Part shown: in pieces, positions 1 through 49,962 of the stretch | How the letters are laid out: each line of letters opens with the position of its first letter | Numbering within the stretch: position 1 is the stretch's first letter | NCBI GenBank assembly: GCA_021814355.1 | Contig: JAKAIJ010000001.1 | Coordinates: 1 to 49,962 of the forward strand | Direction: 5' to 3' | From: Acidobacteriota bacterium | GTDB taxonomy: Bacteria > Acidobacteriota > UBA4820 > DSQY01 | Length of the DNA: 49,962 nucleotides | Notes under the pieces: generated by a model | What the model was told of the DNA's origin: nothing | What the model saw: the letters and a program-made list of their open reading frames with translations, nothing else | Database searches by the model: none | Program-made: the position numbers and the translations under genes

Positions 1-209
<209 letters not shown>

Positions 210-2168
210 TTAACCGTCGGGTCGCTCCCCCTCCGCCTCCGAATCCGCGGGATTGCCCATGCGGGTCCCGGAGAGGGCCGCCTCGGGCAGGATCTCCCCC
301 AAAAGCACCCGCAGGGGGCCTTCGCCGCCGTCGCGGGCGAGCGCCGCGAGGCGGGCGAGCGCCTCCTGGACCTCCGCGCCCGGCCGGGAGGCGATCTTCC
401 CGATGAAGATCTTCGGGTGGCGGGTCTTGGCGATTTCCTCGCCCTCCGTGTCCAGCACCTCCACCAGCTTCTCGCCGGGGCGAACGCCCGTGAAGACGAT
501 CTCGATATCCTCGCCGGGCTTGAGCCCCGAGAGGTGGACCATCTCGCGGGCCAGGTCCGCGATGCGCACCGGCTCGCCCATGTCCAACACGAAGATCTCC
601 CCGCCTTCGCCCATGGCCCCAGCCTGCAGGACGAGCTGGGCGGCTTCGGGGATGGTCATGAAATAGCGCACCATGTCGGGGTGGGTCACGGTGACGGGCC
701 CACCCTTCCGGATCTGCTCGCGGAAGATGGGGATCACGGAGCCGGCCGAACCCAGGACGTTTCCGAAGCGCACCGCGAGGAATCGCGTCTTGAAGCGGGC
801 GTTCAGCCCCTGCACCACCAGCTCGGCGACGCGCTTGGAGGCGCCCATCACCGAGGTGGGGCGCACGGCCTTGTCGGTGGAGATGAAGACGAACACCTCC
901 ACGCCGTGGCGCCCGGCGGCCTCGCCGAGGGCGGAGGTGCCCAGGACGTTGTTCTTCACCGCCTCGGTGGGATTCCACTCCATCAGGGGCACGTGCTTGT
1001 GGGCCGCCGCGTGGAAGACCACCTGGGGCCGGTACCGGGCGAAGATCGAGTCCATGCGGGCTTCGTCGCCCACGTCCGCCACGAGTGGCACCAGGGGTAA
1101 CCCCGGTAGGGCGGCGCGCAGCTCGCGGTCAATGTCGAAGAGGGCGAACTCGGCCCGCTCCACCAGGAGCAGCCGCAACGGGCCCAGGCGCGCCACCTGG
1201 CGGGCCAGCTCCGACCCGATGGAGCCGCCCGCACCCGTGACCATGACCACCTTGCCCGTCAGGAACCGGCCCACCTCGGCCTTGTCCAGCTCCACCGCCT
1301 CGCGCCCCAGGAGGTCCTCGATCTCCACGTCGCGGATGCGGTTCACCGCCACGCGGCCGTCGAGGATCTCGAAGAGGCCGGGGATGATGCGGACCTTGAC
1401 GGGGACGCGGTCGCAGAGGGAGACGAGGGCGGCGATGTCCTTGCGGGAGGCCCGCGCGATGGTGATGATGACGTGGTCAATGCCGAGCTCGGGAACGAGA
1501 CGGGGAAGGTCGGCGGTGGTGCCCAGCACCCGGACGCCGGCGACGACCGCGCCGTGCTTCTTCGGGTCGTCGTCCAGAAAGCCCTTCACGTCGAGCCCCG
1601 TGGAGGCCCGGTTGACGATCTCGCGGGCCGCCAGGACGCCCGCCTGCCCCGCACCCACCAGGAGCACGGGGGTGAGCTCCCGTCCGCGCCGGCCGCTCTC
1701 CTGCTTCAGCTTCTCGTACCGCTCGTACAGCAGGCGCCGCACCACCCGGAGACCCAGAACGCCGCCGAAGGCGAAGGCGGTGTCCATGACGATAATGGAG
1801 AGCGGCACCCGCCACTCCTGGAGCCGGTCGGTGAGCGCCAGCCTCAGGGCCACGATCGGGAGGAAGGAGGCGGCCGCCGCGTAGACGAAGGCCTTGACCT
1901 CGCCCAGGCTGATGTAGCGCCAGATGAAACTGTAGACGCCGGTCAGCTGGAGGGCGGCGAACTGGACGAGGACCACCAGCGGGAGCTGGTAGAGCATGAG
2001 GCGGAGCTGCCCCCCCGTGGGCGCCAGCTCGAACCGCAGGACGTAGACGAACACGAAGGTCGCCGAGAGGGCCGCCAGGTCCAGGGCGAACTGCACCCGC
2101 TGCGTCAGAAGGCGGTTCCAGAGGTTTGATCCTCTTTCCGGGGCCGCCGGTCCGGGATGGCCCGTCAT
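210..2168 (-). CDS. Membrane-anchored polysaccharide biosynthesis protein of the CapD/WbpM/PglF type (nucleotide-sugar 4,6-dehydratase).
   Basis: N-terminal hydrophobic helices are followed by two Rossmann-like regions (LLVGAGQAG and VMVTGAGGSIGSEL) and the CapD-type core (FVFISTDKAVRPTSVMGASKR). The start was placed at ATG 2168, which forms an ATGA overlap with the upstream stop. The longer ORF to 2378 would overlap the E1-beta gene. Confidence 0.85.
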   Translation of the reverse strand: MTGHPGPAAPERGSNLWNRLLTQRVQFALDLAALSATFVFVYVLRFELAPTGGQLRLMLYQLPLVVLVQFAALQLTGVYSFIWRYISLGEVKAFVYAAAASFLPIVALRLALTDRLQEWRVPLSIIVMDTAFAFGGVLGLRVVRRLLYERYEKLKQESGRRGRELTPVLLVGAGQAGVLAAREIVNRASTGLDVKGFLDDDPKKHGAVVAGVRVLGTTADLPRLVPELGIDHVIITIARASRKDIAALVSLCDRVPVKVRIIPGLFEILDGRVAVNRIRDVEIEDLLGREAVELDKAEVGRFLTGKVVMVTGAGGSIGSELARQVARLGPLRLLLVERAEFALFDIDRELRAALPGLPLVPLVADVGDEARMDSIFARYRPQVVFHAAAHKHVPLMEWNPTEAVKNNVLGTSALGEAAGRHGVEVFVFISTDKAVRPTSVMGASKRVAELVVQGLNARFKTRFLAVRFGNVLGSAGSVIPIFREQIRKGGPVTVTHPDMVRYFMTIPEAAQLVLQAGAMGEGGEIFVLDMGEPVRIADLAREMVHLSGLKPGEDIEIVFTGVRPGEKLVEVLDTEGEEIAKTRHPKIFIGKIASRPGAEVQEALARLAALARDGGEGPLRVLLGEILPEAALSGTRMGNPADSEAEGERPDG

Positions 2169-3163
2169 CCGCGCCCCCGGGCCACGACCTCCCGCGCCGC
2201 GGCGACCACCTGCGCCGCGCCGGGGTAGTAGGCGGCCTCCAGGCTGCGGCTCGCGGGGGCGGGGAGATCGGGCAGGGCCACGCGGACCGGCGCGGCCTTG
2301 AGGCCGGCCCAGCAGGCTTCGGTGATCTGCGCGGCGATCTCCCCGCCGATGCCCCCCGTCCTCCAGCCAACGTCGCAAACCACGGCGCGCCCGGTCTTCG
2401 AGACGGATTTCACGACGGTCGCAGCGTCCAGCGGCTTGAGGGTGCGCAGGTCAATTACCTCCGCGGAGATCCCCTCCTTCGCGAGGACCGCCGCGGCCTC
2501 CAGGGCCTTGGGCGCCAGGTAGGAGAATGCGACGAGGGTCACGTCGGTCCCCTCGCGGCGGATGGCCGCCTTCCCGATGGGCGTCCCGTAGACCTCCGTG
2601 GGGACCTCCTCCTCGCCACCGTAGAGCCATCGCTCGTCCACGAAGACCACCGGGTCGTCGTCCCGGATGGCGGCGACCATCAATCCCTTGGCGTCGCGGG
2701 GGGTCGAGGGAGCCACCACCTTGAGGCCCGGGACGTGGGCGAAGACGGAGTGCAGCGCCTGGGAGTGCTGGGCGGCCTGCTCCCCCGCCCGGTTGATGAT
2801 CCCCCAGAACACCACCGGCACGTGGGCTGCGCCCCCGCTCATGTACCGCCAGTTGGCCGCCTCGTTGATGATGGGGTCGAAGGCGTAGAGCATGAAGTCC
2901 ATCCGGGGGTGGACCACGACGGGGCGCAGGCCCGCGAGGGCCGCCCCGACGGCCGCGCCGGTGACGGCGTTCTCCGAGACGGGGGTGTCGTAGACCCGGC
3001 GCTCGCCGAAACGGGCCACGAGGCCGTTGCAGGTGTTGCCCACGTACCACGGGCTCTTGACGCCCTGCCCAATGAGGACCACGGAGGGGTCCTCCTCCAT
3101 CACCTGGTGGAACGCCTCGTTGATGGCGAGGCCGAAGCCGAGCCTACGGCCGGGAGAAGACAT
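2165..3163 (-). CDS. ThDP-dependent 2-oxoacid dehydrogenase E1 component, beta-subunit-like (transketolase pyrimidine-binding and C-terminal domains).
   Basis: 332 aa. AINEAFHQVMEEDPSVVLIGQGV, RVYDTPVSENAVTGAAVGAALAG, HSQALHSVFAHVPGLKVVAPSTPRDAKGL and VIDLRTLKPLD are characteristic of AcoB/PdhB-type E1 beta. ATG at 3163. Confidence 0.85.
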   Translation of the reverse strand: MSSPGRRLGFGLAINEAFHQVMEEDPSVVLIGQGVKSPWYVGNTCNGLVARFGERRVYDTPVSENAVTGAAVGAALAGLRPVVVHPRMDFMLYAFDPIINEAANWRYMSGGAAHVPVVFWGIINRAGEQAAQHSQALHSVFAHVPGLKVVAPSTPRDAKGLMVAAIRDDDPVVFVDERWLYGGEEEVPTEVYGTPIGKAAIRREGTDVTLVAFSYLAPKALEAAAVLAKEGISAEVIDLRTLKPLDAATVVKSVSKTGRAVVCDVGWRTGGIGGEIAAQITEACWAGLKAAPVRVALPDLPAPASRSLEAAYYPGAAQVVAAAREVVARGRG

Positions 3164-4136
3164 GGTCAGCGAGCTCCTTCGTGGCGGGGAAATCCGCCGC
3201 GCGGGCGGCGGACGCGGCGGCTTCCACCTCCGCGGCGATCCTCTCGTCGAGCGAGGCGAGCTCCGCCTCGCCGGCCGCCCCGTCCCTCAGGAGGAGGGCC
3301 CGGAGCCGGCCGATGGGGTCCCGTTTGCGCCACCTTTCGATCTCCTCGGGAGAGCGTATGTCCGTGTGGGCCCCCTGGATGTTGTCGTCGGGCCCCACGT
3401 GGCCCCTCCACCGGTAGGTGAGGGCCTCGAGGAAGACGGGGCCCTGTCCGGCCCGGCACCGCGAGACGGCGCTCGACGCAGCCTCGTACACGGCGAGGGC
3501 GTCGTTCCCGTCCACGCGGCGGGCGGCGATCCCGAAGGGCTCCGCGATCTTGTAGACCTCCTCGGAGGGCCGGCACTCGAGGATGGGGAGGTGGGTGGAG
3601 TAGAGGTTGTTCTCGCAGACGAAGATGGCGGGGAGCTTGAGGACGGCGGCCAGGTTGAGGGACTCGTAGAGGACCCCTTCCCCCGTGGCCCCGTCCCCGA
3701 AGAAGGAGACGCTGACCCGGCCGTCGCCGCGGACCGAGGCGGCGTAGGCGGCCCCGACGGCGAGAGAGATGGTCCCGGCCACGATGGGGGCGGCCCCCAT
3801 CATCCCCGCGGAGGGGGCGATCACGTGCATGGAACCGCCCCGCCCGCGGGCGCAGCCCGTGGCCTTGCAGTAGATCTCCGCCACCATCTTGGCCAGGTCG
3901 CCGCCCTTGGCCAGGTAGTGGCCGTGGGAGCGGTGCGACCCGAACACGTAGTCCCCGTCCTCCAGGGCCGCGCACACGCCGGCCGCCACCGCCTCCTGCC
4001 CCGTGTAGAGGTGGACGGGGCACTTGACCTCCCCGCTCAGGATCGGCTCCACGAACCGCTCCTCGACGAGCCGGATCCTCAGCATGGTTCGGTACAAATT
4101 CAGAAGAAGCGTCGTCCGGTCTGTGCCTTCCATCAT
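3144..4136 (-). CDS. ThDP-dependent 2-oxoacid dehydrogenase E1 component, alpha-subunit-like.
   Basis: The start was set at ATGATG 4136..4131, preceded by GGGAGGG. The ThDP-binding motif is GDGATGEGVLYESLNLAAVLKLPAIFVCENN, and HRSHGHYLAKG and RGRGGSMH are typical of E1 alpha. The gene ends at TAG 3146..3144 and overlaps the E1-beta start by 20 nt. Confidence 0.85.
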   Translation of the reverse strand: MMEGTDRTTLLLNLYRTMLRIRLVEERFVEPILSGEVKCPVHLYTGQEAVAAGVCAALEDGDYVFGSHRSHGHYLAKGGDLAKMVAEIYCKATGCARGRGGSMHVIAPSAGMMGAAPIVAGTISLAVGAAYAASVRGDGRVSVSFFGDGATGEGVLYESLNLAAVLKLPAIFVCENNLYSTHLPILECRPSEEVYKIAEPFGIAARRVDGNDALAVYEAASSAVSRCRAGQGPVFLEALTYRWRGHVGPDDNIQGAHTDIRSPEEIERWRKRDPIGRLRALLLRDGAAGEAELASLDERIAAEVEAAASAARAADFPATKELADHVFSRP

Positions 4137-4233
4137 CCCTCCCGCACCCCGACGGTTTGTCGTCTCCGTCCGGGCGCCTTCGCCGTTGGTTCCGCCGGGG
4201 GCCGGCCGCCGCGGAAGCGGTCCGGTCGTCCGT

Positions 4234-5190
4234 TCACTGGCATGGGGGATCCAGGTCCGCGGCGATCCGCTCTCGGATTTGTCCACAATCCATCCGCGCG
4301 GCGGCGACGGCCTGTTCCATCTGCCGGCAGTTCTTGACCCCCACCGTGACGCAGCGCACGAGGTCACTGCCGAGGACCCAGCCGATGGCCGCCTGGGCGA
4401 CGGTGCAATCGAATGCCTCCGCGGTCCCCCGCTACCGTTCCACCACGTGCAGCGACCGCCGATACTCCTCGCCCCGGAACGCCGGAAGTCGTTCCCGTCG
4501 GTCGCTCTTCTCGAAGCTCGAGGCCACCCCGTACTTCCCGGAGAGGATGCCGAAACCCAGGACCCCGTAGGCCATCGCGCCGACGCCGAGGGCCGCGCAC
4601 CGGGGGAGCGCCTCCGCCTCCGCGCCCCGGTTCAGGAGGCTGTATTCCATCTGCGCCAGCGCGACGGGGCCCAGCGCACTCGCCGCCGCGATCTGCCCGG
4701 CGCTGAAATTCGACACCCCGAAATATCGGATTTTCCCCTCTCGCTTGAACTCGTTCAGCGTCTCGATCGTCTCCTCGAGCGGGGTTTCCGGGTCGGGCTT
4801 ATGGACGAGGTAGACCGGGATCGCGTCGAGCCGGAGCCGCCGCAGGCTGGCCTCTAGGGCCCTTCTCATGTGCGCCTCCGAGTTGTCAATGCGGGTTTCC
4901 GCCCTCCCGCCGGAGGCGCTCTCCTTCCAGGCCACGCCGAACTTCGTGATGATGACCGCCTCTCGCCTGCGGGGGCCGAGCGCGTCCGCGAGCCTCTCCT
5001 CGCTCCGGCCGAGGCCGTAGACATCCGCCGTGTCAAACGCGTTGACGCCGAGATCGAGCGCCCTCCCGACCGCCCTCGCGACCTCGCCCTCCTGGATCGT
5101 CCCCCAATCGGTGCCCCCCAGCTGCTCGCACCCCATCACGATCCTGGAGGCGGATAGCTCGCCGCTCCCGATTTTCACATACTCCATCAT
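4234..5190 (-). pseudogene. Aldo-keto reductase interrupted by an in-frame TAG (4434..4432).
   Basis: The N-terminal 252 codons (MMEYVKIG...DTADVYGLGRSEERLADAL...YLVHKPDPETP...GKIRYFGVSNF) are AKR-like. After the TAG the same frame continues RGTAEAFDCTVAQAAIGWVLGSDLVRCVTVGVKNCRQMEQAVAAA, the normal AKR C-terminus, and ends at TGA 4236..4234. The start ATG 5190 forms an ATGA overlap with the upstream stop. Confidence 0.75.
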
Positions 5191-5849
5191 CCACCGCCCG
5201 GGCCGGCCGGGCCGCCGCCGTCCGTGGACCCGCGGCCCTCTCCGCGCCGAACAATCCGCCAGAGCGTCCGCGCGATCAGCTTCAAGTCGAGCCACAGGCT
5301 CCGATCCTTCACGTACTGCACGCGGAGCCGATTCTTGGTCGGAAGGACCATCCGCTCGAACGCCTCATCGGGGTCGCCTTCGCCGAGCACGTCGCCGAGC
5401 TGGATGAAGCGGATGGACGAATAGTCGGTGATCCCCGGCATGACGCTCAGGATCAGCTTCTCCTCGCCCTCATACTGGTCCGTGTAGCGGGGGACCTCGG
5501 GACGCGGGCCCACGAGGCTCATCTCTCCCCGGACGACGTTGATGAGCTCGGGGAGCTCGTCCACCTTGTGCCGGCGGATCCAGCGCCCGACCCGGGTGAC
5601 GCGGGGGTCGTTCTTCGCGGTGGAGGACGCCGTGGCCTCAGCGCCCACCGCCATCGAGCGGAACTTCCAAACCCGGAAGGGCCGCCCGTAACGGCCCGTG
5701 CGGAGCCCGCGGTAGAACACGGGCCCCGGGGAGTCGAGCTTGATGCAGACCGCCACGACGCCGAAGAGGGGGGCCAAGAAGGCGAGCCCGGCCGCCGCGA
5801 GCACGACGTCGAGGAGCCGCTTGACGGCTTCATAGGCGCGTTCGCGCAT
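5187..5849 (-). CDS. Small phosphoglycosyl transferase (bacterial sugar transferase family, PglC/WbaP C-terminal type); initiating enzyme.
   Basis: 220 aa starting at ATG 5849. There is one N-terminal hydrophobic re-entrant helix (KRLLDVVLAAAGLAFLAPLFGVVAVCIKL), followed by PVFYRGLRTGRYGRPFRVWKFRSM, DELPELINVVRGEMSLVGPRP and PGITDYSS. Confidence 0.85.
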   Translation of the reverse strand: MRERAYEAVKRLLDVVLAAAGLAFLAPLFGVVAVCIKLDSPGPVFYRGLRTGRYGRPFRVWKFRSMAVGAEATASSTAKNDPRVTRVGRWIRRHKVDELPELINVVRGEMSLVGPRPEVPRYTDQYEGEEKLILSVMPGITDYSSIRFIQLGDVLGEGDPDEAFERMVLPTKNRLRVQYVKDRSLWLDLKLIARTLWRIVRRGEGRGSTDGGGPAGPGGG

Positions 5850-5893
5850 CGCGGCGGTTCTCCCGCGCCGGGTCGCGGCGCCCTCCGCGCCCT

Positions 5894-7204
5894 TCAGCAC
5901 GGGGCTCCGTGGACAAAGGGCGCGCCTTCCTTCCCTGCCCGCGCAAAGGATTCCGCGAGCCGCTCGAGGTGGGCGGCCATATCGCCGTAGACGACCTCCG
6001 CGGCATACCGCTCGTCGAAAATCCCTCTCGCCCGGGCCGCCATCCGCCGCACGGCGTCCGGGTCCCGGCTCAGGCCGACGAGGAGGCGGGCGAGGCCGGC
6101 CCCGCTGCCGGCCTCCCAACTCGTCCCGCAGCCCTCCCCGACGAGCAGCTCGTGGAGGACGCCGCGTGTCGGACAGGAGACCACGGGCAGGCCCGCGCTG
6201 AGATACTCGATGGCCTTGTTGTTGATGCTGGCGAGAAAATCGAAGCGGTCGGGCAGGGGATCCAGTCCCACCGAGCTTCGCCGCAGCAGGACGAAGATCT
6301 GGGCGGCGTGGATGCGGCCGGGGAAGAGGACGCTCCTCAAATTCCGGGCCATCTCGCGATAACGGGCGAGGTGCTCGCCGTCGCCGCACAGCACAAAATG
6401 GACGCGCGGCTGTCCCTCCCCCTCCAGCCGGGCCGCCGCGCCGATGACCGGCTCCAGGTCGAGCGTCCTGCCCATCGTGCCGATGAAACACGCTCGGAAC
6501 GCGCCGTCGTCCCGCACGCCGAGGCCGTCCCAAAAGCGCGCAGCCTCCTCGAGGGAGACGGCCTCGGGCGCCTTTGCCCGGTAGCCGAACGGGAACCAGC
6601 GGTCCCATTCCGTGCCCTCCCGTTCGCCCCGCTTCAATCCCCACTCGAGCAGCGCGCGCGTGACACCACTGATCGCGGTCGCGCCCGCGCACGCCTGCTC
6701 CGACTTTTTCCAGGCAGGCCGGAGCAGGAGGGCCGCGAGGGGACGCCCCCAGCGCGGGAACAGCTCGACAAAGATGTCGGGATGCAGGTCCCGGATGTCC
6801 AGCACGACCGGGACGCCGGCCTCCCTGCCGTAGCGCACGGCCTCGAAGCCGAACTCGATCGTCGGATAGGCGCACAGGATGACGTCGGGGCGCTCCTCCC
6901 CGCGGGCGCGCGAGGCGAACTTCGCGGCGATCAGCCTGTGCTCGCGCATCCGGCGCAGGGAGACGTTGCGCCGGTACCCGCACCCGTGGAGCATCCGGAT
7001 CGTTACCCGGTCGCCCCAGCGGAAGTCGGCATCCTCGCCGTGGAAATGCGTCCGGCTGTAGTGGTCAAAGGTCGAGGTCCACCAGGTGACGCGGTGGCCC
7101 CGCGCCGCGAGGGCCTCCGCGAGAAGCCCCGTGCGGTGCAGGCGGTCCTGTTTGCGGGCCGCCAGCGGTAGAGGCTCGCCGGTCTTGATAAGCCAGACGT
7201 TCAT
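5894..7204 (-). CDS. Glycosyltransferase, GT-B fold (GT4-like).
   Basis: 436 aa with ATG at 7204. The N-terminal half is typical of WbuB/WcaI-like GT4 enzymes (KTGEPLP...RGHRVTWWTS). The C-terminal half has the sugar-donor region (NNKAIEYLSAGLPVV). Confidence 0.65.
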   Translation of the reverse strand: MNVWLIKTGEPLPLAARKQDRLHRTGLLAEALAARGHRVTWWTSTFDHYSRTHFHGEDADFRWGDRVTIRMLHGCGYRRNVSLRRMREHRLIAAKFASRARGEERPDVILCAYPTIEFGFEAVRYGREAGVPVVLDIRDLHPDIFVELFPRWGRPLAALLLRPAWKKSEQACAGATAISGVTRALLEWGLKRGEREGTEWDRWFPFGYRAKAPEAVSLEEAARFWDGLGVRDDGAFRACFIGTMGRTLDLEPVIGAAARLEGEGQPRVHFVLCGDGEHLARYREMARNLRSVLFPGRIHAAQIFVLLRRSSVGLDPLPDRFDFLASINNKAIEYLSAGLPVVSCPTRGVLHELLVGEGCGTSWEAGSGAGLARLLVGLSRDPDAVRRMAARARGIFDERYAAEVVYGDMAAHLERLAESFARAGKEGAPFVHGAPC

Positions 7205-7241
7205 GCGCGCACCCTGAGCCGCCGCCCTTTTCCGCGGGCGC

Positions 7242-8378
7242 TCACGCCTGGGTCGCGATCCTGCGGAAGGCGTTCTTGAAGAACCGCATCTCGTGGAAAA
7301 GGAAGTTGTGGCTGGGGTAGACGGTGTGCGGCTTGGGGGGCTCCGCCAAGAGGGCCGCGAACTCCTCCCGGCTCAGGCCGAACTTCTTCAGGACGAACTG
7401 CATGTCCTGCTTGAGAAGCAGCCCGTCGTAAACGGGCTTCTCCATCTCGGCCAGCGCCCGTTCGCGGGTCATGAGGTTCGAGCAGATCATCGTGGAGTAG
7501 TGGGGCCTCCGCTTGTCGTACCCGAACTTGACGGGCAGGTAGTAGCCCTGGAAGAAGCGCGTCCAGACGGACTCATAGTGCTTTCCCCCGTAATCCCGCC
7601 AGCCCAGTTCTTTTTCCAGGATCCGCTTGGCCTCCTCCTTGTCGTAGTGGACGTAATTGAGGAAAGGGATCTGCCGCATCCGCCGGACGAAGACATAGTA
7701 GAGGTAGTGGGAGAGGGAAATGGTGGGCATGGTCTGGAGAGGCTTCGTGCCGAACCTCCGGTGGACGGCCTTCAGGTGCCGGAGGTCCTGGTTGTAGTAG
7801 GCCCAGGAGATGGGCATGATCGCCTCCGTGGCGAGGTTGCTCCCGCTCAAGATGAAGCGCACCTTCAGCCGGGCGGCCATCCGGAACAACAGGGCCGTGA
7901 TCCCGTGGTCGGTGGGGATCTCGCAGTTCGCCACCGAGGCCCTCAGAAAGGATATCTGGAGGTCCCGGAACTCCTCCCAGTCCACCACGTGCGTGTAGAG
8001 CTCGATCCCGAGGTGATCGAGCGCGCGCTTGATGTTGTCCACCGCCAGCTCGGAATTCCACCCGTTGTCGAAGTGCACGGCGAGCGGACGGAGCCCGAGT
8101 TTCTTCACGAGGTAGGCGGTCATGGTGCTGTCCACCCCGCCGCTCACCCCGATGACGCAGTCGTACTCCTTGCCACGCCCCTCGTGCTGAATCTGCGACG
8201 CCAATTTTTGGAGGGCGAGGTCCCGCGCCTCGGGCGGGAGGAGCTGCGCTTTCATCCTCGCGAGGGCGGACGTGCAGTGGTTGCAGACGCCGCCGGCGCC
8301 GAAGCTGATCTCCGGCTCGCTGGTGTCCATGATGCAGCGCGTGCAGACCTGGTAGGGCCTCGCCACGTTTTTCCTCAC
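7242..8378 (-). CDS. N-acetyl sugar amidotransferase (PP-loop ATP pyrophosphatase; WbpG/LfnA/PseA/WbuX family), copy 1.
   Basis: There is an N-terminal zinc ribbon (CTRCIMDT...GVCNHC) and a PP-loop (VIGVSGGVDSTMTAY). It lies downstream of a HisH/HisF-like pair, as in known acetamidino loci. The start is GTG 8378; the Cys ribbon rules out the later ATG. Confidence 0.8.
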   Translation of the reverse strand: MRKNVARPYQVCTRCIMDTSEPEISFGAGGVCNHCTSALARMKAQLLPPEARDLALQKLASQIQHEGRGKEYDCVIGVSGGVDSTMTAYLVKKLGLRPLAVHFDNGWNSELAVDNIKRALDHLGIELYTHVVDWEEFRDLQISFLRASVANCEIPTDHGITALLFRMAARLKVRFILSGSNLATEAIMPISWAYYNQDLRHLKAVHRRFGTKPLQTMPTISLSHYLYYVFVRRMRQIPFLNYVHYDKEEAKRILEKELGWRDYGGKHYESVWTRFFQGYYLPVKFGYDKRRPHYSTMICSNLMTRERALAEMEKPVYDGLLLKQDMQFVLKKFGLSREEFAALLAEPPKPHTVYPSHNFLFHEMRFFKNAFRRIATQA

Positions 8379-8525
8379 TTTTCCGCCGCGCCGCCGGCTT
8401 TCATCCTCGACGGAGGGGCCTTATCATCCGCTGCGCGTACCTCCGGCGGACAACGCCGCGTCCGGAGTCCGCCGGCGTCGAAGGTCCGCTCGGCTCCGCG
8501 GCCCCGTTCACGAAAAAGCGCACGC

Positions 8526-9380
8526 TCACCGGTCATCCAGGCGCTTCCTCATCAAGAAGGTGAACTGCCACGCGAGGTTGCGGATCACCGGGATTCGCAG
8601 CAGGATCCTGTCCATGCCGGCCAAAAAGTCCTTCAGGGGCCCGAACACCGAAAGGCGCCGGAAGGGCACTGCGAGGAGCGCGAGCAGGTGCCAGTACCGG
8701 ACCTCTCGAATCTCGAAGAAGGCGGAGGCGAACCGAAGCTCCTTGTGGGAGATGATGTGCTCCACCTCAAAGGCAGTGCGCAGCTGCGGCGTGAGCCTCC
8801 GGTAGAGCTTGATCGCCGGGTTGTAATTGAGCGCCTCGTTCACGACGGCCACCGCACCGGGCTTCATGACGCGCCGCAGCTCGGGCAGGGCGTAGCTCAG
8901 GTCGAGGTGGTGGAGCATTCCGGCGCAGATTACCACGTCCACGCAGTTGTCCGGAAGCCCCGTCTTCTCGCAGTCGCCCACCAAGAAATACGAATTCCCC
9001 TCCACGCCCGCCTTCCGGGCGGCCGCCCTCGCGTTCGCGATGGACCCCCGGCTGATGTCGAGGCCGATGCTCAGCAGGGCGTGGGCCTGCGCGGCTTGGA
9101 CGGCGCACTCGCCGTTTCCGCAGGCGTAGTCGAGCACGACCTTCCCCGGCGAGTTTTGCGCGATCCAACCCATAAGATACCGCTCCGAGCTGCCCGCCAC
9201 CGAGTAGAACTTGCTGTTTTCCGCCGAGCCCTGGTGGTCGTGGGAGTTATCGTGAAACTTCGCCTCCTCGATCTTCCTCGCGGCTTGAGACTTGAGCCAC
9301 GCTTCGTCCGAGAACCGGTCGAGCTCCCGCAGCACCGAAATCAGCCGTTCTTTCTCGTCCACCTGCGAGCGTTCCGTCAT
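8526..9380 (-). CDS. Class I SAM-dependent methyltransferase.
   Basis: Start at ATG 9380, preceded by GGAGGA. SAM-binding motif I is VLDYACGNGECA, followed by the acidic loop GLDIS and DVVICAGMLHHL. Confidence 0.75.
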   Translation of the reverse strand: MTERSQVDEKERLISVLRELDRFSDEAWLKSQAARKIEEAKFHDNSHDHQGSAENSKFYSVAGSSERYLMGWIAQNSPGKVVLDYACGNGECAVQAAQAHALLSIGLDISRGSIANARAAARKAGVEGNSYFLVGDCEKTGLPDNCVDVVICAGMLHHLDLSYALPELRRVMKPGAVAVVNEALNYNPAIKLYRRLTPQLRTAFEVEHIISHKELRFASAFFEIREVRYWHLLALLAVPFRRLSVFGPLKDFLAGMDRILLRIPVIRNLAWQFTFLMRKRLDDR

Positions 9381-9541
9381 CGGCCGTCGTCCTCCAAGAA
9401 TGTTCGCGCATCCTGACCCGGACCGGGGCGTTTTCGAGAAGCGCGGGAGCAGTCCGTCTGCACCGCCGGTCCGCGACCGGGGCCGTTCTTCCGTCCGAAC
9501 TCCGTCGCGGCCGCACCCCGGGCTCGTCCCGGCCGCCTCGA

Positions 9542-10312
9542 TCACCGCGTCGGCCGGAAAAGGGCCGACAAGGCGTCCTGCGTGGGGTAGCTGATCAGGA
9601 CCGCGCGGTGTTTCCCGTGGAACACAAACAGGCTCCCGGCCGCGACGGCCGAGGCGCCGCCCTCCTGGACCGCCGCCCTCAGGTCGTCCAGCCTCCCCGC
9701 GCCTCCACAGGCGATGACCGGAATCCGGACCGCGGAGGCGACGGCGCGGACCAGTTCCAGGTCGTAGCCCGCCATCGTGCCGTCCCGGTCAATGGAGTGC
9801 ACGACGAGCTCTCCCGCACCCTGATCCTCCATTTCCCTGGCGAAGGCCGCCGGCGCGAGCTTCGCGTTCCGGCGGCCGCCGTGGGTGTGGACTTCGTGGC
9901 GCCCGAACAGGCTCTTCTTCGCGTCAATGCACACCACGACGCTCTGGCTGCCGAACTCCCGGGCGGCGGCCCCGACCAGGGCCGGGGTCTCCACCGCGGC
10001 CGCGTTGACGATCACCTTCTCAACCCCCAGCTGCAGCATCGCCCGGGCGTCCTCCACGGACCGAATCCCCCCGCCGTAGGCGACGGGCATAAAGGCCTCG
10101 CTGACGATCTCCCGGATCAGCTCGAACTGGGGTCGTCTCCCTTCGGGGGTCGCCAGGATGTCGAGAATGACGAGCTCGTCCACCTCTTTTTCGTTGAAGA
10201 TCTTGACGGCGTTCCTGGGGTCCCCGACGTACTTCGGGTCCCGGAACCGGACGGTCTTCACCAGGCCCCGCCCGCTGAGAAGGAGGCAGGGAATGACCCG
10301 CGCGGCGATCAC
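9542..10312 (-). CDS. Imidazole glycerol phosphate synthase cyclase-subunit homolog (HisF-like, WbuZ-type), copy 1.
   Basis: Start at GTG 10312, in a GTGA overlap with the hisH-like stop. RVIPCLLLSGRGLVKTVRF, PVAYGGGIRS, CIDAKK, SIDRDGTMAGYDLEL and IPVIACGGAG are HisF TIM-barrel signatures. Confidence 0.85.
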   Translation of the reverse strand: MIAARVIPCLLLSGRGLVKTVRFRDPKYVGDPRNAVKIFNEKEVDELVILDILATPEGRRPQFELIREIVSEAFMPVAYGGGIRSVEDARAMLQLGVEKVIVNAAAVETPALVGAAAREFGSQSVVVCIDAKKSLFGRHEVHTHGGRRNAKLAPAAFAREMEDQGAGELVVHSIDRDGTMAGYDLELVRAVASAVRIPVIACGGAGRLDDLRAAVQEGGASAVAAGSLFVFHGKHRAVLISYPTQDALSALFRPTR

Positions 10313-10929
10313 GCGGACATCTCCGCGAAATTCTGGAGGAGCTTCAAGCCGAACTTGTGGCTCTTCTCGGGGTGGAACTGGGTCCCCATGATATTGCCCT
10401 GGACGACCGCCGCGTGGAACGTAATGCCGTAGCGCGCCGTGGCCAGGACGCAGCCTTCGTCCGCACACCGGACGTGGTAGCTGTGAACGAAGTAGAAGCG
10501 CGGTGTCGGGTACATGTCGTGGAGGAGCGGGCTGGGGGTCCGGACCTCGATCGTGTTCCATCCCATGTGGGGCACCTTAAGGCCGGCGTGCCCGTCGTCC
10601 CACCTGAACCGTACCACCTCCGCGTCAATCCACCCGAGGCCGGGCAGCGTGCCCTCCTCGCTCCGCCTGGAGAGGAGCTGCATGCCGAGGCAGATTCCCA
10701 AAAAGGGCGTCCTCTCGCCGAGGACCTTCTCGCGGAGCACGGGGAGCAGCCCGAGCCCCCGCAGGCTCTCCATCGCCCGGTCGAAGGCGCCGACGCCGGG
10801 AAGGATGATCTTCCCGGCCGAACCGATGACCCCGGGGTCGGAGGTGACGACCGAGTCGGCCCCGATGCGGTTCAGCATGTTGTGGATGGAGCCCAGGTTC
10901 CCCATCCCGTAATCCACGATCGCGATCAC
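10309..10929 (-). CDS. Glutamine amidotransferase subunit homolog (HisH-like, WbuY-type), copy 1.
   Basis: Start at GTG 10929 (GTGA overlap, with GGAGG 6 nt upstream). IAIVDYGMGNLGSI, ILPGVGAF, GICLGMQLL (catalytic Cys) and FHPEKS (His/Glu) give the class I GATase triad. Confidence 0.85.
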   Translation of the reverse strand: MIAIVDYGMGNLGSIHNMLNRIGADSVVTSDPGVIGSAGKIILPGVGAFDRAMESLRGLGLLPVLREKVLGERTPFLGICLGMQLLSRRSEEGTLPGLGWIDAEVVRFRWDDGHAGLKVPHMGWNTIEVRTPSPLLHDMYPTPRFYFVHSYHVRCADEGCVLATARYGITFHAAVVQGNIMGTQFHPEKSHKFGLKLLQNFAEMSA

Positions 10930-12056
10930 CGGCGTGCCTCCCACTCGGCCCGCGCCTCCTCTAGCATCCGGGCGAGCACACGACGGTTCGACTCCGCGTC
11001 GCCCCGCGCCTCCACTTGGGCCCGGTTGGCGGCGGCGTGGCGCCCCCCCTCGCCCGCCGTCCGCACGGCGTGGAGCAGGGCCTGGGAGAGCGCGACGTCG
11101 TCGTCCAGCGGGACCAGCCGGCCGTTGCCCGCCGCCGGGTCCACCCACTCGCGGTTCTGCGGGATGTCCGAAAGGACCGGGTAGAGGCCGCACGCCAGCG
11201 CCTCCAGAAGCGAAGTCGCCGTGCCGTCGGAGCGGGACGTGGAGACGTACACTGCGGAATCGTGAAGGGCCTCGACCAGCCGGGCGTAGGGAACCCCGCC
11301 CCAGAAGGCCACCTTTTCGCGGAGCGCCGGCCGAAGGATCTGCGCCGCCAGGCCTTGCGCCTCCTCCAGGAGCTCGCCTCCGGAAGTGAAGACCAGCCGG
11401 AAGTCGGGCGCATCCTCCGGAAACCGCGCCACCGCCCGCAGGATTGCCGCGTTGTCGTACACCGCCGCGAACCCGCGCGTGCAGACGATCTGGACAGGGC
11501 CCGGCCTGGGCTCCGCTCGATGGAAGAGCCGCGTGTCCACCCCGAGCAGCAGCGGGACGACGGAGGCCCGCGGGGCCTGCTCGCGGGCGCAGGCGGCCAG
11601 GTACCCGCCGTTGGCGAAAACGCGCGAGGCCCCGGCGAGCGTCGCCCGGTTGATCCTCCGCACCCAGCGCCCCGCCAGCAGGACGTCGCTGCCGACGACG
11701 TACGCGCAATAGGGACGCACGCCGCTCCAGTAGGCCATGAGCGTGTACCCACCCCCGTAGAGGGTGAGCACCATGTCGGCCCGGAGATCCCGGGCCAGGC
11801 GGGCGAAGCGCCTCGCGTAGAGGGCGTACCGCATCTTGCCCGGGACCGGCGGCCGGGCGAGGTGGACCGCGGAGACTTGGTCCCGGCGAAAGCGCTCGAA
11901 GTCGGCGACGACGCCCGCAACCTTGCCGCTCACGGACCCGACCTCCGGCACATCCTCAAAGTCGAAGACGTGGACCTCGTGGTCGAGGGACTGGAGCGTG
12001 GCCGCTGTGGACATGGACCAGGGACAGAGGTGCGTCATGCAGATCAGGATCCTCAC
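10926..12056 (-). CDS. Glycosyltransferase, GT4-like.
   Basis: Start at GTG 12056 (GTGA overlap). The C-terminal E-x7-E-like region is SDGTATSLLEALACGLYPVLSD, and the protein has the two-domain GT-B length of 376 aa. Confidence 0.65.
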   Translation of the reverse strand: MRILICMTHLCPWSMSTAATLQSLDHEVHVFDFEDVPEVGSVSGKVAGVVADFERFRRDQVSAVHLARPPVPGKMRYALYARRFARLARDLRADMVLTLYGGGYTLMAYWSGVRPYCAYVVGSDVLLAGRWVRRINRATLAGASRVFANGGYLAACAREQAPRASVVPLLLGVDTRLFHRAEPRPGPVQIVCTRGFAAVYDNAAILRAVARFPEDAPDFRLVFTSGGELLEEAQGLAAQILRPALREKVAFWGGVPYARLVEALHDSAVYVSTSRSDGTATSLLEALACGLYPVLSDIPQNREWVDPAAGNGRLVPLDDDVALSQALLHAVRTAGEGGRHAAANRAQVEARGDAESNRRVLARMLEEARAEWEARR

Positions 12057-13003
12057 GTCCCGGCCCCCGTTTCCGACGCGGCCCAGCATACCCGGAGAGC
12101 GTCCTTCAGGCGCGTGGCGGGCGTGAACCCGAAGGCCGCGCGCGCCTTCTCGTAGCTGCCGTAGCTGGCGCTCACCTCGCCGTCGCGGACGAGGGCGGGA
12201 TTCACCTCGAGCCGGACAGGCCTCGGCGCGAAGGAGAGCAGCGCCTCGGCTACTTCGAGGACGGTGTGCGGCTCGCCCGAGCAGACGTTGAAGACCTCGC
12301 CCCAATGCTCTCCCGCGGCCATTTTCACGTACGCGTCCACGACGTCCTCGACGGCGATGAAGTCCCGGATGCTCTCGAGGTTCCCCACCTGGATGACAGG
12401 GTCGCCCTCCGCCGCCAGCGCCTTGCGCGCCCTCGCCGCCAGGGCGCCGACCACGAGGCTCGGGGGGATGCCGGCGCCCACGACGTTGAAGGGGCGGGCC
12501 ACGACGACCCTCATGCCGAGGCGCCGCGCGTAGTCCAGTCCGATGAGCGTGGACGCGTGCTTGCTCACGCCGTAGGGTCCGCGCGGCGAGCATGGGGTCT
12601 CCTCCTTCACGGGGAGGTCCTTTCGCTCCACGGGTCCGTACTCGGCGGCGGAGCCGACCGCCAGAACGCGCGCCCGGCGGCAGGTGACGCGCGCGGTCTC
12701 GAGGAGGTGCGCCGTGCCGAGGACGTTCGTTCTGTAGATCGCCGGCGGCTCTCCGCTCTGCACCCCGGCGAGGTGGAACACCACATCGGGCCGCAGCCGC
12801 TCCAGCGCATTCGAGACGCCCGGGGCGTCGCAGAGGTCGAGCGGGAGGAAGCCGTCGAGGATACTCCCAGCTTCCGACGGATCTGCGACATCCGCCCCCA
12901 CGAGCCGAAAGCCCCCTTCGGCGGAGAGCCTACGGATCAGGTGACGCGCGCAGAAACCGCTGGAACCGGTGATGAGGGCCGTCTTCAAGGTCGTTCTCCG
13001 CAC
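12053..13003 (-). CDS. NAD-dependent nucleotide-sugar epimerase/dehydratase/reductase (extended SDR).
   Basis: Motifs ALITGSSGFCARHL (Rossmann) and PYGVSKHAS (YxxxK). The start is ambiguous: GTG 13003, or TTG 12988 with GGAGA upstream. An Rmd/Fcl-like role with gmd is possible but not shown. Confidence 0.7.
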   Translation of the reverse strand: MRRTTLKTALITGSSGFCARHLIRRLSAEGGFRLVGADVADPSEAGSILDGFLPLDLCDAPGVSNALERLRPDVVFHLAGVQSGEPPAIYRTNVLGTAHLLETARVTCRRARVLAVGSAAEYGPVERKDLPVKEETPCSPRGPYGVSKHASTLIGLDYARRLGMRVVVARPFNVVGAGIPPSLVVGALAARARKALAAEGDPVIQVGNLESIRDFIAVEDVVDAYVKMAAGEHWGEVFNVCSGEPHTVLEVAEALLSFAPRPVRLEVNPALVRDGEVSASYGSYEKARAAFGFTPATRLKDALRVCWAASETGAGT

Positions 13004-13016
13004 CCGCGTCCGGGGC

Positions 13017-14174
13017 TTAGGCCACCGAAGCGGCCGCCGTCGCGGGGACGTCGGGCACCCAATGGGACACGGTCACGCGGTTCCGCGCGGCGGCGGCCTC
13101 GAGGATGTCCGCGTACCGGTCCACGTACGCATCGGGGGCGAACATCCGCCGGGCCATCCGCCGGCTCTCCTCCCCGAGGGCCTCCCGGCCGGCCGGCCCG
13201 AGGGACTCCAGCGAGGCGACGGCCCGCGCGATCTCCTCCGGCGAACGGGGGTCGAAGAGGAACCCGTTCCGGCCCTCCTGCACGAGGTTGCCTGCGTCGC
13301 AGACCGCGCTCATCAGGACCGGCTTGCCGCAGGCCATGGCCTCACAGATCGCGTTCGGGAGCCCCTCGTAGTGGGAAGGCAGGACGATGGCGTCGGCGTC
13401 CTGATACACCCCGACAATGTCGCGCGTGGCCGGCCTCAGCTCGAACCGCCCCGACAGGCCCAGCTCCTGAATCAGCCGGGATGCGCCTTCGTAGACGCCC
13501 CGGTCTTCGGGGACCGCGCCGTACCAATCCACGCGGCACTCCACCTCCGGCCGCGTCGCGCGCAGGAGCGCCACGGCCCGGACGAGGCCCTCCACGTTCT
13601 TCCGGGGATGGTAGGTGGCGGCAACGACGAGCCTCAGCGGGCCCGCGCCGCTGAGGGCGCTCCGCGGGATGGGGCGAAAGGCGCCCAGGTCTACGGCGTT
13701 GTACACGGTGATCACCTTGCCGACGAGACCGGGGACCGTCTTCTCCAGCTGGAGGCGGTTCGTGTGGGAGTTCGTCGTCACGCAGTCCGCCAGCCGGTGG
13801 AGCTCCCTCCGCCAATCGAACCCGCGTCGCGCGGGTGCGGCGATGCGCTCGGACACCACGAGACCCCACTTCCTCGACGGGAGCGAAGCAAGCTCCGCGA
13901 ACAGGCACGGCCCCTGGAGGAACGCCAGGACGACGTCGGCCCGCCGGCCCCTCAGGAGCCGCCTTACGGCCCGCGCGCGCCCCAGGCGCCCCTCCGCGGA
14001 CAGCGGGACGTGCTCCACGCCGGCTCGGTCGAGCAGCGGCTTGTAGAAGTCCTGCGGGCAGTACGTCGCGACGGAGACTTCATGCCCGCGGCGTCGCAGC
14101 CCGTCGGCGAGGAAGCACATCTGGCGCTCCGCGCCGCCGCTGCCCAAGCCCTCGAGGAGCATCAGGACCTTCAC
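13017..14174 (-). CDS. Glycosyltransferase, GT4.
   Basis: Start at GTG 14174 with GAGGAGGGG upstream. MKVLMLLEGLGSGGAERQ and PSHYEGLPNAICEAMACGKPVL are classic GT4 motifs. Confidence 0.8.
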   Translation of the reverse strand: MKVLMLLEGLGSGGAERQMCFLADGLRRRGHEVSVATYCPQDFYKPLLDRAGVEHVPLSAEGRLGRARAVRRLLRGRRADVVLAFLQGPCLFAELASLPSRKWGLVVSERIAAPARRGFDWRRELHRLADCVTTNSHTNRLQLEKTVPGLVGKVITVYNAVDLGAFRPIPRSALSGAGPLRLVVAATYHPRKNVEGLVRAVALLRATRPEVECRVDWYGAVPEDRGVYEGASRLIQELGLSGRFELRPATRDIVGVYQDADAIVLPSHYEGLPNAICEAMACGKPVLMSAVCDAGNLVQEGRNGFLFDPRSPEEIARAVASLESLGPAGREALGEESRRMARRMFAPDAYVDRYADILEAAAARNRVTVSHWVPDVPATAAASVA

Positions 14175-14187
14175 TGGGAACCCCTCC

Positions 14188-16053
14188 TCAAGCGACCCTC
14201 TCCTGCCAGAGCTTCAGCGCCAGGAGGGCGTACAGGGGGTGCACCAGGTCCTCCCGCCGCTGGGCCTCGCGCCACAGTTCCTCCGCCTTCCCGGGCAGGA
14301 GCGGCCCCGGGAACCTCGCGTCTTCGGCCAGCAGCGCGGCGCGGAAGCGCTCCCGTGCGCGGCCTTCGAAGATCCACCGTTGAAGGGGGATGCCGAACCC
14401 CTGCTTCGGCGCCGCGGCCACCGCCGGCGGGAGGTGCCTGCGCGCCAGGCGCCGCAGAAGGTGCTTGTTGGCCCCCTTGCGGACCCTGAACCGCGGTGGG
14501 ATCCGGAGCGCCAGTTCGATCACGCGGTGGTCCAGGAAGGGCGAGCGGACCTCGAGAGAATGCCGCATGCTCATGCGGTCCACCTTGACGAGGATGTCGT
14601 CGAGCATGTAGAGACGCATGTCGAAGCGCTGCGCGGCGTCGAGGGGATGGGTGCCCCGGGGAGGCAGGTCCTCCAGCGCGGCCAGCGCGCGGCCGAGGGG
14701 TTCCTCTTCCAGGTATTCGGGGCGAAGGTGGGAGCGGCGCCACTCGGCATACGGGTCGAGCGTGCACCCCGCCCCCCACACGGCCACCGGCCGGCCGAAC
14801 CTCCGGGCCATCCTCCGGAAGCGGGACCCCCCGGGCAACAGCGAGGCGGCGCCGAGGGACGCTAGCCGCCGGGCCGGCAGGGGAATGCGGTCGAGCGGGG
14901 CCCAGGTGCGCGCCTTCACGTGATGAGGATACCCTGCGAAGACTTCGTCCCCGCCGTCGCCGGAGAGCACCACGGTCAGCTCTCTCCGCGCCGTCTGGCA
15001 GACCAGGGCGGTAGGGTGGGCCGACATGTCGGAGAAGGGCTCGTCGAAATGTCCGAGCACCGACTCCGCCGGCTCGTCCACGCCGTCGCCAGCGGGCCTG
15101 ACCACCGATTGGACGCCAAGGTGGTCCGCCGTGGACCGGGCGGCGACGCTCTCGTCCGACGGCCAGCCGGGAAACGCGATGGTCAACGCCTGCAGGTCCG
15201 GCCCCCGGTGGCGCGAGGCGGCCGCAGCGATCAGACCCGAGTCAATGCCCCCCGAGAGAAAGACGCCCAGCGGCACGTCGGACCGGAGGCGAATCCGCGT
15301 GGCCTCCCAGAGGGCCTCCTCGACGCGGTCCACCCACTCCTCTTCGCCCGGCCCCTCATCGTATTCCACGGCGGGGAGGGACCAGTAGCGGAAGGGGCCG
15401 CGGAGCACCCCGGAAGGGAGGTCGAATTCGAGCCAGGCCGAAGGGGGCAGCTTCTGGACGCCCTTGAAGATGCAGAACGAGCCCGGAACCCACCCCAAGC
15501 GGAAATAGAGGTTGAGCGCGTCCGCGTCCACCCCGGAGGGGAAGTCGGGCAGGGGCCGGAGCGCCTTGATCTCCGAGGCGAAGGAGAGCCGTCCCCCGGT
15601 GCCGTAATAGAAGAGGGGCTTCTTGCCCATGCGGTCCCGGGCAAGCACCACCTTCCGCCTGGTCGTGTCGTATAGGGCGATCGAAAACATGCCGTTGAGC
15701 TTCGAGAACATTTCGGTGCCGTGTTCGCGGTAGAGCGCGAGGAGGACCTCCGTGTCCGTCCGCGTCCGAAACGCATGTCCCTTCGACTCGAGTTCCGCGC
15801 GGAGCTCCACGTAGTTGTAGATTTCGCCGTTGAACACGATCCACGCCCCGTCCGGCGCGTCGCACATGGGCTGGTCTCCGGAGGGCGAGAGATCGAGGAT
15901 CGCCAAGCGGCGGAACCCCAGGTACAGGGGGCCGTCCGTGAACGCACCGGCCGAGTCGGGCCCGCGGTGGGCGAGCAGGTCCCTCGCCGCGTTCAGCACG
16001 TCCGTCCCGAGGGAGGGGACGTCCGGAGAGACGCGCCCTAGAAAACCGCACAC
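14188..16053 (-). CDS. Asparagine synthase (glutamine-hydrolysing) family amidotransferase, AsnB/WbpS-like.
   Basis: A GTG start is followed by Cys (MCGFLG), the Ntn nucleophile. The PP-loop is LSGGIDSGLIA. Length 621 aa. Confidence 0.85.
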   Translation of the reverse strand: MCGFLGRVSPDVPSLGTDVLNAARDLLAHRGPDSAGAFTDGPLYLGFRRLAILDLSPSGDQPMCDAPDGAWIVFNGEIYNYVELRAELESKGHAFRTRTDTEVLLALYREHGTEMFSKLNGMFSIALYDTTRRKVVLARDRMGKKPLFYYGTGGRLSFASEIKALRPLPDFPSGVDADALNLYFRLGWVPGSFCIFKGVQKLPPSAWLEFDLPSGVLRGPFRYWSLPAVEYDEGPGEEEWVDRVEEALWEATRIRLRSDVPLGVFLSGGIDSGLIAAAASRHRGPDLQALTIAFPGWPSDESVAARSTADHLGVQSVVRPAGDGVDEPAESVLGHFDEPFSDMSAHPTALVCQTARRELTVVLSGDGGDEVFAGYPHHVKARTWAPLDRIPLPARRLASLGAASLLPGGSRFRRMARRFGRPVAVWGAGCTLDPYAEWRRSHLRPEYLEEEPLGRALAALEDLPPRGTHPLDAAQRFDMRLYMLDDILVKVDRMSMRHSLEVRSPFLDHRVIELALRIPPRFRVRKGANKHLLRRLARRHLPPAVAAAPKQGFGIPLQRWIFEGRARERFRAALLAEDARFPGPLLPGKAEELWREAQRREDLVHPLYALLALKLWQERVA

Positions 16054-16111
16054 GCCGAACTCTCCCCTCCCCCGGCAGGCGTAGGGAACTTCCCGCGGGC
16101 CGCCTCGGGAA

Positions 16112-17356
16112 TCATCCGCCCGCCACCCCGCGTCTGGTTCTCAGACCCGTTGCGGCGGGCCGCAGCGGGACAGACCCGGCTCTCCGGACCGGCGGCAGGT
16201 ACGAGGCGGCCTGCGAAAGGGCCAGCCCGAAGATGAACCAGGTCACCTTCCGGTAGTCCCAGCTCGTGGTGACCCCCGTGACCATCCACGCCGTCAGCAC
16301 GGCGAACCACAGGAACCGGTCGCGCGACGGCAGCCGCCAGACGAGCCTCAGAACCCGGAAGAGGATGGCAAGGAAGAAGAGCATCCCGATCATCCCCGTC
16401 CCCACCAGCACGTTCAAATAGGTGCTGTGCGCGTCCTTCATCCAGCCGGATTTTTCGTACAGGGCGAGATAGAAGGCGCCCACTCCCACCCCCGCCACCG
16501 GGTAGTCGAGAAAGGCGTACCAGCCGATCTGGTAAATCGTGCGGCGGTCGGACCAGGTCCCGTATTGAATCTCGTGGCCCGTCGTGCGGACGCGCTGGAG
16601 CGTGGACGACGGGACGAACCGGGGGGCCAGGTACACGGACGGCACCAGCATGGCAAGAAGGGCGAGCGTGGCACCGACCTTGGTCCGAAAATACACGGCC
16701 ATACCCACCGAGAAGACGGCCGCACCCGCGAGCAGGGCGAGGATGCCCGTCCTCGACCCCGTGAGGAGGATGGCCAGGAACGCCGCCGGGCAGAAGAGCC
16801 AGCACAGCCACCGGCCGGACTTCCACCGGAAGGTGGAAACCATGGCCAGATAAGCTGCGAACAAAATGCCGATCGCAAGGATCGCCGCGAGGTCGTTTTC
16901 GTTCATCCCCGCGCCGCGATAGCGGGATTGCGCGCTGGTCGCCAGGGCATTCCTGCCCCCCCAGGCCGCCCAAAAGGTGCTCACGATGGGCACCCAGCAG
17001 CCCGCTACGTAAGCCTTCATCAACTTGAACTGTTCTGCTTGGGTCGGAGCGAACTCCCACGTGAGCCAGCCCAGGCCGGCCACGCGGATGTAGGTGAGGG
17101 TTCGTTCCCAGCTGTAGTCCGCATCCAAGGACCAGGCCACCGTAGCCCCGCACCAGCACACGTAGGCCGCCATCAGGACGTGCGCTCCGTCAATCCTCTT
17201 GAAGTTTCCCTGGGAGAGGACGACCAGAAAGCCGAAGAACAGCAGCGAATAGCCCACGATCCGGGAAATTGTGCCCACGCCGGGAATGGCGAGCGCCTCC
17301 TCCCACGGAATCGTGAACACCAGAAGCCACAGCAGCAGGAAGGTGAGCTTGCGCAT
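16112..17356 (-). CDS. O-antigen polymerase/ligase family membrane protein (Wzy_C-like), copy 1.
   Basis: 414 aa and polytopic. It has LTGSRTG, and a periplasmic loop followed by AHSTYLNVLVGTGMIG, which is typical of Wzy_C/WaaL-type proteins. Confidence 0.7.
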   Translation of the reverse strand: MRKLTFLLLWLLVFTIPWEEALAIPGVGTISRIVGYSLLFFGFLVVLSQGNFKRIDGAHVLMAAYVCWCGATVAWSLDADYSWERTLTYIRVAGLGWLTWEFAPTQAEQFKLMKAYVAGCWVPIVSTFWAAWGGRNALATSAQSRYRGAGMNENDLAAILAIGILFAAYLAMVSTFRWKSGRWLCWLFCPAAFLAILLTGSRTGILALLAGAAVFSVGMAVYFRTKVGATLALLAMLVPSVYLAPRFVPSSTLQRVRTTGHEIQYGTWSDRRTIYQIGWYAFLDYPVAGVGVGAFYLALYEKSGWMKDAHSTYLNVLVGTGMIGMLFFLAILFRVLRLVWRLPSRDRFLWFAVLTAWMVTGVTTSWDYRKVTWFIFGLALSQAASYLPPVRRAGSVPLRPAATGLRTRRGVAGG

Positions 17357-17433
17357 CGTTCGCGTCTACCTTTCACGGACCGCGGAGCGGCGTGCGCCCG
17401 AGGGCCGCAGGCGGTGCCTTCGCATCCTGGAGG

Positions 17434-18381
17434 TCATGGGAACGGGGCCGGGTCCGGAGGCTCCTTCAGGTAGAGAACGGTGTTGCGGAGCCCCTCGTCG
17501 AAGCCGACCTTCGGTGCGAACCCGAGCCGCGCGAGCTTCGCCGTGTCGGCGTACCACGCCTGGACGTCTCCCGGCCAGGACTTCATCGTGGGCTCCACGC
17601 GGACCCCCTCGAGCCCCATGGCTTCGATGACCTTCCGGGCCAGGTCGCGAATGCGCACGGGAACGCCGGTCCCGACGTTGTAGGCCTCTCCTGCCCCCCC
17701 GCGCTCCGCGGCCAGGAGGAAGGCCCGCGCGGCGTCGTCCACGTAGAGGTACTCGCGCACCTGTTCTCCGTTGCCCAGGATCTCCAACCGGGAGGGGTCG
17801 CGCTGGAGCTTGCGCACCCAATCGTGGATGGCGAATCGCCGCATGAGCGGCCCGTAGACGCTGAAAAAGCGCAGGACGGTCACGTCGAGGCCGTAGCTGG
17901 TGGCATAGGCGAAGCAGTAGTTCTCCGCGGCGACCTTCGCCGCTCCGTAGGGAGAGCTGGCGTGGATGGGCGCGTCTTCTCCGACGGGCATGGGGACACC
18001 CGGCTTATACACCGAGGCCGTGGAGGGGAAAACCAGCTTGGGGACGCCGCGCCTCCTGGCGAACTCGAGCACGTGGAGCGTCGAGCGGAGGGTGGCCTCG
18101 AAATCGGCCATGGGTTGCTCGACGGACCGCGCGACGTTCGCGCTCCCCGCCAGGTGGAAGATGACGTCGGGGATGGGCCCGCCCCAGCCGTCGAGGGCGC
18201 GGGGATCCGACAGGTCCGCGGCCCGGACCTCCGGCTTGATGCCCAGATAGCGGAAGTTGCCGAGGGACCCCGCGGAGCAGTCGTCCACCACGATCGTCTC
18301 CCACCCGTCGCGGCACAGAAGGGCCGCCAAGTGGGCGCCCATGAAGCCCGCGCCGCCCGTGACCAAAGCCCGCCGGGTCAT
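17434..18381 (-). CDS. NAD-dependent nucleotide-sugar epimerase (extended SDR, GalE-like).
   Basis: Start at ATG 18381 (ATGA overlap). Motifs: ALVTGGAGFMGAHL and SPYGAAKVAAE (YxxxK). Confidence 0.75.
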   Translation of the reverse strand: MTRRALVTGGAGFMGAHLAALLCRDGWETIVVDDCSAGSLGNFRYLGIKPEVRAADLSDPRALDGWGGPIPDVIFHLAGSANVARSVEQPMADFEATLRSTLHVLEFARRRGVPKLVFPSTASVYKPGVPMPVGEDAPIHASSPYGAAKVAAENYCFAYATSYGLDVTVLRFFSVYGPLMRRFAIHDWVRKLQRDPSRLEILGNGEQVREYLYVDDAARAFLLAAERGGAGEAYNVGTGVPVRIRDLARKVIEAMGLEGVRVEPTMKSWPGDVQAWYADTAKLARLGFAPKVGFDEGLRNTVLYLKEPPDPAPFP

Positions 18382-19568
18382 GCGGCGGCCCCTCCGGACA
18401 GGATGGTGTGGCAGTATTCGATCAGCCTTTTTGCCCCCCTCTCGGGGGCGAGCTCCTCCAGGACCCTCCTGCGGCCGTTCTCGCCGAGTCTCCGCGCCAG
18501 CGCGGGATCCGCCAGCAGCCGGACGAGGGCCCGGGCGATCTGTCCCGTCTGCTCGCCGTCCACGATCAGGCCCGTCTCCCCGTCCAGAATGGCGTCGCGC
18601 ACACCTCCCACGCGCCCTCCCACCACGGGTTTCCCGTGCGCGCCGGCCTCCAGGAAGACCGTGGGGCACCCCTCCGTGTCGCCGTTCGGAAGCTCTCGGT
18701 GGGGCATGGCGAAGACGTCACAAAGTTCGAAGAGGGCCGGCAGCTCCTCGTCCGGCACGAACCCCGCGAAAACCACCCGGTCCCCTACTCCGGTTCCGGC
18801 GGCCAGCGCCCGGAGCCGCTCTTCCTCGGGTCCCCGCCCCGCCACGAGGAGCCGCGCTCCCGGCACCCGCTCCAGAACCTCGGGGAGCGCCTCGATCAGC
18901 TTGTCCTGGCCTTTTCTCTCGATCATCCGGCCGGCCGTGAAGATGACCTTCTCGCCCTCTGGGAGATTCCAGCGCCTCCGCGCCTCCCGGAGGCCCTCCG
19001 GCGCGACCTCCGCGCCGGGCGCCACCATGGGCACGATCTTCAGGATTTTTTCCCGCGGGGCGCCGAACTGCTCCAGCAAGGACGCCGTGTAGTCGGAGAC
19101 GACGACCATCCCGGCGGCGTCGCGCGCGAGCCGCCTGTAGACCCGGCCCTTCAGCGCGCCCCAGAACCGGTCGCGTCGCTTGAGCTGGCAGTTAAGTTCC
19201 TCGGCGTAGGCGTAGAGGACGTAGGGGATTTTTTTCCTCCTCCACGTCCACCACGCGGTCACGCCCGAGAGGAAAAAGTCCCCGGCGTGGACCAGGTCGA
19301 AACGCTCCCTGCGCAGGAGAGCCGAGAGCAACCGGGCCCAGCGGAGGACCACGCGGGCCTGCCAGGCCTTGCCGAAACCGTGCCAGGGGATGCCGCTCCG
19401 GACGATCCGGTAGCGCTCGGCGCGGTCGAAGGGTTCCTGGCCCGGCCTCGCGTTGGTGAGCACCAGAACGTCCTCGGGCGGCAAGTGGGAGATCAGATTG
19501 TGGAGAAAGACCACCGACCCGCCCTCGAGCGGCGGAGGAAAGCAGTCGGTCAGAAACAGGTGCCTCAC
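18378..19568 (-). CDS. Glycosyltransferase, GT4.
   Basis: Start at GTG 19568 (GTGA overlap). The typical GT4 C-terminal domain is present: FTAGRMIERKGQDKLIEAL, LLVAGRGPEE and EGCPTVFLEAGAHGKPVV. Confidence 0.8.
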   Translation of the reverse strand: MRHLFLTDCFPPPLEGGSVVFLHNLISHLPPEDVLVLTNARPGQEPFDRAERYRIVRSGIPWHGFGKAWQARVVLRWARLLSALLRRERFDLVHAGDFFLSGVTAWWTWRRKKIPYVLYAYAEELNCQLKRRDRFWGALKGRVYRRLARDAAGMVVVSDYTASLLEQFGAPREKILKIVPMVAPGAEVAPEGLREARRRWNLPEGEKVIFTAGRMIERKGQDKLIEALPEVLERVPGARLLVAGRGPEEERLRALAAGTGVGDRVVFAGFVPDEELPALFELCDVFAMPHRELPNGDTEGCPTVFLEAGAHGKPVVGGRVGGVRDAILDGETGLIVDGEQTGQIARALVRLLADPALARRLGENGRRRVLEELAPERGAKRLIEYCHTILSGGAAA

Positions 19569-20170
19569 GGCCGTTCGGACTCCGCTGCCCGGGGGGGCAT
19601 CAACTGCTTGATCACGCGCGCTGGGTTGCCTGCCACCACGGCGTGGTCGGGGACATCCTTGGTCACCACGGCGTTCGCCGCGACGACGGCGTTCCGGCCG
19701 ATAGTCACGTTGGGCAGGATGGCGGCCCCGGTTCCTATCCAGCAACCCGCCTTCAGGCGCACGGGGCCCTTGCACTTGCTCCCCTGCTGGCGGATGGGCA
19801 CCGAGGGGTCGTCGTACACGTGGTCCTCGTCTCCTAGGAGGACCCGGTGGGTGATCAGGACGTCGGGCTCGATCACGACGTCCTGCCAGGCGTTGATGTG
19901 CACGAAGCGCCCGATGTAGACGCGGTCTCCGATGACGAGCGTGGCGCGCCCGTCCGTCCGGAAGTCCTTCACGTTGAGGGTGGCGTGGTCCGAGATCGTG
20001 ACCCCGCCGCCGACCGCGATGGCCCACGGGCAGCTCACCACCAGTCCCGGGGAGACGCGCGAGCAGGCCCCCCAAGTGTGGAAGCGCCCCCTCTGGAGCC
20101 AGGTGTACAGGAGCCTCGTGCCCCGCTCCCAAATGCTGAAGGCCTTCTCGCGCAGCCGGTGCCTCTTCAT
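19565..20170 (-). CDS. Left-handed beta-helix (hexapeptide repeat) acetyltransferase, WcaF/Mac-like.
   Basis: Start at ATG 20170 (ATGA overlap). Hexapeptide repeats: VGGGVTISDHATL, IGDRVYIGRFVHI, AGCWIGTGAAILPNVTIGRNAVVAANAVV. Confidence 0.75.
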   Translation of the reverse strand: MKRHRLREKAFSIWERGTRLLYTWLQRGRFHTWGACSRVSPGLVVSCPWAIAVGGGVTISDHATLNVKDFRTDGRATLVIGDRVYIGRFVHINAWQDVVIEPDVLITHRVLLGDEDHVYDDPSVPIRQQGSKCKGPVRLKAGCWIGTGAAILPNVTIGRNAVVAANAVVTKDVPDHAVVAGNPARVIKQLMPPRAAESERP

Positions 20171-21588
20171 TCTCCTCTCCCCCTTACCCCGCCACCCCGC
20201 ATGCCCTGGCTTCCCGGGAAGCTCGGGGGGGAGACGAGTTCCAGGATCTCCTCGGCGGCAGAGCGGCGGGGAGGCAGCGGGGCCGTCGGCACCGCGCGGT
20301 AATCCCCCGAGAGGAACCCGGCCACTTCCTCGGCGGTCACCAGGAGGGGCGCCCCGATCCAGCGGAAGTCCGCCTCGCCGAACGGAATCTCGGCCACGTT
20401 CACATCGGCAATGGGGAGGCCCATCAGGTAGGCGGTCTCCAGGGCGGTGGAACCCGTGCTCAGGGCCACATCGGCCGCGGCGATGTCCTCCACGAGGGAG
20501 GCTCCGCGGGACACCATGGGGTCCACTCCCGAAGCCCTCAGAATCCGCTCGGTCTCCGGCGCAAGCTCGGTGGGGTGCTGCCGGAACAGGACTCTCGGGC
20601 GCCTCGCTCCGGGGGTCCTGGAGACCCCCTCCGCGAACGCCCGGCACATCCCGGGGTAGGTCTCCCAGGCCAGGGTTCGGTCCACCGACTTGCCCCCGAG
20701 GAACAGGACGACCGGCTCTTCGGCACCGAGGTTCAACTCGGCTCGCCGCCGTTCCCGCAGCAGGCGGCGCTCCTCCTCCGAGGGCAGCATCGGGTTCACG
20801 GCGATGGCGATGTGGCTCTCCGCCCAACCGCACTGGCGCAACATCCTCTCGCCTAGGCCCGACCAGACGACAGCGCAGTCGCAGGTCGTGTTCCGGTAGA
20901 GCGAGCCGTTCGGAAGGCCCTGCTGGACCAGGACCGTGGAGATGCCCAACCGACGGGCCGCGAGGAACAGCGTGCTGGTCCAGAGACCCAGGGGGCTGGT
21001 GGAAACCACTGCCCGGACGCCCATTGGCGCGAGCAGAACCTCCCAGCGCTCGGTGAGCCGGTCAATGGCCCTCTGCATCGTGACGAGGGCGAGGCGCAGC
21101 AGCCCCTTGGCCGGCACGGAGGCCCTTCGGACTCCCTTCGATCCCGCCCGGCGCCGGAGGCCGCAGGGCGTGTTCACGGGGACCCCGAGGACCGGGAGCG
21201 CCCCGAGGTCGCAGGCGGTCACGCGGGCCCTCACCTCTTCGTCGAGGTGGGGCTGATTCGTGGTAAACCCGACCCTCGCCCCTCTCCAAGCCAGGTCCCG
21301 GGCCACCGGGAGCCAGGCGTCGGCGTGAAAGGCCCCCAGGCTGGCGTCTACGAGGATCTCCACGAAAGGGAGGCCCCCACCGTTCGAGGGAGGCCTCAGG
21401 GCGGAGAGCTCGGCGCGGGCGAACCCCGCGGCCGTCTTGACCTGCTCGGCCCGACTCGGTGCGATGAGGATAGAGGGAAGGTAAATCCCATAGTACTTCG
21501 GGTTGGCGGAGATGTAGGCTGCCAGCGTTTCTTGAAAAACCTCAAAGGTCCGCTTCTCTTCCACGGGTCTATCCCACCCGGGCCGCAC
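20167..21588 (-). CDS. Hypothetical protein, possibly a GT-B-like transferase; no confident family.
   Basis: This ORF has coding-like codon usage and sits between wzx and the acetyltransferase gene. The C-terminal half (VVLFLGGKS...VLFRQHP...ADVALSTGSTALETAYLMGLPI) resembles the donor-binding half of KpsS-like, sialyltransferase-like or epimerase-like GT-B proteins. The start is GTG 21588 (20-nt overlap with wzx) or GTG 21564. Confidence 0.5.
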   Translation of the reverse strand: MRPGWDRPVEEKRTFEVFQETLAAYISANPKYYGIYLPSILIAPSRAEQVKTAAGFARAELSALRPPSNGGGLPFVEILVDASLGAFHADAWLPVARDLAWRGARVGFTTNQPHLDEEVRARVTACDLGALPVLGVPVNTPCGLRRRAGSKGVRRASVPAKGLLRLALVTMQRAIDRLTERWEVLLAPMGVRAVVSTSPLGLWTSTLFLAARRLGISTVLVQQGLPNGSLYRNTTCDCAVVWSGLGERMLRQCGWAESHIAIAVNPMLPSEEERRLLRERRRAELNLGAEEPVVLFLGGKSVDRTLAWETYPGMCRAFAEGVSRTPGARRPRVLFRQHPTELAPETERILRASGVDPMVSRGASLVEDIAAADVALSTGSTALETAYLMGLPIADVNVAEIPFGEADFRWIGAPLLVTAEEVAGFLSGDYRAVPTAPLPPRRSAAEEILELVSPPSFPGSQGMRGGGVRGRGE

Positions 21589-22936
21589 GCCGGTCGTGGG
21601 CAGCGCACGCCCACCAGCTCGTGCCGACGCTCACCAGCGAGAACAGGAACGTGCTGACCAGCATGGCCTGGGCGGCGGCGACGGTGAGGTCGGCTCCTGG
21701 CGCGCGCGTCAGGAGCTTCCAGGCAGCCCAATAGCCGGCTATCCCGACGCTCCAACCGATCAGGTACAGGTCCTGGCGCTTGATGATGTTGAAGATGTTG
21801 TTGAAGACGTAGAGCCCCATCGCCAGGCCGAGGAAGGAGGCCCACTGGGCGGCCCGGATTCCCGAGACGTAGTTCGGGAGGAACCACTCTACCACGTACC
21901 GCGTCGCGACCCAGCCCGCGATGCCGACCGCGGCGCCGAGAGCCGAGGCCGCGAGCGACGCCTTGGCGGCCAGCACCCAGAGGCCCCCGGCCCGCTGGGT
22001 CTCGCCGTAGCGCTGCGCCATCCGGGGGTAGACCACCGTGGAAAAGGAGTTCGGCACGAGGCTCGCCGCCGTGCCGGCCTGGAGCGCGAGGGTGTACAGT
22101 CCGAGGGCGTGGGTGGACTGCATGAGAAAGACGCGGTCGAGGGAGCCCTGGAGGGCGGAGAGCTGGCCTAGGATATAGATCGGTACGCCGACCTTCACCA
22201 GAGAGACGAGTCGCGCCGTCCCCCACCTCGGACGCACGGGAATCGGGCGCCGGAAGTGGAGGGCCGCGACCGCGAGAAAACCGAGGAGGGCGGCCCGGAC
22301 GAGCATCCCATGGAAGCCGTACTGCCTCACAAGGAGCATCAGGACGACTCCCACGAGCGCGACGATGGTGTTGTTCCGGGCGAGGCGGCCGAACTCGTGG
22401 TGCGTCCGGTAGGTGGTGCCCAGGTAGGCGGAGAACCACCAGAAGAAGGCCGTCACCCCCAGCGCCAGCGCCGCCCACGCCAGCTTGGCCTGGCCGCGCG
22501 CGAAGAACCAGGCCGTGACCACGAGGACCGCCGGGCAGGTGACCGCGGCCAGCGCCACGGCCCACCCGTACGCTGCCTCCGCCATGCCGCGGGCCTCTTC
22601 GCCGAGGCCCCGCCCGACGAGGTAGGGGAGCTCCCGGTTGAGCCCGCTGAAGACGCCCAGCGTGAGGAAGGGCGCGTACACCAGGACGATGCTGACGGTG
22701 TTCCAGACGCCCATGTCGTAGGGGGCGACCCAGCGGGCCATCAGGAACCCCGTCGCCACCTGGATCGCCAGGACCGCCAGGTTCCCGGCGCTGATCTGAG
22801 CCACGGAGGCCATGACGGGGCTTCGCGCGTACTCGAAGACGGCCCGCCAGCCCCGTCGCAGCGGCACCGACGGAGCGGTCATCGCTCCGCCGGCCCGCGC
22901 GCGCAGGCCGCCCGTCTCACCATCCGGTTCCGTCAT
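21569..22936 (-). CDS. wzx: Polysaccharide flippase (Wzx / MOP superfamily-like).
   Basis: About 455 aa with many predicted helices throughout. Its position is typical, next to aminotransferase and transferase genes. ATG 22936 lies 5 nt after the upstream stop; ATG 22882 is an alternative. The gene ends at TAG 21571..21569. Confidence 0.65.
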   Translation of the reverse strand: MTEPDGETGGLRARAGGAMTAPSVPLRRGWRAVFEYARSPVMASVAQISAGNLAVLAIQVATGFLMARWVAPYDMGVWNTVSIVLVYAPFLTLGVFSGLNRELPYLVGRGLGEEARGMAEAAYGWAVALAAVTCPAVLVVTAWFFARGQAKLAWAALALGVTAFFWWFSAYLGTTYRTHHEFGRLARNNTIVALVGVVLMLLVRQYGFHGMLVRAALLGFLAVAALHFRRPIPVRPRWGTARLVSLVKVGVPIYILGQLSALQGSLDRVFLMQSTHALGLYTLALQAGTAASLVPNSFSTVVYPRMAQRYGETQRAGGLWVLAAKASLAASALGAAVGIAGWVATRYVVEWFLPNYVSGIRAAQWASFLGLAMGLYVFNNIFNIIKRQDLYLIGWSVGIAGYWAAWKLLTRAPGADLTVAAAQAMLVSTFLFSLVSVGTSWWACAAHDRRAARVG

Positions 22937-22941
22937 GCTAC

Positions 22942-24105
22942 TCAGCACGCCCCCGCTTCGGCGAGATGGGCGAGGAGGGATTCGATCACCCGCTCCTGCT
23001 GGGCTTCGGTGAGCGACACGCTGCACGGCAGGCTCAGGCCCTGGGCGAAGAGCCGCTCGCCCACCGCGCCGCCCAGACGGGGCGCGTCCCGATAGAAGGG
23101 CATGAGGTGGGCCGGGGCCCAGACGGGGCGCGTCTCGATGCCCTCCGCGGCCAAGCGCTCGAAGAGCGCCTTCCGGTCAAGGCCCGCCTCCTCGGGATCC
23201 ACGAGGATCGAGTAAAGCCAGAGGGTGGGGCCGGCCCAGGAGGGCCTCGGCGGGACCGTTACGCCGGGGAGGTTTGCGAGAGCCTCGTCGTACCGTGCCG
23301 CGATCGCGCGCTTCCTTTCGATGAAGGCCCCGAGCTTCTCGAGCTGGGCCACGCCGAGGGCCGCGTTCAGGTTGGTCAGCCGGTAGTTGAAGCCGATCTC
23401 GTCGTGGAGATACTCGGGCCCGGGCAGCCTCGCCTGGGTGGTGAGGTGTTTGGCCCGCTTGGCCAGCGCCCCGTCCGCGGTGGCGATCATCCCGCCGCCG
23501 CCCGTGGTGATGATCTTGTTCCCGTTGAAGCTGAAGCAGCCGAGGAGCCCCACGGTCCCAACCTGGCGGCCCGCGAGGGGCCCCGAGGCGTAGCTGGCGC
23601 CGAGGGCCTCCGCCGCGTCCTCCACGAGAACCACGCCGTGCCGTGCGCACGCCTCCGCAACGGAGGCCAGGTCGGCCGGAAGCCCCAGGATGTGGGCCGC
23701 GAGGACGGCCTTGGGCATCTTCGCGCCCGCGCGCGCCCGGCGCTCGAGCTCCGCCACCACGAAGTCCGGGGCGAGGTTCCAGGTGGCCAGGTCGGCGTCC
23801 ACCAGGACCGGCCGGGCCCCCAGGTAGGTGATGGGGTTCACCGTCGCCACGAAGGTGAAGTCCGACACCAGGACGTCGTCCTCCGGCCCGACGCCCGCCA
23901 CCTTGAGCGCCACGTGGAGCGCGGCGGTCCCGTTGGCGCAGGCGACGGCGTGGCCAGCCCCCGCACGGGCGGCGAACTCCACCTCGAAGCGGCCCACGAA
24001 GGGCCCCACCGAGGAGACGAAGTTGGTCTCGACGCACTCCCGGAGGTAGCGCTCGGCGTTGCCTTCCAGGCAGGGGACGGAGAGCGGGATGGTTTCCATG
24101 CTCAT
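22942..24105 (-). CDS. legC: DegT/DnrJ/EryC1-family PLP-dependent sugar aminotransferase, LegC-like.
   Basis: ANGTAALHVAL is present, and the Lys-containing motif CFSFNGNKIITTGGGGMI matches my recollection of LegC-type enzymes rather than WbpE or PglE. Length 387 aa. Confidence 0.7.
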   Translation of the reverse strand: MSMETIPLSVPCLEGNAERYLRECVETNFVSSVGPFVGRFEVEFAARAGAGHAVACANGTAALHVALKVAGVGPEDDVLVSDFTFVATVNPITYLGARPVLVDADLATWNLAPDFVVAELERRARAGAKMPKAVLAAHILGLPADLASVAEACARHGVVLVEDAAEALGASYASGPLAGRQVGTVGLLGCFSFNGNKIITTGGGGMIATADGALAKRAKHLTTQARLPGPEYLHDEIGFNYRLTNLNAALGVAQLEKLGAFIERKRAIAARYDEALANLPGVTVPPRPSWAGPTLWLYSILVDPEEAGLDRKALFERLAAEGIETRPVWAPAHLMPFYRDAPRLGGAVGERLFAQGLSLPCSVSLTEAQQERVIESLLAHLAEAGAC

Positions 24106-24118
24106 GGAATCTCTCTTC

Positions 24119-25492
24119 TCAAAACTGGTAATAGAGAAAGACCGTGTCGCGGCCGTTCATGAACAGGTAGGCGCAGAAGAGGGCGGCGGCGCTGGCCGCG
24201 GCCCAGCGGTGGCTGGCCTTGTAGGGGAACTCCCAGCTCGACGGGAGGCCGTTCGCCGCGAGGAGGCAGAGCCCGATGAGGCCGGCCAGCAGGGCCGGCG
24301 CGCCCGCCGCTCCAGACCGGTCGAGCCCGAACATTTTTCCCAGCCAGACCGCGGCCATGTGGAAGTCCGTGGCCCGGAACAGCACCCATCCGACGATGAC
24401 CAGGACGAACGTGAGCCCCCGGAACAGGGGCTTCGGCAGCCGCGCCGTCAGCGGCCCCGCGAGGCGGTCCAGGATGAGCAGGAGTCCGTGGTAGGCGCCC
24501 CACGCGACGAAGGTCCAGTTCGCGCCGTGCCAGAGCCCGCCCAGGAGCATCGTGAGCATCAGGTTGAGATCCGTGCGCAGCGCCCCGCGGCGGTTTCCGC
24601 CCAGGGAGATGTAGAGGTAATCCCGCAGCCAGCTCGAGAGGCTGATGTGCCAGCGGCGCCAGAAATCCCGGATGCCCAGCGCCTGATAGGGGACGTTGAA
24701 GTTCTGGGGGATCCGGATGCCGAACAGGTACCCGAGCCCGATGGCCATGTCGGAGTACCCGCTGAAGTCGTAGTAGAGCTGGAACGTGTACCCCAGCGCC
24801 GCCCCCCACGCGCCCCACGTGGAGAGCGCCCCGTAGTCCGAGAGCATGGGGTTGACGAACTGGGCCAGCGTGTCGGCGAGGATCACCTTCTTGACCATGC
24901 CGACCGCGAAGAAGCCCACCCCCCGGGCGACGTAGTCCTCGGGGAGGCTCCGGTCAATGTGCTCCAGGTCGTCCTCGATCTGGCGGAACCGGACGATCGG
25001 GCCGGCCACGAGCTGCGAGAAGAGGCAGACGTAGGTGAAGTACTCCCAGATGTTGCCGGTGGCGCGGACCCGGCCCTGGGCCACATCCACGATGTAGGAG
25101 ATGGTGTGGAAGGTGTAGAAGCTGATCCCCACCGGCAGGATGATGTTGAGGATGGGGAGGGCGGCTTCCCCCGCCAGGCCGTTGAGGGTCCCGGCGGCGA
25201 AGTTGTAGTACTTGAAGAAACCGAGCAGCGCCAGGTCCACGGTGATGGAGGTCGCCATCCAGAGCAGGCGCCTGCCGGCGGTGGCGGAACGCTGGATGAG
25301 GAGCGCGGAGAAGAAGCTGACCAGGCTGGAGAAGGCGAGCAGGAAGCAGTAGCGCCAGTCCCAGTAGCCGTAGAAGACGTACCCGCTCACCGTGAGCAGG
25401 AGGTACCGCTGGCGCTTGGTCTTTGAGAGCCAGAAGAGGCTGAAGACCACCGGGAAGAACAGGAAGAGGAAGACGTTCGAGTTAAAGACCAT
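24119..25492 (-). CDS. MBOAT-family membrane O-acyltransferase (AlgI/DltB/PatA-like).
   Basis: The typical AlgI N-terminus is MVFNSNVFLFLFFPVVF. Also present are FWRRWHISLSSWLRDYLYISLGGNR and LLGGLWHGANW, which contains the conserved His. Confidence 0.85.
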   Translation of the reverse strand: MVFNSNVFLFLFFPVVFSLFWLSKTKRQRYLLLTVSGYVFYGYWDWRYCFLLAFSSLVSFFSALLIQRSATAGRRLLWMATSITVDLALLGFFKYYNFAAGTLNGLAGEAALPILNIILPVGISFYTFHTISYIVDVAQGRVRATGNIWEYFTYVCLFSQLVAGPIVRFRQIEDDLEHIDRSLPEDYVARGVGFFAVGMVKKVILADTLAQFVNPMLSDYGALSTWGAWGAALGYTFQLYYDFSGYSDMAIGLGYLFGIRIPQNFNVPYQALGIRDFWRRWHISLSSWLRDYLYISLGGNRRGALRTDLNLMLTMLLGGLWHGANWTFVAWGAYHGLLLILDRLAGPLTARLPKPLFRGLTFVLVIVGWVLFRATDFHMAAVWLGKMFGLDRSGAAGAPALLAGLIGLCLLAANGLPSSWEFPYKASHRWAAASAAALFCAYLFMNGRDTVFLYYQF

Positions 25493-26564
25493 TCTTTTCC
25501 CGGTCGCGGGCCAGCGCGCGCACGATCAGCGCCGCGTTGCTCTCGTCCACATGCCCCCCGTCGTACCACCCCGTCTCCGTCCCGCCGAAGCCGCCCGGCT
25601 CGCTGAAGTCGCGGAAGGGAGCGCCCGCTTCCTTCGCGCTCGCGGCGGCGAACTCGCGCGCGGCAGAGAGCAGCGCGGGGTAGCGCGTTTCGCGCGCGAG
25701 GTAGGCGGCCAGGTCCGGGTGGAGGGGCGTGAGCCACAGCACGACGCGCACGCCGTCCCGCCGCGCTTCCCCGAGGAGGGTCCGGAGCCGGAGTTTCCGC
25801 TCCTCCGAGAGGCCCCGCATCTCCTTGAACCTCCGGAGGTACTCCTCGCGGCTCCCGGCGAGGTTCGCCTGGAGGTCGAAGGAGCCGTCGCGCCGCTGTC
25901 CCTCCCACCGCACGTAGTGCAGGTAGCCCGCGCCGTCGAAGCTCATCAGGACCGGAGGCCGGTGCACCGCGATCTGGAGGGAGCGAACCACGTCCTGCGC
26001 GTAGAACCGGCTCATGACGGTCTTGAGCCGGGTGAGCGCGTCGCCGAGGGGCGCTCCGCCCCCGCTTCCCGCCCCTCCGCCTTCCAGTGCCCTCATCAGC
26101 TCCGGGCAGGCCTTGAGGCGGTCGTCGAACCCGACCCCGTCGTGGAACGCCTCCACGTCGAGTCCGAGCAGGACCGAGTCCAGGCCCGGGTCCCGCCGGC
26201 GCGCCCAGCGGTAGATGGCGAGGTAGTCTTCGGCGCGGGCGCTGTCCACGGAGAAGTTGAACCACCTCTTGCCCGTGAGCCGGCCGAGGTCCTCGGGCGC
26301 GACTTTCATCGCCCGGCTCGACCCGAGCACCAGCCCCTGCACCGGCCGGGTTCGGTTGCTCCGGTCGAAGAGGTACATCTTCTCCTTCCGCGAGTCCAGC
26401 GAGACCGTGGGGAAGACGCGGATCCCGAAGTCCCCGCGCGGGTCTACCCACACCGCGAGCGCCAGGTAGGCGCCGGACAGGGCGCAGAGCCACGCCAGGA
26501 AGGTCCGCGAGAACCTCCGGCCGTCGCCGCGGGCGGTCCCGGCCTCGGGGGTCATGGTTGGCAA
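25482..26564 (-). CDS. Membrane-anchored SGNH/DltD-like partner of the MBOAT.
   Basis: There is one N-terminal TM helix (FLAWLCALSGAYLALAVWV), a GSS block (LVLGSSRAM) and a C-terminal DxxH block (YDGGHV). It overlaps the MBOAT start by 11 nt. The start is TTG 26564 (GGAGG 6 nt upstream) or ATG 26555. Confidence 0.55.
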   Translation of the reverse strand: MPTMTPEAGTARGDGRRFSRTFLAWLCALSGAYLALAVWVDPRGDFGIRVFPTVSLDSRKEKMYLFDRSNRTRPVQGLVLGSSRAMKVAPEDLGRLTGKRWFNFSVDSARAEDYLAIYRWARRRDPGLDSVLLGLDVEAFHDGVGFDDRLKACPELMRALEGGGAGSGGGAPLGDALTRLKTVMSRFYAQDVVRSLQIAVHRPPVLMSFDGAGYLHYVRWEGQRRDGSFDLQANLAGSREEYLRRFKEMRGLSEERKLRLRTLLGEARRDGVRVVLWLTPLHPDLAAYLARETRYPALLSAAREFAAASAKEAGAPFRDFSEPGGFGGTETGWYDGGHVDESNAALIVRALARDREKNGL

Positions 26565-26675
26565 AACAAACCTCCGGATCGCCGAGAGTCCCCCCCGAAT
26601 CCCGCGAGGAACTTCTCCGCCGTCCGAAGCAAAGCTCCGGAAGGCGAATCGTGCACGATAGATCGCAACCTGGCA

Positions 26676-27668
26676 TCAGACATGGTAGCGCTCGGGATCG
26701 TAGAGGGCGAGGTTCTTCTCGATCCAGCGGGCGGTGCGCAGGAGGCCCTCCTCCAGCGCCGTGGCAGCCTCCCATCCCAGGAGGGCCTTCGCCTTGGCGG
26801 GGTCGGAGAGGAGCACCATCACCTCGCTCTTGTCGGGGCGCAGGCGCTCTTTCTCCTGGACCGCCTCCGCCCGGACGCCGAGGGCGCGGCAGGCGGCCTC
26901 GAAGAGCTCCCCCACGGAGACCGTGCGGCCCGTGCCCAGCTGGACCACCTCGCCCTCCGCGCCGGGGGCCTCGGCGGCCCTCACGAACCCCTCCACCGTG
27001 TCGGCCACGAAGGTCAGGTCGCGCCGGGGGTCCAGGCGGCCGAGCTTCACCTCCGCGCGGCCCGCGAGGAGCTGGACGAGCAGGGTGGGGAGCACCGCGC
27101 GGGTGGACTGGCGCGGCCCGTACGTGTTGAACGGGCGAAGGGTCACGACGGGGAGGCCGAAGGAGAGGTGGTAGGCCTCGCAGAGCTTGTCCGCGGCGAT
27201 CTTCGACGCGCTGTAGGGCGACTGGCCCTGCAGCGGGTGTGTCTCGCGGATGGGCAGGCTTTCGGGCGTGCCGTAGACCTCGCTGGTGGACGTGTGCACC
27301 ATCCGGCGGCAGCCGGCCCGCCGGACCGCCTCCAGCACGTTCAGCGTGCCCTTGACGTTGGTGTCCACGAAGGACTCGGGGGCCGCGTAGCTGTAGGGGA
27401 TGGCGATGAGCGCGGCCAGGTGGAAGACCGTCTCCACGCCGCGGCAGGCCTCCTCCACGAACCGCGCGTCGCGGATGTCGCCCAGGCGGACGTCGAGGCT
27501 CCTGTGCACCGCGGGCTCCGCGCCGTCGAGCCATCCCCAGGAGCCGTTGGAGTTGTACAGGCAGAAGGCCCGCACGTCCGCGCCGAGCGCCACCAGCCGC
27601 TCCGTCAGGTGGCTCCCGATGAACCCGTCCGCCCCCGTCACGAGGACCTTGCGTCCTGCCCAGCTCAC
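26676..27668 (-). CDS. legB: NDP-hexosamine 4,6-dehydratase (extended SDR), LegB-like.
   Basis: Start at GTG 27668 (GTGA overlap with the ptmE-like stop). Motifs VLVTGADGFIGSHL, STSEVYG and SPYSASKIAADK. It lies directly downstream of the PtmE-like gene. Confidence 0.7.
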   Translation of the reverse strand: MSWAGRKVLVTGADGFIGSHLTERLVALGADVRAFCLYNSNGSWGWLDGAEPAVHRSLDVRLGDIRDARFVEEACRGVETVFHLAALIAIPYSYAAPESFVDTNVKGTLNVLEAVRRAGCRRMVHTSTSEVYGTPESLPIRETHPLQGQSPYSASKIAADKLCEAYHLSFGLPVVTLRPFNTYGPRQSTRAVLPTLLVQLLAGRAEVKLGRLDPRRDLTFVADTVEGFVRAAEAPGAEGEVVQLGTGRTVSVGELFEAACRALGVRAEAVQEKERLRPDKSEVMVLLSDPAKAKALLGWEAATALEEGLLRTARWIEKNLALYDPERYHV

Positions 27669-28705
27669 GGCTTGTCCCCCTCTCCGCGGGCGCGCTTCAG
27701 CTCGTGGTGGTGGCCCACATCTATCCAGTCCTCCTCGACCCGGATGGCGCCGACGCGCTCGCCCTTCTCCAGACACTCCTCCACGAGGGCCGGCAGGGGG
27801 AAGTGCGTCTCCTTCGGAACGCGCTCCAGCAGGACGGGGTCCAGAACGTAAATGCCGGTGTTCACGTGCCACATCTCCGCTGGCTTCTCCCTCAGGCCAA
27901 GGATCCGTCCGTCGTTCACCTCCACCACCCCGTACGGGACCGTGTGGACGTATTCGTGGACGGCCACGGTGGCCCGGTAGCCGCCCTCCTCGTGAAACGC
28001 GAGCATCCGGCCTGCGTCGAACTGCGTCAACAGGTCCCCGTTCAGGACCAGGAAGGGGTGCGAGGGGCGCTCGGGGAGGAGCGACAGCGCCCCTCCCGTC
28101 CCTAGCGGCTTGTCCTCCCGCAGATAGCGGATCTCGCACCCGAGGGTTCTGCCGTCTCCGAAGTGGCCCTCGATCGCCTCGGCCATGTAGTTCACCGAGA
28201 TGAAGATCCTGCGGATCCCGAAGCCCACGAGGTGCAGGATGATCCGCTCCAGGATGGGGCGCCCCGCGATGCGGAGCATGGGTTTCGGCACGGTGTCGGT
28301 AAGGGGGCGGAGGCGCTCTCCCCGGCCGCCCGCCATGATCACGGCCCAGTTGGGGCGCTGGGCCGCGCCGAGTATGTCGTGGAGGGTGTGGAGCCCCACC
28401 AGGCGTTGCTGCTCGTCCACGATGGGGATCTGGCTGATGCCCCGGGCTTGCATCAAATCCAACACCTCGGCGCGCCCGGCCCGCTGCGTCACGCAGGTGA
28501 AGTCCCGCTGCATGTGGGGACCCAGGCGGTCCTCCAGCCCGGCCCCTCGGAGGAGCGCCCGGCGCACGTCGCCGTCGGTGAGGATCCCCGTGAGCCGGCG
28601 CTCCTCGTTGACCACCAGGACGATCTCCAGCCCCGACTTGTCCAGGGAGGCCAAGCCGTCCCGCAGGGTCTGGTCCTGCCGTAGCAAACACGTTTGATAG
28701 CGCAT
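27665..28705 (-). CDS. ptmE: CBS-pair plus nucleotidyltransferase fusion, PtmE-like (hexosamine-1-phosphate guanylyltransferase type).
   Basis: The N-terminal CBS pair contains LTGILTDGDVRR and LVGLHTLHDIL. It is followed by AVIMAGGRGERLRPLTDTVPKPML, the sugar-1-P NTP-transferase signature. Confidence 0.75.
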   Translation of the reverse strand: MRYQTCLLRQDQTLRDGLASLDKSGLEIVLVVNEERRLTGILTDGDVRRALLRGAGLEDRLGPHMQRDFTCVTQRAGRAEVLDLMQARGISQIPIVDEQQRLVGLHTLHDILGAAQRPNWAVIMAGGRGERLRPLTDTVPKPMLRIAGRPILERIILHLVGFGIRRIFISVNYMAEAIEGHFGDGRTLGCEIRYLREDKPLGTGGALSLLPERPSHPFLVLNGDLLTQFDAGRMLAFHEEGGYRATVAVHEYVHTVPYGVVEVNDGRILGLREKPAEMWHVNTGIYVLDPVLLERVPKETHFPLPALVEECLEKGERVGAIRVEEDWIDVGHHHELKRARGEGDKP

Positions 28706-28778
28706 CGCGTCTCCCCGTCAGCGGCGGCGCATCAGGAAGCGTCTCCCCCGGGGTGTCCGGAACGGCGCCGCCCCCCGA

Positions 28779-29726
28779 TCACCGGGAGCCTCCCGCCCTC
28801 AACAGCAGCCCCCCCCAGCTCATCCCCGCCCCGAAGGCCGCGAGGACCACGTGCGCCCCCGGCCGGAGGGGGGCGCGGCGCAGGGACTCGGAGGCCGCGA
28901 TGAGAACGGAGGCCGCGGAAGTGTTGCCGTAGTCCTGAAGGTTCACGAACACCCGCTCTTCCGGAATCTTGAGCGACTGGCCCACCTGCTTGAGCAGGTT
29001 CAGGTTCGCCTGGTGGAAGAGAAACCGCTCCACGTCGGCGACGCCGAGGCCGTTGCCGGACAGCAGCTCCAGGATCACCCCCTGGAGCTTCCGGTTGGCC
29101 TGGAGAATGACGGCGCGCCCGTTCATGCTCAGCGGCGCCGCGAAATCCAGGCGCAGCTCCGAGGCGAGGGTGGAATCGCTCCTGAGCCGGACGTCCACCA
29201 CTTCGAACTTCCCCGGCCCGGGGCCGACGACACACGCGCCGGCCCCGTCGCCGAAGAGGATCGCCGTCTCCTTCACCCGCGGGGGGCGGGCCATGACGGC
29301 GGACATGACCTCCGCGCCGACGACCAGGACGGGACCGTACCGCGGGCACAGGTCCACCGCCACCCCCATGGCGAAGAGGCCGCCCACGCTGGCCAGGTGG
29401 ATGTCGAAGGCCGGGATGTTCTGCACGCCGAGCCGTTGCTGGAGGTCCGCGGAGAGCCCTGGAAATTGGCGCGGGGGGGTCCCCGTCCCCACGAGGATGG
29501 CGCCCAACCGGTCCGCCTCCATCCCGGCGTCGGCCAGTGCGCCCTGGGCGGCCGCATGGGCGAGATCGAGGATCGTCTCCCCCTCCGAGATGCACCGTCG
29601 CCGGAGGATGCCCGAAACGGACGGGATCCAGCCCGGCTCGAGGCCGAACTCGGCTTCCAGGGCCGCGTTGGAGAGGACCCCTTCTGGAACGTGATGCCCG
29701 AAACCCGCCACCGAGATCATGGGCAT
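28779..29726 (-). CDS. KASIII (FabH)-like protein with Ser at the catalytic Cys position.
   Basis: It aligns by eye to E. coli FabH. AFDVAAACAGF corresponds to AFDIHLASVGG, so Cys is replaced by Ser. The His (FHQANLNL) and Asn (YGNTSAAS) are retained. Confidence 0.8.
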   Translation of the reverse strand: MPMISVAGFGHHVPEGVLSNAALEAEFGLEPGWIPSVSGILRRRCISEGETILDLAHAAAQGALADAGMEADRLGAILVGTGTPPRQFPGLSADLQQRLGVQNIPAFDIHLASVGGLFAMGVAVDLCPRYGPVLVVGAEVMSAVMARPPRVKETAILFGDGAGACVVGPGPGKFEVVDVRLRSDSTLASELRLDFAAPLSMNGRAVILQANRKLQGVILELLSGNGLGVADVERFLFHQANLNLLKQVGQSLKIPEERVFVNLQDYGNTSAASVLIAASESLRRAPLRPGAHVVLAAFGAGMSWGGLLLRAGGSR

Positions 29727-29804
29727 TTCACCCTACCTGCCGCACGGCCCCGGGGACGGCCGCCTGCCGGCGCGGACGAATGCGAGGAGAGGCGAAAAGG
29801 CGCC

Positions 29805-30050
29805 TCAAGACTTCGGCTTCCCGTTGCTTTCGAAGTAGTCCGCGATCTTGGAAATGGTCTCGAACCGCTTCGGGACCAGGTCCGCGTCGGGCACGTGCAC
29901 GCCGAGGGCCTCCTCCAGCGCGTTCAACAGATCCATCAGGCCGAAGGAGTCAATCACGCCGAGCTCGAAAAGGGAGGCGTGGGGGTCCTCGGGGATGGGG
30001 TTGTTGGCGAAGGGCGCCATCGCTTGCCGGATCGTCTCTTCAACGCTCAT
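29805..30050 (-). CDS. Acyl carrier protein.
   Basis: 81 aa from ATG 30050, with GGAGG 5 nt upstream. The phosphopantetheine attachment context is LGVIDSFGLMDLL (the DS motif). The protein is acidic and helical. Confidence 0.8.
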   Translation of the reverse strand: MSVEETIRQAMAPFANNPIPEDPHASLFELGVIDSFGLMDLLNALEEALGVHVPDADLVPKRFETISKIADYFESNGKPKS

Positions 30051-30104
30051 GAACACCTCCGTGGGCGGGGTCGCCTGGGGTCCGGAGACGGTGTGGAACG
30101 CCCG

Positions 30105-30770
30105 CTACAGCCAGCTGTTGTCGGGGGGCGGATACCGCCTGACCGTGCTGCTCTGCGGCGTGCCCATGTAGACCATGCCGGGGGCGAGATCTTGGTTCAT
30201 GATCAGGGAGTGCGCCGCGATCTTGCAGTAGTCGCCGATGGTGCAGGCTCCCAGCACGGAAGCCCCGGCGTACAACGACACGTGTCGGCCCAGGGTGGGA
30301 TACACCCCCCGCCTGTTGTCCTCCGCGGCCCGGGCGGCCCCCACGGTGCAGTTCTGGTTCACGAGGAGGTAGTCGGCGTAGCGGGCCCGGCCCAGGACGG
30401 TGCCAAGGGGATGGCAGAACAGGAAAATGGAGGGCAGCTCGACCTCGTAGAAGACGTCAATTCCGTGCAACAGTTTGTTGAGGGAGAAGATCTTGTCGCA
30501 GAGCGGCGTCGCGCCGCCGTTCTTGTACAGCGCGTTGGACAGCAGGTAGAGGAACATGCTGTACTGGTCGCCGTTCAGGTGGTTGAAGACCGCCTCCCCC
30601 TCCTGGTGGAAGTAGCGGCTGCGCACCGCGGAAAAGCACCGCGCCGTCCGCTCCAGCGCCTCGTCCACGACCACGGGGGGGAGGAGGGCGGGGAGCGGAT
30701 CCGGGAAGAAGGCCTCCAGCTGCCGCTGGACGTAAGACGCCAGGGAGGCCGGATTCAGAGACAACCGCAT
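30105..30770 (-). CDS. LbH-fold acyl/acetyltransferase (serine O-acetyltransferase-like architecture).
   Basis: There is an N-terminal helical domain, followed by hexapeptide-like turns (GRHVSLYAGASVLGACTIGDYCKIAAHSLI). ATG at 30770. Confidence 0.6.
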   Translation of the reverse strand: MRLSLNPASLASYVQRQLEAFFPDPLPALLPPVVVDEALERTARCFSAVRSRYFHQEGEAVFNHLNGDQYSMFLYLLSNALYKNGGATPLCDKIFSLNKLLHGIDVFYEVELPSIFLFCHPLGTVLGRARYADYLLVNQNCTVGAARAAEDNRRGVYPTLGRHVSLYAGASVLGACTIGDYCKIAAHSLIMNQDLAPGMVYMGTPQSSTVRRYPPPDNSWL

Positions 30771-30837
30771 CCCGCGGCCTCCTTTCCCGTGGCGCGCGGC
30801 CCCGCGGCCCGCCCGGCCCGGAAGAACTTCCCCCGCC

Positions 30838-32103
30838 TCATGCCGTCGGTGGTGGGGGGGTCATGCTGGTGAGATAGCCTGGAGGGACGTCCAGCGCCGG
30901 GTATTCGTCGCAGATGGACTTGCGCAGGACCCAGGCCCCATTCTCCCGCTTCCAGATGTGCGGGCGGCGGTACCTGTCCACCACCTCCCAGAAATGCTCC
31001 TCGGTGATGCTGAGATAGCCCAAGAACTCCCTGTGCCACCTCCGGGGGAACTCGCCGTCGAAGCGGCGGACCAGGGCGGCCGCCTCCTCGCGGGTGATGT
31101 GGCCGTCCCGGACTTCGTGGGCGGCGTCGGAGGTACACCGCCCGATGCCGAACTTGATGAAGGCCAGGTAGAAGTGGAACCCGTCCATCTGGTCGTCGAG
31201 GCTTGCGTACTTCGAGTAGGTCCCTTCCGAACGGCCGTGCGGGTTCGCCTGGAAGCCGGTGTGTTCGCTGGCGTGGTAGTAGTTCTCCTGGGGAATCCAC
31301 TTCTTGTAGTAGGAGAACCAATGGAACTCGATGCCCCTCTTCTTCATGTCCTCGGGGTCGGGCGGGCGGTAGAAGGTCAGGTCGCTCTCGTCAAAGTCCC
31401 TCCGGGTCAGGTAATCGGTCTCCTCCAGCCCGTACTGGACCAGGTCGTCCACCGTGGCGCCCTTGAAATACTGCTCGGCCCAGATCTCGAACGGCATCCC
31501 GCGAAGGTTGTAAACGCGGGGGTCGCCGCTGTATTCGGCCTCCCCGTTCTCGCCGAAGAACACCAGCTTCACGTCGAAGGCCCGGGCGATGTGGAACGCG
31601 TAGCAGACCTGCCCGTAGGTGAAGGGCTGCCAGGCGTCCCCCAGCGCCTCGAAGGCCACGCGGGCCAGCTTGCGGTGGAAGCGCCCGTTCTGCCACGCCA
31701 TGAGGTTGTTGAACCCGCCGACCTTGATGAAATTGCGGAAGTTCTCGTACCCCTCCGGCGTGTACTCGAACGGCGCCCAGGTGATCGTGAGCGGGTGCAT
31801 TCCATAGAGGGACTTCAGCTCCCAGGCCACGCGGCTGCTGTCCTTTCCCCCGCTGGCGGGGACGATGACGTCGAAGCGGCCATCGGTGCGGCGGTAGCGG
31901 TCGCAGAGGTCGCGCAGCTCCTTTTCCCGCTCGGGCCAGGGGATCCGGTTCTCCTTGATCTCCGCGTAGCGGCACGCGCCGCAGACCCCCTCCTCGTCGA
32001 AGTGAATCCGGGGGCGCTGGTTGGACACCACGCATCTCTTGCAAAACCGGACCTCGGACGGAAGGCTCGGGAGCTGCCGGTCCAGAATTTTCTGCTTGGG
32101 CAT
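30838..32103 (-). CDS. N-acetyl sugar amidotransferase (PP-loop), copy 2; long PtmG/PseA-like form.
   Basis: Start at ATG 32103 with GAGGAG upstream. It has a zinc ribbon (CKRCVVSN...GVCGACRY) and a PP-loop (VIVPASGGKDSS). It lies directly downstream of a HisF/HisH-like pair. Confidence 0.8.
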   Translation of the reverse strand: MPKQKILDRQLPSLPSEVRFCKRCVVSNQRPRIHFDEEGVCGACRYAEIKENRIPWPEREKELRDLCDRYRRTDGRFDVIVPASGGKDSSRVAWELKSLYGMHPLTITWAPFEYTPEGYENFRNFIKVGGFNNLMAWQNGRFHRKLARVAFEALGDAWQPFTYGQVCYAFHIARAFDVKLVFFGENGEAEYSGDPRVYNLRGMPFEIWAEQYFKGATVDDLVQYGLEETDYLTRRDFDESDLTFYRPPDPEDMKKRGIEFHWFSYYKKWIPQENYYHASEHTGFQANPHGRSEGTYSKYASLDDQMDGFHFYLAFIKFGIGRCTSDAAHEVRDGHITREEAAALVRRFDGEFPRRWHREFLGYLSITEEHFWEVVDRYRRPHIWKRENGAWVLRKSICDEYPALDVPPGYLTSMTPPPPTA

Positions 32104-32206
32104 CTGCGCTCTCCTCGAATGTCTCTGGCGGGTCGCTGGAAAGCCGGGGCTACGGGGGATTTTCAACCGCCTGCATCAGGGCCCGACCGGATAGATTCAG
32201 GTAGAT

Positions 32207-32884
32207 TCAGTGGCCCGCGCGCAGGGTGGACGCCAGGTTGTGGTACACGAGGAGCCCCCGCGGGCCGCTGCGTTCGGGGTGGCCCTGGCAGGCGAAGATG
32301 TTCCCCCGCTGCAGGGCGGAGCAGAAACGCTGGGGGCCGTACCGCGTCCAGGCGATGGCTACCGTCTCGTCTTCGGGCTGAACGAAGTAGGAGTGGACGA
32401 AGTACATGTGCACGCCGTCGGGAAGCCGCTGGAGGAGGGTCCCGGCCCAGGGGTCGCCCCCCGTACCGGGCGCCGGCTTCTCCATGCGGTTCCACCCCAC
32501 CTGGGGCACCTTCACCGGCCGCGGGGCCGCCCCCCCCTCCAGGCGCACGACCCTCCCCGGGACGAGACCCAGCCCTTCGTGGCGGCCGAATTCCAGGCTC
32601 TCCGTCATCAACAGCTGCATCCCGAGGCAGATCCCCACGAGCGGCTTGCCCGAGAGCGCCGCGTCGCGGAGGGCGCCGGTCAGGTCCAGCCGCCGGAGCT
32701 GGGCCATGGCGTCCCCGAAGGCGCCTACGCCCGGGAGGATGATGGCGTCGCTGGCGTGGATCTCCGTCCGCGAGGCGGTGACCACGGAGTCGAGCCCGGC
32801 GTGGCGGCAGGCGTTCTGGACGCTGAAGAGGTTCCCCACGCCGTAATCCACGACGGCCACCCGCGGCCTCCGCCGTTCATTCAT
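32207..32884 (-). CDS. HisH-like glutamine amidotransferase subunit, copy 2.
   Basis: VAVVDYGVGNLFSV, ILPGVGAFG, GICLGMQLL and GHPERS give the class I GATase triad. The ATGAATGA junction is an 8-nt overlap with the hisF-like stop. Confidence 0.85.
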   Translation of the reverse strand: MNERRRPRVAVVDYGVGNLFSVQNACRHAGLDSVVTASRTEIHASDAIILPGVGAFGDAMAQLRRLDLTGALRDAALSGKPLVGICLGMQLLMTESLEFGRHEGLGLVPGRVVRLEGGAAPRPVKVPQVGWNRMEKPAPGTGGDPWAGTLLQRLPDGVHMYFVHSYFVQPEDETVAIAWTRYGPQRFCSALQRGNIFACQGHPERSGPRGLLVYHNLASTLRAGH

Positions 32885-33746
32885 CGGCGTGCGCCTCTCG
32901 GGCTTCCCGGCAGGGGACGCCGCTCCGGACCAGGTGCGCCTTGATCTCCGCCAGGCTCGCCCCCTTCACTTTCGTAAACTCCTTCCCGCTTCGAAGGAAG
33001 GCCACGTTGCCCTCCGTGGAGAAGTCGTCGTCCGTGTAAAACTCCTGGATGTACTTGTAGTGGAGGCAGGACGCCAGGCTGACGGCGTCCGCCCCGGCCT
33101 TTTCGATCACCTCCAGGACGTGCTCGGGCGATCCCGCTCCGCCGCAGGCGATGACGGGAATCGAAACGGACCCGGCGACCCGGCGGGTGAGCTCGAGGTC
33201 GAAGCCGCGGCCGGTCCCCTCGTTGTCAATGGAGGTGAGCAGGATCTCCCCCGCCCCCAGGGCCTCGACCCGCCTGGCCCAGCCGAACACCTCGACGCCC
33301 GTGCGGACGCGGCCGTTGTCGGTGAAGGCCTGGTAGGTCCCGTCCGGCTGTTTCTTCGCCTCGATGGAGACGACGATCGTGGACGACCCGAAGCGCCGCG
33401 AGGCCTCGGTGACCAACTCCGGGCGCCCGATGGCGGCGGTGTTCAGGGACACCTTATCGGCTCCCGCCTGGAGGACCGAATGGATGTCGTCCAGCGTCCG
33501 CAGTCCTCCCCCCACCGTCAGCGGGATGAAGATCTCCTTGGACGTCTCTTCCACGATGTGGGTCAGGCTGTTGCGCCCGTAGAGGCTGGCCACCACGTCC
33601 ATGTAGATCAGTTCGTCCGCGCCGTTCTCGTAGTAGAAACGCGCGAAGCGGCGGGGTTTCCCGAGAACCCGGAGCCCCTCCAGGTGAATCCCCTTCACCA
33701 GGTTGGGCCCCTTGATGTCCAACCTGGGAATGACCCGGATGTTCAT
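32877..33746 (-). CDS. HisF-like cyclase subunit homolog, copy 2.
   Basis: Start at ATG 33746 (ATGA overlap with the legH-like stop). Motifs RVIPRLDIKGPNLVKG, LTVGGGLR, SIDNEGTGRGFDLEL and IPVIACGGAG. Confidence 0.85.
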   Translation of the reverse strand: MNIRVIPRLDIKGPNLVKGIHLEGLRVLGKPRRFARFYYENGADELIYMDVVASLYGRNSLTHIVEETSKEIFIPLTVGGGLRTLDDIHSVLQAGADKVSLNTAAIGRPELVTEASRRFGSSTIVVSIEAKKQPDGTYQAFTDNGRVRTGVEVFGWARRVEALGAGEILLTSIDNEGTGRGFDLELTRRVAGSVSIPVIACGGAGSPEHVLEVIEKAGADAVSLASCLHYKYIQEFYTDDDFSTEGNVAFLRSGKEFTKVKGASLAEIKAHLVRSGVPCREAREAHADE

Positions 33747-34420
33747 TCCCGTGCCCCGCCGAGCCGCCTGGCGGGGACGCCCGCCACCATCGTCCCCGGC
33801 GGCACGGACCGGACCACCGCCGCGCCCGCCCCCACCACCGCGCCGGCGCCGATGGTGAGGCATTGCCGCACGGTAGCCCCGGCGCCGACGTGGGCTCCCT
33901 CGCCCACCGTGACGGTGCTGGCCAGCACGGCGCCGGTGGCGATGTGGGCATGGTCCCCGACCGCGCAGTCGTGCTCGACGACGGCTCCGCTGTTGACGAG
34001 GACGTTCTGGCCCAGCACGGCCCCCGCGTTCACGATGCTGCCCGGCAGGAGCTGGCACCCCGCGCCGAGGACGCTCCAGGGGGAGACGACCGCGGAGGGG
34101 TGGCGGACCGTGAGGGGCGAGAGGCCCGCGGAGCGGGCGAGCTCGAAGAGGCGCCGACGCGGGCCGTTGTCCCCCGCGCCGCCCACTCCCACCACGAAGT
34201 GGGTCACGCCGCGGGCGGCCACCTCCCCGAGCCGGTCGTCACCACCCAGAAAGGGCACCCCTTGCAGCGAGGCCCCCGCGCGGCGGGCGTCGGCGTCCAG
34301 GATGCCCTCGACGACCGCGGCGCCCGACGCCGCGATGCAGTCGAGGAGCACCCGGGCGTGGCCGCCGCCGCCCAGGATGACGCAACGGGGTAGAGCCGCG
34401 CCGCCCGCCGTCTCGCTCAC
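33743..34420 (-). CDS. legH: NeuD/PglD/LegH-family sugar N-acetyltransferase (LbH).
   Basis: Start at GTG 34420 with AAGGAGGAGGG 5 nt upstream. There is an N-terminal Rossmann-like region (VILGGGGHARVLLD), then hexapeptide repeats (IVNAGAVLGQNVLVNSGAVVEHDCAVGDHAHI). Confidence 0.75.
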   Translation of the reverse strand: MSETAGGAALPRCVILGGGGHARVLLDCIAASGAAVVEGILDADARRAGASLQGVPFLGGDDRLGEVAARGVTHFVVGVGGAGDNGPRRRLFELARSAGLSPLTVRHPSAVVSPWSVLGAGCQLLPGSIVNAGAVLGQNVLVNSGAVVEHDCAVGDHAHIATGAVLASTVTVGEGAHVGAGATVRQCLTIGAGAVVGAGAAVVRSVPPGTMVAGVPARRLGGARE

Positions 34421-34457
34421 GCGCCCTCCTCCTTGCCGGATCGCCGCGCCATCCCGA

Positions 34458-35609
34458 TCACCCCGCGCCCCGTCCCAGTGACGCGAAGACCTTCCGCGGC
34501 GGGCGGGGGGGCACCCACCGCTTGAGCACGTCCACGATCCTCTCCGCCGCGTCTCCGGCGCCAAAAGGCAGAGGCTGCCGGGCGATCTCCGCTCTCCACT
34601 CGGGCGAGAGGGCCTTCCGGATGGCCTCCAGGATCTCCCGGGTGTCGCACCCCACGTCAAGGACCGAGGGGGAGCGGACCCGCCCCTTCTGGCGGTCGCC
34701 CACGTTGATGGTGGGGACCCTCAGGCTCGGCGCCTCCGTGATGCCGCTGGAGGAGTTCCCCAGCACGAAGTCCGCCTGGCGCATGAGGCCCAGGTAACGC
34801 TCCTCCCCGAGGGCGGAGACGGCGGCCACGTTGGGGGCGCCCTGCGCGACGGCCTGGAGCGCCTCGCGGATGGCTTCGTGGCCCGGGTCCGCGTTGGGCA
34901 AGGTGATGACCCACGTCGCCGGGAAGGCGCGGATGGCGCCGAGAACCGCCTTCACCTCGTCCTGAACGTCGCTCCGGGCGAGGGTCGTGGGGTGGACCGT
35001 CACGAGCCCCAAAGGCTTACCCAGGGGGATGCCGACGACCCGCTCCAGCTCCTCGCGCGTGGGGAGGTCGAGCTTGAGGAGGTTGTCCGCGCCCAAAGAG
35101 CCCACCACGTGGACGGTGGAGGGCGCCTCGCCCATTTGAAGGACGCGCTCCGCGTAGACCGGGTGGGCCACCAGGTGGAGGTGGCTCAGCTTGGTGATGG
35201 CGTGGCGCAGGGCGTTGTCAATGGCCCCCTCGGTCTCCTCGCCCCCGTAGAGGTGGACCACGGGGATGCCCAGGACCGTCGCGGCTAGGGCCGCGCCGGC
35301 CGTCTCGTAGCGGTCCCCCAGCACGACGAGCGCCTCGGGCCGCCGCCGCCCCAGAGCCGCGCCCACGAGGGCCACCGCCTCGGAGGTCTGGCGCAGGGCG
35401 TCGCTGGACTCGGGCGCCCAGTCCATCTCCGCCGCCACGTGGAAACCCGTGGCCCGCACGGCGTCCACGACGCGCCCGAAGGCGGCGGAGCAGGCCATAC
35501 CCCCCGCGAGGACGTCCACCGAGAAGCCCCCGTCGTCGCGGAGCGCCTCGCAGAGGGGCCGGAGGATGCCCCAGTCCTGCCGGCCGGTGGTCAGGACGGC
35601 CAGGTGCAC
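34458..35609 (-). CDS. legG: Hydrolysing NDP-N-acetylhexosamine 2-epimerase (NeuC/LegG family).
   Basis: Start at GTG 35609 with GGGAG upstream. Motifs LAVLTTGRQDWGIL, VVLGDRYE, HLYGGEETEGAIDN and GNSSSGITEAP. Confidence 0.8.
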   Translation of the reverse strand: MHLAVLTTGRQDWGILRPLCEALRDDGGFSVDVLAGGMACSAAFGRVVDAVRATGFHVAAEMDWAPESSDALRQTSEAVALVGAALGRRRPEALVVLGDRYETAGAALAATVLGIPVVHLYGGEETEGAIDNALRHAITKLSHLHLVAHPVYAERVLQMGEAPSTVHVVGSLGADNLLKLDLPTREELERVVGIPLGKPLGLVTVHPTTLARSDVQDEVKAVLGAIRAFPATWVITLPNADPGHEAIREALQAVAQGAPNVAAVSALGEERYLGLMRQADFVLGNSSSGITEAPSLRVPTINVGDRQKGRVRSPSVLDVGCDTREILEAIRKALSPEWRAEIARQPLPFGAGDAAERIVDVLKRWVPPRPPRKVFASLGRGAG

Positions 35610-35649
35610 GGGTCTACTCCCGAATCCCCGGCCCGACGCGCGATGCCGG

Positions 35650-36702
35650 TCACTCGACCATCTCCCAGTGGATGAGCGCCCCCTCGGCCAGCGCCACCTT
35701 GAGCTTCCGGCCGAGCAGCCGGTCCCTCATGCCGGGGGAGATGCCCGTGCCGGGCCGCCGCACGGCGAGGTGCTGGGGGGCGAGGAGGGTTCCCGCTGGA
35801 AGCTCGCACGCGGCCACGAGGCTCCTCCGTGCGACGGCCGCGGTCTCCTTCTCGCCGGGGACGGGCTCTTTGCGGCCGTGGCCGAAAGCCTGCTCGACGA
35901 TTCTCACTCCCCGCACAAGCTCCGCCAGCTCCGCGGGCTCCAGGGAGGCCCGGTGGTCCGGCCCCGGGAGCGCCCTGTCCAGGGTGATGTGTTTCTCCAG
36001 AACGCAGGCCCCCATCGCGACGGAGGCCAGCGCAACGAGCGCCCCCTCCGTGTGGTCGGAGTATCCGACCGGGACGCGGAGGGTTCGGCGGATCGTCTCC
36101 ATCGCGCGGAGGTTCGCCTCCGCCGGGTCCGCGGGATACCGGCTGACGCAGTGGAGCACCGCCAGCCCGGGGACGCCCGAGAGCGCCTGGACCGCCCCGC
36201 GGGTCTCCTCCAGCGTCCCCATGCCCGTGGACAGGAGGACGGGCAGCCCCTTCCGGGCAAGATGCTCCAGGAACGGCGTGTTGGTCAGGTCGCCCGAGGA
36301 GACCTTGAAGGCGGGCACGCCCACGCCGGCCAGGAAGTCCGCGCGCTCTTCGTCGAAGGGGGTGGATAGGAAGAGGACGCCCTTTTCGGCGCATCTCGCG
36401 GCGATCTTCCGGTGCTGCTCGTCCGTCAGCTCCAGCCTTCGCAGCATCTCGAGCTGGGAGCCTCCGGCGCCGGTGTTGCGCTGCTGGTAACCCGCCTTCG
36501 GCGCCCACGCCGTGACGAGCCTCTCGGCCCGGAAACTCTGGAACTTCACCGCGTCCGCGCCCGCGGAAGCCGCCGCGTCCACCAGGCCCAAGGCCAAGTC
36601 GAGATCCCCGTTGTGGTTGACGCCGGCCTCCGCGATCAAGAAACACGGAGCGCCGCGTCCCACCGGGCGGCCGGCGATTTCGAACGAAGCGTCCGCCCTC
36701 AC
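35650..36702 (-). CDS. legI: Nonulosonic acid synthase (NeuB/LegI family).
   Basis: Start at GTG 36702 (GTGA overlap; GTG 36705 is also possible). Motifs CFLIAEAGVNHNGDLDLA, DAVKFQ, FKVSSGDLTN and GYSDHTEG, plus a C-terminal SAF/antifreeze-like domain. Confidence 0.85.
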   Translation of the reverse strand: MRADASFEIAGRPVGRGAPCFLIAEAGVNHNGDLDLALGLVDAAASAGADAVKFQSFRAERLVTAWAPKAGYQQRNTGAGGSQLEMLRRLELTDEQHRKIAARCAEKGVLFLSTPFDEERADFLAGVGVPAFKVSSGDLTNTPFLEHLARKGLPVLLSTGMGTLEETRGAVQALSGVPGLAVLHCVSRYPADPAEANLRAMETIRRTLRVPVGYSDHTEGALVALASVAMGACVLEKHITLDRALPGPDHRASLEPAELAELVRGVRIVEQAFGHGRKEPVPGEKETAAVARRSLVAACELPAGTLLAPQHLAVRRPGTGISPGMRDRLLGRKLKVALAEGALIHWEMVE

Positions 36703-37502
36703 CACGCGGTCCAACCCCCGTCCACCACCAAATTGTGGCCCGTGACATACGCGGAGAGGTCGCTGGCCAAAAACAGCGCCGCGCCCTTGAAGTCCTCCTC
36801 CGTCGCCATGCGGCGCAACGGCGTCCGGGATTCGTAGCGCTCCCGAAACGCCTCCGGCTGCCCCCGCCAGACTCCCCCGGGCGTAAGGCTGTTCACGCGG
36901 ATCTCCGGTGCCAGCACCGTGGACAGGTGGCGCGCGAGCTGAATCACCCCGCCCTTGCTGGCCCCGTAGCCCGCGGGGTTGGCCATGGCGGTGCCTTCGT
37001 ACAGGCCCAAGTCGGGCCCGACCACGCCGTAGATGGAGGAGACGAGGAGGACGGAACCGTGTCCGCCGGCTCGGAGCGCGGGCGCGGCCTCCTGGACCAT
37101 CACGAAGGCCGCGGTCAGGTTCACCCGCAGAGCCCCCTCCCACGCGGAAACCGACTGCTTCTCGAACGGCTCGGCCCATCCCGCCATCTTCGTCGTGCCG
37201 ACGAAAGCGGCGCAGTGGACGAGGACGTCCAGCCTCCCGAACGACCGGGTCACCCCCCGGACGGCGCCGCGCGCGTCCGCTTCGTTTCCGAGGTCCGCCG
37301 CGACGCACGCCGGCCTCGTCCCGCCGACTCCCTCGAGGGCCTCGGCCTGCCGCTCGCAGGCCTCGAGGGACAGGTCGCACAGGACGACCCGCGCACCGGC
37401 TTCCAGCAGCGCCGCCGCGATCGCGGAGCCGATATGCCCCGCGCCGCCCGTCACCAGCGCGACACGTCCACCCAGGTCCATGAGCTCCCCGACCGTCTTC
37501 AT
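36699..37502 (-). CDS. Classical short-chain dehydrogenase/reductase (PtmA-like position in the Leg locus).
   Basis: Start at ATG 37502 (ATGA overlap). Motifs VALVTGGAGHIGSAIA (TGxxxGxG) and YGASKGGV (YxxxK). Confidence 0.7.
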   Translation of the reverse strand: MKTVGELMDLGGRVALVTGGAGHIGSAIAAALLEAGARVVLCDLSLEACERQAEALEGVGGTRPACVAADLGNEADARGAVRGVTRSFGRLDVLVHCAAFVGTTKMAGWAEPFEKQSVSAWEGALRVNLTAAFVMVQEAAPALRAGGHGSVLLVSSIYGVVGPDLGLYEGTAMANPAGYGASKGGVIQLARHLSTVLAPEIRVNSLTPGGVWRGQPEAFRERYESRTPLRRMATEEDFKGAALFLASDLSAYVTGHNLVVDGGWTAW

Positions 37503-38233
37503 GGCGCCTCCAGCCACGGAAACTTGACGAGGCCGTGCCGGACGAGCAGGTCGGCCCGCTCGAACTCGTCGAGGTCGTCAATGTGGATGGCCCGGGCCTC
37601 GGGAACCTCCAGGAGGCGCAGGCTGCCCCCCATCCAGGAGTCCGACGCGGCCAGGAGGTAGTCCCGCCGCCACAGGTAAAGGGTGGCGTTGATGCGGAAC
37701 ACCTCGGGCAGGTCCTGGCGCCGCGCGTACTTCGCCGCGCCCGGCATCAGGGGCGCCAGGTACCCCCCGCTCTCGACGACGCAATGCCAATAGGGGTTGA
37801 ACTCGGGGCGCGATACCCCCACGACGCCGTCCGCGCGGGGGTCCTCCTCCAGGAGGGCCACGGCCCGCGCGACGTCCGAAGGGAGGCGGCCGGGGCTGGT
37901 GGGATCCATCAGGAGGAGGGCGGCGTAGGGGTGGCCGCTTCGCGCCTCCGCGGCCCTCAGTGCGTGCTGGAGCACGGGAAGCATCGGCGTCCGGTCCTGG
38001 GCGAGCTCCGGCGGCCTCAGGAACGGGACCTCACCCCCGTGGGCCCGGGCGACGGCGGCGATCTCCTCGGAGTCCGTGCTCACCACGGTCGCCGCGATTT
38101 CGGGGCACAGCTTCGCGCACCGGATGGAGTGGGCGATCAGGGGAAGCCCCGCGAGAGGCCGGATGTTCTTGCCGGGCAGTCCCTTCGATCCGCCGCGCGC
38201 CGGAATGACGCACAACAGGGGCTTGACGCTCAC
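37499..38233 (-). CDS. legF: CMP-nonulosonic acid synthetase (acylneuraminate cytidylyltransferase family, NeuA/LegF).
   Basis: Start at GTG 38233 (GTGA overlap). The signature of CMP-NeuAc synthetase-type enzymes is present: LCVIPARGGSKGLPGKNI. Confidence 0.8.
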   Translation of the reverse strand: MSVKPLLCVIPARGGSKGLPGKNIRPLAGLPLIAHSIRCAKLCPEIAATVVSTDSEEIAAVARAHGGEVPFLRPPELAQDRTPMLPVLQHALRAAEARSGHPYAALLLMDPTSPGRLPSDVARAVALLEEDPRADGVVGVSRPEFNPYWHCVVESGGYLAPLMPGAAKYARRQDLPEVFRINATLYLWRRDYLLAASDSWMGGSLRLLEVPEARAIHIDDLDEFERADLLVRHGLVKFPWLEAP

Positions 38234-39207
38234 GGGAGGACCTCCTCGGGCATACCGGTCCGGGCGCTCTTCTTCCATGCCTCGCAAACGGACAAGTCGC
38301 GCATCCCCTCCTCGAACGAGGCCAGCCGGCCCGGGCTACCCCCGCCCACGACTTCGAGAAAGGCCCGCATCTGCTCCAGGTACATGTCCTGCGCGGGCGC
38401 GGGAAGAACGTCTTCCCTGCCCCCCGCGCGTTTCACGAGCACGCGGTTCCCCACGAAGTCGCCCACGACTTCTCCGCGATCCCCCGCGGCGCGGATGAAC
38501 CGGACGGGGGACCGGCTGAGGTAGTCCAGGGCGAGGGAGACCTGCGGCCCGTCCGTGACCTGCCACGCCGCCTCCGCCATCTCCTCCGTCTGGATGCCGA
38601 GCCGTCCCAGGTTCGCGGCGGTTCCATGCACGCGCCGGGGAACGCCGAAGAGACGGACCGCAAGGTCCACGTCGTGGATGAGGTCCAGGATGACCCCGCC
38701 CTCGCCTTCGCGGGCGGCGTAGCTCCGGCGGTAATCCCGGTCCGGGCGCCAGCCGGGCAGGTAGGAGCGGCACTCTCCGCGGACCGAGTGCACCTCTCCC
38801 GCCTCCGGCAGGCGCTCCTCCAGGCGGCGAAGCGTCGGGCTGAAGCGGAGGCAGAGCGCGACGAAGAATCCGACCCCGCGCGCATCGAGGGCGGGCCGGA
38901 GGCGCGCGGCCTCCGCGCAGGTCGCCGCGAGGGGTTTCTCGCAGAGCACCGGCAGGCCCAACTCCACGGCCGCGAGGGCGTCCTGGGGGTGCCGGCCCGT
39001 GTCGGTGGCGACGACCGATCCCCGGGCGCCCATCCGCCGGGCCTCTTCCAGGTTCCGGGCGCAGGAGAGCCCCCGAGCCTCCAGTTCTTTCCTCCGGTCG
39101 GGACGGATGGGAACGGCCAGCGCGCCCGCACCCAGTGTTTCGAGCGCCTGGAGGTGCCGCATCCCGATGGAGCCGGTTCCGACGACCGCGATCAAGGGGC
39201 GGGTCAT
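38230..39207 (-). CDS. Gfo/Idh/MocA-family oxidoreductase (PtmF-like position in the Leg locus).
   Basis: Start at ATG 39207. Motifs IAVVGTGSIGMRHL (Rossmann) and CEKPLA (EKP motif). Confidence 0.65.
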   Translation of the reverse strand: MTRPLIAVVGTGSIGMRHLQALETLGAGALAVPIRPDRRKELEARGLSCARNLEEARRMGARGSVVATDTGRHPQDALAAVELGLPVLCEKPLAATCAEAARLRPALDARGVGFFVALCLRFSPTLRRLEERLPEAGEVHSVRGECRSYLPGWRPDRDYRRSYAAREGEGGVILDLIHDVDLAVRLFGVPRRVHGTAANLGRLGIQTEEMAEAAWQVTDGPQVSLALDYLSRSPVRFIRAAGDRGEVVGDFVGNRVLVKRAGGREDVLPAPAQDMYLEQMRAFLEVVGGGSPGRLASFEEGMRDLSVCEAWKKSARTGMPEEVLP

Positions 39208-39357
39208 CCGCGGACGCCCAGAACGAGAGTGCCCGCCATGGTCAGCCGATCTCTCCCGCAAAGAGCTCCCGGCGGCGGTTCCCGGGACGCTCCCGCGCGG
39301 GCCCCGCGCCTTCGGGAGCGAAGCTGCCGTCCGCGGAGGCGCGGAATGGCGCGGCGG

Positions 39358-40032
39358 TCACTTCTCGCCCCCGCCGCCCCGCGTGTGCCCGGCCCCCTTG
39401 AAGGCGTCGTAGCTCCGCTCCCCGGTCCGCAGGGCTTCGGGCAGCGGCGCCTCCTCGTCCAGATCGAGGCAGCGCACGCCGCCGCCTTCCAGTTTGTACC
39501 GCAGACCGCTCTCCGGGCAGGCCGCGCTCCCGGAGGCGTCGAAGGCGAGCCGGTGGCCGTGGCGGCTCATCCAGCCCGCCCGGCGCGCGGGCACACCCAC
39601 GATGAGCGCGTAGTCCGGGACGTCTCTTGCCACGACGGCGCCCGCGGCCACGAAGGCGTACCGTCCCACCGTCACGCCGCACACGATGGTGGCGTTGGCC
39701 CCGATGGTGCAGCCACGTTTCAGCAGAGTTTTCTCGTAGAGGCTGTGGCGGTTGACCTGGGAGCGGGGGTTGGTGACGTTGGTGAGCACGCACGAGGGGC
39801 CCAGGAAGACGTCGTCCTCCACGACGGCGCCGGTGTAGAGGGAGACGTTGTTCTGCACCTTCACGTTGTCGCCGATCACCACGTCGTTGGCCACGTTGCA
39901 GTTCTGGCCGAAGACGCAGTGCCTTCCGATCTTGGCGCCCCTCTGGATGTGGCAGAAGTGCCAGATCCTGGTCCCTTCGCCGATCTCGCAGGGCTCGTCC
40001 ACGAAGGCCGACTCGTGCTTGAAGTAGCTCAT
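39358..40032 (-). CDS. wbpD: LbH N-acetyltransferase, WbpD/WlbB-like (3-amino sugar N-acetyltransferase).
   Basis: Start at ATG 40032 (ATGA overlap). [24 protein letters not shown] and the long hexapeptide run are typical of WbpD/WlbB. It lies directly downstream of wbpB-like and wbpA-like genes. Confidence 0.7.
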
Positions 40033-41006
40033 GGCGCGCTCCTCCCCGGGGAATCCGGCGTCCCGGAACCGCGGGGCCCGGCCTCGGTGACGGGGACGGT
40101 GCGAATCTGGTGGACCAGCTCGATGGAAGGCCGGGCGTCCGCGAGGCCGAACCCCGCCCCCGCCAGGGTGCGCTCGTAGACCCGCGTGTGGAGGTCGGCG
40201 AACCCCTCGGTGAACTCGACCTCCTCCCCGTCCACGGTGATGGAGCGGTGGGTGGTCTGTCCTCCGGGCACGGGCGCGAAGGGTAGGTCCGACGCGTCCA
40301 AGGAGAGGAACCACTCGACCTCGGCGCGGTCGAGCTCGAGCCGCCCGCCCGCGCGCAGCGGCGTCCGCAGGTGCACCCGGCTTGACCGGACGGGGCCAAA
40401 GAGCCACAGGAGCAGGTCGAAGAAGTGGATGCCGATGTTCGTCACCAGCCCGCCCGAGCGGTCCTCGGACCCCTTCCAGGAGACGTGGTACCACCCTCCG
40501 CGGCTGGTGATGTAGGTGAGCCCCACGCGGTGGCCCCCGCGCGCGGCCGCGAGCCGCTCCCTCAGGACCACGAGGGCGGGGTGGACGCGGAGCTGGAGCA
40601 CCGTGTTCACGCGGCGGCCGCTCTCCGCCTCGATCTCCTCGAGGGCGTCGAGGTTCCAGGGGTTGATGACCAGCGGCTTCTCGCAGAGCGCGTGGGCGCC
40701 GTTGCGCAGGGCCAGCCGGACGTGGGCGTCGTGCAGGTAGTTGGGCGAGCAGATGCTGACGTGGTGGACGCGCCCCTCCTCGGGGCCGCGGTGGAGCTTG
40801 TCGAGGTAGCGGTCGAACCGCTCGATCTCGCGGAAGTACTTCACGTCGAAGGCGTACCGGTCGAGGATCCCCACCGCGTCGTGGGGGTCCGCGGCGGCCA
40901 CCAGCCGGTTGCCCGTGTCGCGGATGGCCTGGAGGTGGCGGGGGGCGATGTAGCCCGCGACGCCGACCACGGCGAAGTTCTTCGGGGGATTCCCGGGCGC
41001 GCTCAT
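40029..41006 (-). CDS. wbpB: Gfo/Idh/MocA oxidoreductase, WbpB/WlbA-like (UDP-GlcNAcA 3-dehydrogenase type).
   Basis: ATG 41006 (ATGA overlap). Motifs [20 protein letters not shown] and [20 protein letters not shown], which I recall as characteristic of the WbpB family. Confidence 0.7.
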
Positions 41007-42313
41007 GCGGTCACGATGTTCCGGCCGCCGCCGGGGAAGACGTTGCGGGTGTCCACGACCAGCGGGAGGCGCCTCGCCACCAGGGCGTAGTCCACGGCGG
41101 CGTGGTCGGTCACGACCACCGCCGCGTCGAAGCCCGCCAGGCTCCGGGCCGTGAGCGGCACGCTGGCCAGATCGAAGGCGTACTCCCGAGTGCGCGGAAG
41201 GCGCGGGACGTGGGGGTCGTGGTAGGCCGCGCGGGCCCCGGCCCGGTCGAGGAGGCTCAGGATCTTGAGGGCGGGCGACTCGCGCATGTCGTCAATGTCG
41301 CGCTTGTATGCCACGCCCAGGACGAGCACCCGGGCCCCGCGGAGCGGCTTGCCGAGGTCGGCCAGCCCCCCGCGCAGCCGCTCCACCACGTGGTAGGGCA
41401 TGGAGGTGTTGATCTCCCCGGCCAGCTCGATGAACCGCGTGGAGAAATCGAACTCGCGGGCCTTCCACGTGAGGTAGAAGGGGTCAATGGGGATGCAGTG
41501 CCCACCGAGCCCCGGCCCCGGGTAGAAGGGCATGAAGCCGAAGGGCTTGGTGGCCGCCGCCCGGATCACCTCGAAGACGTCCAGCCCCATGCGCCCGCAC
41601 AGGAGCTTCACCTCGTTGGCCATGGCGATGTTCACGGCCCGGAAGGTGTTCTCGTAGATCTTCACCATCTCGGCGGTGCGCGTGGAGGAGACCGGGACCA
41701 CCCGCTGGAACGCGGCGCCGTACAGGTCCACCGCGGCCTTCAGCGCGGCGGGGGTGTCGGCGCCCACCACCTTGGGGATGCGGGCCGTGGTGAACTTCTC
41801 GTTGCCGGGGTCCTCCCGCTCGGGGCTGAAGGCGAGGTGGAAGTCCCGGTTGGCCCGGAGCCCCTTGGCCGCCTCGAGGATGGGCCGCACCACTTCGTCC
41901 GTCGTGCCGGGCCAGGTGGTGCTTTCGAGCACCACGAGCATCCCCTTGTGGAGGTAGGGGGCGGTGGCGCGGGCCGTCTCTTCGATGTAGGACATGTCCG
42001 GCTCGCGGTGGTGGGTGAGGGGCGTCGGGACGCAGTAGATGAGCGCGTCCACTCCCCCCACCTTGCGGAAGTCGGTGGTGGCGGAGAGCCGCCCCGCCCG
42101 GACCTGCGCGGCGATGCGCGCCGAGGGGACGGTCTTGAGGTAGGTCCGGCCCTTCGCGAGGGCCGCCGGTTTAGCCGGGTCCACGTCGAATCCGACGACC
42201 CGGAAGCCCGCCTCGCAGAACGTGAGGCTCAGCGGCAGCCCCACGTAGCCCAGCCCCACGACTCCCACCGTCGGATGCCCCCTGCGAACCATCGGCGCCC
42301 CTCCCCGCATCAC
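41003..42313 (-). CDS. wbpA: UDP-N-acetyl-hexosamine 6-dehydrogenase (UDP-glucose/GDP-mannose dehydrogenase family, WbpA/WecC-like).
   Basis: Motifs [13 protein letters not shown] and [11 protein letters not shown] (catalytic Cys), with a C-terminal UDP-binding domain. The start is GTG 42313 (GTGA overlap) or ATG 42310. Confidence 0.8.
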
Positions 42314-43536
42314 GGCCGCGCGCCCGGCGCCGGCGCGCCGGGCTCACGGTGTACGGCCTTCGACCCGCCCCGCGACTCCCGCGCCAGCCGGGCGAGGGTC
42401 CGGGCCTGTCTCCCCCACCGGCGCAGGTAGAGGAGCGGCACCGGGAGGTGGGCGTGGCCGGGGTCCTTCTCGCGCAGGTGCGCGGCCCCCGGGAAGAGGA
42501 TCTGCCACGCGATCCTGCCGGCGCTCCAGGGGCTGCGGGCGTGGCGGATCTGCGCCAGCGCCTCCTGCCCCACCCTGCTTTCCGGGCTTAGAGGGGGCCT
42601 TTTCTCTCCCCCCATTTCGCGGAGCCGGCTCAGGACCTCGCCGGGAACCGCCGCGCCGAAGACCTCCGCCGCCCCGAGGAGTCCCTCGCACGCCGCGCCC
42701 GCGAAGCCGCTCTCGCGGGCCAGTTGGCACACCCTCTCCCAGCTCAGGCGGCCGCCGAACCGCTCCAGGAGCTGGGCGGCGTCCGCGAAGGCGAGGAGCT
42801 TGAAGGTCTCCCCCGTCCGAAAACCCGACGCGTGGGCCATGAGGTAGACCAGGTTGGCCTCCGGGGCGAGCACCCGCGCGGGGCGCCCCAGGAGGGTCGT
42901 GGGCTCGAGCCCCTGAAGGAGGCAGCGGGTCCGGGAGACCCTGCGGTCGCGCGCCGCGAAGAGGAGCTCGCCGTGGATCTCGACCAGGCAGCCGGTGGCC
43001 GGGGCCTTCAGGGCGTCGAGGTGGTTGTCCAGGTCCCAGGGGTCCGCCGACGCCCCCGCGCCCTGGGATTCGTACCCCGCCGAGAGAAGCCTTCGCTGCG
43101 CCTCCTCCGCCTTGGCCAGGTCCTCGAAGTAGAGGTCCGTGTCGGCCCGCGGGCGGAGGTAGGGGCTCGGGTAGCAGCGGTAGGCCAGGTCCACCCCCTT
43201 GAGCAGGACCGGCGGCACGCCCACGGGCGCCAGCAGGTCGAGCACCCGCTCCAGCTCCCGCTCCTGGACCTCGGCCACCGCCCGGTAGCGGGCGAGCCGG
43301 CGGTCGAGATCGGCCCAGCGCGACAAAGAGCCACCCGTCTCGCGCCCGGCCCGTTGGAGGCGCCGCAGAACGAGGGGCAGGACGCCCTCCCAGCGGAGCT
43401 GCTCGGCCGTCTCGCGCCACTCCTCCTCGCCGAGATCCAGCAGTCGGGACGGCTCGCGCACGAGGAGCGCAAGGGACCCCGCCGCGGGCGCGGGCGCTCC
43501 GCTACGCCTCTCGAGAAGCCCGGAGACCGGGCTCAC
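42310..43536 (-). CDS. Uncharacterised nucleotidyltransferase-like protein (PF14907/NTP_transf_5-like), paralog B.
   Basis: Start at GTG 43536 (GTGA overlap). PPVLLKGVDLAYRCYPSPYLRPRADTDLYF matches the family pattern as I recall it: LKG, then YP...R, then DxDL. It is colinear with the upstream paralog along its whole length. Confidence 0.6.
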   Translation of the reverse strand: MSPVSGLLERRSGAPAPAAGSLALLVREPSRLLDLGEEEWRETAEQLRWEGVLPLVLRRLQRAGRETGGSLSRWADLDRRLARYRAVAEVQERELERVLDLLAPVGVPPVLLKGVDLAYRCYPSPYLRPRADTDLYFEDLAKAEEAQRRLLSAGYESQGAGASADPWDLDNHLDALKAPATGCLVEIHGELLFAARDRRVSRTRCLLQGLEPTTLLGRPARVLAPEANLVYLMAHASGFRTGETFKLLAFADAAQLLERFGGRLSWERVCQLARESGFAGAACEGLLGAAEVFGAAVPGEVLSRLREMGGEKRPPLSPESRVGQEALAQIRHARSPWSAGRIAWQILFPGAAHLREKDPGHAHLPVPLLYLRRWGRQARTLARLARESRGGSKAVHREPGAPAPGARP

Positions 43537-44786
43537 GGCTCCTCTCCGGTCACGCGGGCCGCCAGCCCTGCGCGCGCTTCGTCCGCCGGGGAAAATGGAG
43601 CTGACCGCCCCTTCTCAGGGCGCCGGAAGAAGAACCGGACGAGCTGACGGGCCTGGTCGGCCCACCGGTAGGGGTAGAGGAGGGCCACCGGCCAGTGCCG
43701 CCGCTCCCCGTACTTCTGCCGCAGGTGGGCCGGCGGCGGAGCGAGCAGTTGCAGCCCCATCCTTAGGGCGACCAGCGGATTTCTCGCGTTGCCGAGCTTT
43801 TGAAGCGCGATGTGGGCGCTTCGCGTCTCCAGGGTGTACGGGAGGTCGTCCCCCGCGGCCTGTTCAAGCCGTTCGAGGAGCGGCTCCGGCACAGGAAGGC
43901 CGAGGTACTCGCGCGCGAGGGCGAGGCCGCGCGCCACGGGCACGGCGCACCCGCACCCCGCCGCCAGCGCCCCGAGCCGCTCCCAGCCGAAGGCCGGCCC
44001 CGTCTTCTCCGCCACCGCGGCCACGTCCGCAAGGGCGACGAGCCGCGGGGGCTCGGCCGAGTGCTGCTCGAACATGTGGGCCAGCAGGAACACCACGTTC
44101 GCCTCCGGCGCGAGTCCGAAACACCGCCCCGGCAGCCCCGGGATCTCCTCGAGCCCCTCCAGCAGCGGGCGCATGGCCCTCCAGCGCCGGTCCCGCGGGG
44201 CGAAGATCAGGCTCCCGTGGATCTCGACGAGCGCCCCGTTCTGCGGGTCCCGGAGGGTGGGCAGGTGGTACTGGGCGTCCCAGGGGCTCCCGCTGGACAC
44301 TGGATAGGGACTGGTGAAGCCGTGGCCCGCCAGCACCCGCTGGACCTCTTCCGCCTCGGCCAGGTCCGGAAAGAGGAGGTCCATGTCGGACATGGGGCGC
44401 AGGTGGGGCGCCTCGTAGTAGCAATGGGCCAGATGGAGGCCCTTGAGAAGGACCGGCGCGTGCCCTCCGGCGGCCAGGAGCCCCAGGAGGCGCTCGAAGG
44501 CGAGCATCGTGGCGGCGAACGCCGCCTTGTGCCGGTCCGCCTCCCGGGAGAGCGCCCGGCGCTGGGGCTCGGTGAGCGTCCCCCCCGCTTCGAGCCGCCG
44601 CCGCGCCACGACCGCGCCCACGCCCTCCCACCGCAGCCGGTCGAGCAGCGCGTCCAGCTCCGCGGGCGCCGCCGGCAAGGCGGCCCGCGGGTCTGTCACG
44701 AGGCGGGCGAGGCGGCGCCAGGCGGAGGCGTCAATGCCGCCGGCAGCGCCGGGCGGGATGCGGAACTTCTGGGCGGCGCGCGGCAT
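43533..44786 (-). CDS. Uncharacterised nucleotidyltransferase-like protein (PF14907/NTP_transf_5-like), paralog A.
   Basis: ATG 44786. Motifs: APVLLKGLHLAHCYYEAPHLRPMSDMDLLF. It shares RWEGV, LVEIHG, LAPEAN and a C-terminal LLY.YRW region with paralog B. Confidence 0.6.
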   Translation of the reverse strand: MPRAAQKFRIPPGAAGGIDASAWRRLARLVTDPRAALPAAPAELDALLDRLRWEGVGAVVARRRLEAGGTLTEPQRRALSREADRHKAAFAATMLAFERLLGLLAAGGHAPVLLKGLHLAHCYYEAPHLRPMSDMDLLFPDLAEAEEVQRVLAGHGFTSPYPVSSGSPWDAQYHLPTLRDPQNGALVEIHGSLIFAPRDRRWRAMRPLLEGLEEIPGLPGRCFGLAPEANVVFLLAHMFEQHSAEPPRLVALADVAAVAEKTGPAFGWERLGALAAGCGCAVPVARGLALAREYLGLPVPEPLLERLEQAAGDDLPYTLETRSAHIALQKLGNARNPLVALRMGLQLLAPPPAHLRQKYGERRHWPVALLYPYRWADQARQLVRFFFRRPEKGRSAPFSPADEARAGLAARVTGEEP

Positions 44787-44787
44787 C

Positions 44788-45068
44788 TTAGGGCCTATCC
44801 GTAAATAGGGCGCGGCCGCGCGCTCTGCGCCGGGCGAGCGGGGCGAGGCGGCCGACCGAAGTAAGGCTGCGCGAAGCGCCTTTCGAGGGAGGCCAACAAA
44901 GCCATGCGACGCCCGCCGCGAGCGCCCGGAGGGACGGGGCCATCCGCGCGCCTGGCCGCGTCAGCTCGCTCATCCGATGGTCTCCGTCATCGCCCTTCGC
45001 TTGCTTCCTTGCCATTCATCGCGGCTGGCCTCCGTCGCGACCATGCCTTATTTGCGGATAGGCCCTTA
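44788..45068. mobile_element. MITE-like non-autonomous element: 275-bp body (44791..45065) with 21-bp imperfect terminal inverted repeats, flanked by TTA on both sides.
   Basis: The left end is GGGCCTATCCGTAAATAGGGC (44791..44811). The reverse complement of the right end (45045..45065) is GGGCCTATCCGCAAATAAGGC, so 19 of 21 positions match. TTA sits at 44788..44790 and at 45066..45068. There is no credible internal ORF. The first 49 nt recur at 49807..49855. Confidence 0.6.
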
Positions 45069-45890
45069 CAGAGGCTGGTAGGTGCGGCGGAGCACGAGCC
45101 GGAAGGGCGGAGGGCCGCCGGGTCCGCGGACGAACAGGCGGTCCACGATCCAGACGTCCCTGCCGAGCTTCAAGGTCCGCTCGTCGCCGGGGCCGTCCGG
45201 AAAGGGCTGGAACGCCCCGGCGAACCAGGAGGACCAGCGATAGCCGTCCGGGCGGGTGCAGAGCAGGTGGAGCGACGACTCGCCCGCGCACTCCCCCGTT
45301 CTCAGTCCCACGAAATAGACCTGTCCCACGGCGCCGTCCGGGGGCAGCTCGCCCTTGCGGACGTAGAACTTGGGTTTGCTCCATTCGTCCCAGCGCCAGC
45401 TGGCCGGGAAGAGCCGCAGAACCCAGAGCGGGGTTCGGTCTGGCGCATCTCCCGAGGGGGTGCGCCCGTCGAGCCCCACGAGCGTGTAGTCGAAGGCGGG
45501 ACCGGCGGCGCCGTTCTCGAGGGCCCAGGCCTCCGCCCTGCGCGACTCCGAGGCGAAGTCCTCCGACCAGAGGGCGTAGGCGGCGAGCAGGGGCCAGGCC
45601 GCGTCGCGCTTCTCGAGAACGAGCCGCCGGCCGCAGGCCCCCAGGCCGTACCGCACCCGGCGGGCGGTGGAGGCGAGCCCCAGGCGGGTGGTCCGCCCGA
45701 ACGCCACGCGGTACTGGCGAAGCGCTTCGGCCACGTCCCCGCGCGCGGCGGCCTCCTCGGCCTCCGCCAGCGACGCGAAGCCCCCCTGGGCGAAGAGCGC
45801 CGCGGGGAACTCCGTCGGGGCCACGCGGAGATGCGCCCCCACGGCCGCCACCGCCAGAAGAAGGGCGAGCGCGCTTCCGAGACGGCTCAT
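45066..45890 (-). CDS. Hypothetical secreted protein.
   Basis: Start at ATG 45890 (ATGA overlap with the upstream Wzy_C-like gene). The N-terminal signal-peptide-like segment is MSRLGSALALLLAVAAVGAH. I recognise no family motif. Its stop TAA (45068..45066) coincides with the TTA flank of the MITE-like element. Confidence 0.55.
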   Translation of the reverse strand: MSRLGSALALLLAVAAVGAHLRVAPTEFPAALFAQGGFASLAEAEEAAARGDVAEALRQYRVAFGRTTRLGLASTARRVRYGLGACGRRLVLEKRDAAWPLLAAYALWSEDFASESRRAEAWALENGAAGPAFDYTLVGLDGRTPSGDAPDRTPLWVLRLFPASWRWDEWSKPKFYVRKGELPPDGAVGQVYFVGLRTGECAGESSLHLLCTRPDGYRWSSWFAGAFQPFPDGPGDERTLKLGRDVWIVDRLFVRGPGGPPPFRLVLRRTYQPL

Positions 45891-47356
45891 CCGGCCGCCT
45901 CCCGTTCCCCGGTCACTTCGTCCCTCCGGGGGCCTCCGTGCCGGCGCCTCTGCTTGTGCGCGCTGCCGCCCGCGTCGAGCTGCACCTCCAGGGCGACCAT
46001 CCCCACGATGCAGACCAGGAGCAGGGCGCCCACGATCGGGAAGACGTGGGCCGTGAAGTCCACCGCCGCGTGCAGGGTCTCCCCCACGAGGACCGGGGCC
46101 AACCAGAAGGCGGCGTGGGCCTCGAGCGAGAGCCTCGCGGCCAAGTAGACCACCCCGACCCCCGTCGCCAGCGCCGCCAAGGCGGGCAGGATTCCCCCTT
46201 CGAAGAAGGCCTGGAGGTACTCGTTCTCCAGGTGGGTGTTGCGCATCTGCGGGAAGAAAGGAAGGTCCGCGGATTCGGCGGCGAATTGCGGCTCGAAGCT
46301 GCCCAGGCCGTGCCCCAGGGCGAACCCGTGGGCGGGCACGTTGGCGCCGAGCCGGAGGCGGCCCCGGTCCGACACCAGCCCCGACCACGCCGCCAGGGCC
46401 CCGCCGCAAAGCAACGCCGCGAGGAAGACCCATGCGAGCGCGAGCCTCCAGGGGCGGGAGGGGTGGAGTGCGCCGTTGGCGAGCCACGCGAGCGGATAGA
46501 AGAGCAGCGCCAGCAGCGAGCCCTGCGAGTGGCTGGCGAAGAGCACGGCCACGTGGAGGGCGAAGAGGCCCAGGCAGAGCAGGCGCAGCCCGAAGCGGTC
46601 GCTACGCCGTGCGGTGGCGCAGGAGAGGCGCCAGATCAGGTAGTAGAGCAGCGGAACCGCGAGGTTGACGAAGGCGGCGCCGTGGTTGGGATTCACGAAG
46701 GGACCGAAGGCTCCCGCGGCCCGCGCGCTGGGGCGCACCCAGAGGATCGTCGTCCGGGCCTTGTCCTGGAACTCCGCCAGCGCCGCCAGCGCCACGAAGA
46801 GGCCGAGCCCGCCGACCAGCCAGGCGAGCCGGCGGAGCGCATCGCGCCCCTCTTCGGCGAGCCGCTCGAGCAGGAGGATGAGGCAGAGGCCGGCGGCGAG
46901 GGCCAGCAGCGCGCGGAAGGTGGCCGGCGGCGTGAAGCTGGGGGGGATCCACGCGGGCGCCTTCGGGGTGCGCGGTGTCCAGTTCTCGGGCGGAAGGGGT
47001 TTTTCGGCCTCCGCGGAGAAGGGGTCCCGCCGGTAGGCGTCCGTATGGAGCAGGGCCTCGGCCCGGGCCGCCCGCTCGTACATCGTGTACCGCTCGGCGC
47101 CGCAGGCTTTCCAGAGCGACGCCGGCAAGGGGACCAGCTGGGCGAGCCCGACCGCCAGGAGCACGACGACGAGCAGCGCCGGAAGCCAGAGCCGCCTGGG
47201 AACGCGCCAGAACTCCCTGGAGCCCCATCCCACCACGGACGCGCCCGCGAGAAGGATCACTTCGCAGGCGGCGATGGACCAGTTCTCCATGCAGCCGAAG
47301 GCGAGCGAGGAGAAGACGAAAAAGAGGGCCAGGGGCCAGAAGGCCGACAGGGTCAG
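45887..47356 (-). CDS. O-antigen ligase/polymerase family membrane protein (Wzy_C-like), copy 2; start codon uncertain.
   Basis: The protein is polytopic. LAFGCMENWSIAACEVILL is the typical N-terminal helix pair, and FASHSQGSLLAL and NTHLENEYLQAFFEGGI form a Wzy_C-like loop. No ATG or GTG lies between the rmlB stop and the first conserved helix. The 5' end is provisionally set at CTG 47356. Confidence 0.6.
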   Translation of the reverse strand: MTLSAFWPLALFFVFSSLAFGCMENWSIAACEVILLAGASVVGWGSREFWRVPRRLWLPALLVVVLLAVGLAQLVPLPASLWKACGAERYTMYERAARAEALLHTDAYRRDPFSAEAEKPLPPENWTPRTPKAPAWIPPSFTPPATFRALLALAAGLCLILLLERLAEEGRDALRRLAWLVGGLGLFVALAALAEFQDKARTTILWVRPSARAAGAFGPFVNPNHGAAFVNLAVPLLYYLIWRLSCATARRSDRFGLRLLCLGLFALHVAVLFASHSQGSLLALLFYPLAWLANGALHPSRPWRLALAWVFLAALLCGGALAAWSGLVSDRGRLRLGANVPAHGFALGHGLGSFEPQFAAESADLPFFPQMRNTHLENEYLQAFFEGGILPALAALATGVGVVYLAARLSLEAHAAFWLAPVLVGETLHAAVDFTAHVFPIVGALLLVCIVGMVALEVQLDAGGSAHKQRRRHGGPRRDEVTGEREAAG

Positions 47357-48471
47357 ACTCCCACCCGTCCGCGGGGCGCCGCGGCCGGCGGCGCTCCGCC
47401 GGCTCCGGCGTCCTCGTAGGTCCGGCGGACGAACTCCCGGTACTCTCCGGTCTGTACGCGCCGCCACCACGGCTCGTGGTCCAGGTACCACCTCACCGTC
47501 GCCCGCAGACCCGCGTCGAAGGGGACCTCGGGACGGAAGCCGAGCTCTCGCTCGGCCTTGGACGGATCGAGGGCGTAGCGCCAGTCGTGGCCGGGGCGGT
47601 CCTTCACGAAGACGACGCGAGAGAGCGCCCGGTCGGGGTCTCCGCCCGCGGCCGAGGCGAGCTCCCGGGCGAGCCCGCGGACGAGGTCCAGGTTCCTCCG
47701 CTCGCACCGCGCGCCCAGGTTGTAGACCTGTCCCGCCCGCCCCCCCTCGAGCGCCAACAGGACGCCCCGGCTGTGGTCGTCCACGTGGATCCAGTCCCGC
47801 ACGTTCTCGCCCTTTCCGTAGACGGGCAGCGTCTGGCCGTCCACGAAGCGGGCGATCAGGAAGGGGATGAGCTTCTCGGGGAACTGGCGGGGACCGTAGT
47901 TGTTGCAGCAGCGCGTCACCACCGTATCGAGGCCGAACGTGCGGTGGTACGCGAGGACGAGCTGGTCCGCCGCCGCCTTGCTCGCGGAGTAGGGCGAGGA
48001 GGGGGCCAGGGGCGTCTCCTCGGTGAAGCGGCCCGTCTCCCCCAGCGCGCCGTAGACCTCGTCGGTGGAGACCTGGAGGAAGCGGCCCCCGCCCGGCGCC
48101 CAGGCTCCGCGGGCCGCCTCCAGCAGGGTGGCCGTCCCCAGGACGTTGGTCCTCACGAAATCCAGCGGGCCGAGGAGGGAGCGGTCCACGTGGCTCTCGG
48201 CGGCGAAGTGGACCACCGCCGACGGCGCCTCCTCCGCGAAAAGCCGGCCCACCGCGGCCCCGTCCGCCACGTCTCCGCGGACGAAACGGTAGCGGTCCGC
48301 GAACCGCGCGTCGAGGCCTTCGAGGTTCTCGAGGTTGCCGGCGTAGGTGAGGGCGTCCAGCACCACGACGCGCCAGTCCGGCCGCGACGAGAGCGCGAGG
48401 GCGACGAAGCCGCTGCCGACGAAGCCGGCGCCGCCCGTGACCAGGACCGTGCGCACCGCGTCCCGCCTCAC
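47353..48471 (-). CDS. rmlB: dTDP-glucose 4,6-dehydratase.
   Basis: Start at GTG 48471 (GTGA overlap; GTG 48456 is an alternative). Motifs VLVTGGAGFVGSGF, HFAAESHVDRS, STDEVYG, SPYSASKAAADQLV and NNYGPRQFPEKLIP. Confidence 0.9.
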   Translation of the reverse strand: MRRDAVRTVLVTGGAGFVGSGFVALALSSRPDWRVVVLDALTYAGNLENLEGLDARFADRYRFVRGDVADGAAVGRLFAEEAPSAVVHFAAESHVDRSLLGPLDFVRTNVLGTATLLEAARGAWAPGGGRFLQVSTDEVYGALGETGRFTEETPLAPSSPYSASKAAADQLVLAYHRTFGLDTVVTRCCNNYGPRQFPEKLIPFLIARFVDGQTLPVYGKGENVRDWIHVDDHSRGVLLALEGGRAGQVYNLGARCERRNLDLVRGLARELASAAGGDPDRALSRVVFVKDRPGHDWRYALDPSKAERELGFRPEVPFDAGLRATVRWYLDHEPWWRRVQTGEYREFVRRTYEDAGAGGAPPAAAPRGRVGV

Positions 48472-49325
48472 GCCGCCGCGCGCCCCGTGGCGCGCAGGTA
48501 GTCGCACATGGCCACCTCCCAGGAGCGGACTGGGAGCGTCGGCAGGCCCTGGCGCAGCCAGCCGTGGCGCGGCCTCGCCGCGGGGCGGGGAAACTCCGCC
48601 GTGGCGCAGGGCACCACCCGGCACGCGAGGCCCGCGGCCTTTACGAGCGCCTCGGCGAACCGGAACCGGGTGACGGGCCCGCCGCCGTTTACGGCGTGGG
48701 CGATGCCCGCGGCCCCGGCGCGGAGCAGCGCCACGATCTGCCCCGCCAGGTCGTCCGTGTAGGTGGGGGCGCCCCACTGGTCGTCCACCACCCGGAGCTC
48801 CCCGCGCGCCGCCGAGAGCCGCAGGATCGCGTCGGGGAAGCTGCGCCCCGTCCGGCCGTAGAGCCACTGCGTCCGGCAGACGAGGAACCGGCCCGGCGGC
48901 ATCGCCGCGGCCACCGCGCGCTCCCCCTCCAGCTTGGTGCGGCCGTAGGCGTTGACCGCCGGGCCGGGAGGGTCCCCGGGAGAGTAGCCGTGGGGCCGGT
49001 CGCCGGGAAAGACGTGGTCTGTGCTGAGGTGGACGAGGAAGAGCCCCCGCTCCGCGCAGGCGCGGGCCACCGCGCCGGCCCCCGCGGCGTTGGCGCGGGA
49101 CGCCTCGTCCACGCGGGACTCGGCGCCGTCCACGTCGGTGTAGGCCGCCGCGTTCACCACCACGTCGGCGGGATGCGCGTCCAGGAAGCGGGCGAGCGAC
49201 TCGGGGGAGGCGATGTCCACCGCGGGCAGGTCGCCCCCCGCCACCGGAAAGCCGGCCGCCTCGAACGCCGGCGCGGCGTCCCGGCCGAACATCCCGCCGG
49301 CCCCCAGAAGGAGCAGCCTCCTCAC
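48468..49325 (-). CDS. rmlD: dTDP-4-dehydrorhamnose reductase.
   Basis: Start at GTG 49325. Motifs LLLLGAGGMFG, VVNAAAYTDVDGAE, HLSTDHVF, NAYGRTKLEGE and VVDDQWGAPTYTDDLA. Confidence 0.85.
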   Translation of the reverse strand: MRRLLLLGAGGMFGRDAAPAFEAAGFPVAGGDLPAVDIASPESLARFLDAHPADVVVNAAAYTDVDGAESRVDEASRANAAGAGAVARACAERGLFLVHLSTDHVFPGDRPHGYSPGDPPGPAVNAYGRTKLEGERAVAAAMPPGRFLVCRTQWLYGRTGRSFPDAILRLSAARGELRVVDDQWGAPTYTDDLAGQIVALLRAGAAGIAHAVNGGGPVTRFRFAEALVKAAGLACRVVPCATAEFPRPAARPRHGWLRQGLPTLPVRSWEVAMCDYLRATGRAAA

Positions 49326-49333
49326 GCGGTCCC

Positions 49334-49792
49334 CTACCGGTCCTTGGTCGCCCAGTCGTAGGCGATGAGGCCGTTTTGGTGCGGGTCCAGGCGGTGCTCG
49401 TCGGGGTTCCGGTAGTCGTACGTTTTCGTCGTCACGTTGATGATGTACGCCTCCTCGGTACCGAGGCACTTCCAGCCGTGGTAGACGCCGACGGGGACCT
49501 GAACCAGCAGCGGGTTCTGCTCGCCGATGACGAACTCGGCGACCTCGCCCCGGGTGGGCGAGCCCTCCCGCGTGTCGGCCAGCACCAGCTTCACCATACC
49601 CTTGACGCAGACGAAGTTGTCCTCCTGGAGTTCGTGGCGGTGCCAGGCTTTCACCACGCCGGGGTAGGTGGTCGTGAGGTACACCTGCCCGAAGCCGGTG
49701 AAGAGCGCGTCGTCCGCCCTCAGCATCTCCATGAGCCGGCCCCGGTCGTCTGGGAGGACCTTCAGCGGCTTCACCTTCACGTCATGGATCAT
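49334..49792 (-). CDS. Short RmlC-like cupin (dTDP-4-dehydrorhamnose 3,5-epimerase-related).
   Basis: 152 aa with ATG at 49792. Motifs DDRGRLMEM, GQVYLTTTYPGVVKAWHRH and VPVGVYHGW (cupin His residues). It lies immediately upstream of rmlD and rmlB. Confidence 0.7.
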   Translation of the reverse strand: MIHDVKVKPLKVLPDDRGRLMEMLRADDALFTGFGQVYLTTTYPGVVKAWHRHELQEDNFVCVKGMVKLVLADTREGSPTRGEVAEFVIGEQNPLLVQVPVGVYHGWKCLGTEEAYIINVTTKTYDYRNPDEHRLDPHQNGLIAYDWATKDR

Positions 49793-49802
49793 CGGCTCGT
49801 CC

Positions 49803-49855
49803 CTTAGGGCCTATCCGTAAATAGGGCGCGGCCGCGCGCTCTGCGCCGGGCGAGC
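49803..49855. repeat. Second copy of the left end of the MITE-like element (49 nt identical, plus the CTTA flank); the rest runs off the window.
   Basis: 49807..49855 is identical base for base to 44791..44839, and both are preceded by CTTA. Similarity decays after position 50. The window ends before a right-hand inverted repeat could appear. Confidence 0.6.
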
Positions 49856-49962
49856 AGGGTAGGGGCTCGGGCCGCCAAGGGCTCCCGGCGCGTTGCCCCC
49901 CGGGCCGGTGCAGATTCACGAAGGCCCGAGGCAGGCGTGCGGGACGGCACGCAGACGAGGGC

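What the first reader, a model, noticed from the sequence alone, without database searches (positions are those of the whole stretch)
2165..5190. Split ThDP-dependent E1 alpha/beta pair plus a reductase inside a glycan locus, next to a 4,6-dehydratase
E1 alpha (intact GDG...NN ThDP motif) and E1 beta are translationally linked. They lie between a CapD/WbpM-type 4,6-dehydratase and an aldo-keto reductase plus the initiating phosphoglycosyl transferase. No E2 or E3 partner and no lipoyl domain is present, so a normal 2-oxoacid dehydrogenase complex is unlikely.

The known precedents for this enzyme logic are two-carbon branched sugars. Yersiniose uses YerE (ThDP-dependent) plus the reductase YerF. 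The antibiotic sugars of avilamycin and aldgamycin use E1 alpha/beta-like pairs (AviB1/AviB2-type) to add a C2 unit from pyruvate to a keto-sugar.

My inference is that this locus decorates a 4-keto-6-deoxy-hexosamine with an acetyl or 1-hydroxyethyl branch. To my knowledge that has not been described for a CapD-derived amino sugar in a surface polysaccharide.
Basis: partly seen in the sequence, partly recalled or inferred. Interest (0 to 1): 0.7.

Follow-up and report, generated by a model that had tools for sequence, protein, structure and literature searches.

The report
Sugar-branching thiamine enzyme in glycan locus
A two-subunit thiamine enzyme that looks like pyruvate dehydrogenase E1 is part of a conserved five-gene cassette, found in many uncultured bacterial phyla, that most likely adds a two-carbon branch to the first amino sugar of a surface glycan, a sugar type not yet reported from any polysaccharide.

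Summary
On the minus strand lie a small phosphoglycosyl transferase (PGT, 5187-5849), an aldo-keto reductase (AKR, 4234-5190), E1 alpha (3144-4136), E1 beta (2165-3163) and a PglF/CapD-type UDP-GlcNAc 4,6-dehydratase (210-2168). Start and stop codons overlap at three of the four junctions. No E2, E3 or lipoyl gene was found in the 50 kb surveyed.

One detail was missed: the AKR carries an in-frame TAG at 4432-4434.

The E1 pair is not housekeeping. Its close relatives (52-78% identity) form one clade that was never E2-linked in 28 loci. That clade sits beside a small PGT and, where contigs reach, a CapD dehydratase. It carries a conserved insertion in the active-site loop. More distant E1s (49% identity or less) mostly sit next to an E2.

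Next to the pair lies either this AKR or a DegT aminotransferase, never both. In five distinct AKR-ortholog neighbourhoods (six loci), the slot after PGT-AKR held either E1 alpha/beta or a split transketolase.

The best reading (about 0.6) is C2 carboligation from pyruvate onto UDP-4-keto-6-deoxy-HexNAc, then reduction of the branch ketone. This parallels paulomycin Pau11/12 plus Pau7. The chemistry is inferred, not shown. I rate it a new variant of a known kind.

The parts
210..2168 (-). PglF/CapD/WbpM-type membrane-anchored UDP-GlcNAc 4,6-dehydratase (652 aa). It is the predicted source of the 4-keto-6-deoxy-HexNAc acceptor.
   Evidence: Pfam Polysacc_synt_2 8.8e-116 plus CoA_binding_3. Best PDB hit is PglF 5BJU, 289 bits, with a conserved STDKAVRPT..VMGASKR. 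Its ATG overlaps the E1 beta stop as ATGA.
2165..3163 (-). E1 beta-like subunit (332 aa) of a stand-alone ThDP enzyme.
   Evidence: Transket_pyr and Transketolase_C. NCBIfam PRK09212, 338.8 bits. PDB PDH E1 beta 3DUF, 250 bits, with Glu64 and His133 conserved. It overlaps E1 alpha by 20 nt.
3144..4136 (-). E1 alpha-like subunit (330 aa). The ThDP motif GDG-X26-NN lies at 3606-3698. The clade-specific loop YRWRGH-VGPDDNIQGAHTDIRSP lies at 3348-3416.
   Evidence: E1_dh 3.6e-69. It scores below the equivalog cutoff of PDH E1 alpha TIGR03182 (309.6 against 393.85). Loop alignment, NJ tree. A GGGAGGG Shine-Dalgarno lies just upstream of the ATG.
4234..5190 (-). Aldo-keto reductase, the predicted branch-ketone reductase. 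It is interrupted by an in-frame TAG at 4432-4434, so the called product (4432-5190) has 252 aa.
   Evidence: Aldo_ket_red 4.3e-52. Residues that by position should be the AKR catalytic Asp, Tyr, Lys and His lie in DTADVY, ITKFG and LVHKPD, before the stop (assignment is my reading). Alignment with the L005, L013 and L014 orthologs puts Leu at the TAG position. Five distinct ortholog neighbourhoods (six loci) hold PGT-AKR-ThDP enzyme.
5187..5849 (-). Small monotopic phosphoglycosyl transferase (220 aa), the predicted initiating enzyme that loads the modified sugar-1-phosphate onto the polyprenyl phosphate carrier.
   Evidence: Bac_transf 1.5e-54. It is 53-58% identical to the PGTs of the AKR cassettes L013, L091, L092 and L093. 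A PGT is present in 20 of 24 clade-A loci.
8526..9545 (-). SAM-dependent methyltransferase, possibly part of the module. Its orthologs lie directly upstream of the PGT in relatives.
   Evidence: Methyltransf_11/25. Ortholog cluster 11 is present in all four AKR-variant loci of the first survey (window, L005, L013, L014) and in several others.

Best explanation
The E1 alpha/beta pair is a stand-alone ThDP-dependent carboligase, not part of a dehydrogenase complex.

Proposed route:
1. The PglF/CapD-like enzyme converts UDP-GlcNAc to UDP-2-acetamido-2,6-dideoxy-hexos-4-ulose. This step is inferred from close homology to PglF.
2. E1 alpha/beta decarboxylates pyruvate to hydroxyethylidene-ThDP and adds it to the C4 ketone. 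This gives a tertiary alcohol with a 4-C-acetyl branch. This step is inferred from context and from precedents.
3. The AKR reduces the branch ketone to 4-C-(1-hydroxyethyl). This is inferred by analogy to Pau7. In this genome the gene has a premature TAG, so the step may be lost or the TAG may be a sequencing error.
4. A linked methyltransferase may methylate the product.
5. The small PGT transfers the sugar-1-phosphate to the lipid carrier as the first sugar of the repeat unit.

Sister cassettes replace the AKR by aminotransferases, predicting a 1-aminoalkyl branch. Others replace E1 alpha/beta by a split transketolase, predicting a hydroxyacetyl branch.
For: - **Clade structure.** Relatives at 52-78% identity form one clade in an NJ tree. 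They share a conserved loop, GH-VGPDDNIQGxxTDIRP, with a 3-6 residue insertion at the position of the human PDHA1 phosphorylation loop. My understanding is that this loop lines the active-site channel.
- **Context.** In 28 clade-A loci none has an E2. Most loci of the E1s at 49% identity or less have an E2 next to E1 beta. Clade-A loci have a small PGT (20 of the first 24, most directly upstream of E1 alpha) and, in 12 of the first 24, a CapD within a few kb.
- **Module conservation.** The same gene order, PGT-AKR-E1a-E1b-CapD, occurs in a Syntrophus genome (L013) and a Steroidobacteraceae MAG (L093).
- **Coupling.** Translational coupling runs across the module.
- **AKR or DegT.** In the 24 loci, 4 have the AKR, 17 have a DegT, and none has both. 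AKR variants are scattered through the tree. This fits two alternative tailoring enzymes acting on one carbonyl.
- **Slot swap.** Five distinct AKR-ortholog neighbourhoods (six loci) have a PGT upstream and a two-subunit ThDP enzyme beside the AKR: directly downstream in four, and one gene away on the opposite strand in L091. It is E1 alpha/beta in L092 and L093, and a split transketolase in L091, L094/L095 and L096. What the two enzyme types share is C2-carbanion transfer, not dehydrogenase function.
- **Precedents.** E1-like Pau11/12 (Plm8/9), AviB1/B2 and KbDH-alpha/beta add a C2 unit from pyruvate to keto sugars. The branch ketone is then reduced (Pau7, an AKR) or transaminated (kibdelomycin).
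Against: - No product structure or enzyme assay exists for any member of this clade.
- I could not obtain AviB1, Pau11 or KbDH sequences, so kinship with the proven sugar-branching E1s is untested.
- The commonest cassette variant also carries a class-I amino-acid-type aminotransferase (T2). The simple scheme does not explain it.
- The AKR or DegT could instead act on the ring C4 ketone.
- The AKR in this window is interrupted.
- The window AKR is nearest YdjG/IolS/GSP69-type AKRs in NCBIfam and the PDB, whereas Pau7 is assigned to AKR5. So the AKR analogy is functional, not orthologous.
Confidence: 0.6

Rival explanations
1. The pair makes a small non-sugar unit rather than branching the sugar. 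For example, it could make acetaldehyde, acetoin or another acyloin from 2-oxo acids. The AKR would then reduce that unit, or the aminotransferases in sister cassettes would aminate it. The resulting alcohol or amine would be attached to the glycan as an ester, amide or ether. The CapD product would be processed independently.
For: The window AKR's best NCBIfam match is a methylglyoxal reductase model (YdjG, 119 bits, far below its cutoff of 550). The common cassette variant includes a class-I amino-acid-type aminotransferase, which normally handles small 2-oxo acids. AsnB-like amidotransferases and a UDP-sugar dehydrogenase are frequent neighbours.
Against: No ligase or transferase for attaching such a unit is conserved with the pair. 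The tightest and most constant partners are the PGT and the 4,6-dehydratase, with ATGA overlaps. The DegT partner belongs to the nucleotide-sugar aminotransferase family. Replacement by a split transketolase in the same slot fits C2 transfer to a carbonyl acceptor better than supply of free aldehyde.
Confidence: 0.17
2. The pair acts on the nucleotide sugar by different chemistry. Examples are acyl transfer from a 2-oxo acid to a 4-amino group (taking the place of PglD) or ThDP-dependent C-C cleavage or rearrangement of the 4-keto sugar. The AKR or DegT would act on the ring C4 ketone.
For: The cassette resembles the PglF-PglE-PglD-PglC bacillosamine module with the acetyltransferase missing. 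No N-acetyltransferase is consistently present in the aminotransferase variants.
Against: N-acylation from hydroxyethyl-ThDP needs an oxidant, and none is encoded. The AKR variants have no amine to acylate, yet keep the E1 pair. The E1-linked DegT is far from PglE and PseC (about 91 bits) and nearer DesV, WbpE and QdtB (231-275 bits). As far as I recall, known reductases of UDP-4-keto-6-deoxy-HexNAc are SDRs, not AKRs.
Confidence: 0.12
3. It is an ordinary pyruvate, acetoin or branched-chain 2-oxo acid dehydrogenase E1. It happens to lie in the glycan locus and uses E2/E3 encoded elsewhere.
For: The domain architecture and catalytic residues are those of E1. E1 beta passes the subfamily-level PDH E1 beta model (338.8 against 321). 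The rest of the genome cannot be seen.
Against: E1 alpha is below the PDH equivalog cutoff. The clade is separate from E2-linked E1s, has its own loop insertion, and has 0 of 28 loci with an E2. The same cassette recurs in about ten phylum-level lineages. It is translationally coupled to glycan genes.
Confidence: 0.03

Closest known systems
E1-like ('alphaKADH2') sugar-branching pairs of actinomycete antibiotics: AviB1/AviB2 (avilamycin), Pau11/Pau12 = Plm8/Plm9 (paulomycin), aldgamycin AlmDI/DII, KbDH-alpha/beta (kibdelomycin)
   Same: A two-subunit E1 alpha/beta ThDP enzyme with no E2 or E3, inside a deoxysugar pathway next to a 4,6-dehydratase. It is followed by a tailoring enzyme for the branch ketone: an AKR in paulomycin (Pau7) or a transaminase in kibdelomycin. 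O-methylation also occurs in the same pathway.
   Different: The known pairs work on dTDP/NDP 2,6-dideoxy or trideoxy hexoses of secondary metabolites in Actinomycetota. Here the predicted acceptor is a UDP-2-acetamido sugar made by a PglF/CapD enzyme, and the product is handed to an initiating phosphoglycosyl transferase of a surface glycan. The hosts are Acidobacteriota, Desulfobacterota, Omnitrophota and others. Sequence kinship with the proven enzymes was not tested. The window AKR looks unlike the AKR5 family that Pau7 is assigned to.
YerE/YerF (yersiniose A) and the YerE-like ErwE, MMAR_2332 and MygE of LPS and LOS sugars
   Same: ThDP-dependent addition of an acyl anion equivalent from a 2-oxo acid to the C4 ketone of a nucleotide-activated 6-deoxy sugar of a surface glycan, followed by NAD(P)H-dependent reduction of the branch.
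   Different: YerE is a single-chain enzyme of the decarboxylase / acetolactate-synthase superfamily (called a flavoprotein in the title cited) and acts on CDP-3,6-dideoxy-4-keto-glucose. The window enzyme is a split E1 alpha/beta of a different ThDP superfamily, with a UDP-HexNAc-derived acceptor.
PglF-PglE-PglD-PglC (di-N-acetylbacillosamine) and EpsC-EpsN-EpsM-EpsL initiating-sugar modules
   Same: A membrane-anchored PglF-type dehydratase plus a small monotopic PGT that builds the first, reducing-end sugar from UDP-GlcNAc.
   Different: The C4 aminotransferase and the N-acetyltransferase are absent from the module. An E1 alpha/beta pair and an AKR stand in their place.
Pyruvate / acetoin dehydrogenase E1 alpha2-beta2 (PdhAB, AcoAB)
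   Same: Fold, ThDP motif and catalytic Glu and His residues. The match to human PDHA1 scores 181 bits, and the match to G. stearothermophilus E1 beta scores 250 bits.
   Different: No E2, E3 or lipoyl partner in any of 28 related loci. It forms a separate clade and has a 3-6 residue insertion in the active-site loop.

Membership tests
2-oxo acid dehydrogenase complex E1 (PdhAB/AcoAB, housekeeping) | E1_dh alpha subunit plus Transket_pyr/Transketolase_C beta subunit, with the ThDP motif and catalytic residues | tested here: met
2-oxo acid dehydrogenase complex E1 (PdhAB/AcoAB, housekeeping) | Works with a lipoylated E2 and an E3, usually encoded beside it | tested here: not met
   No E2 was detected in the 50-kb window or in any of 28 clade-A loci. 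Most loci of E1s at 49% identity or less have an E2 next to E1 beta. The rest of the genome is not visible.
2-oxo acid dehydrogenase complex E1 (PdhAB/AcoAB, housekeeping) | Reaches the curated equivalog score of the PDH E1 alpha models | tested here: not met
   TIGR03182 scores 309.6 against a cutoff of 393.85. TIGR03181 scores 221.5 against 411.35. E1 beta passes only the subfamily model PRK09212.
E1-like (alphaKADH2) sugar C-branching carboligases (AviB1/B2, Pau11/12, KbDH) | E1 alpha/beta pair without E2/E3, inside a nucleotide-sugar pathway that supplies a keto-sugar acceptor | tested here: met
   The PglF-type dehydratase is translationally coupled to E1 beta, and the cassette is conserved across phyla.
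E1-like (alphaKADH2) sugar C-branching carboligases (AviB1/B2, Pau11/12, KbDH) | A tailoring enzyme for the branch ketone (reductase or transaminase) is linked to the pair | tested here: met
   An AKR or a DegT lies next to the pair and the two are mutually exclusive. For the precedents. Caveat: the AKR here has an in-frame TAG.
E1-like (alphaKADH2) sugar C-branching carboligases (AviB1/B2, Pau11/12, KbDH) | Sequence or phylogenetic grouping with the experimentally studied members | not testable with these tools
   No AviB1, Pau11, AlmDI or KbDH sequence could be retrieved. The only Streptomyces relative fetched (L085) sits in a condensation-domain/ACP context, not a sugar context.
E1-like (alphaKADH2) sugar C-branching carboligases (AviB1/B2, Pau11/12, KbDH) | Transfers a C2 unit from pyruvate to a keto sugar | not testable with these tools
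   This needs an enzyme assay.
YerE-type branching enzymes | Single-chain ThDP enzyme of the decarboxylase / acetolactate-synthase superfamily | tested here: not met
   The window enzyme has only E1_dh and transketolase-type domains on two chains.
Bacillosamine-type initiating module (PglF/E/D/C) | PglF-type retaining 4,6-dehydratase and a small monotopic PGT | tested here: met
Bacillosamine-type initiating module (PglF/E/D/C) | PglE-type C4 aminotransferase and PglD-type N-acetyltransferase in the module | tested here: not met
   Neither lies between 210 and 7204. The only DegT in the window (22945-24156) is LegC-like and sits within a nonulosonic-acid gene set.

The most novel reading that the evidence does not exclude
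Many uncultured lineages start a surface glycan with a previously unseen class of sugars. The lineages include Acidobacteriota, Desulfobacterota/Syntrophia, Omnitrophota, Patescibacteria, Margulisbacteria, Nitrospirota, Planctomycetota, Bacteroidota and Gammaproteobacteria. The sugars would be C4-branched 2-acetamido-6-deoxy sugars, that is, amino-octoses carrying a 1-hydroxyethyl, 1-aminoalkyl or dihydroxyethyl branch. They would be built by interchangeable two-subunit ThDP carboligases (E1 alpha/beta or split transketolase) plus interchangeable branch-tailoring enzymes (AKR or aminotransferases).
Probability: 0.45. Interest if true: 0.8.

Novelty: new variant of a known kind. Interest (0 to 1): 0.66.

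Why it matters
If the prediction is right, three things follow.

1. E1-type ThDP sugar branching is so far known only from actinomycete antibiotics. It would extend to cell-surface glycans and to UDP-amino sugars.
2. It would predict a new family of reducing-end sugars in bacteria whose glycans have never been analysed.
3. It would supply a large, diverse set of ketone-accepting ThDP carboligases (E1 alpha/beta and split transketolases). These enzymes are sought for making chiral tertiary alcohols (PMC12247030).

It would also warn against annotating these genes as pyruvate or acetoin dehydrogenase in metabolic reconstructions of MAGs.

Tried and rejected
- **PGT substrate fingerprint.** The diNAcBac 'aromatic box / GLLLP' fingerprint of PglC-type PGTs could not be applied usefully. 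The window PGT aligns better to the WbaP catalytic domain than to PglC (95 against 72 bits) and has an insertion.
- **Plasmid collection.** There were no clade-A members. The best Streptomyces hit sits in a condensation-domain/ACP context (L085). The Phaeobacter hit is a normal E1-E2-E3 operon.
- **Representative-library search.** It showed only that the whole clade collapses into a few 50% clusters (best identity 51-54%). It gave no functional information.
- **Literature searches linking E1 alpha/beta to PGT, CapD or O-antigen clusters.** Nothing was found.
- **Krug et al. 2024 (Angew. Chem. e202403535).** This paper lists about 120 alphaKADH2 gene clusters, but it is not held. I cannot exclude that some of these cassettes were already listed there.
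- **Catalytic residues.** The ThDP motif, the alpha His, and the beta Glu and His do not separate this clade from true dehydrogenase E1s. All are conserved.

Full report
**1. What is in the sequence**

The window has about 70% G+C, and nearly all genes are on the minus strand. The region of the finding reads as follows, in the direction of transcription.

| Gene | Coordinates | Evidence |
|---|---|---|
| GT4 glycosyltransferase | 5894-7204 | |
| Small monotopic PGT (220 aa) | 5187-5849 | Bac_transf 1.5e-54 |
| Aldo-keto reductase | from 5190 | Aldo_ket_red 4.3e-52 |
| E1 alpha (330 aa) | 3144-4136 | E1_dh 3.6e-69 |
| E1 beta (332 aa) | 2165-3163 | Transket_pyr 1.3e-32, Transketolase_C 3.6e-38 |
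| Membrane-anchored 4,6-dehydratase (652 aa) | 210-2168 | CoA_binding_3 plus Polysacc_synt_2 8.8e-116 |

E1 alpha has an intact GDG-X26-NN ThDP motif. The usual catalytic histidine and glutamate residues of both subunits are present. The dehydratase is closest to C. jejuni PglF (5BJU, 289 bits) and shares its STDKAVRPT...VMGxxKR segment.

PGT/AKR and E1 beta/CapD overlap as ATGA. E1 alpha and E1 beta overlap by 20 nt, and a GGGAGGG Shine-Dalgarno precedes E1 alpha.

No E2 catalytic domain was detected in the window. The coding ORFs I scanned are glycan-biosynthesis genes or gave no family hit, with no E2, E3 or lipoyl domain.

One thing was missed. The AKR has an in-frame TAG at 4432-4434 where orthologs have leucine. 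The frame then continues with clear similarity to a TGA at 4234-4236. The public gene call for this contig is the truncated 252-aa product.

**2. The pair is not a housekeeping E1**

A protein search returned 7,996 significant relatives, and the 120 best were all at least 62% identical.

A scan of one genome per species gave 80 loci with a clear step in similarity. Twenty loci had 52-75% identity, and all the others had 49% or less.

I scored six-frame ORFs of all loci with seed proteins.
- The high-identity group has a small PGT in 20 of the first 24 loci, most directly upstream of E1 alpha. It has a CapD-type dehydratase in 12 of them, and never an E2.
- Most loci of the low-identity group have an E2 catalytic domain next to E1 beta, and none has a PGT or CapD.

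Seven more clade-A neighbourhoods read with precomputed Pfam annotation agree with this.

In an NJ tree the glycan-linked group is monophyletic. It shares a nearly invariant loop, GH-VGPDDNIQGxxTDIRP, which carries a 3-6 residue insertion relative to E2-linked E1s. The loop falls at the position of human PDHA1 phosphorylation loop A. My understanding is that this loop lines the active-site channel.

E1 alpha scores below the curated PDH equivalog cutoffs.

**3. Anatomy of the cassette across genomes**

Clustering the ORFs of 24 loci gave these counts.

| Component | Loci (of 24) |
|---|---|
| E1 alpha and E1 beta | 24 |
| PGT | 20 |
| DegT aminotransferase | 17 |
| CapD | 12 |
| One methyltransferase family | 9 |
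| AKR | 4 (window, L005, L013, L014) |

The loci lacking a component are mostly short contigs. AKR and DegT never co-occur.

Three variants appear.
- **V1:** [MTase]-PGT-AKR-E1a-E1b-CapD. The window has this form. The same PGT-to-CapD order occurs in a Syntrophus chromosome (L013) and in a Steroidobacteraceae MAG (L093).
- **V2 (the most common):** a DegT nearest DesV, WbpE and QdtB and far from PglE and PseC. It is always accompanied by a class-I amino-acid-type aminotransferase.
- **V3:** a single DegT plus a small methyltransferase.

AKR variants are scattered through the E1 tree, so the tailoring enzyme has been exchanged repeatedly.

**4. The AKR is tied to a ThDP enzyme, whichever family that enzyme belongs to**

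I searched with the repaired AKR sequence and read five distinct neighbourhoods of its orthologs, held as six loci. All have a PGT directly upstream and a two-subunit ThDP enzyme beside the AKR.
- In L092 and L093 the ThDP enzyme is E1 alpha/beta. It belongs to a sister subclade, at 49% identity to the window.
- In L094/L095, in L096 (MTase-PGT-AKR-TKn-TKc-CapD-like) and in the cultured Mesorhizobium sp. Root554 (L091) it is a split transketolase. In L091 the transketolase genes lie one gene beyond the AKR, on the opposite strand.

The PGTs of these cassettes are 53-58% identical to the window PGT.

E1 alpha/beta and transketolase share one property. Both carry a C2 carbanion on ThDP and add it to a carbonyl. 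Finding either of them in the same slot argues for carboligation and against any dehydrogenase-complex role.

**5. Mechanism proposed**

1. The PglF/CapD-like enzyme makes UDP-4-keto-6-deoxy-GlcNAc. This is inferred from close homology.
2. E1 alpha/beta decarboxylates pyruvate and adds the hydroxyethylidene-ThDP to C4. This gives a tertiary alcohol with an acetyl branch. It is inferred.
3. The AKR reduces the branch ketone to 1-hydroxyethyl. It is inferred.
4. Methylation is possible.
5. The PGT loads the sugar onto the lipid carrier. This is inferred from family and position.

The aminotransferase variants would give a 1-aminoalkyl branch. The transketolase variants would give a hydroxyacetyl or dihydroxyethyl branch.

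Each step has a precedent in antibiotic sugar pathways.
- Pau11/12 (Plm8/9) and AviB1/B2 add a pyruvate-derived C2 unit at C4.
- Pau7, an aldo-keto reductase, was shown to reduce the C-4' acetyl branch.
- KbDH-alpha/beta was tested in vitro with sugar-like ketones.
- The branch ketone is transaminated in kibdelomycin.
- Split transketolases are proposed for miharamycin and amipurimycin.

These precedents come from PMC4753412, PMC4802897 and PMC12247030.

**6. What does not fit, or is not known**

- No member of this clade has been assayed, and no glycan from a carrier has been analysed.
- I could not fetch sequences of the proven sugar-branching E1s, so kinship is untested.
- The second, amino-acid-type aminotransferase of variant V2 has no role in the simple scheme. 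It may supply another 2-oxo acid donor.
- The AKR or DegT could in principle act on the ring ketone. Against this, the AKR orthologs I examined always come with a ThDP enzyme, and the linked DegT is not PglE-like.
- In this particular genome the AKR is interrupted. Either the TAG is an assembly error, or the product keeps the acetyl branch, or the module is decaying.

**7. Comparison with what is known, and novelty**

The enzyme works like the E1-type ('alphaKADH2') branching enzymes of actinomycete antibiotics. It fills the pathway position that YerE/YerF fill for yersiniose.

It differs in four ways:
- the acceptor, a UDP-2-acetamido sugar from a PglF-type enzyme;
- the fate of the product, as the initiating sugar of a surface glycan;
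- the host range, about ten phylum-level lineages of mostly uncultured bacteria;
- the interchange with split transketolases.

A 2025 review places E1-type and transketolase-type branching in secondary metabolites only. It attributes LPS branched sugars to YerE-like enzymes, and it says the 13 candidate branching transketolases all come from streptomycetes. My literature searches found no description of this cassette.

Krug et al. 2024 lists about 120 such gene clusters but could not be read, so prior listing cannot be excluded.

I rate the finding a new variant of a known kind, with interest 0.66.

**8. Surroundings**

The rest of the window is one large glycan locus. It contains:
- a legionaminic-acid-like nonulosonic acid gene set (LegC-like aminotransferase, NeuC-type epimerase, cytidylyltransferase, CBS-nucleotidyltransferase);
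- two WbuX/HisH/HisF-type acetamidino sets;
- a Wzy polymerase, several GT4 enzymes, AsnB, MBOAT, a FabH-like enzyme and a UDP-sugar dehydrogenase.

The E1 module sits at the downstream end of this locus.

Noticed in passing
window 4432-4434 (AKR gene 4234-5190, minus strand): There is an in-frame TAG in the aldo-keto reductase at a position where four orthologs have Leu. The downstream 65 codons remain in frame and similar. The public gene call is the truncated 252-aa product. It is either a recent nonsense mutation or an assembly error.
   Followed up: partly
L091 (Mesorhizobium sp. Root554, 7483-12888); L094/L095; L096 5586-11851: These loci hold the same MTase-PGT-AKR arrangement, but with a split transketolase (Transketolase_N plus Transket_pyr/Transketolase_C) in place of E1 alpha/beta. 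L096 also has a CapD-like dehydratase directly after it. Root554 is a cultured isolate and so offers an experimental handle.
   Followed up: partly
L089 10068-12593; L003 12183-15437; L008, L015, L016, L018, L020, L087, L088, L090: In the commonest cassette variant, the sugar aminotransferase next to the E1 pair is always accompanied by a class-I amino-acid-type aminotransferase (nearest AroAT, AspAT, YbdL and KAT). Its role is unexplained.
   Followed up: partly
L036, L068, L070 (also L030, L067, L025): A sister group of E2-less E1 pairs occurs mostly in Alphaproteobacteria and has the loop signature REH-CGP-N[FY]DN. In L036, L068 and L070 the pair is followed by two DegT aminotransferases, with no PGT or CapD detected within the locus. 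This is possibly another sugar-modifying E1 family.
   Followed up: no
window 7242-8378, 9542-10561, 10309-11709 and 30838-32175, 32207-32965, 32880-34238: There are two separate WbuX / HisH-like / HisF-like (WbuZ/AglZ) gene sets for acetamidino (amidine) modification of N-acetyl sugars in one locus.
   Followed up: partly
window about 22945-39357: A legionaminic-acid-like nonulosonic acid pathway is present. It includes a LegC-family aminotransferase (406.7 bits, cutoff 420), a NeuC-type hydrolysing 2-epimerase, a PseF-like cytidylyltransferase, a CBS-domain nucleotidyltransferase, GFO/IDH/MocA oxidoreductases and a hexapeptide acyltransferase. A FabH-like KAS III, an SDR and an MBOAT suggest an unusual acyl decoration.
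   Followed up: no
window 42310-43614 and 43533-44960: Two adjacent NTP_transf_5 ('uncharacterised nucleotidyltransferase') genes are present. The same family also appears next to the E1 cassette in L001 and L092.
   Followed up: no
L085 (Streptomyces griseofuscus plasmid pSGRIFU1, 8989-18077): An E2-less E1 alpha/beta pair lies directly upstream of a condensation-domain protein, with an acyl carrier protein and a phosphopantetheinyl transferase a few genes further on. This suggests E1-mediated acyl supply to a carrier protein in a secondary-metabolite cluster.
   Followed up: no

What the first reader, a model, noticed from the sequence alone, without database searches (positions are those of the whole stretch)
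42310..44786. Tandem divergent PF14907-like nucleotidyltransferase paralogs at the head of the operon
Two about 410-aa proteins are joined by a GTGA overlap. They are colinear along their whole length, sharing RWEGV, PVLLKG...YP...LRP..D.DL.F, LVEIHG, LAPEAN and a C-terminal LLY.YRW region. They are nevertheless strongly diverged, which suggests an old duplication and possibly a heteromer.

Both keep the DxD of the predicted nucleotidyltransferase fold. As far as I know this family has no established function. I know it mainly from peptide natural-product contexts, not from O-antigen or capsule loci.

The pair is translationally coupled to wbpA and sits directly downstream of the MITE-like element. 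That position implies a role in the glycan pathway, for example nucleotidylation or phospho-transfer to a sugar, lipid carrier or protein partner.
Basis: partly seen in the sequence, partly recalled or inferred. Interest (0 to 1): 0.6.

Follow-up and report, generated by a model that had tools for sequence, protein, structure and literature searches.

The report
Paired PF14907 enzymes in glycan operon
Two neighbouring, 43%-identical genes in a surface-sugar gene cluster of an uncultured Acidobacteriota bacterium encode intact members of a very large enzyme family (PF14907) whose chemistry is still unknown, and relatives show that the family sits habitually in sugar-polymer loci, which no paper I could search describes.

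Summary
NTa (43533..44786, 417 aa) and NTb (42310..43536, 408 aa) lie on the minus strand and overlap by GTGA. Both are strong PF14907 hits, 43% identical over 367 residues. Both keep every residue that is invariant in a 40-sequence family alignment.

They are each other's closest relatives, so this is a lineage-specific duplication that has diverged far. Five of the 150 best relatives are natural double-PF14907 fusions, which makes a heterodimer plausible but unproven.

The interpretation needs three corrections.
- The pair is not an ancestral operon head. In a sister family the membrane protein, the secreted protein and a single PF14907 gene are coupled (gaps -4 to +15 nt), so the MITE split that junction here.
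- The link is to glycan assembly and export loci, not to wbpA. None of 80 wbpA loci from other phyla holds a PF14907 gene.
- One probable family member has genetic data: PsmN, needed to add hexose to a phosphoserine.

This pair lacks the kinase and PqqD partners that accompany PsmN-type enzymes. The likely role is a Mg-dependent transfer from a nucleotide-activated donor onto the glycan or its carrier. That mechanism is inferred, not shown. The scan has flagged PF14907 on other DNA, mostly in kinase/PqqD trios.

The parts
43533..44786 (-). NTa: PF14907 nucleotidyltransferase-fold protein, 417 aa, no signal peptide or membrane segment seen by eye
   Evidence: ORF. PF14907 at E = 3.3e-33, residues 42-296. 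AlphaFold2 model has pLDDT 82 and pTM 0.79. The best PDB fold matches are all nucleotidyltransferase-fold proteins, though weak.
42310..43536 (-). NTb: paralogue of NTa, 408 aa
   Evidence: ORF. PF14907 at E = 1.1e-38. 43% identical to NTa. Sister of NTa on the tree with 98/94 support.
43533..43536 (-). GTGA overlap: the NTb GTG start overlaps the NTa TGA stop
   Evidence: Coordinates; sequence.
44379..44444 (-). NTa active-site stretch, K115-G116 to D134-x-D136 (LLKG...LRPMSDMDLL)
   Evidence: K115, G116, R130, D134 and D136 are invariant in 40 family members. In the model, D134-D136 lie on strand 134-138 and KG starts helix 115-122. This is the usual Pol-beta-type layout.
44217..44225 (-). 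NTa E188-I-H190 (LVEIHG), the likely third metal ligand strand
   Evidence: E188 and H190 are conserved in at least 90% of family members. They lie on strand 186-190 of the model.
43135..43200 (-). NTb active-site stretch, K113-G114 to D132-x-D134 (LLKG...LRPRADTDLY)
   Evidence: Pairwise alignment and sequence. All the invariant residues are present.
42310..42313 (-). Junction of NTb with the wbpA-like UDP-sugar 6-dehydrogenase gene (41003..42313)
44788..45068. MITE-like repeat that separates the secreted-protein gene from NTa
   Evidence: At least 60 BLASTN matches in this genome. In family f2 the same junction is 0 to 15 nt.
45066..45890 (-). Sec: 274-aa secreted or anchored protein with no Pfam family; the conserved partner of the membrane protein upstream
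   Evidence: No Pfam or NCBIfam hit. It follows the WzyL gene in nearly all class genomes that have WzyL. It has a conserved Y-x-P-L C-terminus.
45887..47356 (-). WzyL: a roughly 489-aa multi-pass membrane protein with a Wzy_C-like GxGxGSF...ENEYLQ...ExG motif but no Pfam hit
   Evidence: No Wzy_C hit at E <= 1. hhalign against the window's true Wzy_C protein aligns only that motif, at probability 1.2%. Found in 23 of 30 class genomes.

Best explanation
NTa and NTb are two cytoplasmic, catalytically intact enzymes of the PF14907 family (Pol-beta-type nucleotidyltransferase fold). They arose by a duplication specific to this lineage.

They occupy a position conserved at the level of the taxonomic order: directly after a Wzy_C-like membrane protein and its secreted partner, and before the wbpA/wbpB and nonulosonic-acid genes of a roughly 50-kb surface-glycan locus.

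Most likely they use the K-G...DxD...E metal site to transfer a group from a nucleotide-activated donor (an NDP-sugar or NTP). The acceptor would be a phosphate or hydroxyl of the lipid-linked glycan, or of a glycan-assembly partner, on the cytoplasmic face. The product would be a phosphodiester-type decoration, by analogy with PsmN. The two paralogues probably work as a heterodimer, or on two different sites or donors.

Shown: family membership, intact motifs, the duplication history, the conserved position, and the habitual glycan-locus context.

Inferred: cytoplasmic location, donor, acceptor, product and heterodimer.
For: Family and fold:
- PF14907 above the cut-off for both proteins.
- All invariant residues kept in both.
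- A confident model whose top fold matches are all nucleotidyltransferases, including ANT(2'')-Ia.

Duplication:
- NTa and NTb are sisters with 98/94 support and branch lengths 0.85 and 0.96.
- Of the 76 of 301 Acidobacteriota genomes with a strong match, G000 alone has two on one contig. Most of the 31 positive relatives have one copy.

Conserved position:
- G025-G028 have WzyL, Sec, PF14907, epimerase, wbpA, wbpB, GFO, cytidylyltransferase, SDR ... NeuC in that order.
- In those genomes the Sec-to-PF14907 gaps are -4 to +15 nt.
- A second WzyL-Sec-PF14907 block lies on contig C171 and in G014.
- G001 and G002 have PF14907-WzyL-Sec; in G004 PF14907 lies about 2 kb upstream of WzyL-Sec.

Glycan context elsewhere:
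- Same-family genomes have PF14907 followed by a BBP2_2 porin, Poly_export, a Wzz/BY-kinase and a GT2.
- The P0047 locus has NusG, PF14907, TPR, Wzm, Wzt and glycosyltransferases.
- 18 of 35 phylum loci have polysaccharide genes within 9 kb.
- Wzy_C is found in 7 of 192 immediate neighbours.

Chemistry by analogy: PsmN, whose D134A/D136A mutant is dead, is needed for one or two hexoses on a phosphoserine (PMC6993621).

Heterodimer: 5 of the top 150 representatives are full double-PF14907 fusions. Four of them keep G...DxD in both halves.
Against: - No biochemical activity is known for any PF14907 protein. LppN showed no detectable effect in a heterologous host (PMC13381572).
- That PsmN belongs to PF14907 was not tested here.
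- PsmN acts on a peptide whose phosphate is supplied by a dedicated kinase. No kinase or PqqD gene lies in this window.
- WzyL and PF14907 do not strictly co-occur. G006, G007 and G021 have WzyL but no PF14907. G016, G019 and G022 are the reverse.
- No general link to wbpA: 0 of 80 loci.
- The heterodimer rests only on fusions in other lineages. No complex prediction was possible with these tools.
- Fold matches to solved structures are weak (best E = 0.01).
Confidence: 0.5

Rival explanations
1. The pair works in trans with the HprK-like kinase, PqqD and radical-SAM genes on contig C31. It would decorate a phosphorylated peptide or protein, as PsmN does. On this reading the glycan locus only supplies sugar donors or co-regulation.
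For: - G000 has an HprK-like kinase, a PqqD and an rSAM/SPASM gene in a row with no PF14907 beside them.
- In 14 of 35 phylum loci, PF14907 lies within 9 kb of such genes, 5 of them together with polysaccharide genes.
- PqqD is found in 7 of 192 immediate neighbours.
- More distant members sit directly beside ScmC/HprK-like and PqqD genes inside glycan loci.
Against: - In the 30 class genomes, every kinase match lies on a different contig from the PF14907 matches.
- The kinase is present in four genomes at least 90% complete that lack PF14907: G007, G009, G017 and G021.
- In family f2 the PF14907 gene is coupled to Sec and to the sugar-nucleotide genes instead.
Confidence: 0.2
2. The pair is regulatory. 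It would nucleotidylate (AMPylate or UMPylate) a protein of the glycan assembly machinery, such as the Wzy_C-like protein, a BY-kinase or a co-polymerase, to tune output.
For: - The nucleotidyltransferase fold is used for protein nucleotidylation elsewhere (established knowledge: GlnE, GlnD, MNT antitoxins).
- PF14907 lies beside Wzz/BY-kinase genes in same-family genomes and in P0004.
- It associates with assembly and export genes, not with any one sugar pathway.
Against: There is no direct evidence. The only genetic datum for the family is a sugar addition. No BY-kinase gene was found in the window.
Confidence: 0.12
3. One or both copies are redundant or decaying duplicates without a specific role. 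Alternatively, they are small-molecule (ANT-like) resistance enzymes that happen to lie in the locus.
For: - Tandem duplicates are often transient.
- ANT(2'')-Ia is among the best fold matches.
- The neighbouring junction has been hit by a mobile element.
Against: - Both keep all invariant residues.
- Both have coding-type GC3 of 0.91 to 0.93.
- The branch lengths are symmetrical.
- The position is conserved across an order.
- The fold match to ANT is weak, and there is no sequence match to any solved structure.
Confidence: 0.05

Closest known systems
PsmN of the pseudomycoidin lasso-peptide cluster, Bacillus pseudomycoides (Zyubko et al. 2019, PMC6993621)
   Same: The paper describes PsmN as a member of a family of uncharacterized nucleotidyltransferases. 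Its DxD lies at residues 134/136, the same distance from the N-terminus as in NTa. Phyre2 matched it to ANT(2''), which is also among the top fold matches of the NTa model. It is the only relative with a genetic phenotype: one or two hexoses added to a phosphate.
   Different: PsmN sits with an HprK-type kinase, split B1/B2 proteins, a lasso cyclase and a precursor peptide. NTa/NTb have none of these nearby and sit in a glycan operon as a tandem pair. I could not obtain the PsmN sequence, so its Pfam membership and its identity to NTa were not measured.
LppN of linear polyphosphorylated peptide clusters (Popov et al. 2026, PMC13381572)
   Same: It is an NTP-transferase that accompanies an HprK kinase and an RRE in Bacillota. 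It is a relative of the PsmN type.
   Different: Its deletion changed nothing in the heterologous host, so it gives no function. Its context is again peptide tailoring, not glycan.
Pfam PF14907 (NTP_transf_5, 'Uncharacterised nucleotidyltransferase')
   Same: Both proteins match the full model well above the gathering score. They keep the residues that are invariant in 40 relatives.
   Different: The family has no assigned reaction. NCBIfam has no model that names these proteins.
Aminoglycoside 2''-nucleotidyltransferase ANT(2'')-Ia and other minimal Pol-beta-fold nucleotidyltransferases (PDB 5kqj, 5uvd, 4ok0, 2ewr)
   Same: The core fold and the placement of the metal-binding carboxylates are shared.
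   Different: There is only about 14% identity, TM-scores are 0.25 to 0.32 on the query, and E >= 0.01. NTa has extra helical domains of about 100 aa at the N-terminus and about 140 aa at the C-terminus. There is no sequence-level match to any PDB entry.
LicD / fukutin / Mnn4-type phospho-substituent transferases (nucleotidyltransferase fold; transfer P-choline, ribitol-P or Man-1-P from a nucleotide-activated donor to a glycan)
   Same: This is a 'works like' comparison only, from my own knowledge. These are DxD nucleotidyltransferase-fold enzymes encoded in glycan loci that make phosphodiester decorations.
   Different: There is no Pfam LicD hit. The comparison is an analogy and was not tested.

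Membership tests
PF14907 (NTP_transf_5) | Full-length match to the Pfam model above the gathering score (31.2 bits) | tested here: met
   NTa scores 115.8 bits over model positions 3-249. NTb scores 133.6 bits over positions 2-249.
PF14907 (NTP_transf_5) | Conserved K-G ... R ... D-x-D ... E-x-H ... H ... D residues | tested here: met
   K115, G116, R130, D134, D136 and D254 are invariant. E188, H190 and H237 are at least 90% conserved in 40 relatives. All are present in both NTa and NTb.
Pol-beta-type nucleotidyltransferase fold | Strand, G-containing turn, helix, then a strand carrying DxD, plus a later strand carrying the third acidic residue | tested here: met
   In the model (pLDDT 82), residues 112-113 read as strand (E), below the tool's 3-residue cut-off. 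Helix 115-122, strand 134-138 and strand 186-190 follow. The top PDB fold matches are all nucleotidyltransferases, but with weak statistics, E 0.01 to 0.1.
PsmN/LppN-type peptide tailoring set (HprK-like kinase + RRE/PqqD + PF14907) | Adjacent HprK-like kinase and PqqD/RRE genes | tested here: not met
   No such genes were found in the 50-kb window. The genome's only PqqD and HprK-rel-A-like matches are on contig C31. Every kinase match in the 30 class genomes lies on a different contig from the PF14907 matches.
PsmN/LppN-type peptide tailoring set | A precursor peptide with a C-terminal Ser that is phosphorylated and then decorated | not tested
   I did not search for small ORFs. A definitive answer needs mass spectrometry.
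Sugar-1-phosphate nucleotidylyltransferases (PF00483) and cytidylyltransferases (PF02348) | Match to those Pfam models | tested here: not met
   PF14907 is the only hit at E <= 0.01. Those families are represented by other genes of the window, at 27665..28705 and 37499..38287.
LicD family (PF04991) | Match to the LicD model | tested here: not met
   No hit at E <= 0.01.
Heteromeric PF14907 pair | Physical association of the two paralogues | not testable with these tools
   There is only indirect support. Five natural fusions of two complete PF14907 units occur among the 150 best representatives. The structure tool folds single chains only.

The most novel reading that the evidence does not exclude
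Kinase-less PF14907 enzymes encoded in glycan loci form an undescribed class of cytoplasmic glycan-tailoring enzyme. They would build a phosphodiester-linked sugar or nucleotide on the lipid-linked repeat unit or on the carrier phosphate. They would be functionally tied to a Wzy_C-like membrane protein and its periplasmic partner (a three-compartment WzyL-Sec-NT unit). The two-unit form, whether a tandem pair or a fusion, would be the active state.
Probability: 0.2. Interest if true: 0.65.

Novelty: new variant of a known kind. Interest (0 to 1): 0.4.

Why it matters
PF14907 is very large: 45,010 representative clusters at E <= 0.001. Yet it has no assigned reaction. The only experimental handle comes from a lasso-peptide cluster.

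The finding shows that one large branch of the family lives without the kinase and RRE partners, inside polysaccharide assembly loci, and in a position conserved across an order of Acidobacteriota. That gives a second, independent setting in which to work out the chemistry.

If the enzymes put phosphodiester-linked groups on surface glycans, this would bear on how the cell envelopes of abundant soil bacteria are annotated. It would also explain why peptide-type and glycan-type contexts of the family so often merge.

As it stands this is a well-documented context for an uncharacterised family, not a new mechanism.

Tried and rejected
- The word-index homologue search failed for these Arg/Ala/Gly-rich proteins. 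It returned 3 to 7 hits in all three runs. The exhaustive profile search was needed instead.
- The search for related loci with the NTa/NTb/P0003 alignment found nothing.
- There is no sequence match to any PDB chain for the NT profile or the WzyL profile.
- WzyL could not be confirmed as Wzy_C. There is no Pfam hit at E <= 1, and hhalign against the window's true Wzy_C gives probability 1.2%, aligning only the GxGxGxF...YL motif.
- The sigma-70 promoter scan of 42200..45300 found no promoter-like site, and its two terminator-like sites are no more than the shuffles give. There is no ops (GGCGGTAG) element in the spacer.
- I first estimated a spacer of about 280 to 400 nt between Sec and PF14907 in family f2, from partial tblastn hits. 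Exact ORF ends show 0 to 15 nt, so I rejected that estimate.
- The C171 spacer is not the window's MITE.
- PF27840 (ScmC) is not in the genome-search library.
- The RODEO paper, which I recall listing the lasso-associated Pfam families, is not held. 'PsmN = PF14907' therefore stays unverified.
Full report
**1. The observation**

Two minus-strand ORFs lie at 43533..44786 (NTa, 417 aa, ATG start) and 42310..43536 (NTb, 408 aa, GTG start). They overlap by GTGA.

Their codon-position GC is typical of real genes in this 70%-GC genome: GC3 is 0.91 and 0.93, GC2 is 0.53 and 0.54.

Both proteins match Pfam PF14907 (NTP_transf_5) end to end, at 115.8 and 133.6 bits against a cut-off of 31.2. They hit nothing else. 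NCBIfam has no model for them.

**2. Are both copies intact enzymes?**

An exhaustive profile search found 45,010 representative clusters at E <= 0.001, and 2,397 at E <= 1e-30.

In an alignment of the 40 best, six residues are invariant: K115, G116, R130, D134, D136 and D254 (NTa numbering). Conserved in at least 90% are Y124, L129, P131, E188, H190, P227, H237, W268, Y371 and W375. NTa and NTb keep all of them.

An AlphaFold2 model of NTa has pLDDT 82 and pTM 0.79. It shows three parts:
- an N-terminal helical domain, about residues 20-106;
- a core in which KG opens helix 115-122, D134-x-D136 lie on strand 134-138, and E188/H190 lie on strand 186-190;
- a C-terminal helical domain, about residues 249-387.

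This is the Pol-beta-type nucleotidyltransferase layout.

Foldseek against the PDB gives only weak matches (best E = 0.01). The top ones are all nucleotidyltransferase-fold proteins: 5uvd, ANT(2'')-Ia 5kqj, mimivirus poly(A) polymerase, JHP933 and TM1012. There is no sequence-level match to any solved structure.

I saw no signal peptide or membrane segment by eye, so I take both proteins to be cytoplasmic. That is an inference.

**3. History of the duplication**

The genome is a 2.56-Mb MAG, 91% complete. It has three PF14907 genes: the pair, and one at the end of contig C171.

On a maximum-likelihood tree, NTa and NTb are sisters with 98/94 support. Their branches are long and nearly equal, 0.85 and 0.96. 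The C171 copy falls in another subclade.

Among 41 relatives, 31 have the family, mostly as one copy. Among 301 Acidobacteriota genomes, 76 have a strong match (E <= 1e-40). Only this genome has two strong matches on one contig. One other genome, G183, has a second, weaker copy with one gene between the two.

The duplication is therefore lineage-specific and old enough to reach 43% identity. There is no sign that either copy is decaying.

Five of the 150 best representatives are natural fusions of two complete PF14907 units, 727 to 796 aa long. Four of them keep G...DxD in both halves. In P0025 the N-terminal half has lost the KG and the first Asp. This makes a two-unit working form plausible and supports the heteromer idea indirectly. 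It does not prove it.

**4. Surroundings**

Every gene assigned in the window is on the minus strand, and together they form one glycan locus. In transcription order it holds:
- rmlC, rmlD and rmlB
- WzyL (45887..47356)
- Sec (45066..45890)
- the 275-bp MITE
- NTa and NTb
- wbpA-like, wbpB-like and wbpD-like genes
- a GFO-type oxidoreductase, a cytidylyltransferase and an SDR
- NeuC-like, HisF/HisH-like, ACP/KASIII and PtmE-like genes
- further genes including a DegT aminotransferase, an MBOAT, a true Wzy_C (16112..17356), an asparagine-synthase-like gene and glycosyltransferases

WzyL has no Pfam hit at all at E <= 0.1. It shows only a Wzy_C-like motif. Sec has no family assignment.

**5. The position is conserved, and NTa is not an ancestral operon head**

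Contig C171 carries a paralogous block: glycosyltransferase, WzyL2 (52% identical), Sec2 (34%), a 400-bp spacer, then PF14907 (42% identical to NTa). G014 carries the same block. Its Sec2 is 92% identical to the C171 copy, so C171 may be mis-binned or recently transferred.

The four genomes of sister family f2 (G025 to G028) have WzyL, Sec, a single PF14907, an epimerase, wbpA, wbpB, GFO, a cytidylyltransferase, an SDR ... NeuC, in that order. In them the Sec stop and the PF14907 start are 0, +4, -4 and +15 nt apart.

PF14907 is therefore an internal, coupled member of a WzyL-Sec-PF14907 unit. In this window a MITE, with at least 60 matches in the genome, was inserted into that junction. This agrees with the earlier follow-up on the element.

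In the same-genus genomes G001 and G002, a distant PF14907 clade lies directly upstream of WzyL-Sec. In G004 it lies about 2 kb upstream.

WzyL-Sec is a fixed pair found in 23 of 30 class genomes. PF14907 is adjacent in only about ten of them, and presence of the two is not strictly linked:
- WzyL without PF14907: G006, G007, G021.
- PF14907 without WzyL: G016, G019, G022.

**6. Wider context of the family**

In most same-family genomes the single NTa-like gene (33 to 40% identical) lies between an unknown 715-aa secreted protein and a BBP2_2 porin, a Poly_export/SLBB protein, a Wzz/BY-kinase and a GT2-methyltransferase.

A metagenomic relative, P0047, follows a NusG paralogue and precedes TPR, Wzm, Wzt and glycosyltransferase genes.

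I sampled 35 Acidobacteriota loci from other families and searched 9 kb on each side:

| Genes found within 9 kb | Loci |
|---|---|
| Polysaccharide genes only | 13 |
| HprK-like kinase, PqqD or rSAM genes only | 9 |
| Both | 5 |
| Neither (single-sequence searches, so a lower bound) | 8 |

A Pfam tally of the 192 genes within three positions of the PF14907 gene gives the following counts:

| Pfam family | Neighbours |
|---|---|
| Wzy_C | 7 |
| PqqD | 7 |
| Glyco_transf_4 | 7 |
| Radical_SAM | 6 |
| Glycos_transf_2 | 6 |
| ABC_tran | 6 |
| Bac_transf | 5 |
| GNVR | 5 |

More distant members sit directly beside ScmC/HprK-like and PqqD genes inside glycan loci.

By contrast, none of 80 wbpA-homologue loci from many phyla (837 kb in all) contains a PF14907 gene. 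The family's link is to glycan assembly and export, and to the kinase/PqqD set. It is not to the UDP-2,3-diacetamido-uronic acid pathway.

The best wbpA match is a MAG labelled Acidobacteriota, at 77% identity.

**7. The kinase question**

The window has no kinase or PqqD gene. The genome has one HprK-like, PqqD and rSAM/SPASM row on contig C31, beside a 1,398-aa secreted protein, with no PF14907 gene on the 9.2-kb contig.

That kinase is found in 26 of 30 class genomes, and every match lies on a different contig from the PF14907 matches. It is present in four genomes at least 90% complete that lack PF14907: G007, G009, G017 and G021. In this class the two systems look independent.

**8. What is known**

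Full-text search finds PF14907 by accession in only one work, held as preprint and journal version. It names it as an unexplained neighbour in a phosphonate cluster.

PsmN of the pseudomycoidin cluster is described as belonging to a family of uncharacterized nucleotidyltransferases. It is needed for one or two hexoses on the phosphoserine made by PsmK, and a D134A/D136A mutant is inactive. The authors could not decide between a new kind of glycosyltransferase and an enzyme that feeds a host transferase (PMC6993621; review PMC9266682).

LppN of the linear polyphosphorylated peptides had no detectable effect (PMC13381572).

I could not obtain PsmN's sequence, so its Pfam membership is inferred. 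The inference rests on the wording of the papers, the position of its DxD, and the shared ANT(2'') fold match.

The scan has flagged PF14907 often on other DNA (606 notes). In the notes shown it appears as kinase + PqqD + PF14907 sets, some of them inside glycan operons.

**9. Most likely mechanism**

Shown:
- Two intact Pol-beta-fold enzymes.
- They are co-transcribed by arrangement with glycan genes.
- Their position is conserved at order level.
- They belong to a family that habitually lives in polysaccharide loci.

Inferred:
- They use the metal site to transfer a group from an NDP-sugar or NTP to a phosphate or hydroxyl of the lipid-linked glycan or a partner, giving a phosphodiester-type decoration.
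- The pair acts as a heterodimer, or on two sites.

I put about 0.5 on this overall picture. I put much less, about 0.2 to 0.3, on any particular donor or acceptor.

The rivals are trans-action with the C31 kinase set on a peptide or protein (0.2), regulatory protein nucleotidylation (0.12), and redundancy or resistance (0.05).

**10. Verdict**

This is a kinase-less, glycan-locus, tandem variant of a known but uncharacterised family. Interest is moderate: the context is documented more fully than before, but no new mechanism is demonstrated.

Noticed in passing
G000 contig C31:5446-7691 (not in the window): An HprK-like P-loop protein (289 aa), a PqqD (90 aa) and an rSAM/SPASM enzyme (364 aa) lie in a row. 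On one side is a 1,398-aa secreted protein, which from its sequence looks FN3-rich (not tested). On the other is an S24-like/methyltransferase gene cut by the contig end. There is no PF14907 gene on the contig. The kinase is found in 26 of 30 class genomes.
   Followed up: partly
window 45066-47356; loci L055-L080: WzyL-Sec is a fixed gene pair found in 23 of 30 genomes of the class. WzyL has no Pfam hit despite a Wzy_C-like GxGxGSF...ENEYLQ motif. Sec has an N-terminal anchor or signal and a conserved extreme C-terminus, L(I/V)R-x-Y-x-P-L.
   Followed up: partly
G000 contig C171:1-4400: This contig holds a second copy of the WzyL-Sec-PF14907 block. Its Sec2 is 92% identical to that of G014 (a different genus), against 34% to the window's Sec. 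The contig may be mis-binned or recently transferred.
   Followed up: partly
G000 contig C171:2941-3342: The 400-bp spacer before the third PF14907 gene holds two blocks of what look, by eye, like heptamer tandem repeats (CAACCTG/TAACCTT-like). Similar repeats occur on contig C6. It is not the window's MITE.
   Followed up: partly
L037, L038, L040, L041 (G010, G011, G015, G018): A block is conserved in same-family genomes: an unknown 715-aa secreted protein with no Pfam hit, PF14907, a BBP2_2 porin, Poly_export/SLBB, a Wzz/BY-kinase and a GT2-methyltransferase fusion.
   Followed up: partly
P0025, P0042, P0048, P0105, P0137: These are natural proteins of 727 to 796 aa made of two complete PF14907 units. 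In P0025 the N-terminal unit has lost the KG and the first Asp of the DxD.
   Followed up: partly
P0005 (606 aa); G000 C31:7718-9157: In P0005, PF14907 is fused to a C-terminal region that, read by eye, resembles an S24/S26 peptidase. The gene beside the C31 kinase carries a similar-looking region fused to a methyltransferase-like part (also by eye; neither was run against Pfam). This recalls the SpI-like leader peptidase of the LPP clusters.
   Followed up: no
window versus L033, L034, L046-L049: The GC content of syntenic loci varies very widely within one order. It is 73% over the last 14 kb of the window (36001-49962), about 60% in same-genus genomes, 55% in G025 and 34 to 35% in G026 to G028.
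   Followed up: no
window 2165-5295: E1 dehydrogenase alpha and beta subunits (E1_dh; Transket_pyr plus Transketolase_C) and an aldo-keto reductase are embedded at the distal end of the glycan locus.
   Followed up: no

What the first reader, a model, noticed from the sequence alone, without database searches (positions are those of the whole stretch)
44788..45068. 275-bp MITE-like insertion exactly filling an intergenic junction of a translationally coupled operon
There are 21-bp terminal inverted repeats matching at 19 of 21 positions: GGGCCTATCCGTAAATAGGGC, and the reverse complement of GCCTTATTTGCGGATAGGCCC. TTA sits on both flanks. The interior has no credible ORF and contains a perfect GCGCGGCCGCGC palindrome.

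Removing the element and one TTA leaves, on the coding strand, ...CCTCTG TAA G ATG CCG... That is a stop, one nucleotide and then a start, which is the tight spacing seen at almost every other junction in this locus. This argues for a relatively recent insertion with a 3-bp target duplication. As I recall, some IS5-group and Harbinger-like elements duplicate TNA or TTA in this way.

The insertion separates the rml / Wzy_C-2 / secreted-protein genes from about 44 kb of downstream genes. It must therefore either terminate or re-initiate transcription, so an outward promoter is possible.
Basis: seen in the sequence. Interest (0 to 1): 0.65.

Follow-up and report, generated by a model that had tools for sequence, protein, structure and literature searches.

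The report
Acidobacterial MITE inserted at stop codon
The 275-bp spacer is a real small non-coding mobile element (a MITE) of a repeat family scattered through uncultured Acidobacteriota genomes, which landed on a TAA stop codon inside a sugar-polymer operon; this is a clear but fairly ordinary kind of bacterial genome parasite.

Summary
Window 44791..45065 is a 275-bp non-coding element with 21-nt terminal inverted repeats (19/21 matching, extendable to 31 nt) and TTA on both flanks.

It is one copy of a dispersed family:
- A second, 942-bp copy starts at 49804 and is cut by the window end.
- Thirteen more insertions lie in unrelated gene contexts in other Acidobacteriota MAGs and metagenomes.
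- Five of eight complete copies have perfect TTA or TAA direct repeats.
- Related genomes have an empty rmlA-rmlC junction where the second copy sits.

Six insertions abut a stop codon. TWA (TTA or TAA) is rare in this 70% GC DNA, and the duplication regenerates the stop. That explains why the element "exactly fills" the junction.

The interior folds into a Y shape (closing stem plus two long hairpins). This fold is kept by compensatory substitutions. It varies by gain or loss of whole hairpin modules, with no strand bias.

I found no transposase partner, no Rfam match, and no promoter-like or terminator-like site. The "must terminate or re-initiate" inference is therefore unsupported; co-transcription is the default.

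Verdict: a new member of a known kind, a MITE with an IS5/Harbinger-like 3-bp TWA duplication. Interest is moderate to low.

The parts
44788..44790 (.). Left copy of the 3-bp target-site duplication (TTA on +; TAA on the gene strand, 1 nt before the ATG of the downstream gene)
   Evidence: Read directly. The same triplet is at 45066..45068.
44791..45065 (+). el1: 275-bp non-coding MITE body (modules A-B-C-D, written in A-to-D orientation on the + strand, which is antisense to the operon)
   Evidence: Homologous copies of 270-272 nt at about 84% identity are in L011, L013 and L017. No Pfam, Rfam or tRNA hit.
44790..44820 (+). Left terminal inverted repeat (A end): 21-nt core at 44791..44811, extended arm to 44820. 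Forms the 5' half of the closing stem.
   Evidence: (repeat I1, 31 nt, 84%), (helix 1).
44816..44929 (+). Arm 1: long imperfect hairpin (modules A/B)
   Evidence: In one search, helices 2-4 hold 7 pairs with changes on both sides.
44931..45038 (+). Arm 2: long imperfect hairpin (modules C/D)
   Evidence: In one search, helices 5-8 hold 3 pairs with changes on both sides.
45036..45066 (+). Right terminal inverted repeat (D end): 21-nt core at 45045..45065. Forms the 3' half of the closing stem.
45066..45068 (.). Right copy of the target-site duplication. On the minus strand it is the TAA stop codon of the upstream 274-aa gene.
   Evidence: stop codon at distance 0 from the element.
43533..44786 (-). 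Downstream gene (417 aa, NTP_transf_5). Its ATG lies 4 nt after the element body.
   Evidence: gene call (L005 5500..6753).
45066..45890 (-). Upstream gene (274 aa, no Pfam family), ending in the TAA that was the insertion target
   Evidence: (L005 4396..5220).
49804..49962 (+). el2: first 159 nt (TTA plus the A end) of a second, 942-bp family member in the same orientation, cut by the window end. It lies between rmlA and the rmlC-like gene (49334..49792, minus strand).
   Evidence: The full copy is in L004 9046..9987, flanked TAA/TAA. Empty site in relatives.

Best explanation
el1 is a non-autonomous DNA transposon (MITE). It belongs to a family that is dispersed in a lineage of uncultured, GC-rich Acidobacteriota.

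Inferred mechanism:
- A DDE transposase supplied in trans binds the 21-31-nt terminal inverted repeats. Judging by the 3-bp TWA duplication and GG-starting termini, it is of the IS5 / PIF-Harbinger kind.
- It integrates at TTA or TAA with a 3-nt staggered cut, which duplicates the triplet.

Shown: TWA is rare in this DNA (71 sites in 50 kb).

Inferred: most tolerated targets are TAA stop codons or intergenic sites. Inserting on a stop codon regenerates it, so the upstream ORF stays intact and the element appears to 'exactly fill' a gene junction. Here it split a stop-1 nt-start junction (TAA G ATG).

Shown: the body is a Y-shaped palindrome, a closing stem made by the TIRs plus two long hairpins. 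Pairing is maintained by compensatory changes. The body evolves by loss or gain of whole hairpin modules. el1 is the short A-B-C-D form, and its neighbour el2 is A-X'-B-Y-C-X-D.

Inferred: the element is simply co-transcribed with the operon as a very stable structure (about -157 kcal/mol) and breaks translational coupling. It is neither a terminator nor a promoter.
For: 1. Repeats beyond chance: the terminus occurs 3 times in the window against 0.00 expected.
2. Fifteen separate insertions in different gene contexts:
- window el1 and el2;
- L001 and L002 (MAG bin_60) and L003 (MAG WY3.bin59);
- L009, L010, L011, L013, L014, L015, L016 (two copies), L017 and L018.
Flanking genes include a Mur ligase, an HTH regulator and an HU protein.
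3. Target duplication: perfect TTA/TTA or TAA/TAA direct repeats in el1, el2, L009, L010 and L011. L013 has TGA/TAA. All 5 pairs that have TWA at both ends match in the middle base.
4. Empty site for the sister copy. Relatives with 82% identical RmlC-like proteins have rmlA stop + 10-13 nt + ATG (L021, L022, L023). One of them, L021, comes from the same MAG that carries family copies elsewhere. The source has TAA-[939 bp]-TAA-gggacgagccg-ATG.
5. Non-coding: no Pfam domain in the 75-aa ORF or in the 298-aa ORF over el2, frame-breaking indels, and no Rfam or tRNA hit.
6. Stop codon directly abutting the element in el1, el2, L003, L013, L016b and L017. TWA occurs only 1.4 times per kb.
7. Fold: z = -4.6 and -4.0 on the two strands. 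97% of cells are paired. Twelve pairs changed on both sides, against 5.1 +/- 1.5 in shuffles and 1-2 in slid controls. Paired columns are 22% variable and unpaired columns 50%.
8. Orientation relative to neighbouring genes is mixed, and neither strand is favoured by G-U pairs.
9. Five assemblies, the window included, break inside el2, as expected for a multi-copy repeat.
Against: - No autonomous element with the same termini and no transposase was found in anything I could search. Assignment to IS5/Harbinger rests on the duplication and the terminal bases only.
- Two complete copies (L003, L017) lack matching flank triplets.
- No empty site could be obtained for el1 itself, because the downstream gene has no orthologues.
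- Only two copies are visible in the source organism, since I hold only about 60 kb of it.
- The maintained internal pairing is more than a transposase needs and is not explained by transposition alone.
Confidence: 0.85

Rival explanations
1. It is primarily a structured RNA. It would be a mobile or repeatedly recruited riboregulator, processing signal or sRNA gene whose fold is under selection, and the inverted ends would simply be its closing helix.
For: The fold is strongly conserved with compensatory changes in the core and in the X module (18 of 92 pairs among 3 copies). Loops vary more than stems. Modules are inserted only at loops or junctions. The consensus energy is slightly better on the A-to-D strand.
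Against: - No Rfam family matches.
- No promoter-like site.
- Orientation relative to host genes is mixed.
- The G-U over A-C excess appears on whichever strand is folded, so there is no strand signal, and single-copy energies favour different strands.
- Target duplications and the empty site show it arrives by DNA transposition.
- Quasi-palindrome templated repair can generate compensatory changes without selection (my own knowledge).
Confidence: 0.07
2. It is a REP/REPIN- or PATE-like palindromic element moved as single-stranded DNA by a Y1 (RAYT or IS200/IS605-type) transposase that recognises the terminal mini-hairpins.
For: Each terminus is itself a small hairpin (GCCTAT-CCGTAA-ATAGGGC). 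The 52-bp L015 copy is just two inverted termini, like a REPIN doublet. Whole-element hairpin potential is maintained.
Against: - Flanking triplets are duplicated on both sides and occur as either TTA or TAA depending on the copy. Y1 transposases make no duplication and use one fixed left-flank target.
- There is no GTAG or CGTC head as in the REP superfamilies (PMC3733652, abstract).
- The two ends are true inverted repeats.
Confidence: 0.05
3. It is a conserved native regulatory spacer: two operator-like palindromes or an internal promoter/terminator of the operon.
For: It sits upstream of a gene start. The same 53 nt precede two gene starts in the window.
Against: - Copies occur in unrelated contexts and in both orientations.
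- Relatives lack any spacer at the rmlA-rmlC junction.
- No promoter-like or terminator-like site was found.
- The 53 shared nt are simply the A end of two copies of the same element.
Confidence: 0.02

Closest known systems
Prokaryotic MITEs such as Correia/CREE (Neisseria), ERIC (Enterobacteriaceae) and RUP (pneumococcus)
   Same: Small, non-coding and multi-copy, with TIRs plus short target duplications. Intergenic, often at 3' gene ends and co-transcribed, and the transcripts fold into very stable stem-loops (PMC10969869, PMC3184786).
   Different: The duplication is TWA (3 bp) rather than TA. The element is GC-rich, not AT-rich. It is larger and modular (52 to 942 bp, built from hairpin modules). 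No IHF site, promoter or RNase site has been shown here.
bcr1 repeats of the Bacillus cereus group
   Same: A mobile repeat with short direct repeats. Its cruciform-like fold is maintained by compensatory base-pair changes (PMC3184786, section on Bacillus repeats).
   Different: bcr1 is about 155 bp with 5-bp direct repeats and is known to be transcribed. There is no sequence similarity. Here neither strand is favoured and transcription is untested.
IS5-family insertion sequences (IS1031 / IS427 / ISL2 groups) and eukaryotic PIF/Harbinger with their Tourist-like MITEs
   Same: A 3-bp TNA/TWA target duplication and termini beginning GG. This is from my own recollection of ISfinder and the transposon literature; it was not tested against a database.
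   Different: No transposase gene or autonomous copy was found, so kinship is inferred only from the footprint of integration.
REP/BIME/REPIN elements mobilised by RAYTs
   Same: Extragenic palindromes. A minimal family member (L015) looks like an inverted doublet.
   Different: This family has target duplications and long TIRs, and lacks the GTAG/CGTC tag (PMC3733652).

Membership tests
MITE (non-autonomous cut-and-paste DNA transposon) | Terminal inverted repeats | tested here: met
   19/21 core, 31 nt at 84%. The same termini occur in all family members.
MITE (non-autonomous cut-and-paste DNA transposon) | Short direct target-site duplication at both flanks | tested here: met
   TTA/TTA in el1. 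Five of 8 complete copies are perfect, one matches 2 of 3, and two do not match. The empty site has one stop triplet and the filled site has two.
MITE (non-autonomous cut-and-paste DNA transposon) | Small and without coding capacity | tested here: met
   275 bp. ORFs have no domains and indels are not multiples of 3.
MITE (non-autonomous cut-and-paste DNA transposon) | Multiple dispersed copies in unrelated genomic contexts | tested here: met
   Fifteen insertions in at least 5 datasets. Only 2 are visible in the source organism, because little of it is held.
MITE (non-autonomous cut-and-paste DNA transposon) | Presence/absence polymorphism (empty site) | tested here: inconclusive
   Met for the sister copy el2 (L021, L022, L023). 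Not obtainable for el1, because the downstream gene has no orthologues and all four population contigs that span the el1 site carry el1.
MITE (non-autonomous cut-and-paste DNA transposon) | Cognate autonomous IS with the same termini | tested here: inconclusive
   None turned up in the genome, metagenome or viral scans or in the held loci. The scans needed exact 15-19-nt matches and are capped.
IS5 family / PIF-Harbinger derivative | 3-bp TNA/TWA duplication and GG-type termini | tested here: met
   The family definition is taken from memory of ISfinder, not from a database check.
IS5 family / PIF-Harbinger derivative | DDE transposase (DDE_Tnp_1/DDE_Tnp_4) that binds these termini | not testable with these tools
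   No partner element was found and no full genome is available.
REP/REPIN (RAYT-mobilised) | 20-40-nt palindromic unit with a GTAG or CGTC head, and no target duplication | tested here: not met
   Termini start GGGCC and TWA is duplicated. Criterion from PMC3733652.
Known structured RNA families (Rfam 15) | Covariance-model match | tested here: not met
   Nothing relevant at E <= 1 on window 44000..46000, and nothing relevant at E <= 5 on the full el2.
Intrinsic terminator / sigma-70 promoter | GC hairpin plus U-tract, or -35/-10 hexamers | tested here: not met
   0 sites of either kind in 44500..45400 on both strands. Acidobacterial promoter types other than sigma-70 are not covered.

The most novel reading that the evidence does not exclude
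The Y-shaped fold may be selected because it makes operon insertions harmless, or even useful. The closing stem brings the regenerated stop codon (immediately 5' of the stem) and the downstream start codon (4 nt 3' of the stem) side by side. Terminating ribosomes could then re-initiate across the folded element, a shunt-like preservation of translational coupling. The compact RNA would also resist Rho loading. The family would then be a 'stop-codon-homing', structurally self-insulating MITE rather than a passive parasite.
Probability: 0.06. Interest if true: 0.7.

Novelty: new member of a known kind. Interest (0 to 1): 0.35.

Why it matters
- **Annotation.** It identifies a repeat family in poorly known, uncultured Acidobacteriota. 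The family breaks assemblies: five contigs, the window included, end inside the larger copy. It also creates spurious ORF calls; a 298-aa 'gene' was called over el2.
- **Target choice.** It shows how a TWA-targeting transposon in a 70% GC genome ends up on TAA stop codons. This explains spacers that 'exactly fill' coupled gene junctions.
- **Polysaccharide locus.** Two same-orientation copies bracket a 4.7-kb block of five genes (rmlC-like, rmlD, rmlB, a membrane protein and a 274-aa protein). This gives a substrate for deletion or rearrangement and a possible modulator of expression of about 44 kb of downstream genes.
- **Limits.** None of this is conceptually new for bacterial MITEs.

Tried and rejected
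- **Known RNA families and tRNAs.** Rfam at permissive thresholds on el1 and the full el2 gave only noise. ARAGORN found no tRNA or tmRNA.
- **Promoter and terminator scan.** Nothing found.
- **Coding capacity.** The 75-aa ORF in el1 and the 298-aa ORF over el2 have no transposase or other domain.
- **Empty site for el1.** The homologue search with the downstream NTP_transf_5 protein returned only itself, its tandem paralogue and one 42% hit. No test was possible.
- **Autonomous partner.**
  - The genome-collection scan gave 3 loci, all MITE copies.
  - The metagenome scan gave 10 loci, of which 9 are MITE copies and L012 is a chance hit in a lower-GC coding region.
  - The viral scan of the 16-nt terminus head (15 specified bases) gave 16 chance-level hits with no extended similarity.
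  - The plasmid collection gave no match.
  - A fuzzy search for termini in all held loci found no extra ends.
- **More copies in the window.** BLAST and an nhmmer profile found none beyond el1 and el2.
- **Strand-specific RNA signal.** The G-U versus A-C excess looked promising (22:7). It proved to be an artefact, because it reappears (28:9) when the opposite strand is folded.
- **Other kinds of element.** Integron attC, IS200/IS605 ends and piggyBac-type TTAA or IS630-type TA duplications were considered and rejected from the flank pattern.
- **Literature.** A search for the terminus sequence returned only unrelated primers. I found no paper describing an acidobacterial MITE of this kind.

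Full report
**Observation**

- The window is about 70% GC, and the genes around the finding are on the minus strand.
- GGGCCTATCCGTAAATAGGGC lies at 44791..44811. Its imperfect inverse lies at 45045..45065 (19/21 matching). With neighbouring bases the inverted repeat reaches 31 nt at 84%.
- The degenerate 21-mer has 0.00 expected chance matches in the window but occurs three times.
- TTA flanks both ends, at 44788..44790 and 45066..45068.
- On the gene strand the right TTA is the TAA stop codon of a 274-aa gene. The left TTA sits one base before the ATG of a 417-aa NTP_transf_5 gene.
- The 75-aa ORF inside has no family hit and is broken by 5-nt and 2-nt indels in other copies.
- The GCGCGGCCGCGC palindrome is real but is not conserved in the family.

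**A second copy, and the family**

- The third match of the terminus (49807..49827) starts a second element that runs off the end of the window.
- A contig from the same population (L004, found through the exact RmlC-like protein) shows the full copy. It is 942 bp, sits between the TAA stop of rmlA and the rmlC-like start, has the same termini and is flanked TAA/TAA.
- Five assemblies of this locus, the window included, end inside this copy. That is expected of a multi-copy repeat.
- An exact-pattern scan of one genome per species found the terminus in only two other Acidobacteriota MAGs (three loci).
- A metagenome scan found nine more true members. L012 is a chance hit.
- Similarity extends through the whole element. 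L011, L013 and L017 carry 270-272-nt copies about 84% identical to el1.
- In all I count 15 separate insertions. Their neighbours are as different as a Mur ligase, an HTH regulator and an HU protein, and orientations are mixed.

**Mobility**

- Reading the three bases outside each terminus gives these results:
  - el1, el2, L009, L010 and L011 have perfect direct repeats of TTA or TAA.
  - L013 has TGA/TAA.
  - L003 and L017 do not match.
- If the A/T next to the terminus were merely part of the inverted repeat and the middle base were free, only half of such pairs would match. All five pairs with TWA on both sides do match.
- Orthologous loci give an empty site for el2. Three contigs whose RmlC-like protein is 82% identical have rmlA stop + 10-13 nt + ATG and no element. 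One of them comes from the very MAG that carries family copies elsewhere.
- The spacer in L021, ggagagaccg, resembles the gggacgagccg that follows el2 in the source.
- For el1 itself no empty site could be obtained. The downstream gene has essentially no orthologues, and all four population contigs that span the site carry el1.

**Why it 'exactly fills' the junction**

- TTA plus TAA occur only 71 times in the 50-kb window.
- At most 13 long ORFs on either strand (seven on the gene strand) end in TAA.
- Yet six insertions (el1, el2, L003, L013, L016b, L017) abut a stop codon with zero distance.
- I infer two things:
  - A TWA-specific integrase in GC-rich DNA, filtered by selection against insertions within genes, ends up on stop codons.
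  - The 3-bp duplication regenerates the stop, so the upstream protein is unchanged.
- In L013 the flank copy is TGA, which is still a stop.

**Anatomy**

- el1 folds, on either strand, into a closing stem made by the termini plus two long imperfect hairpins. The energies are -157.8 and -156.7 kcal/mol, with z = -4.6 and -4.0.
- Six aligned cores give these figures:
  - 97% of pair cells are standard pairs.
  - Twelve pairs changed on both sides, against 5.1 +/- 1.5 in shuffles (0/500) and 1-2 in slid controls.
- Paired columns are less variable than unpaired ones, 22% against 50%.
- The family is modular:
  - el1 is A-B-C-D.
  - L003 is A-B-C-X-D.
  - el2 is A-X'-B-Y-C-X-D.
  - L010 and L014 carry another module, Z.
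  - L009 lacks B.
  - L015 is a 52-bp doublet of termini.
- Modules sit at internal loops or junctions and are hairpins themselves. X has the same Y shape, with 18 of 92 pairs compensated among three copies.
- I infer that the shorter forms arise by deletion of hairpins.
- The apparent excess of G-U over A-C mismatches does not identify a transcribed strand. It appears equally when the opposite strand is folded, and single-copy energies favour different strands.
- Maintained pairing has a precedent in the bcr1 repeats of Bacillus (PMC3184786). It could also arise neutrally by quasi-palindrome templated repair (my own knowledge).

**What it does in the operon**

- No sigma-70-like promoter and no hairpin-plus-U-tract terminator is present in 44500..45400. 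No Rfam family matches.
- The claim that the element must terminate or re-initiate transcription is a false dichotomy. MITEs in operons are typically co-transcribed and act, if at all, through RNA structure and RNase cleavage (PMC10969869, PMC3184786).
- I infer that el1 is read through as a very stable structure and abolishes the original stop-1 nt-start coupling.
- I also infer that it buries the 15 nt upstream of the downstream ATG in the closing stem.
- Whether expression suffers is untested.

**Classification and novelty**

- Every operational criterion of a MITE is met except identification of the autonomous partner, which I could not find.
- The 3-bp TWA duplication and GG termini point to the IS5 family or its PIF/Harbinger relatives. 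That assignment rests on my recollection of those families and on no transposase.
- REP/REPIN, attC, IS200/IS605 and TA- or TTAA-duplicating families do not fit the flanks (PMC3733652).
- I found no paper describing this family.
- It is a new member of a known kind. The specific features are a stop-codon bias, GC-rich modular Y-shaped palindromes, and two copies inside one polysaccharide operon. These are neat but not surprising.
- Interest 0.35. Confidence that it is a MITE 0.85.

Noticed in passing
window 49804..49962 (full copy: L004 9043..9990): A second, 942-bp family member sits between rmlA and the rmlC-like gene, and the window (a whole contig) ends inside it. Gene callers placed a 298-aa ORF with no domain over it.
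   Followed up: yes
window 44788..49962: el1 and el2 are in the same orientation. They bracket a 4.7-kb block of five genes (rmlC-like, rmlD, rmlB, a 467-aa membrane protein and a 274-aa protein). All four flanks read TTA on the + strand. This could be a substrate for deletion by recombination or for composite mobilisation, although relatives show that rmlA-rmlC adjacency is ancestral.
   Followed up: partly
L016 7250..7889: An HU-family DNA-binding gene (Pfam Bac_DNA_binding, E = 1.8e-25) is flanked on both sides by family members in the same orientation. Its TAA stop is the insertion target of the downstream copy.
   Followed up: partly
L015 1658..1710: A minimal 52-bp family member consists of just two inverted termini, directly after a long ORF. 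It looks like the end-product of internal deletion.
   Followed up: partly
L005 5496..5502 versus window 44784..44790: There is a population polymorphism at the downstream gene's start codon: ATG in the window, GTG in L005. There is also one T-to-C change in the loop of the left terminus.
   Followed up: no
window 42310..44786: There are two tandem paralogous NTP_transf_5 genes (408 and 417 aa, 43% identical) with almost no homologues in 5.8 billion proteins: only 3 hits at E <= 1e-20.
   Followed up: no
L004 7393..8163 (upstream of rmlA, outside the window): This is a 770-bp non-coding leader with a striking AT-rich island (about 7890..8010) in otherwise 70% GC DNA. It is the likely promoter or regulatory region of the operon. 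Relatives (L019, L020) have a NusG-paralogue gene just upstream of their rml genes.
   Followed up: no
L032 6450..7700 (IMG/VR viral contig): Three direct copies of a roughly 90-nt intergenic repeat happen to share 16 nt (AGGGCCTATCCGTAAA) with the MITE terminus. There is no further similarity. It is probably a phage promoter/terminator repeat and a chance overlap.
   Followed up: partly
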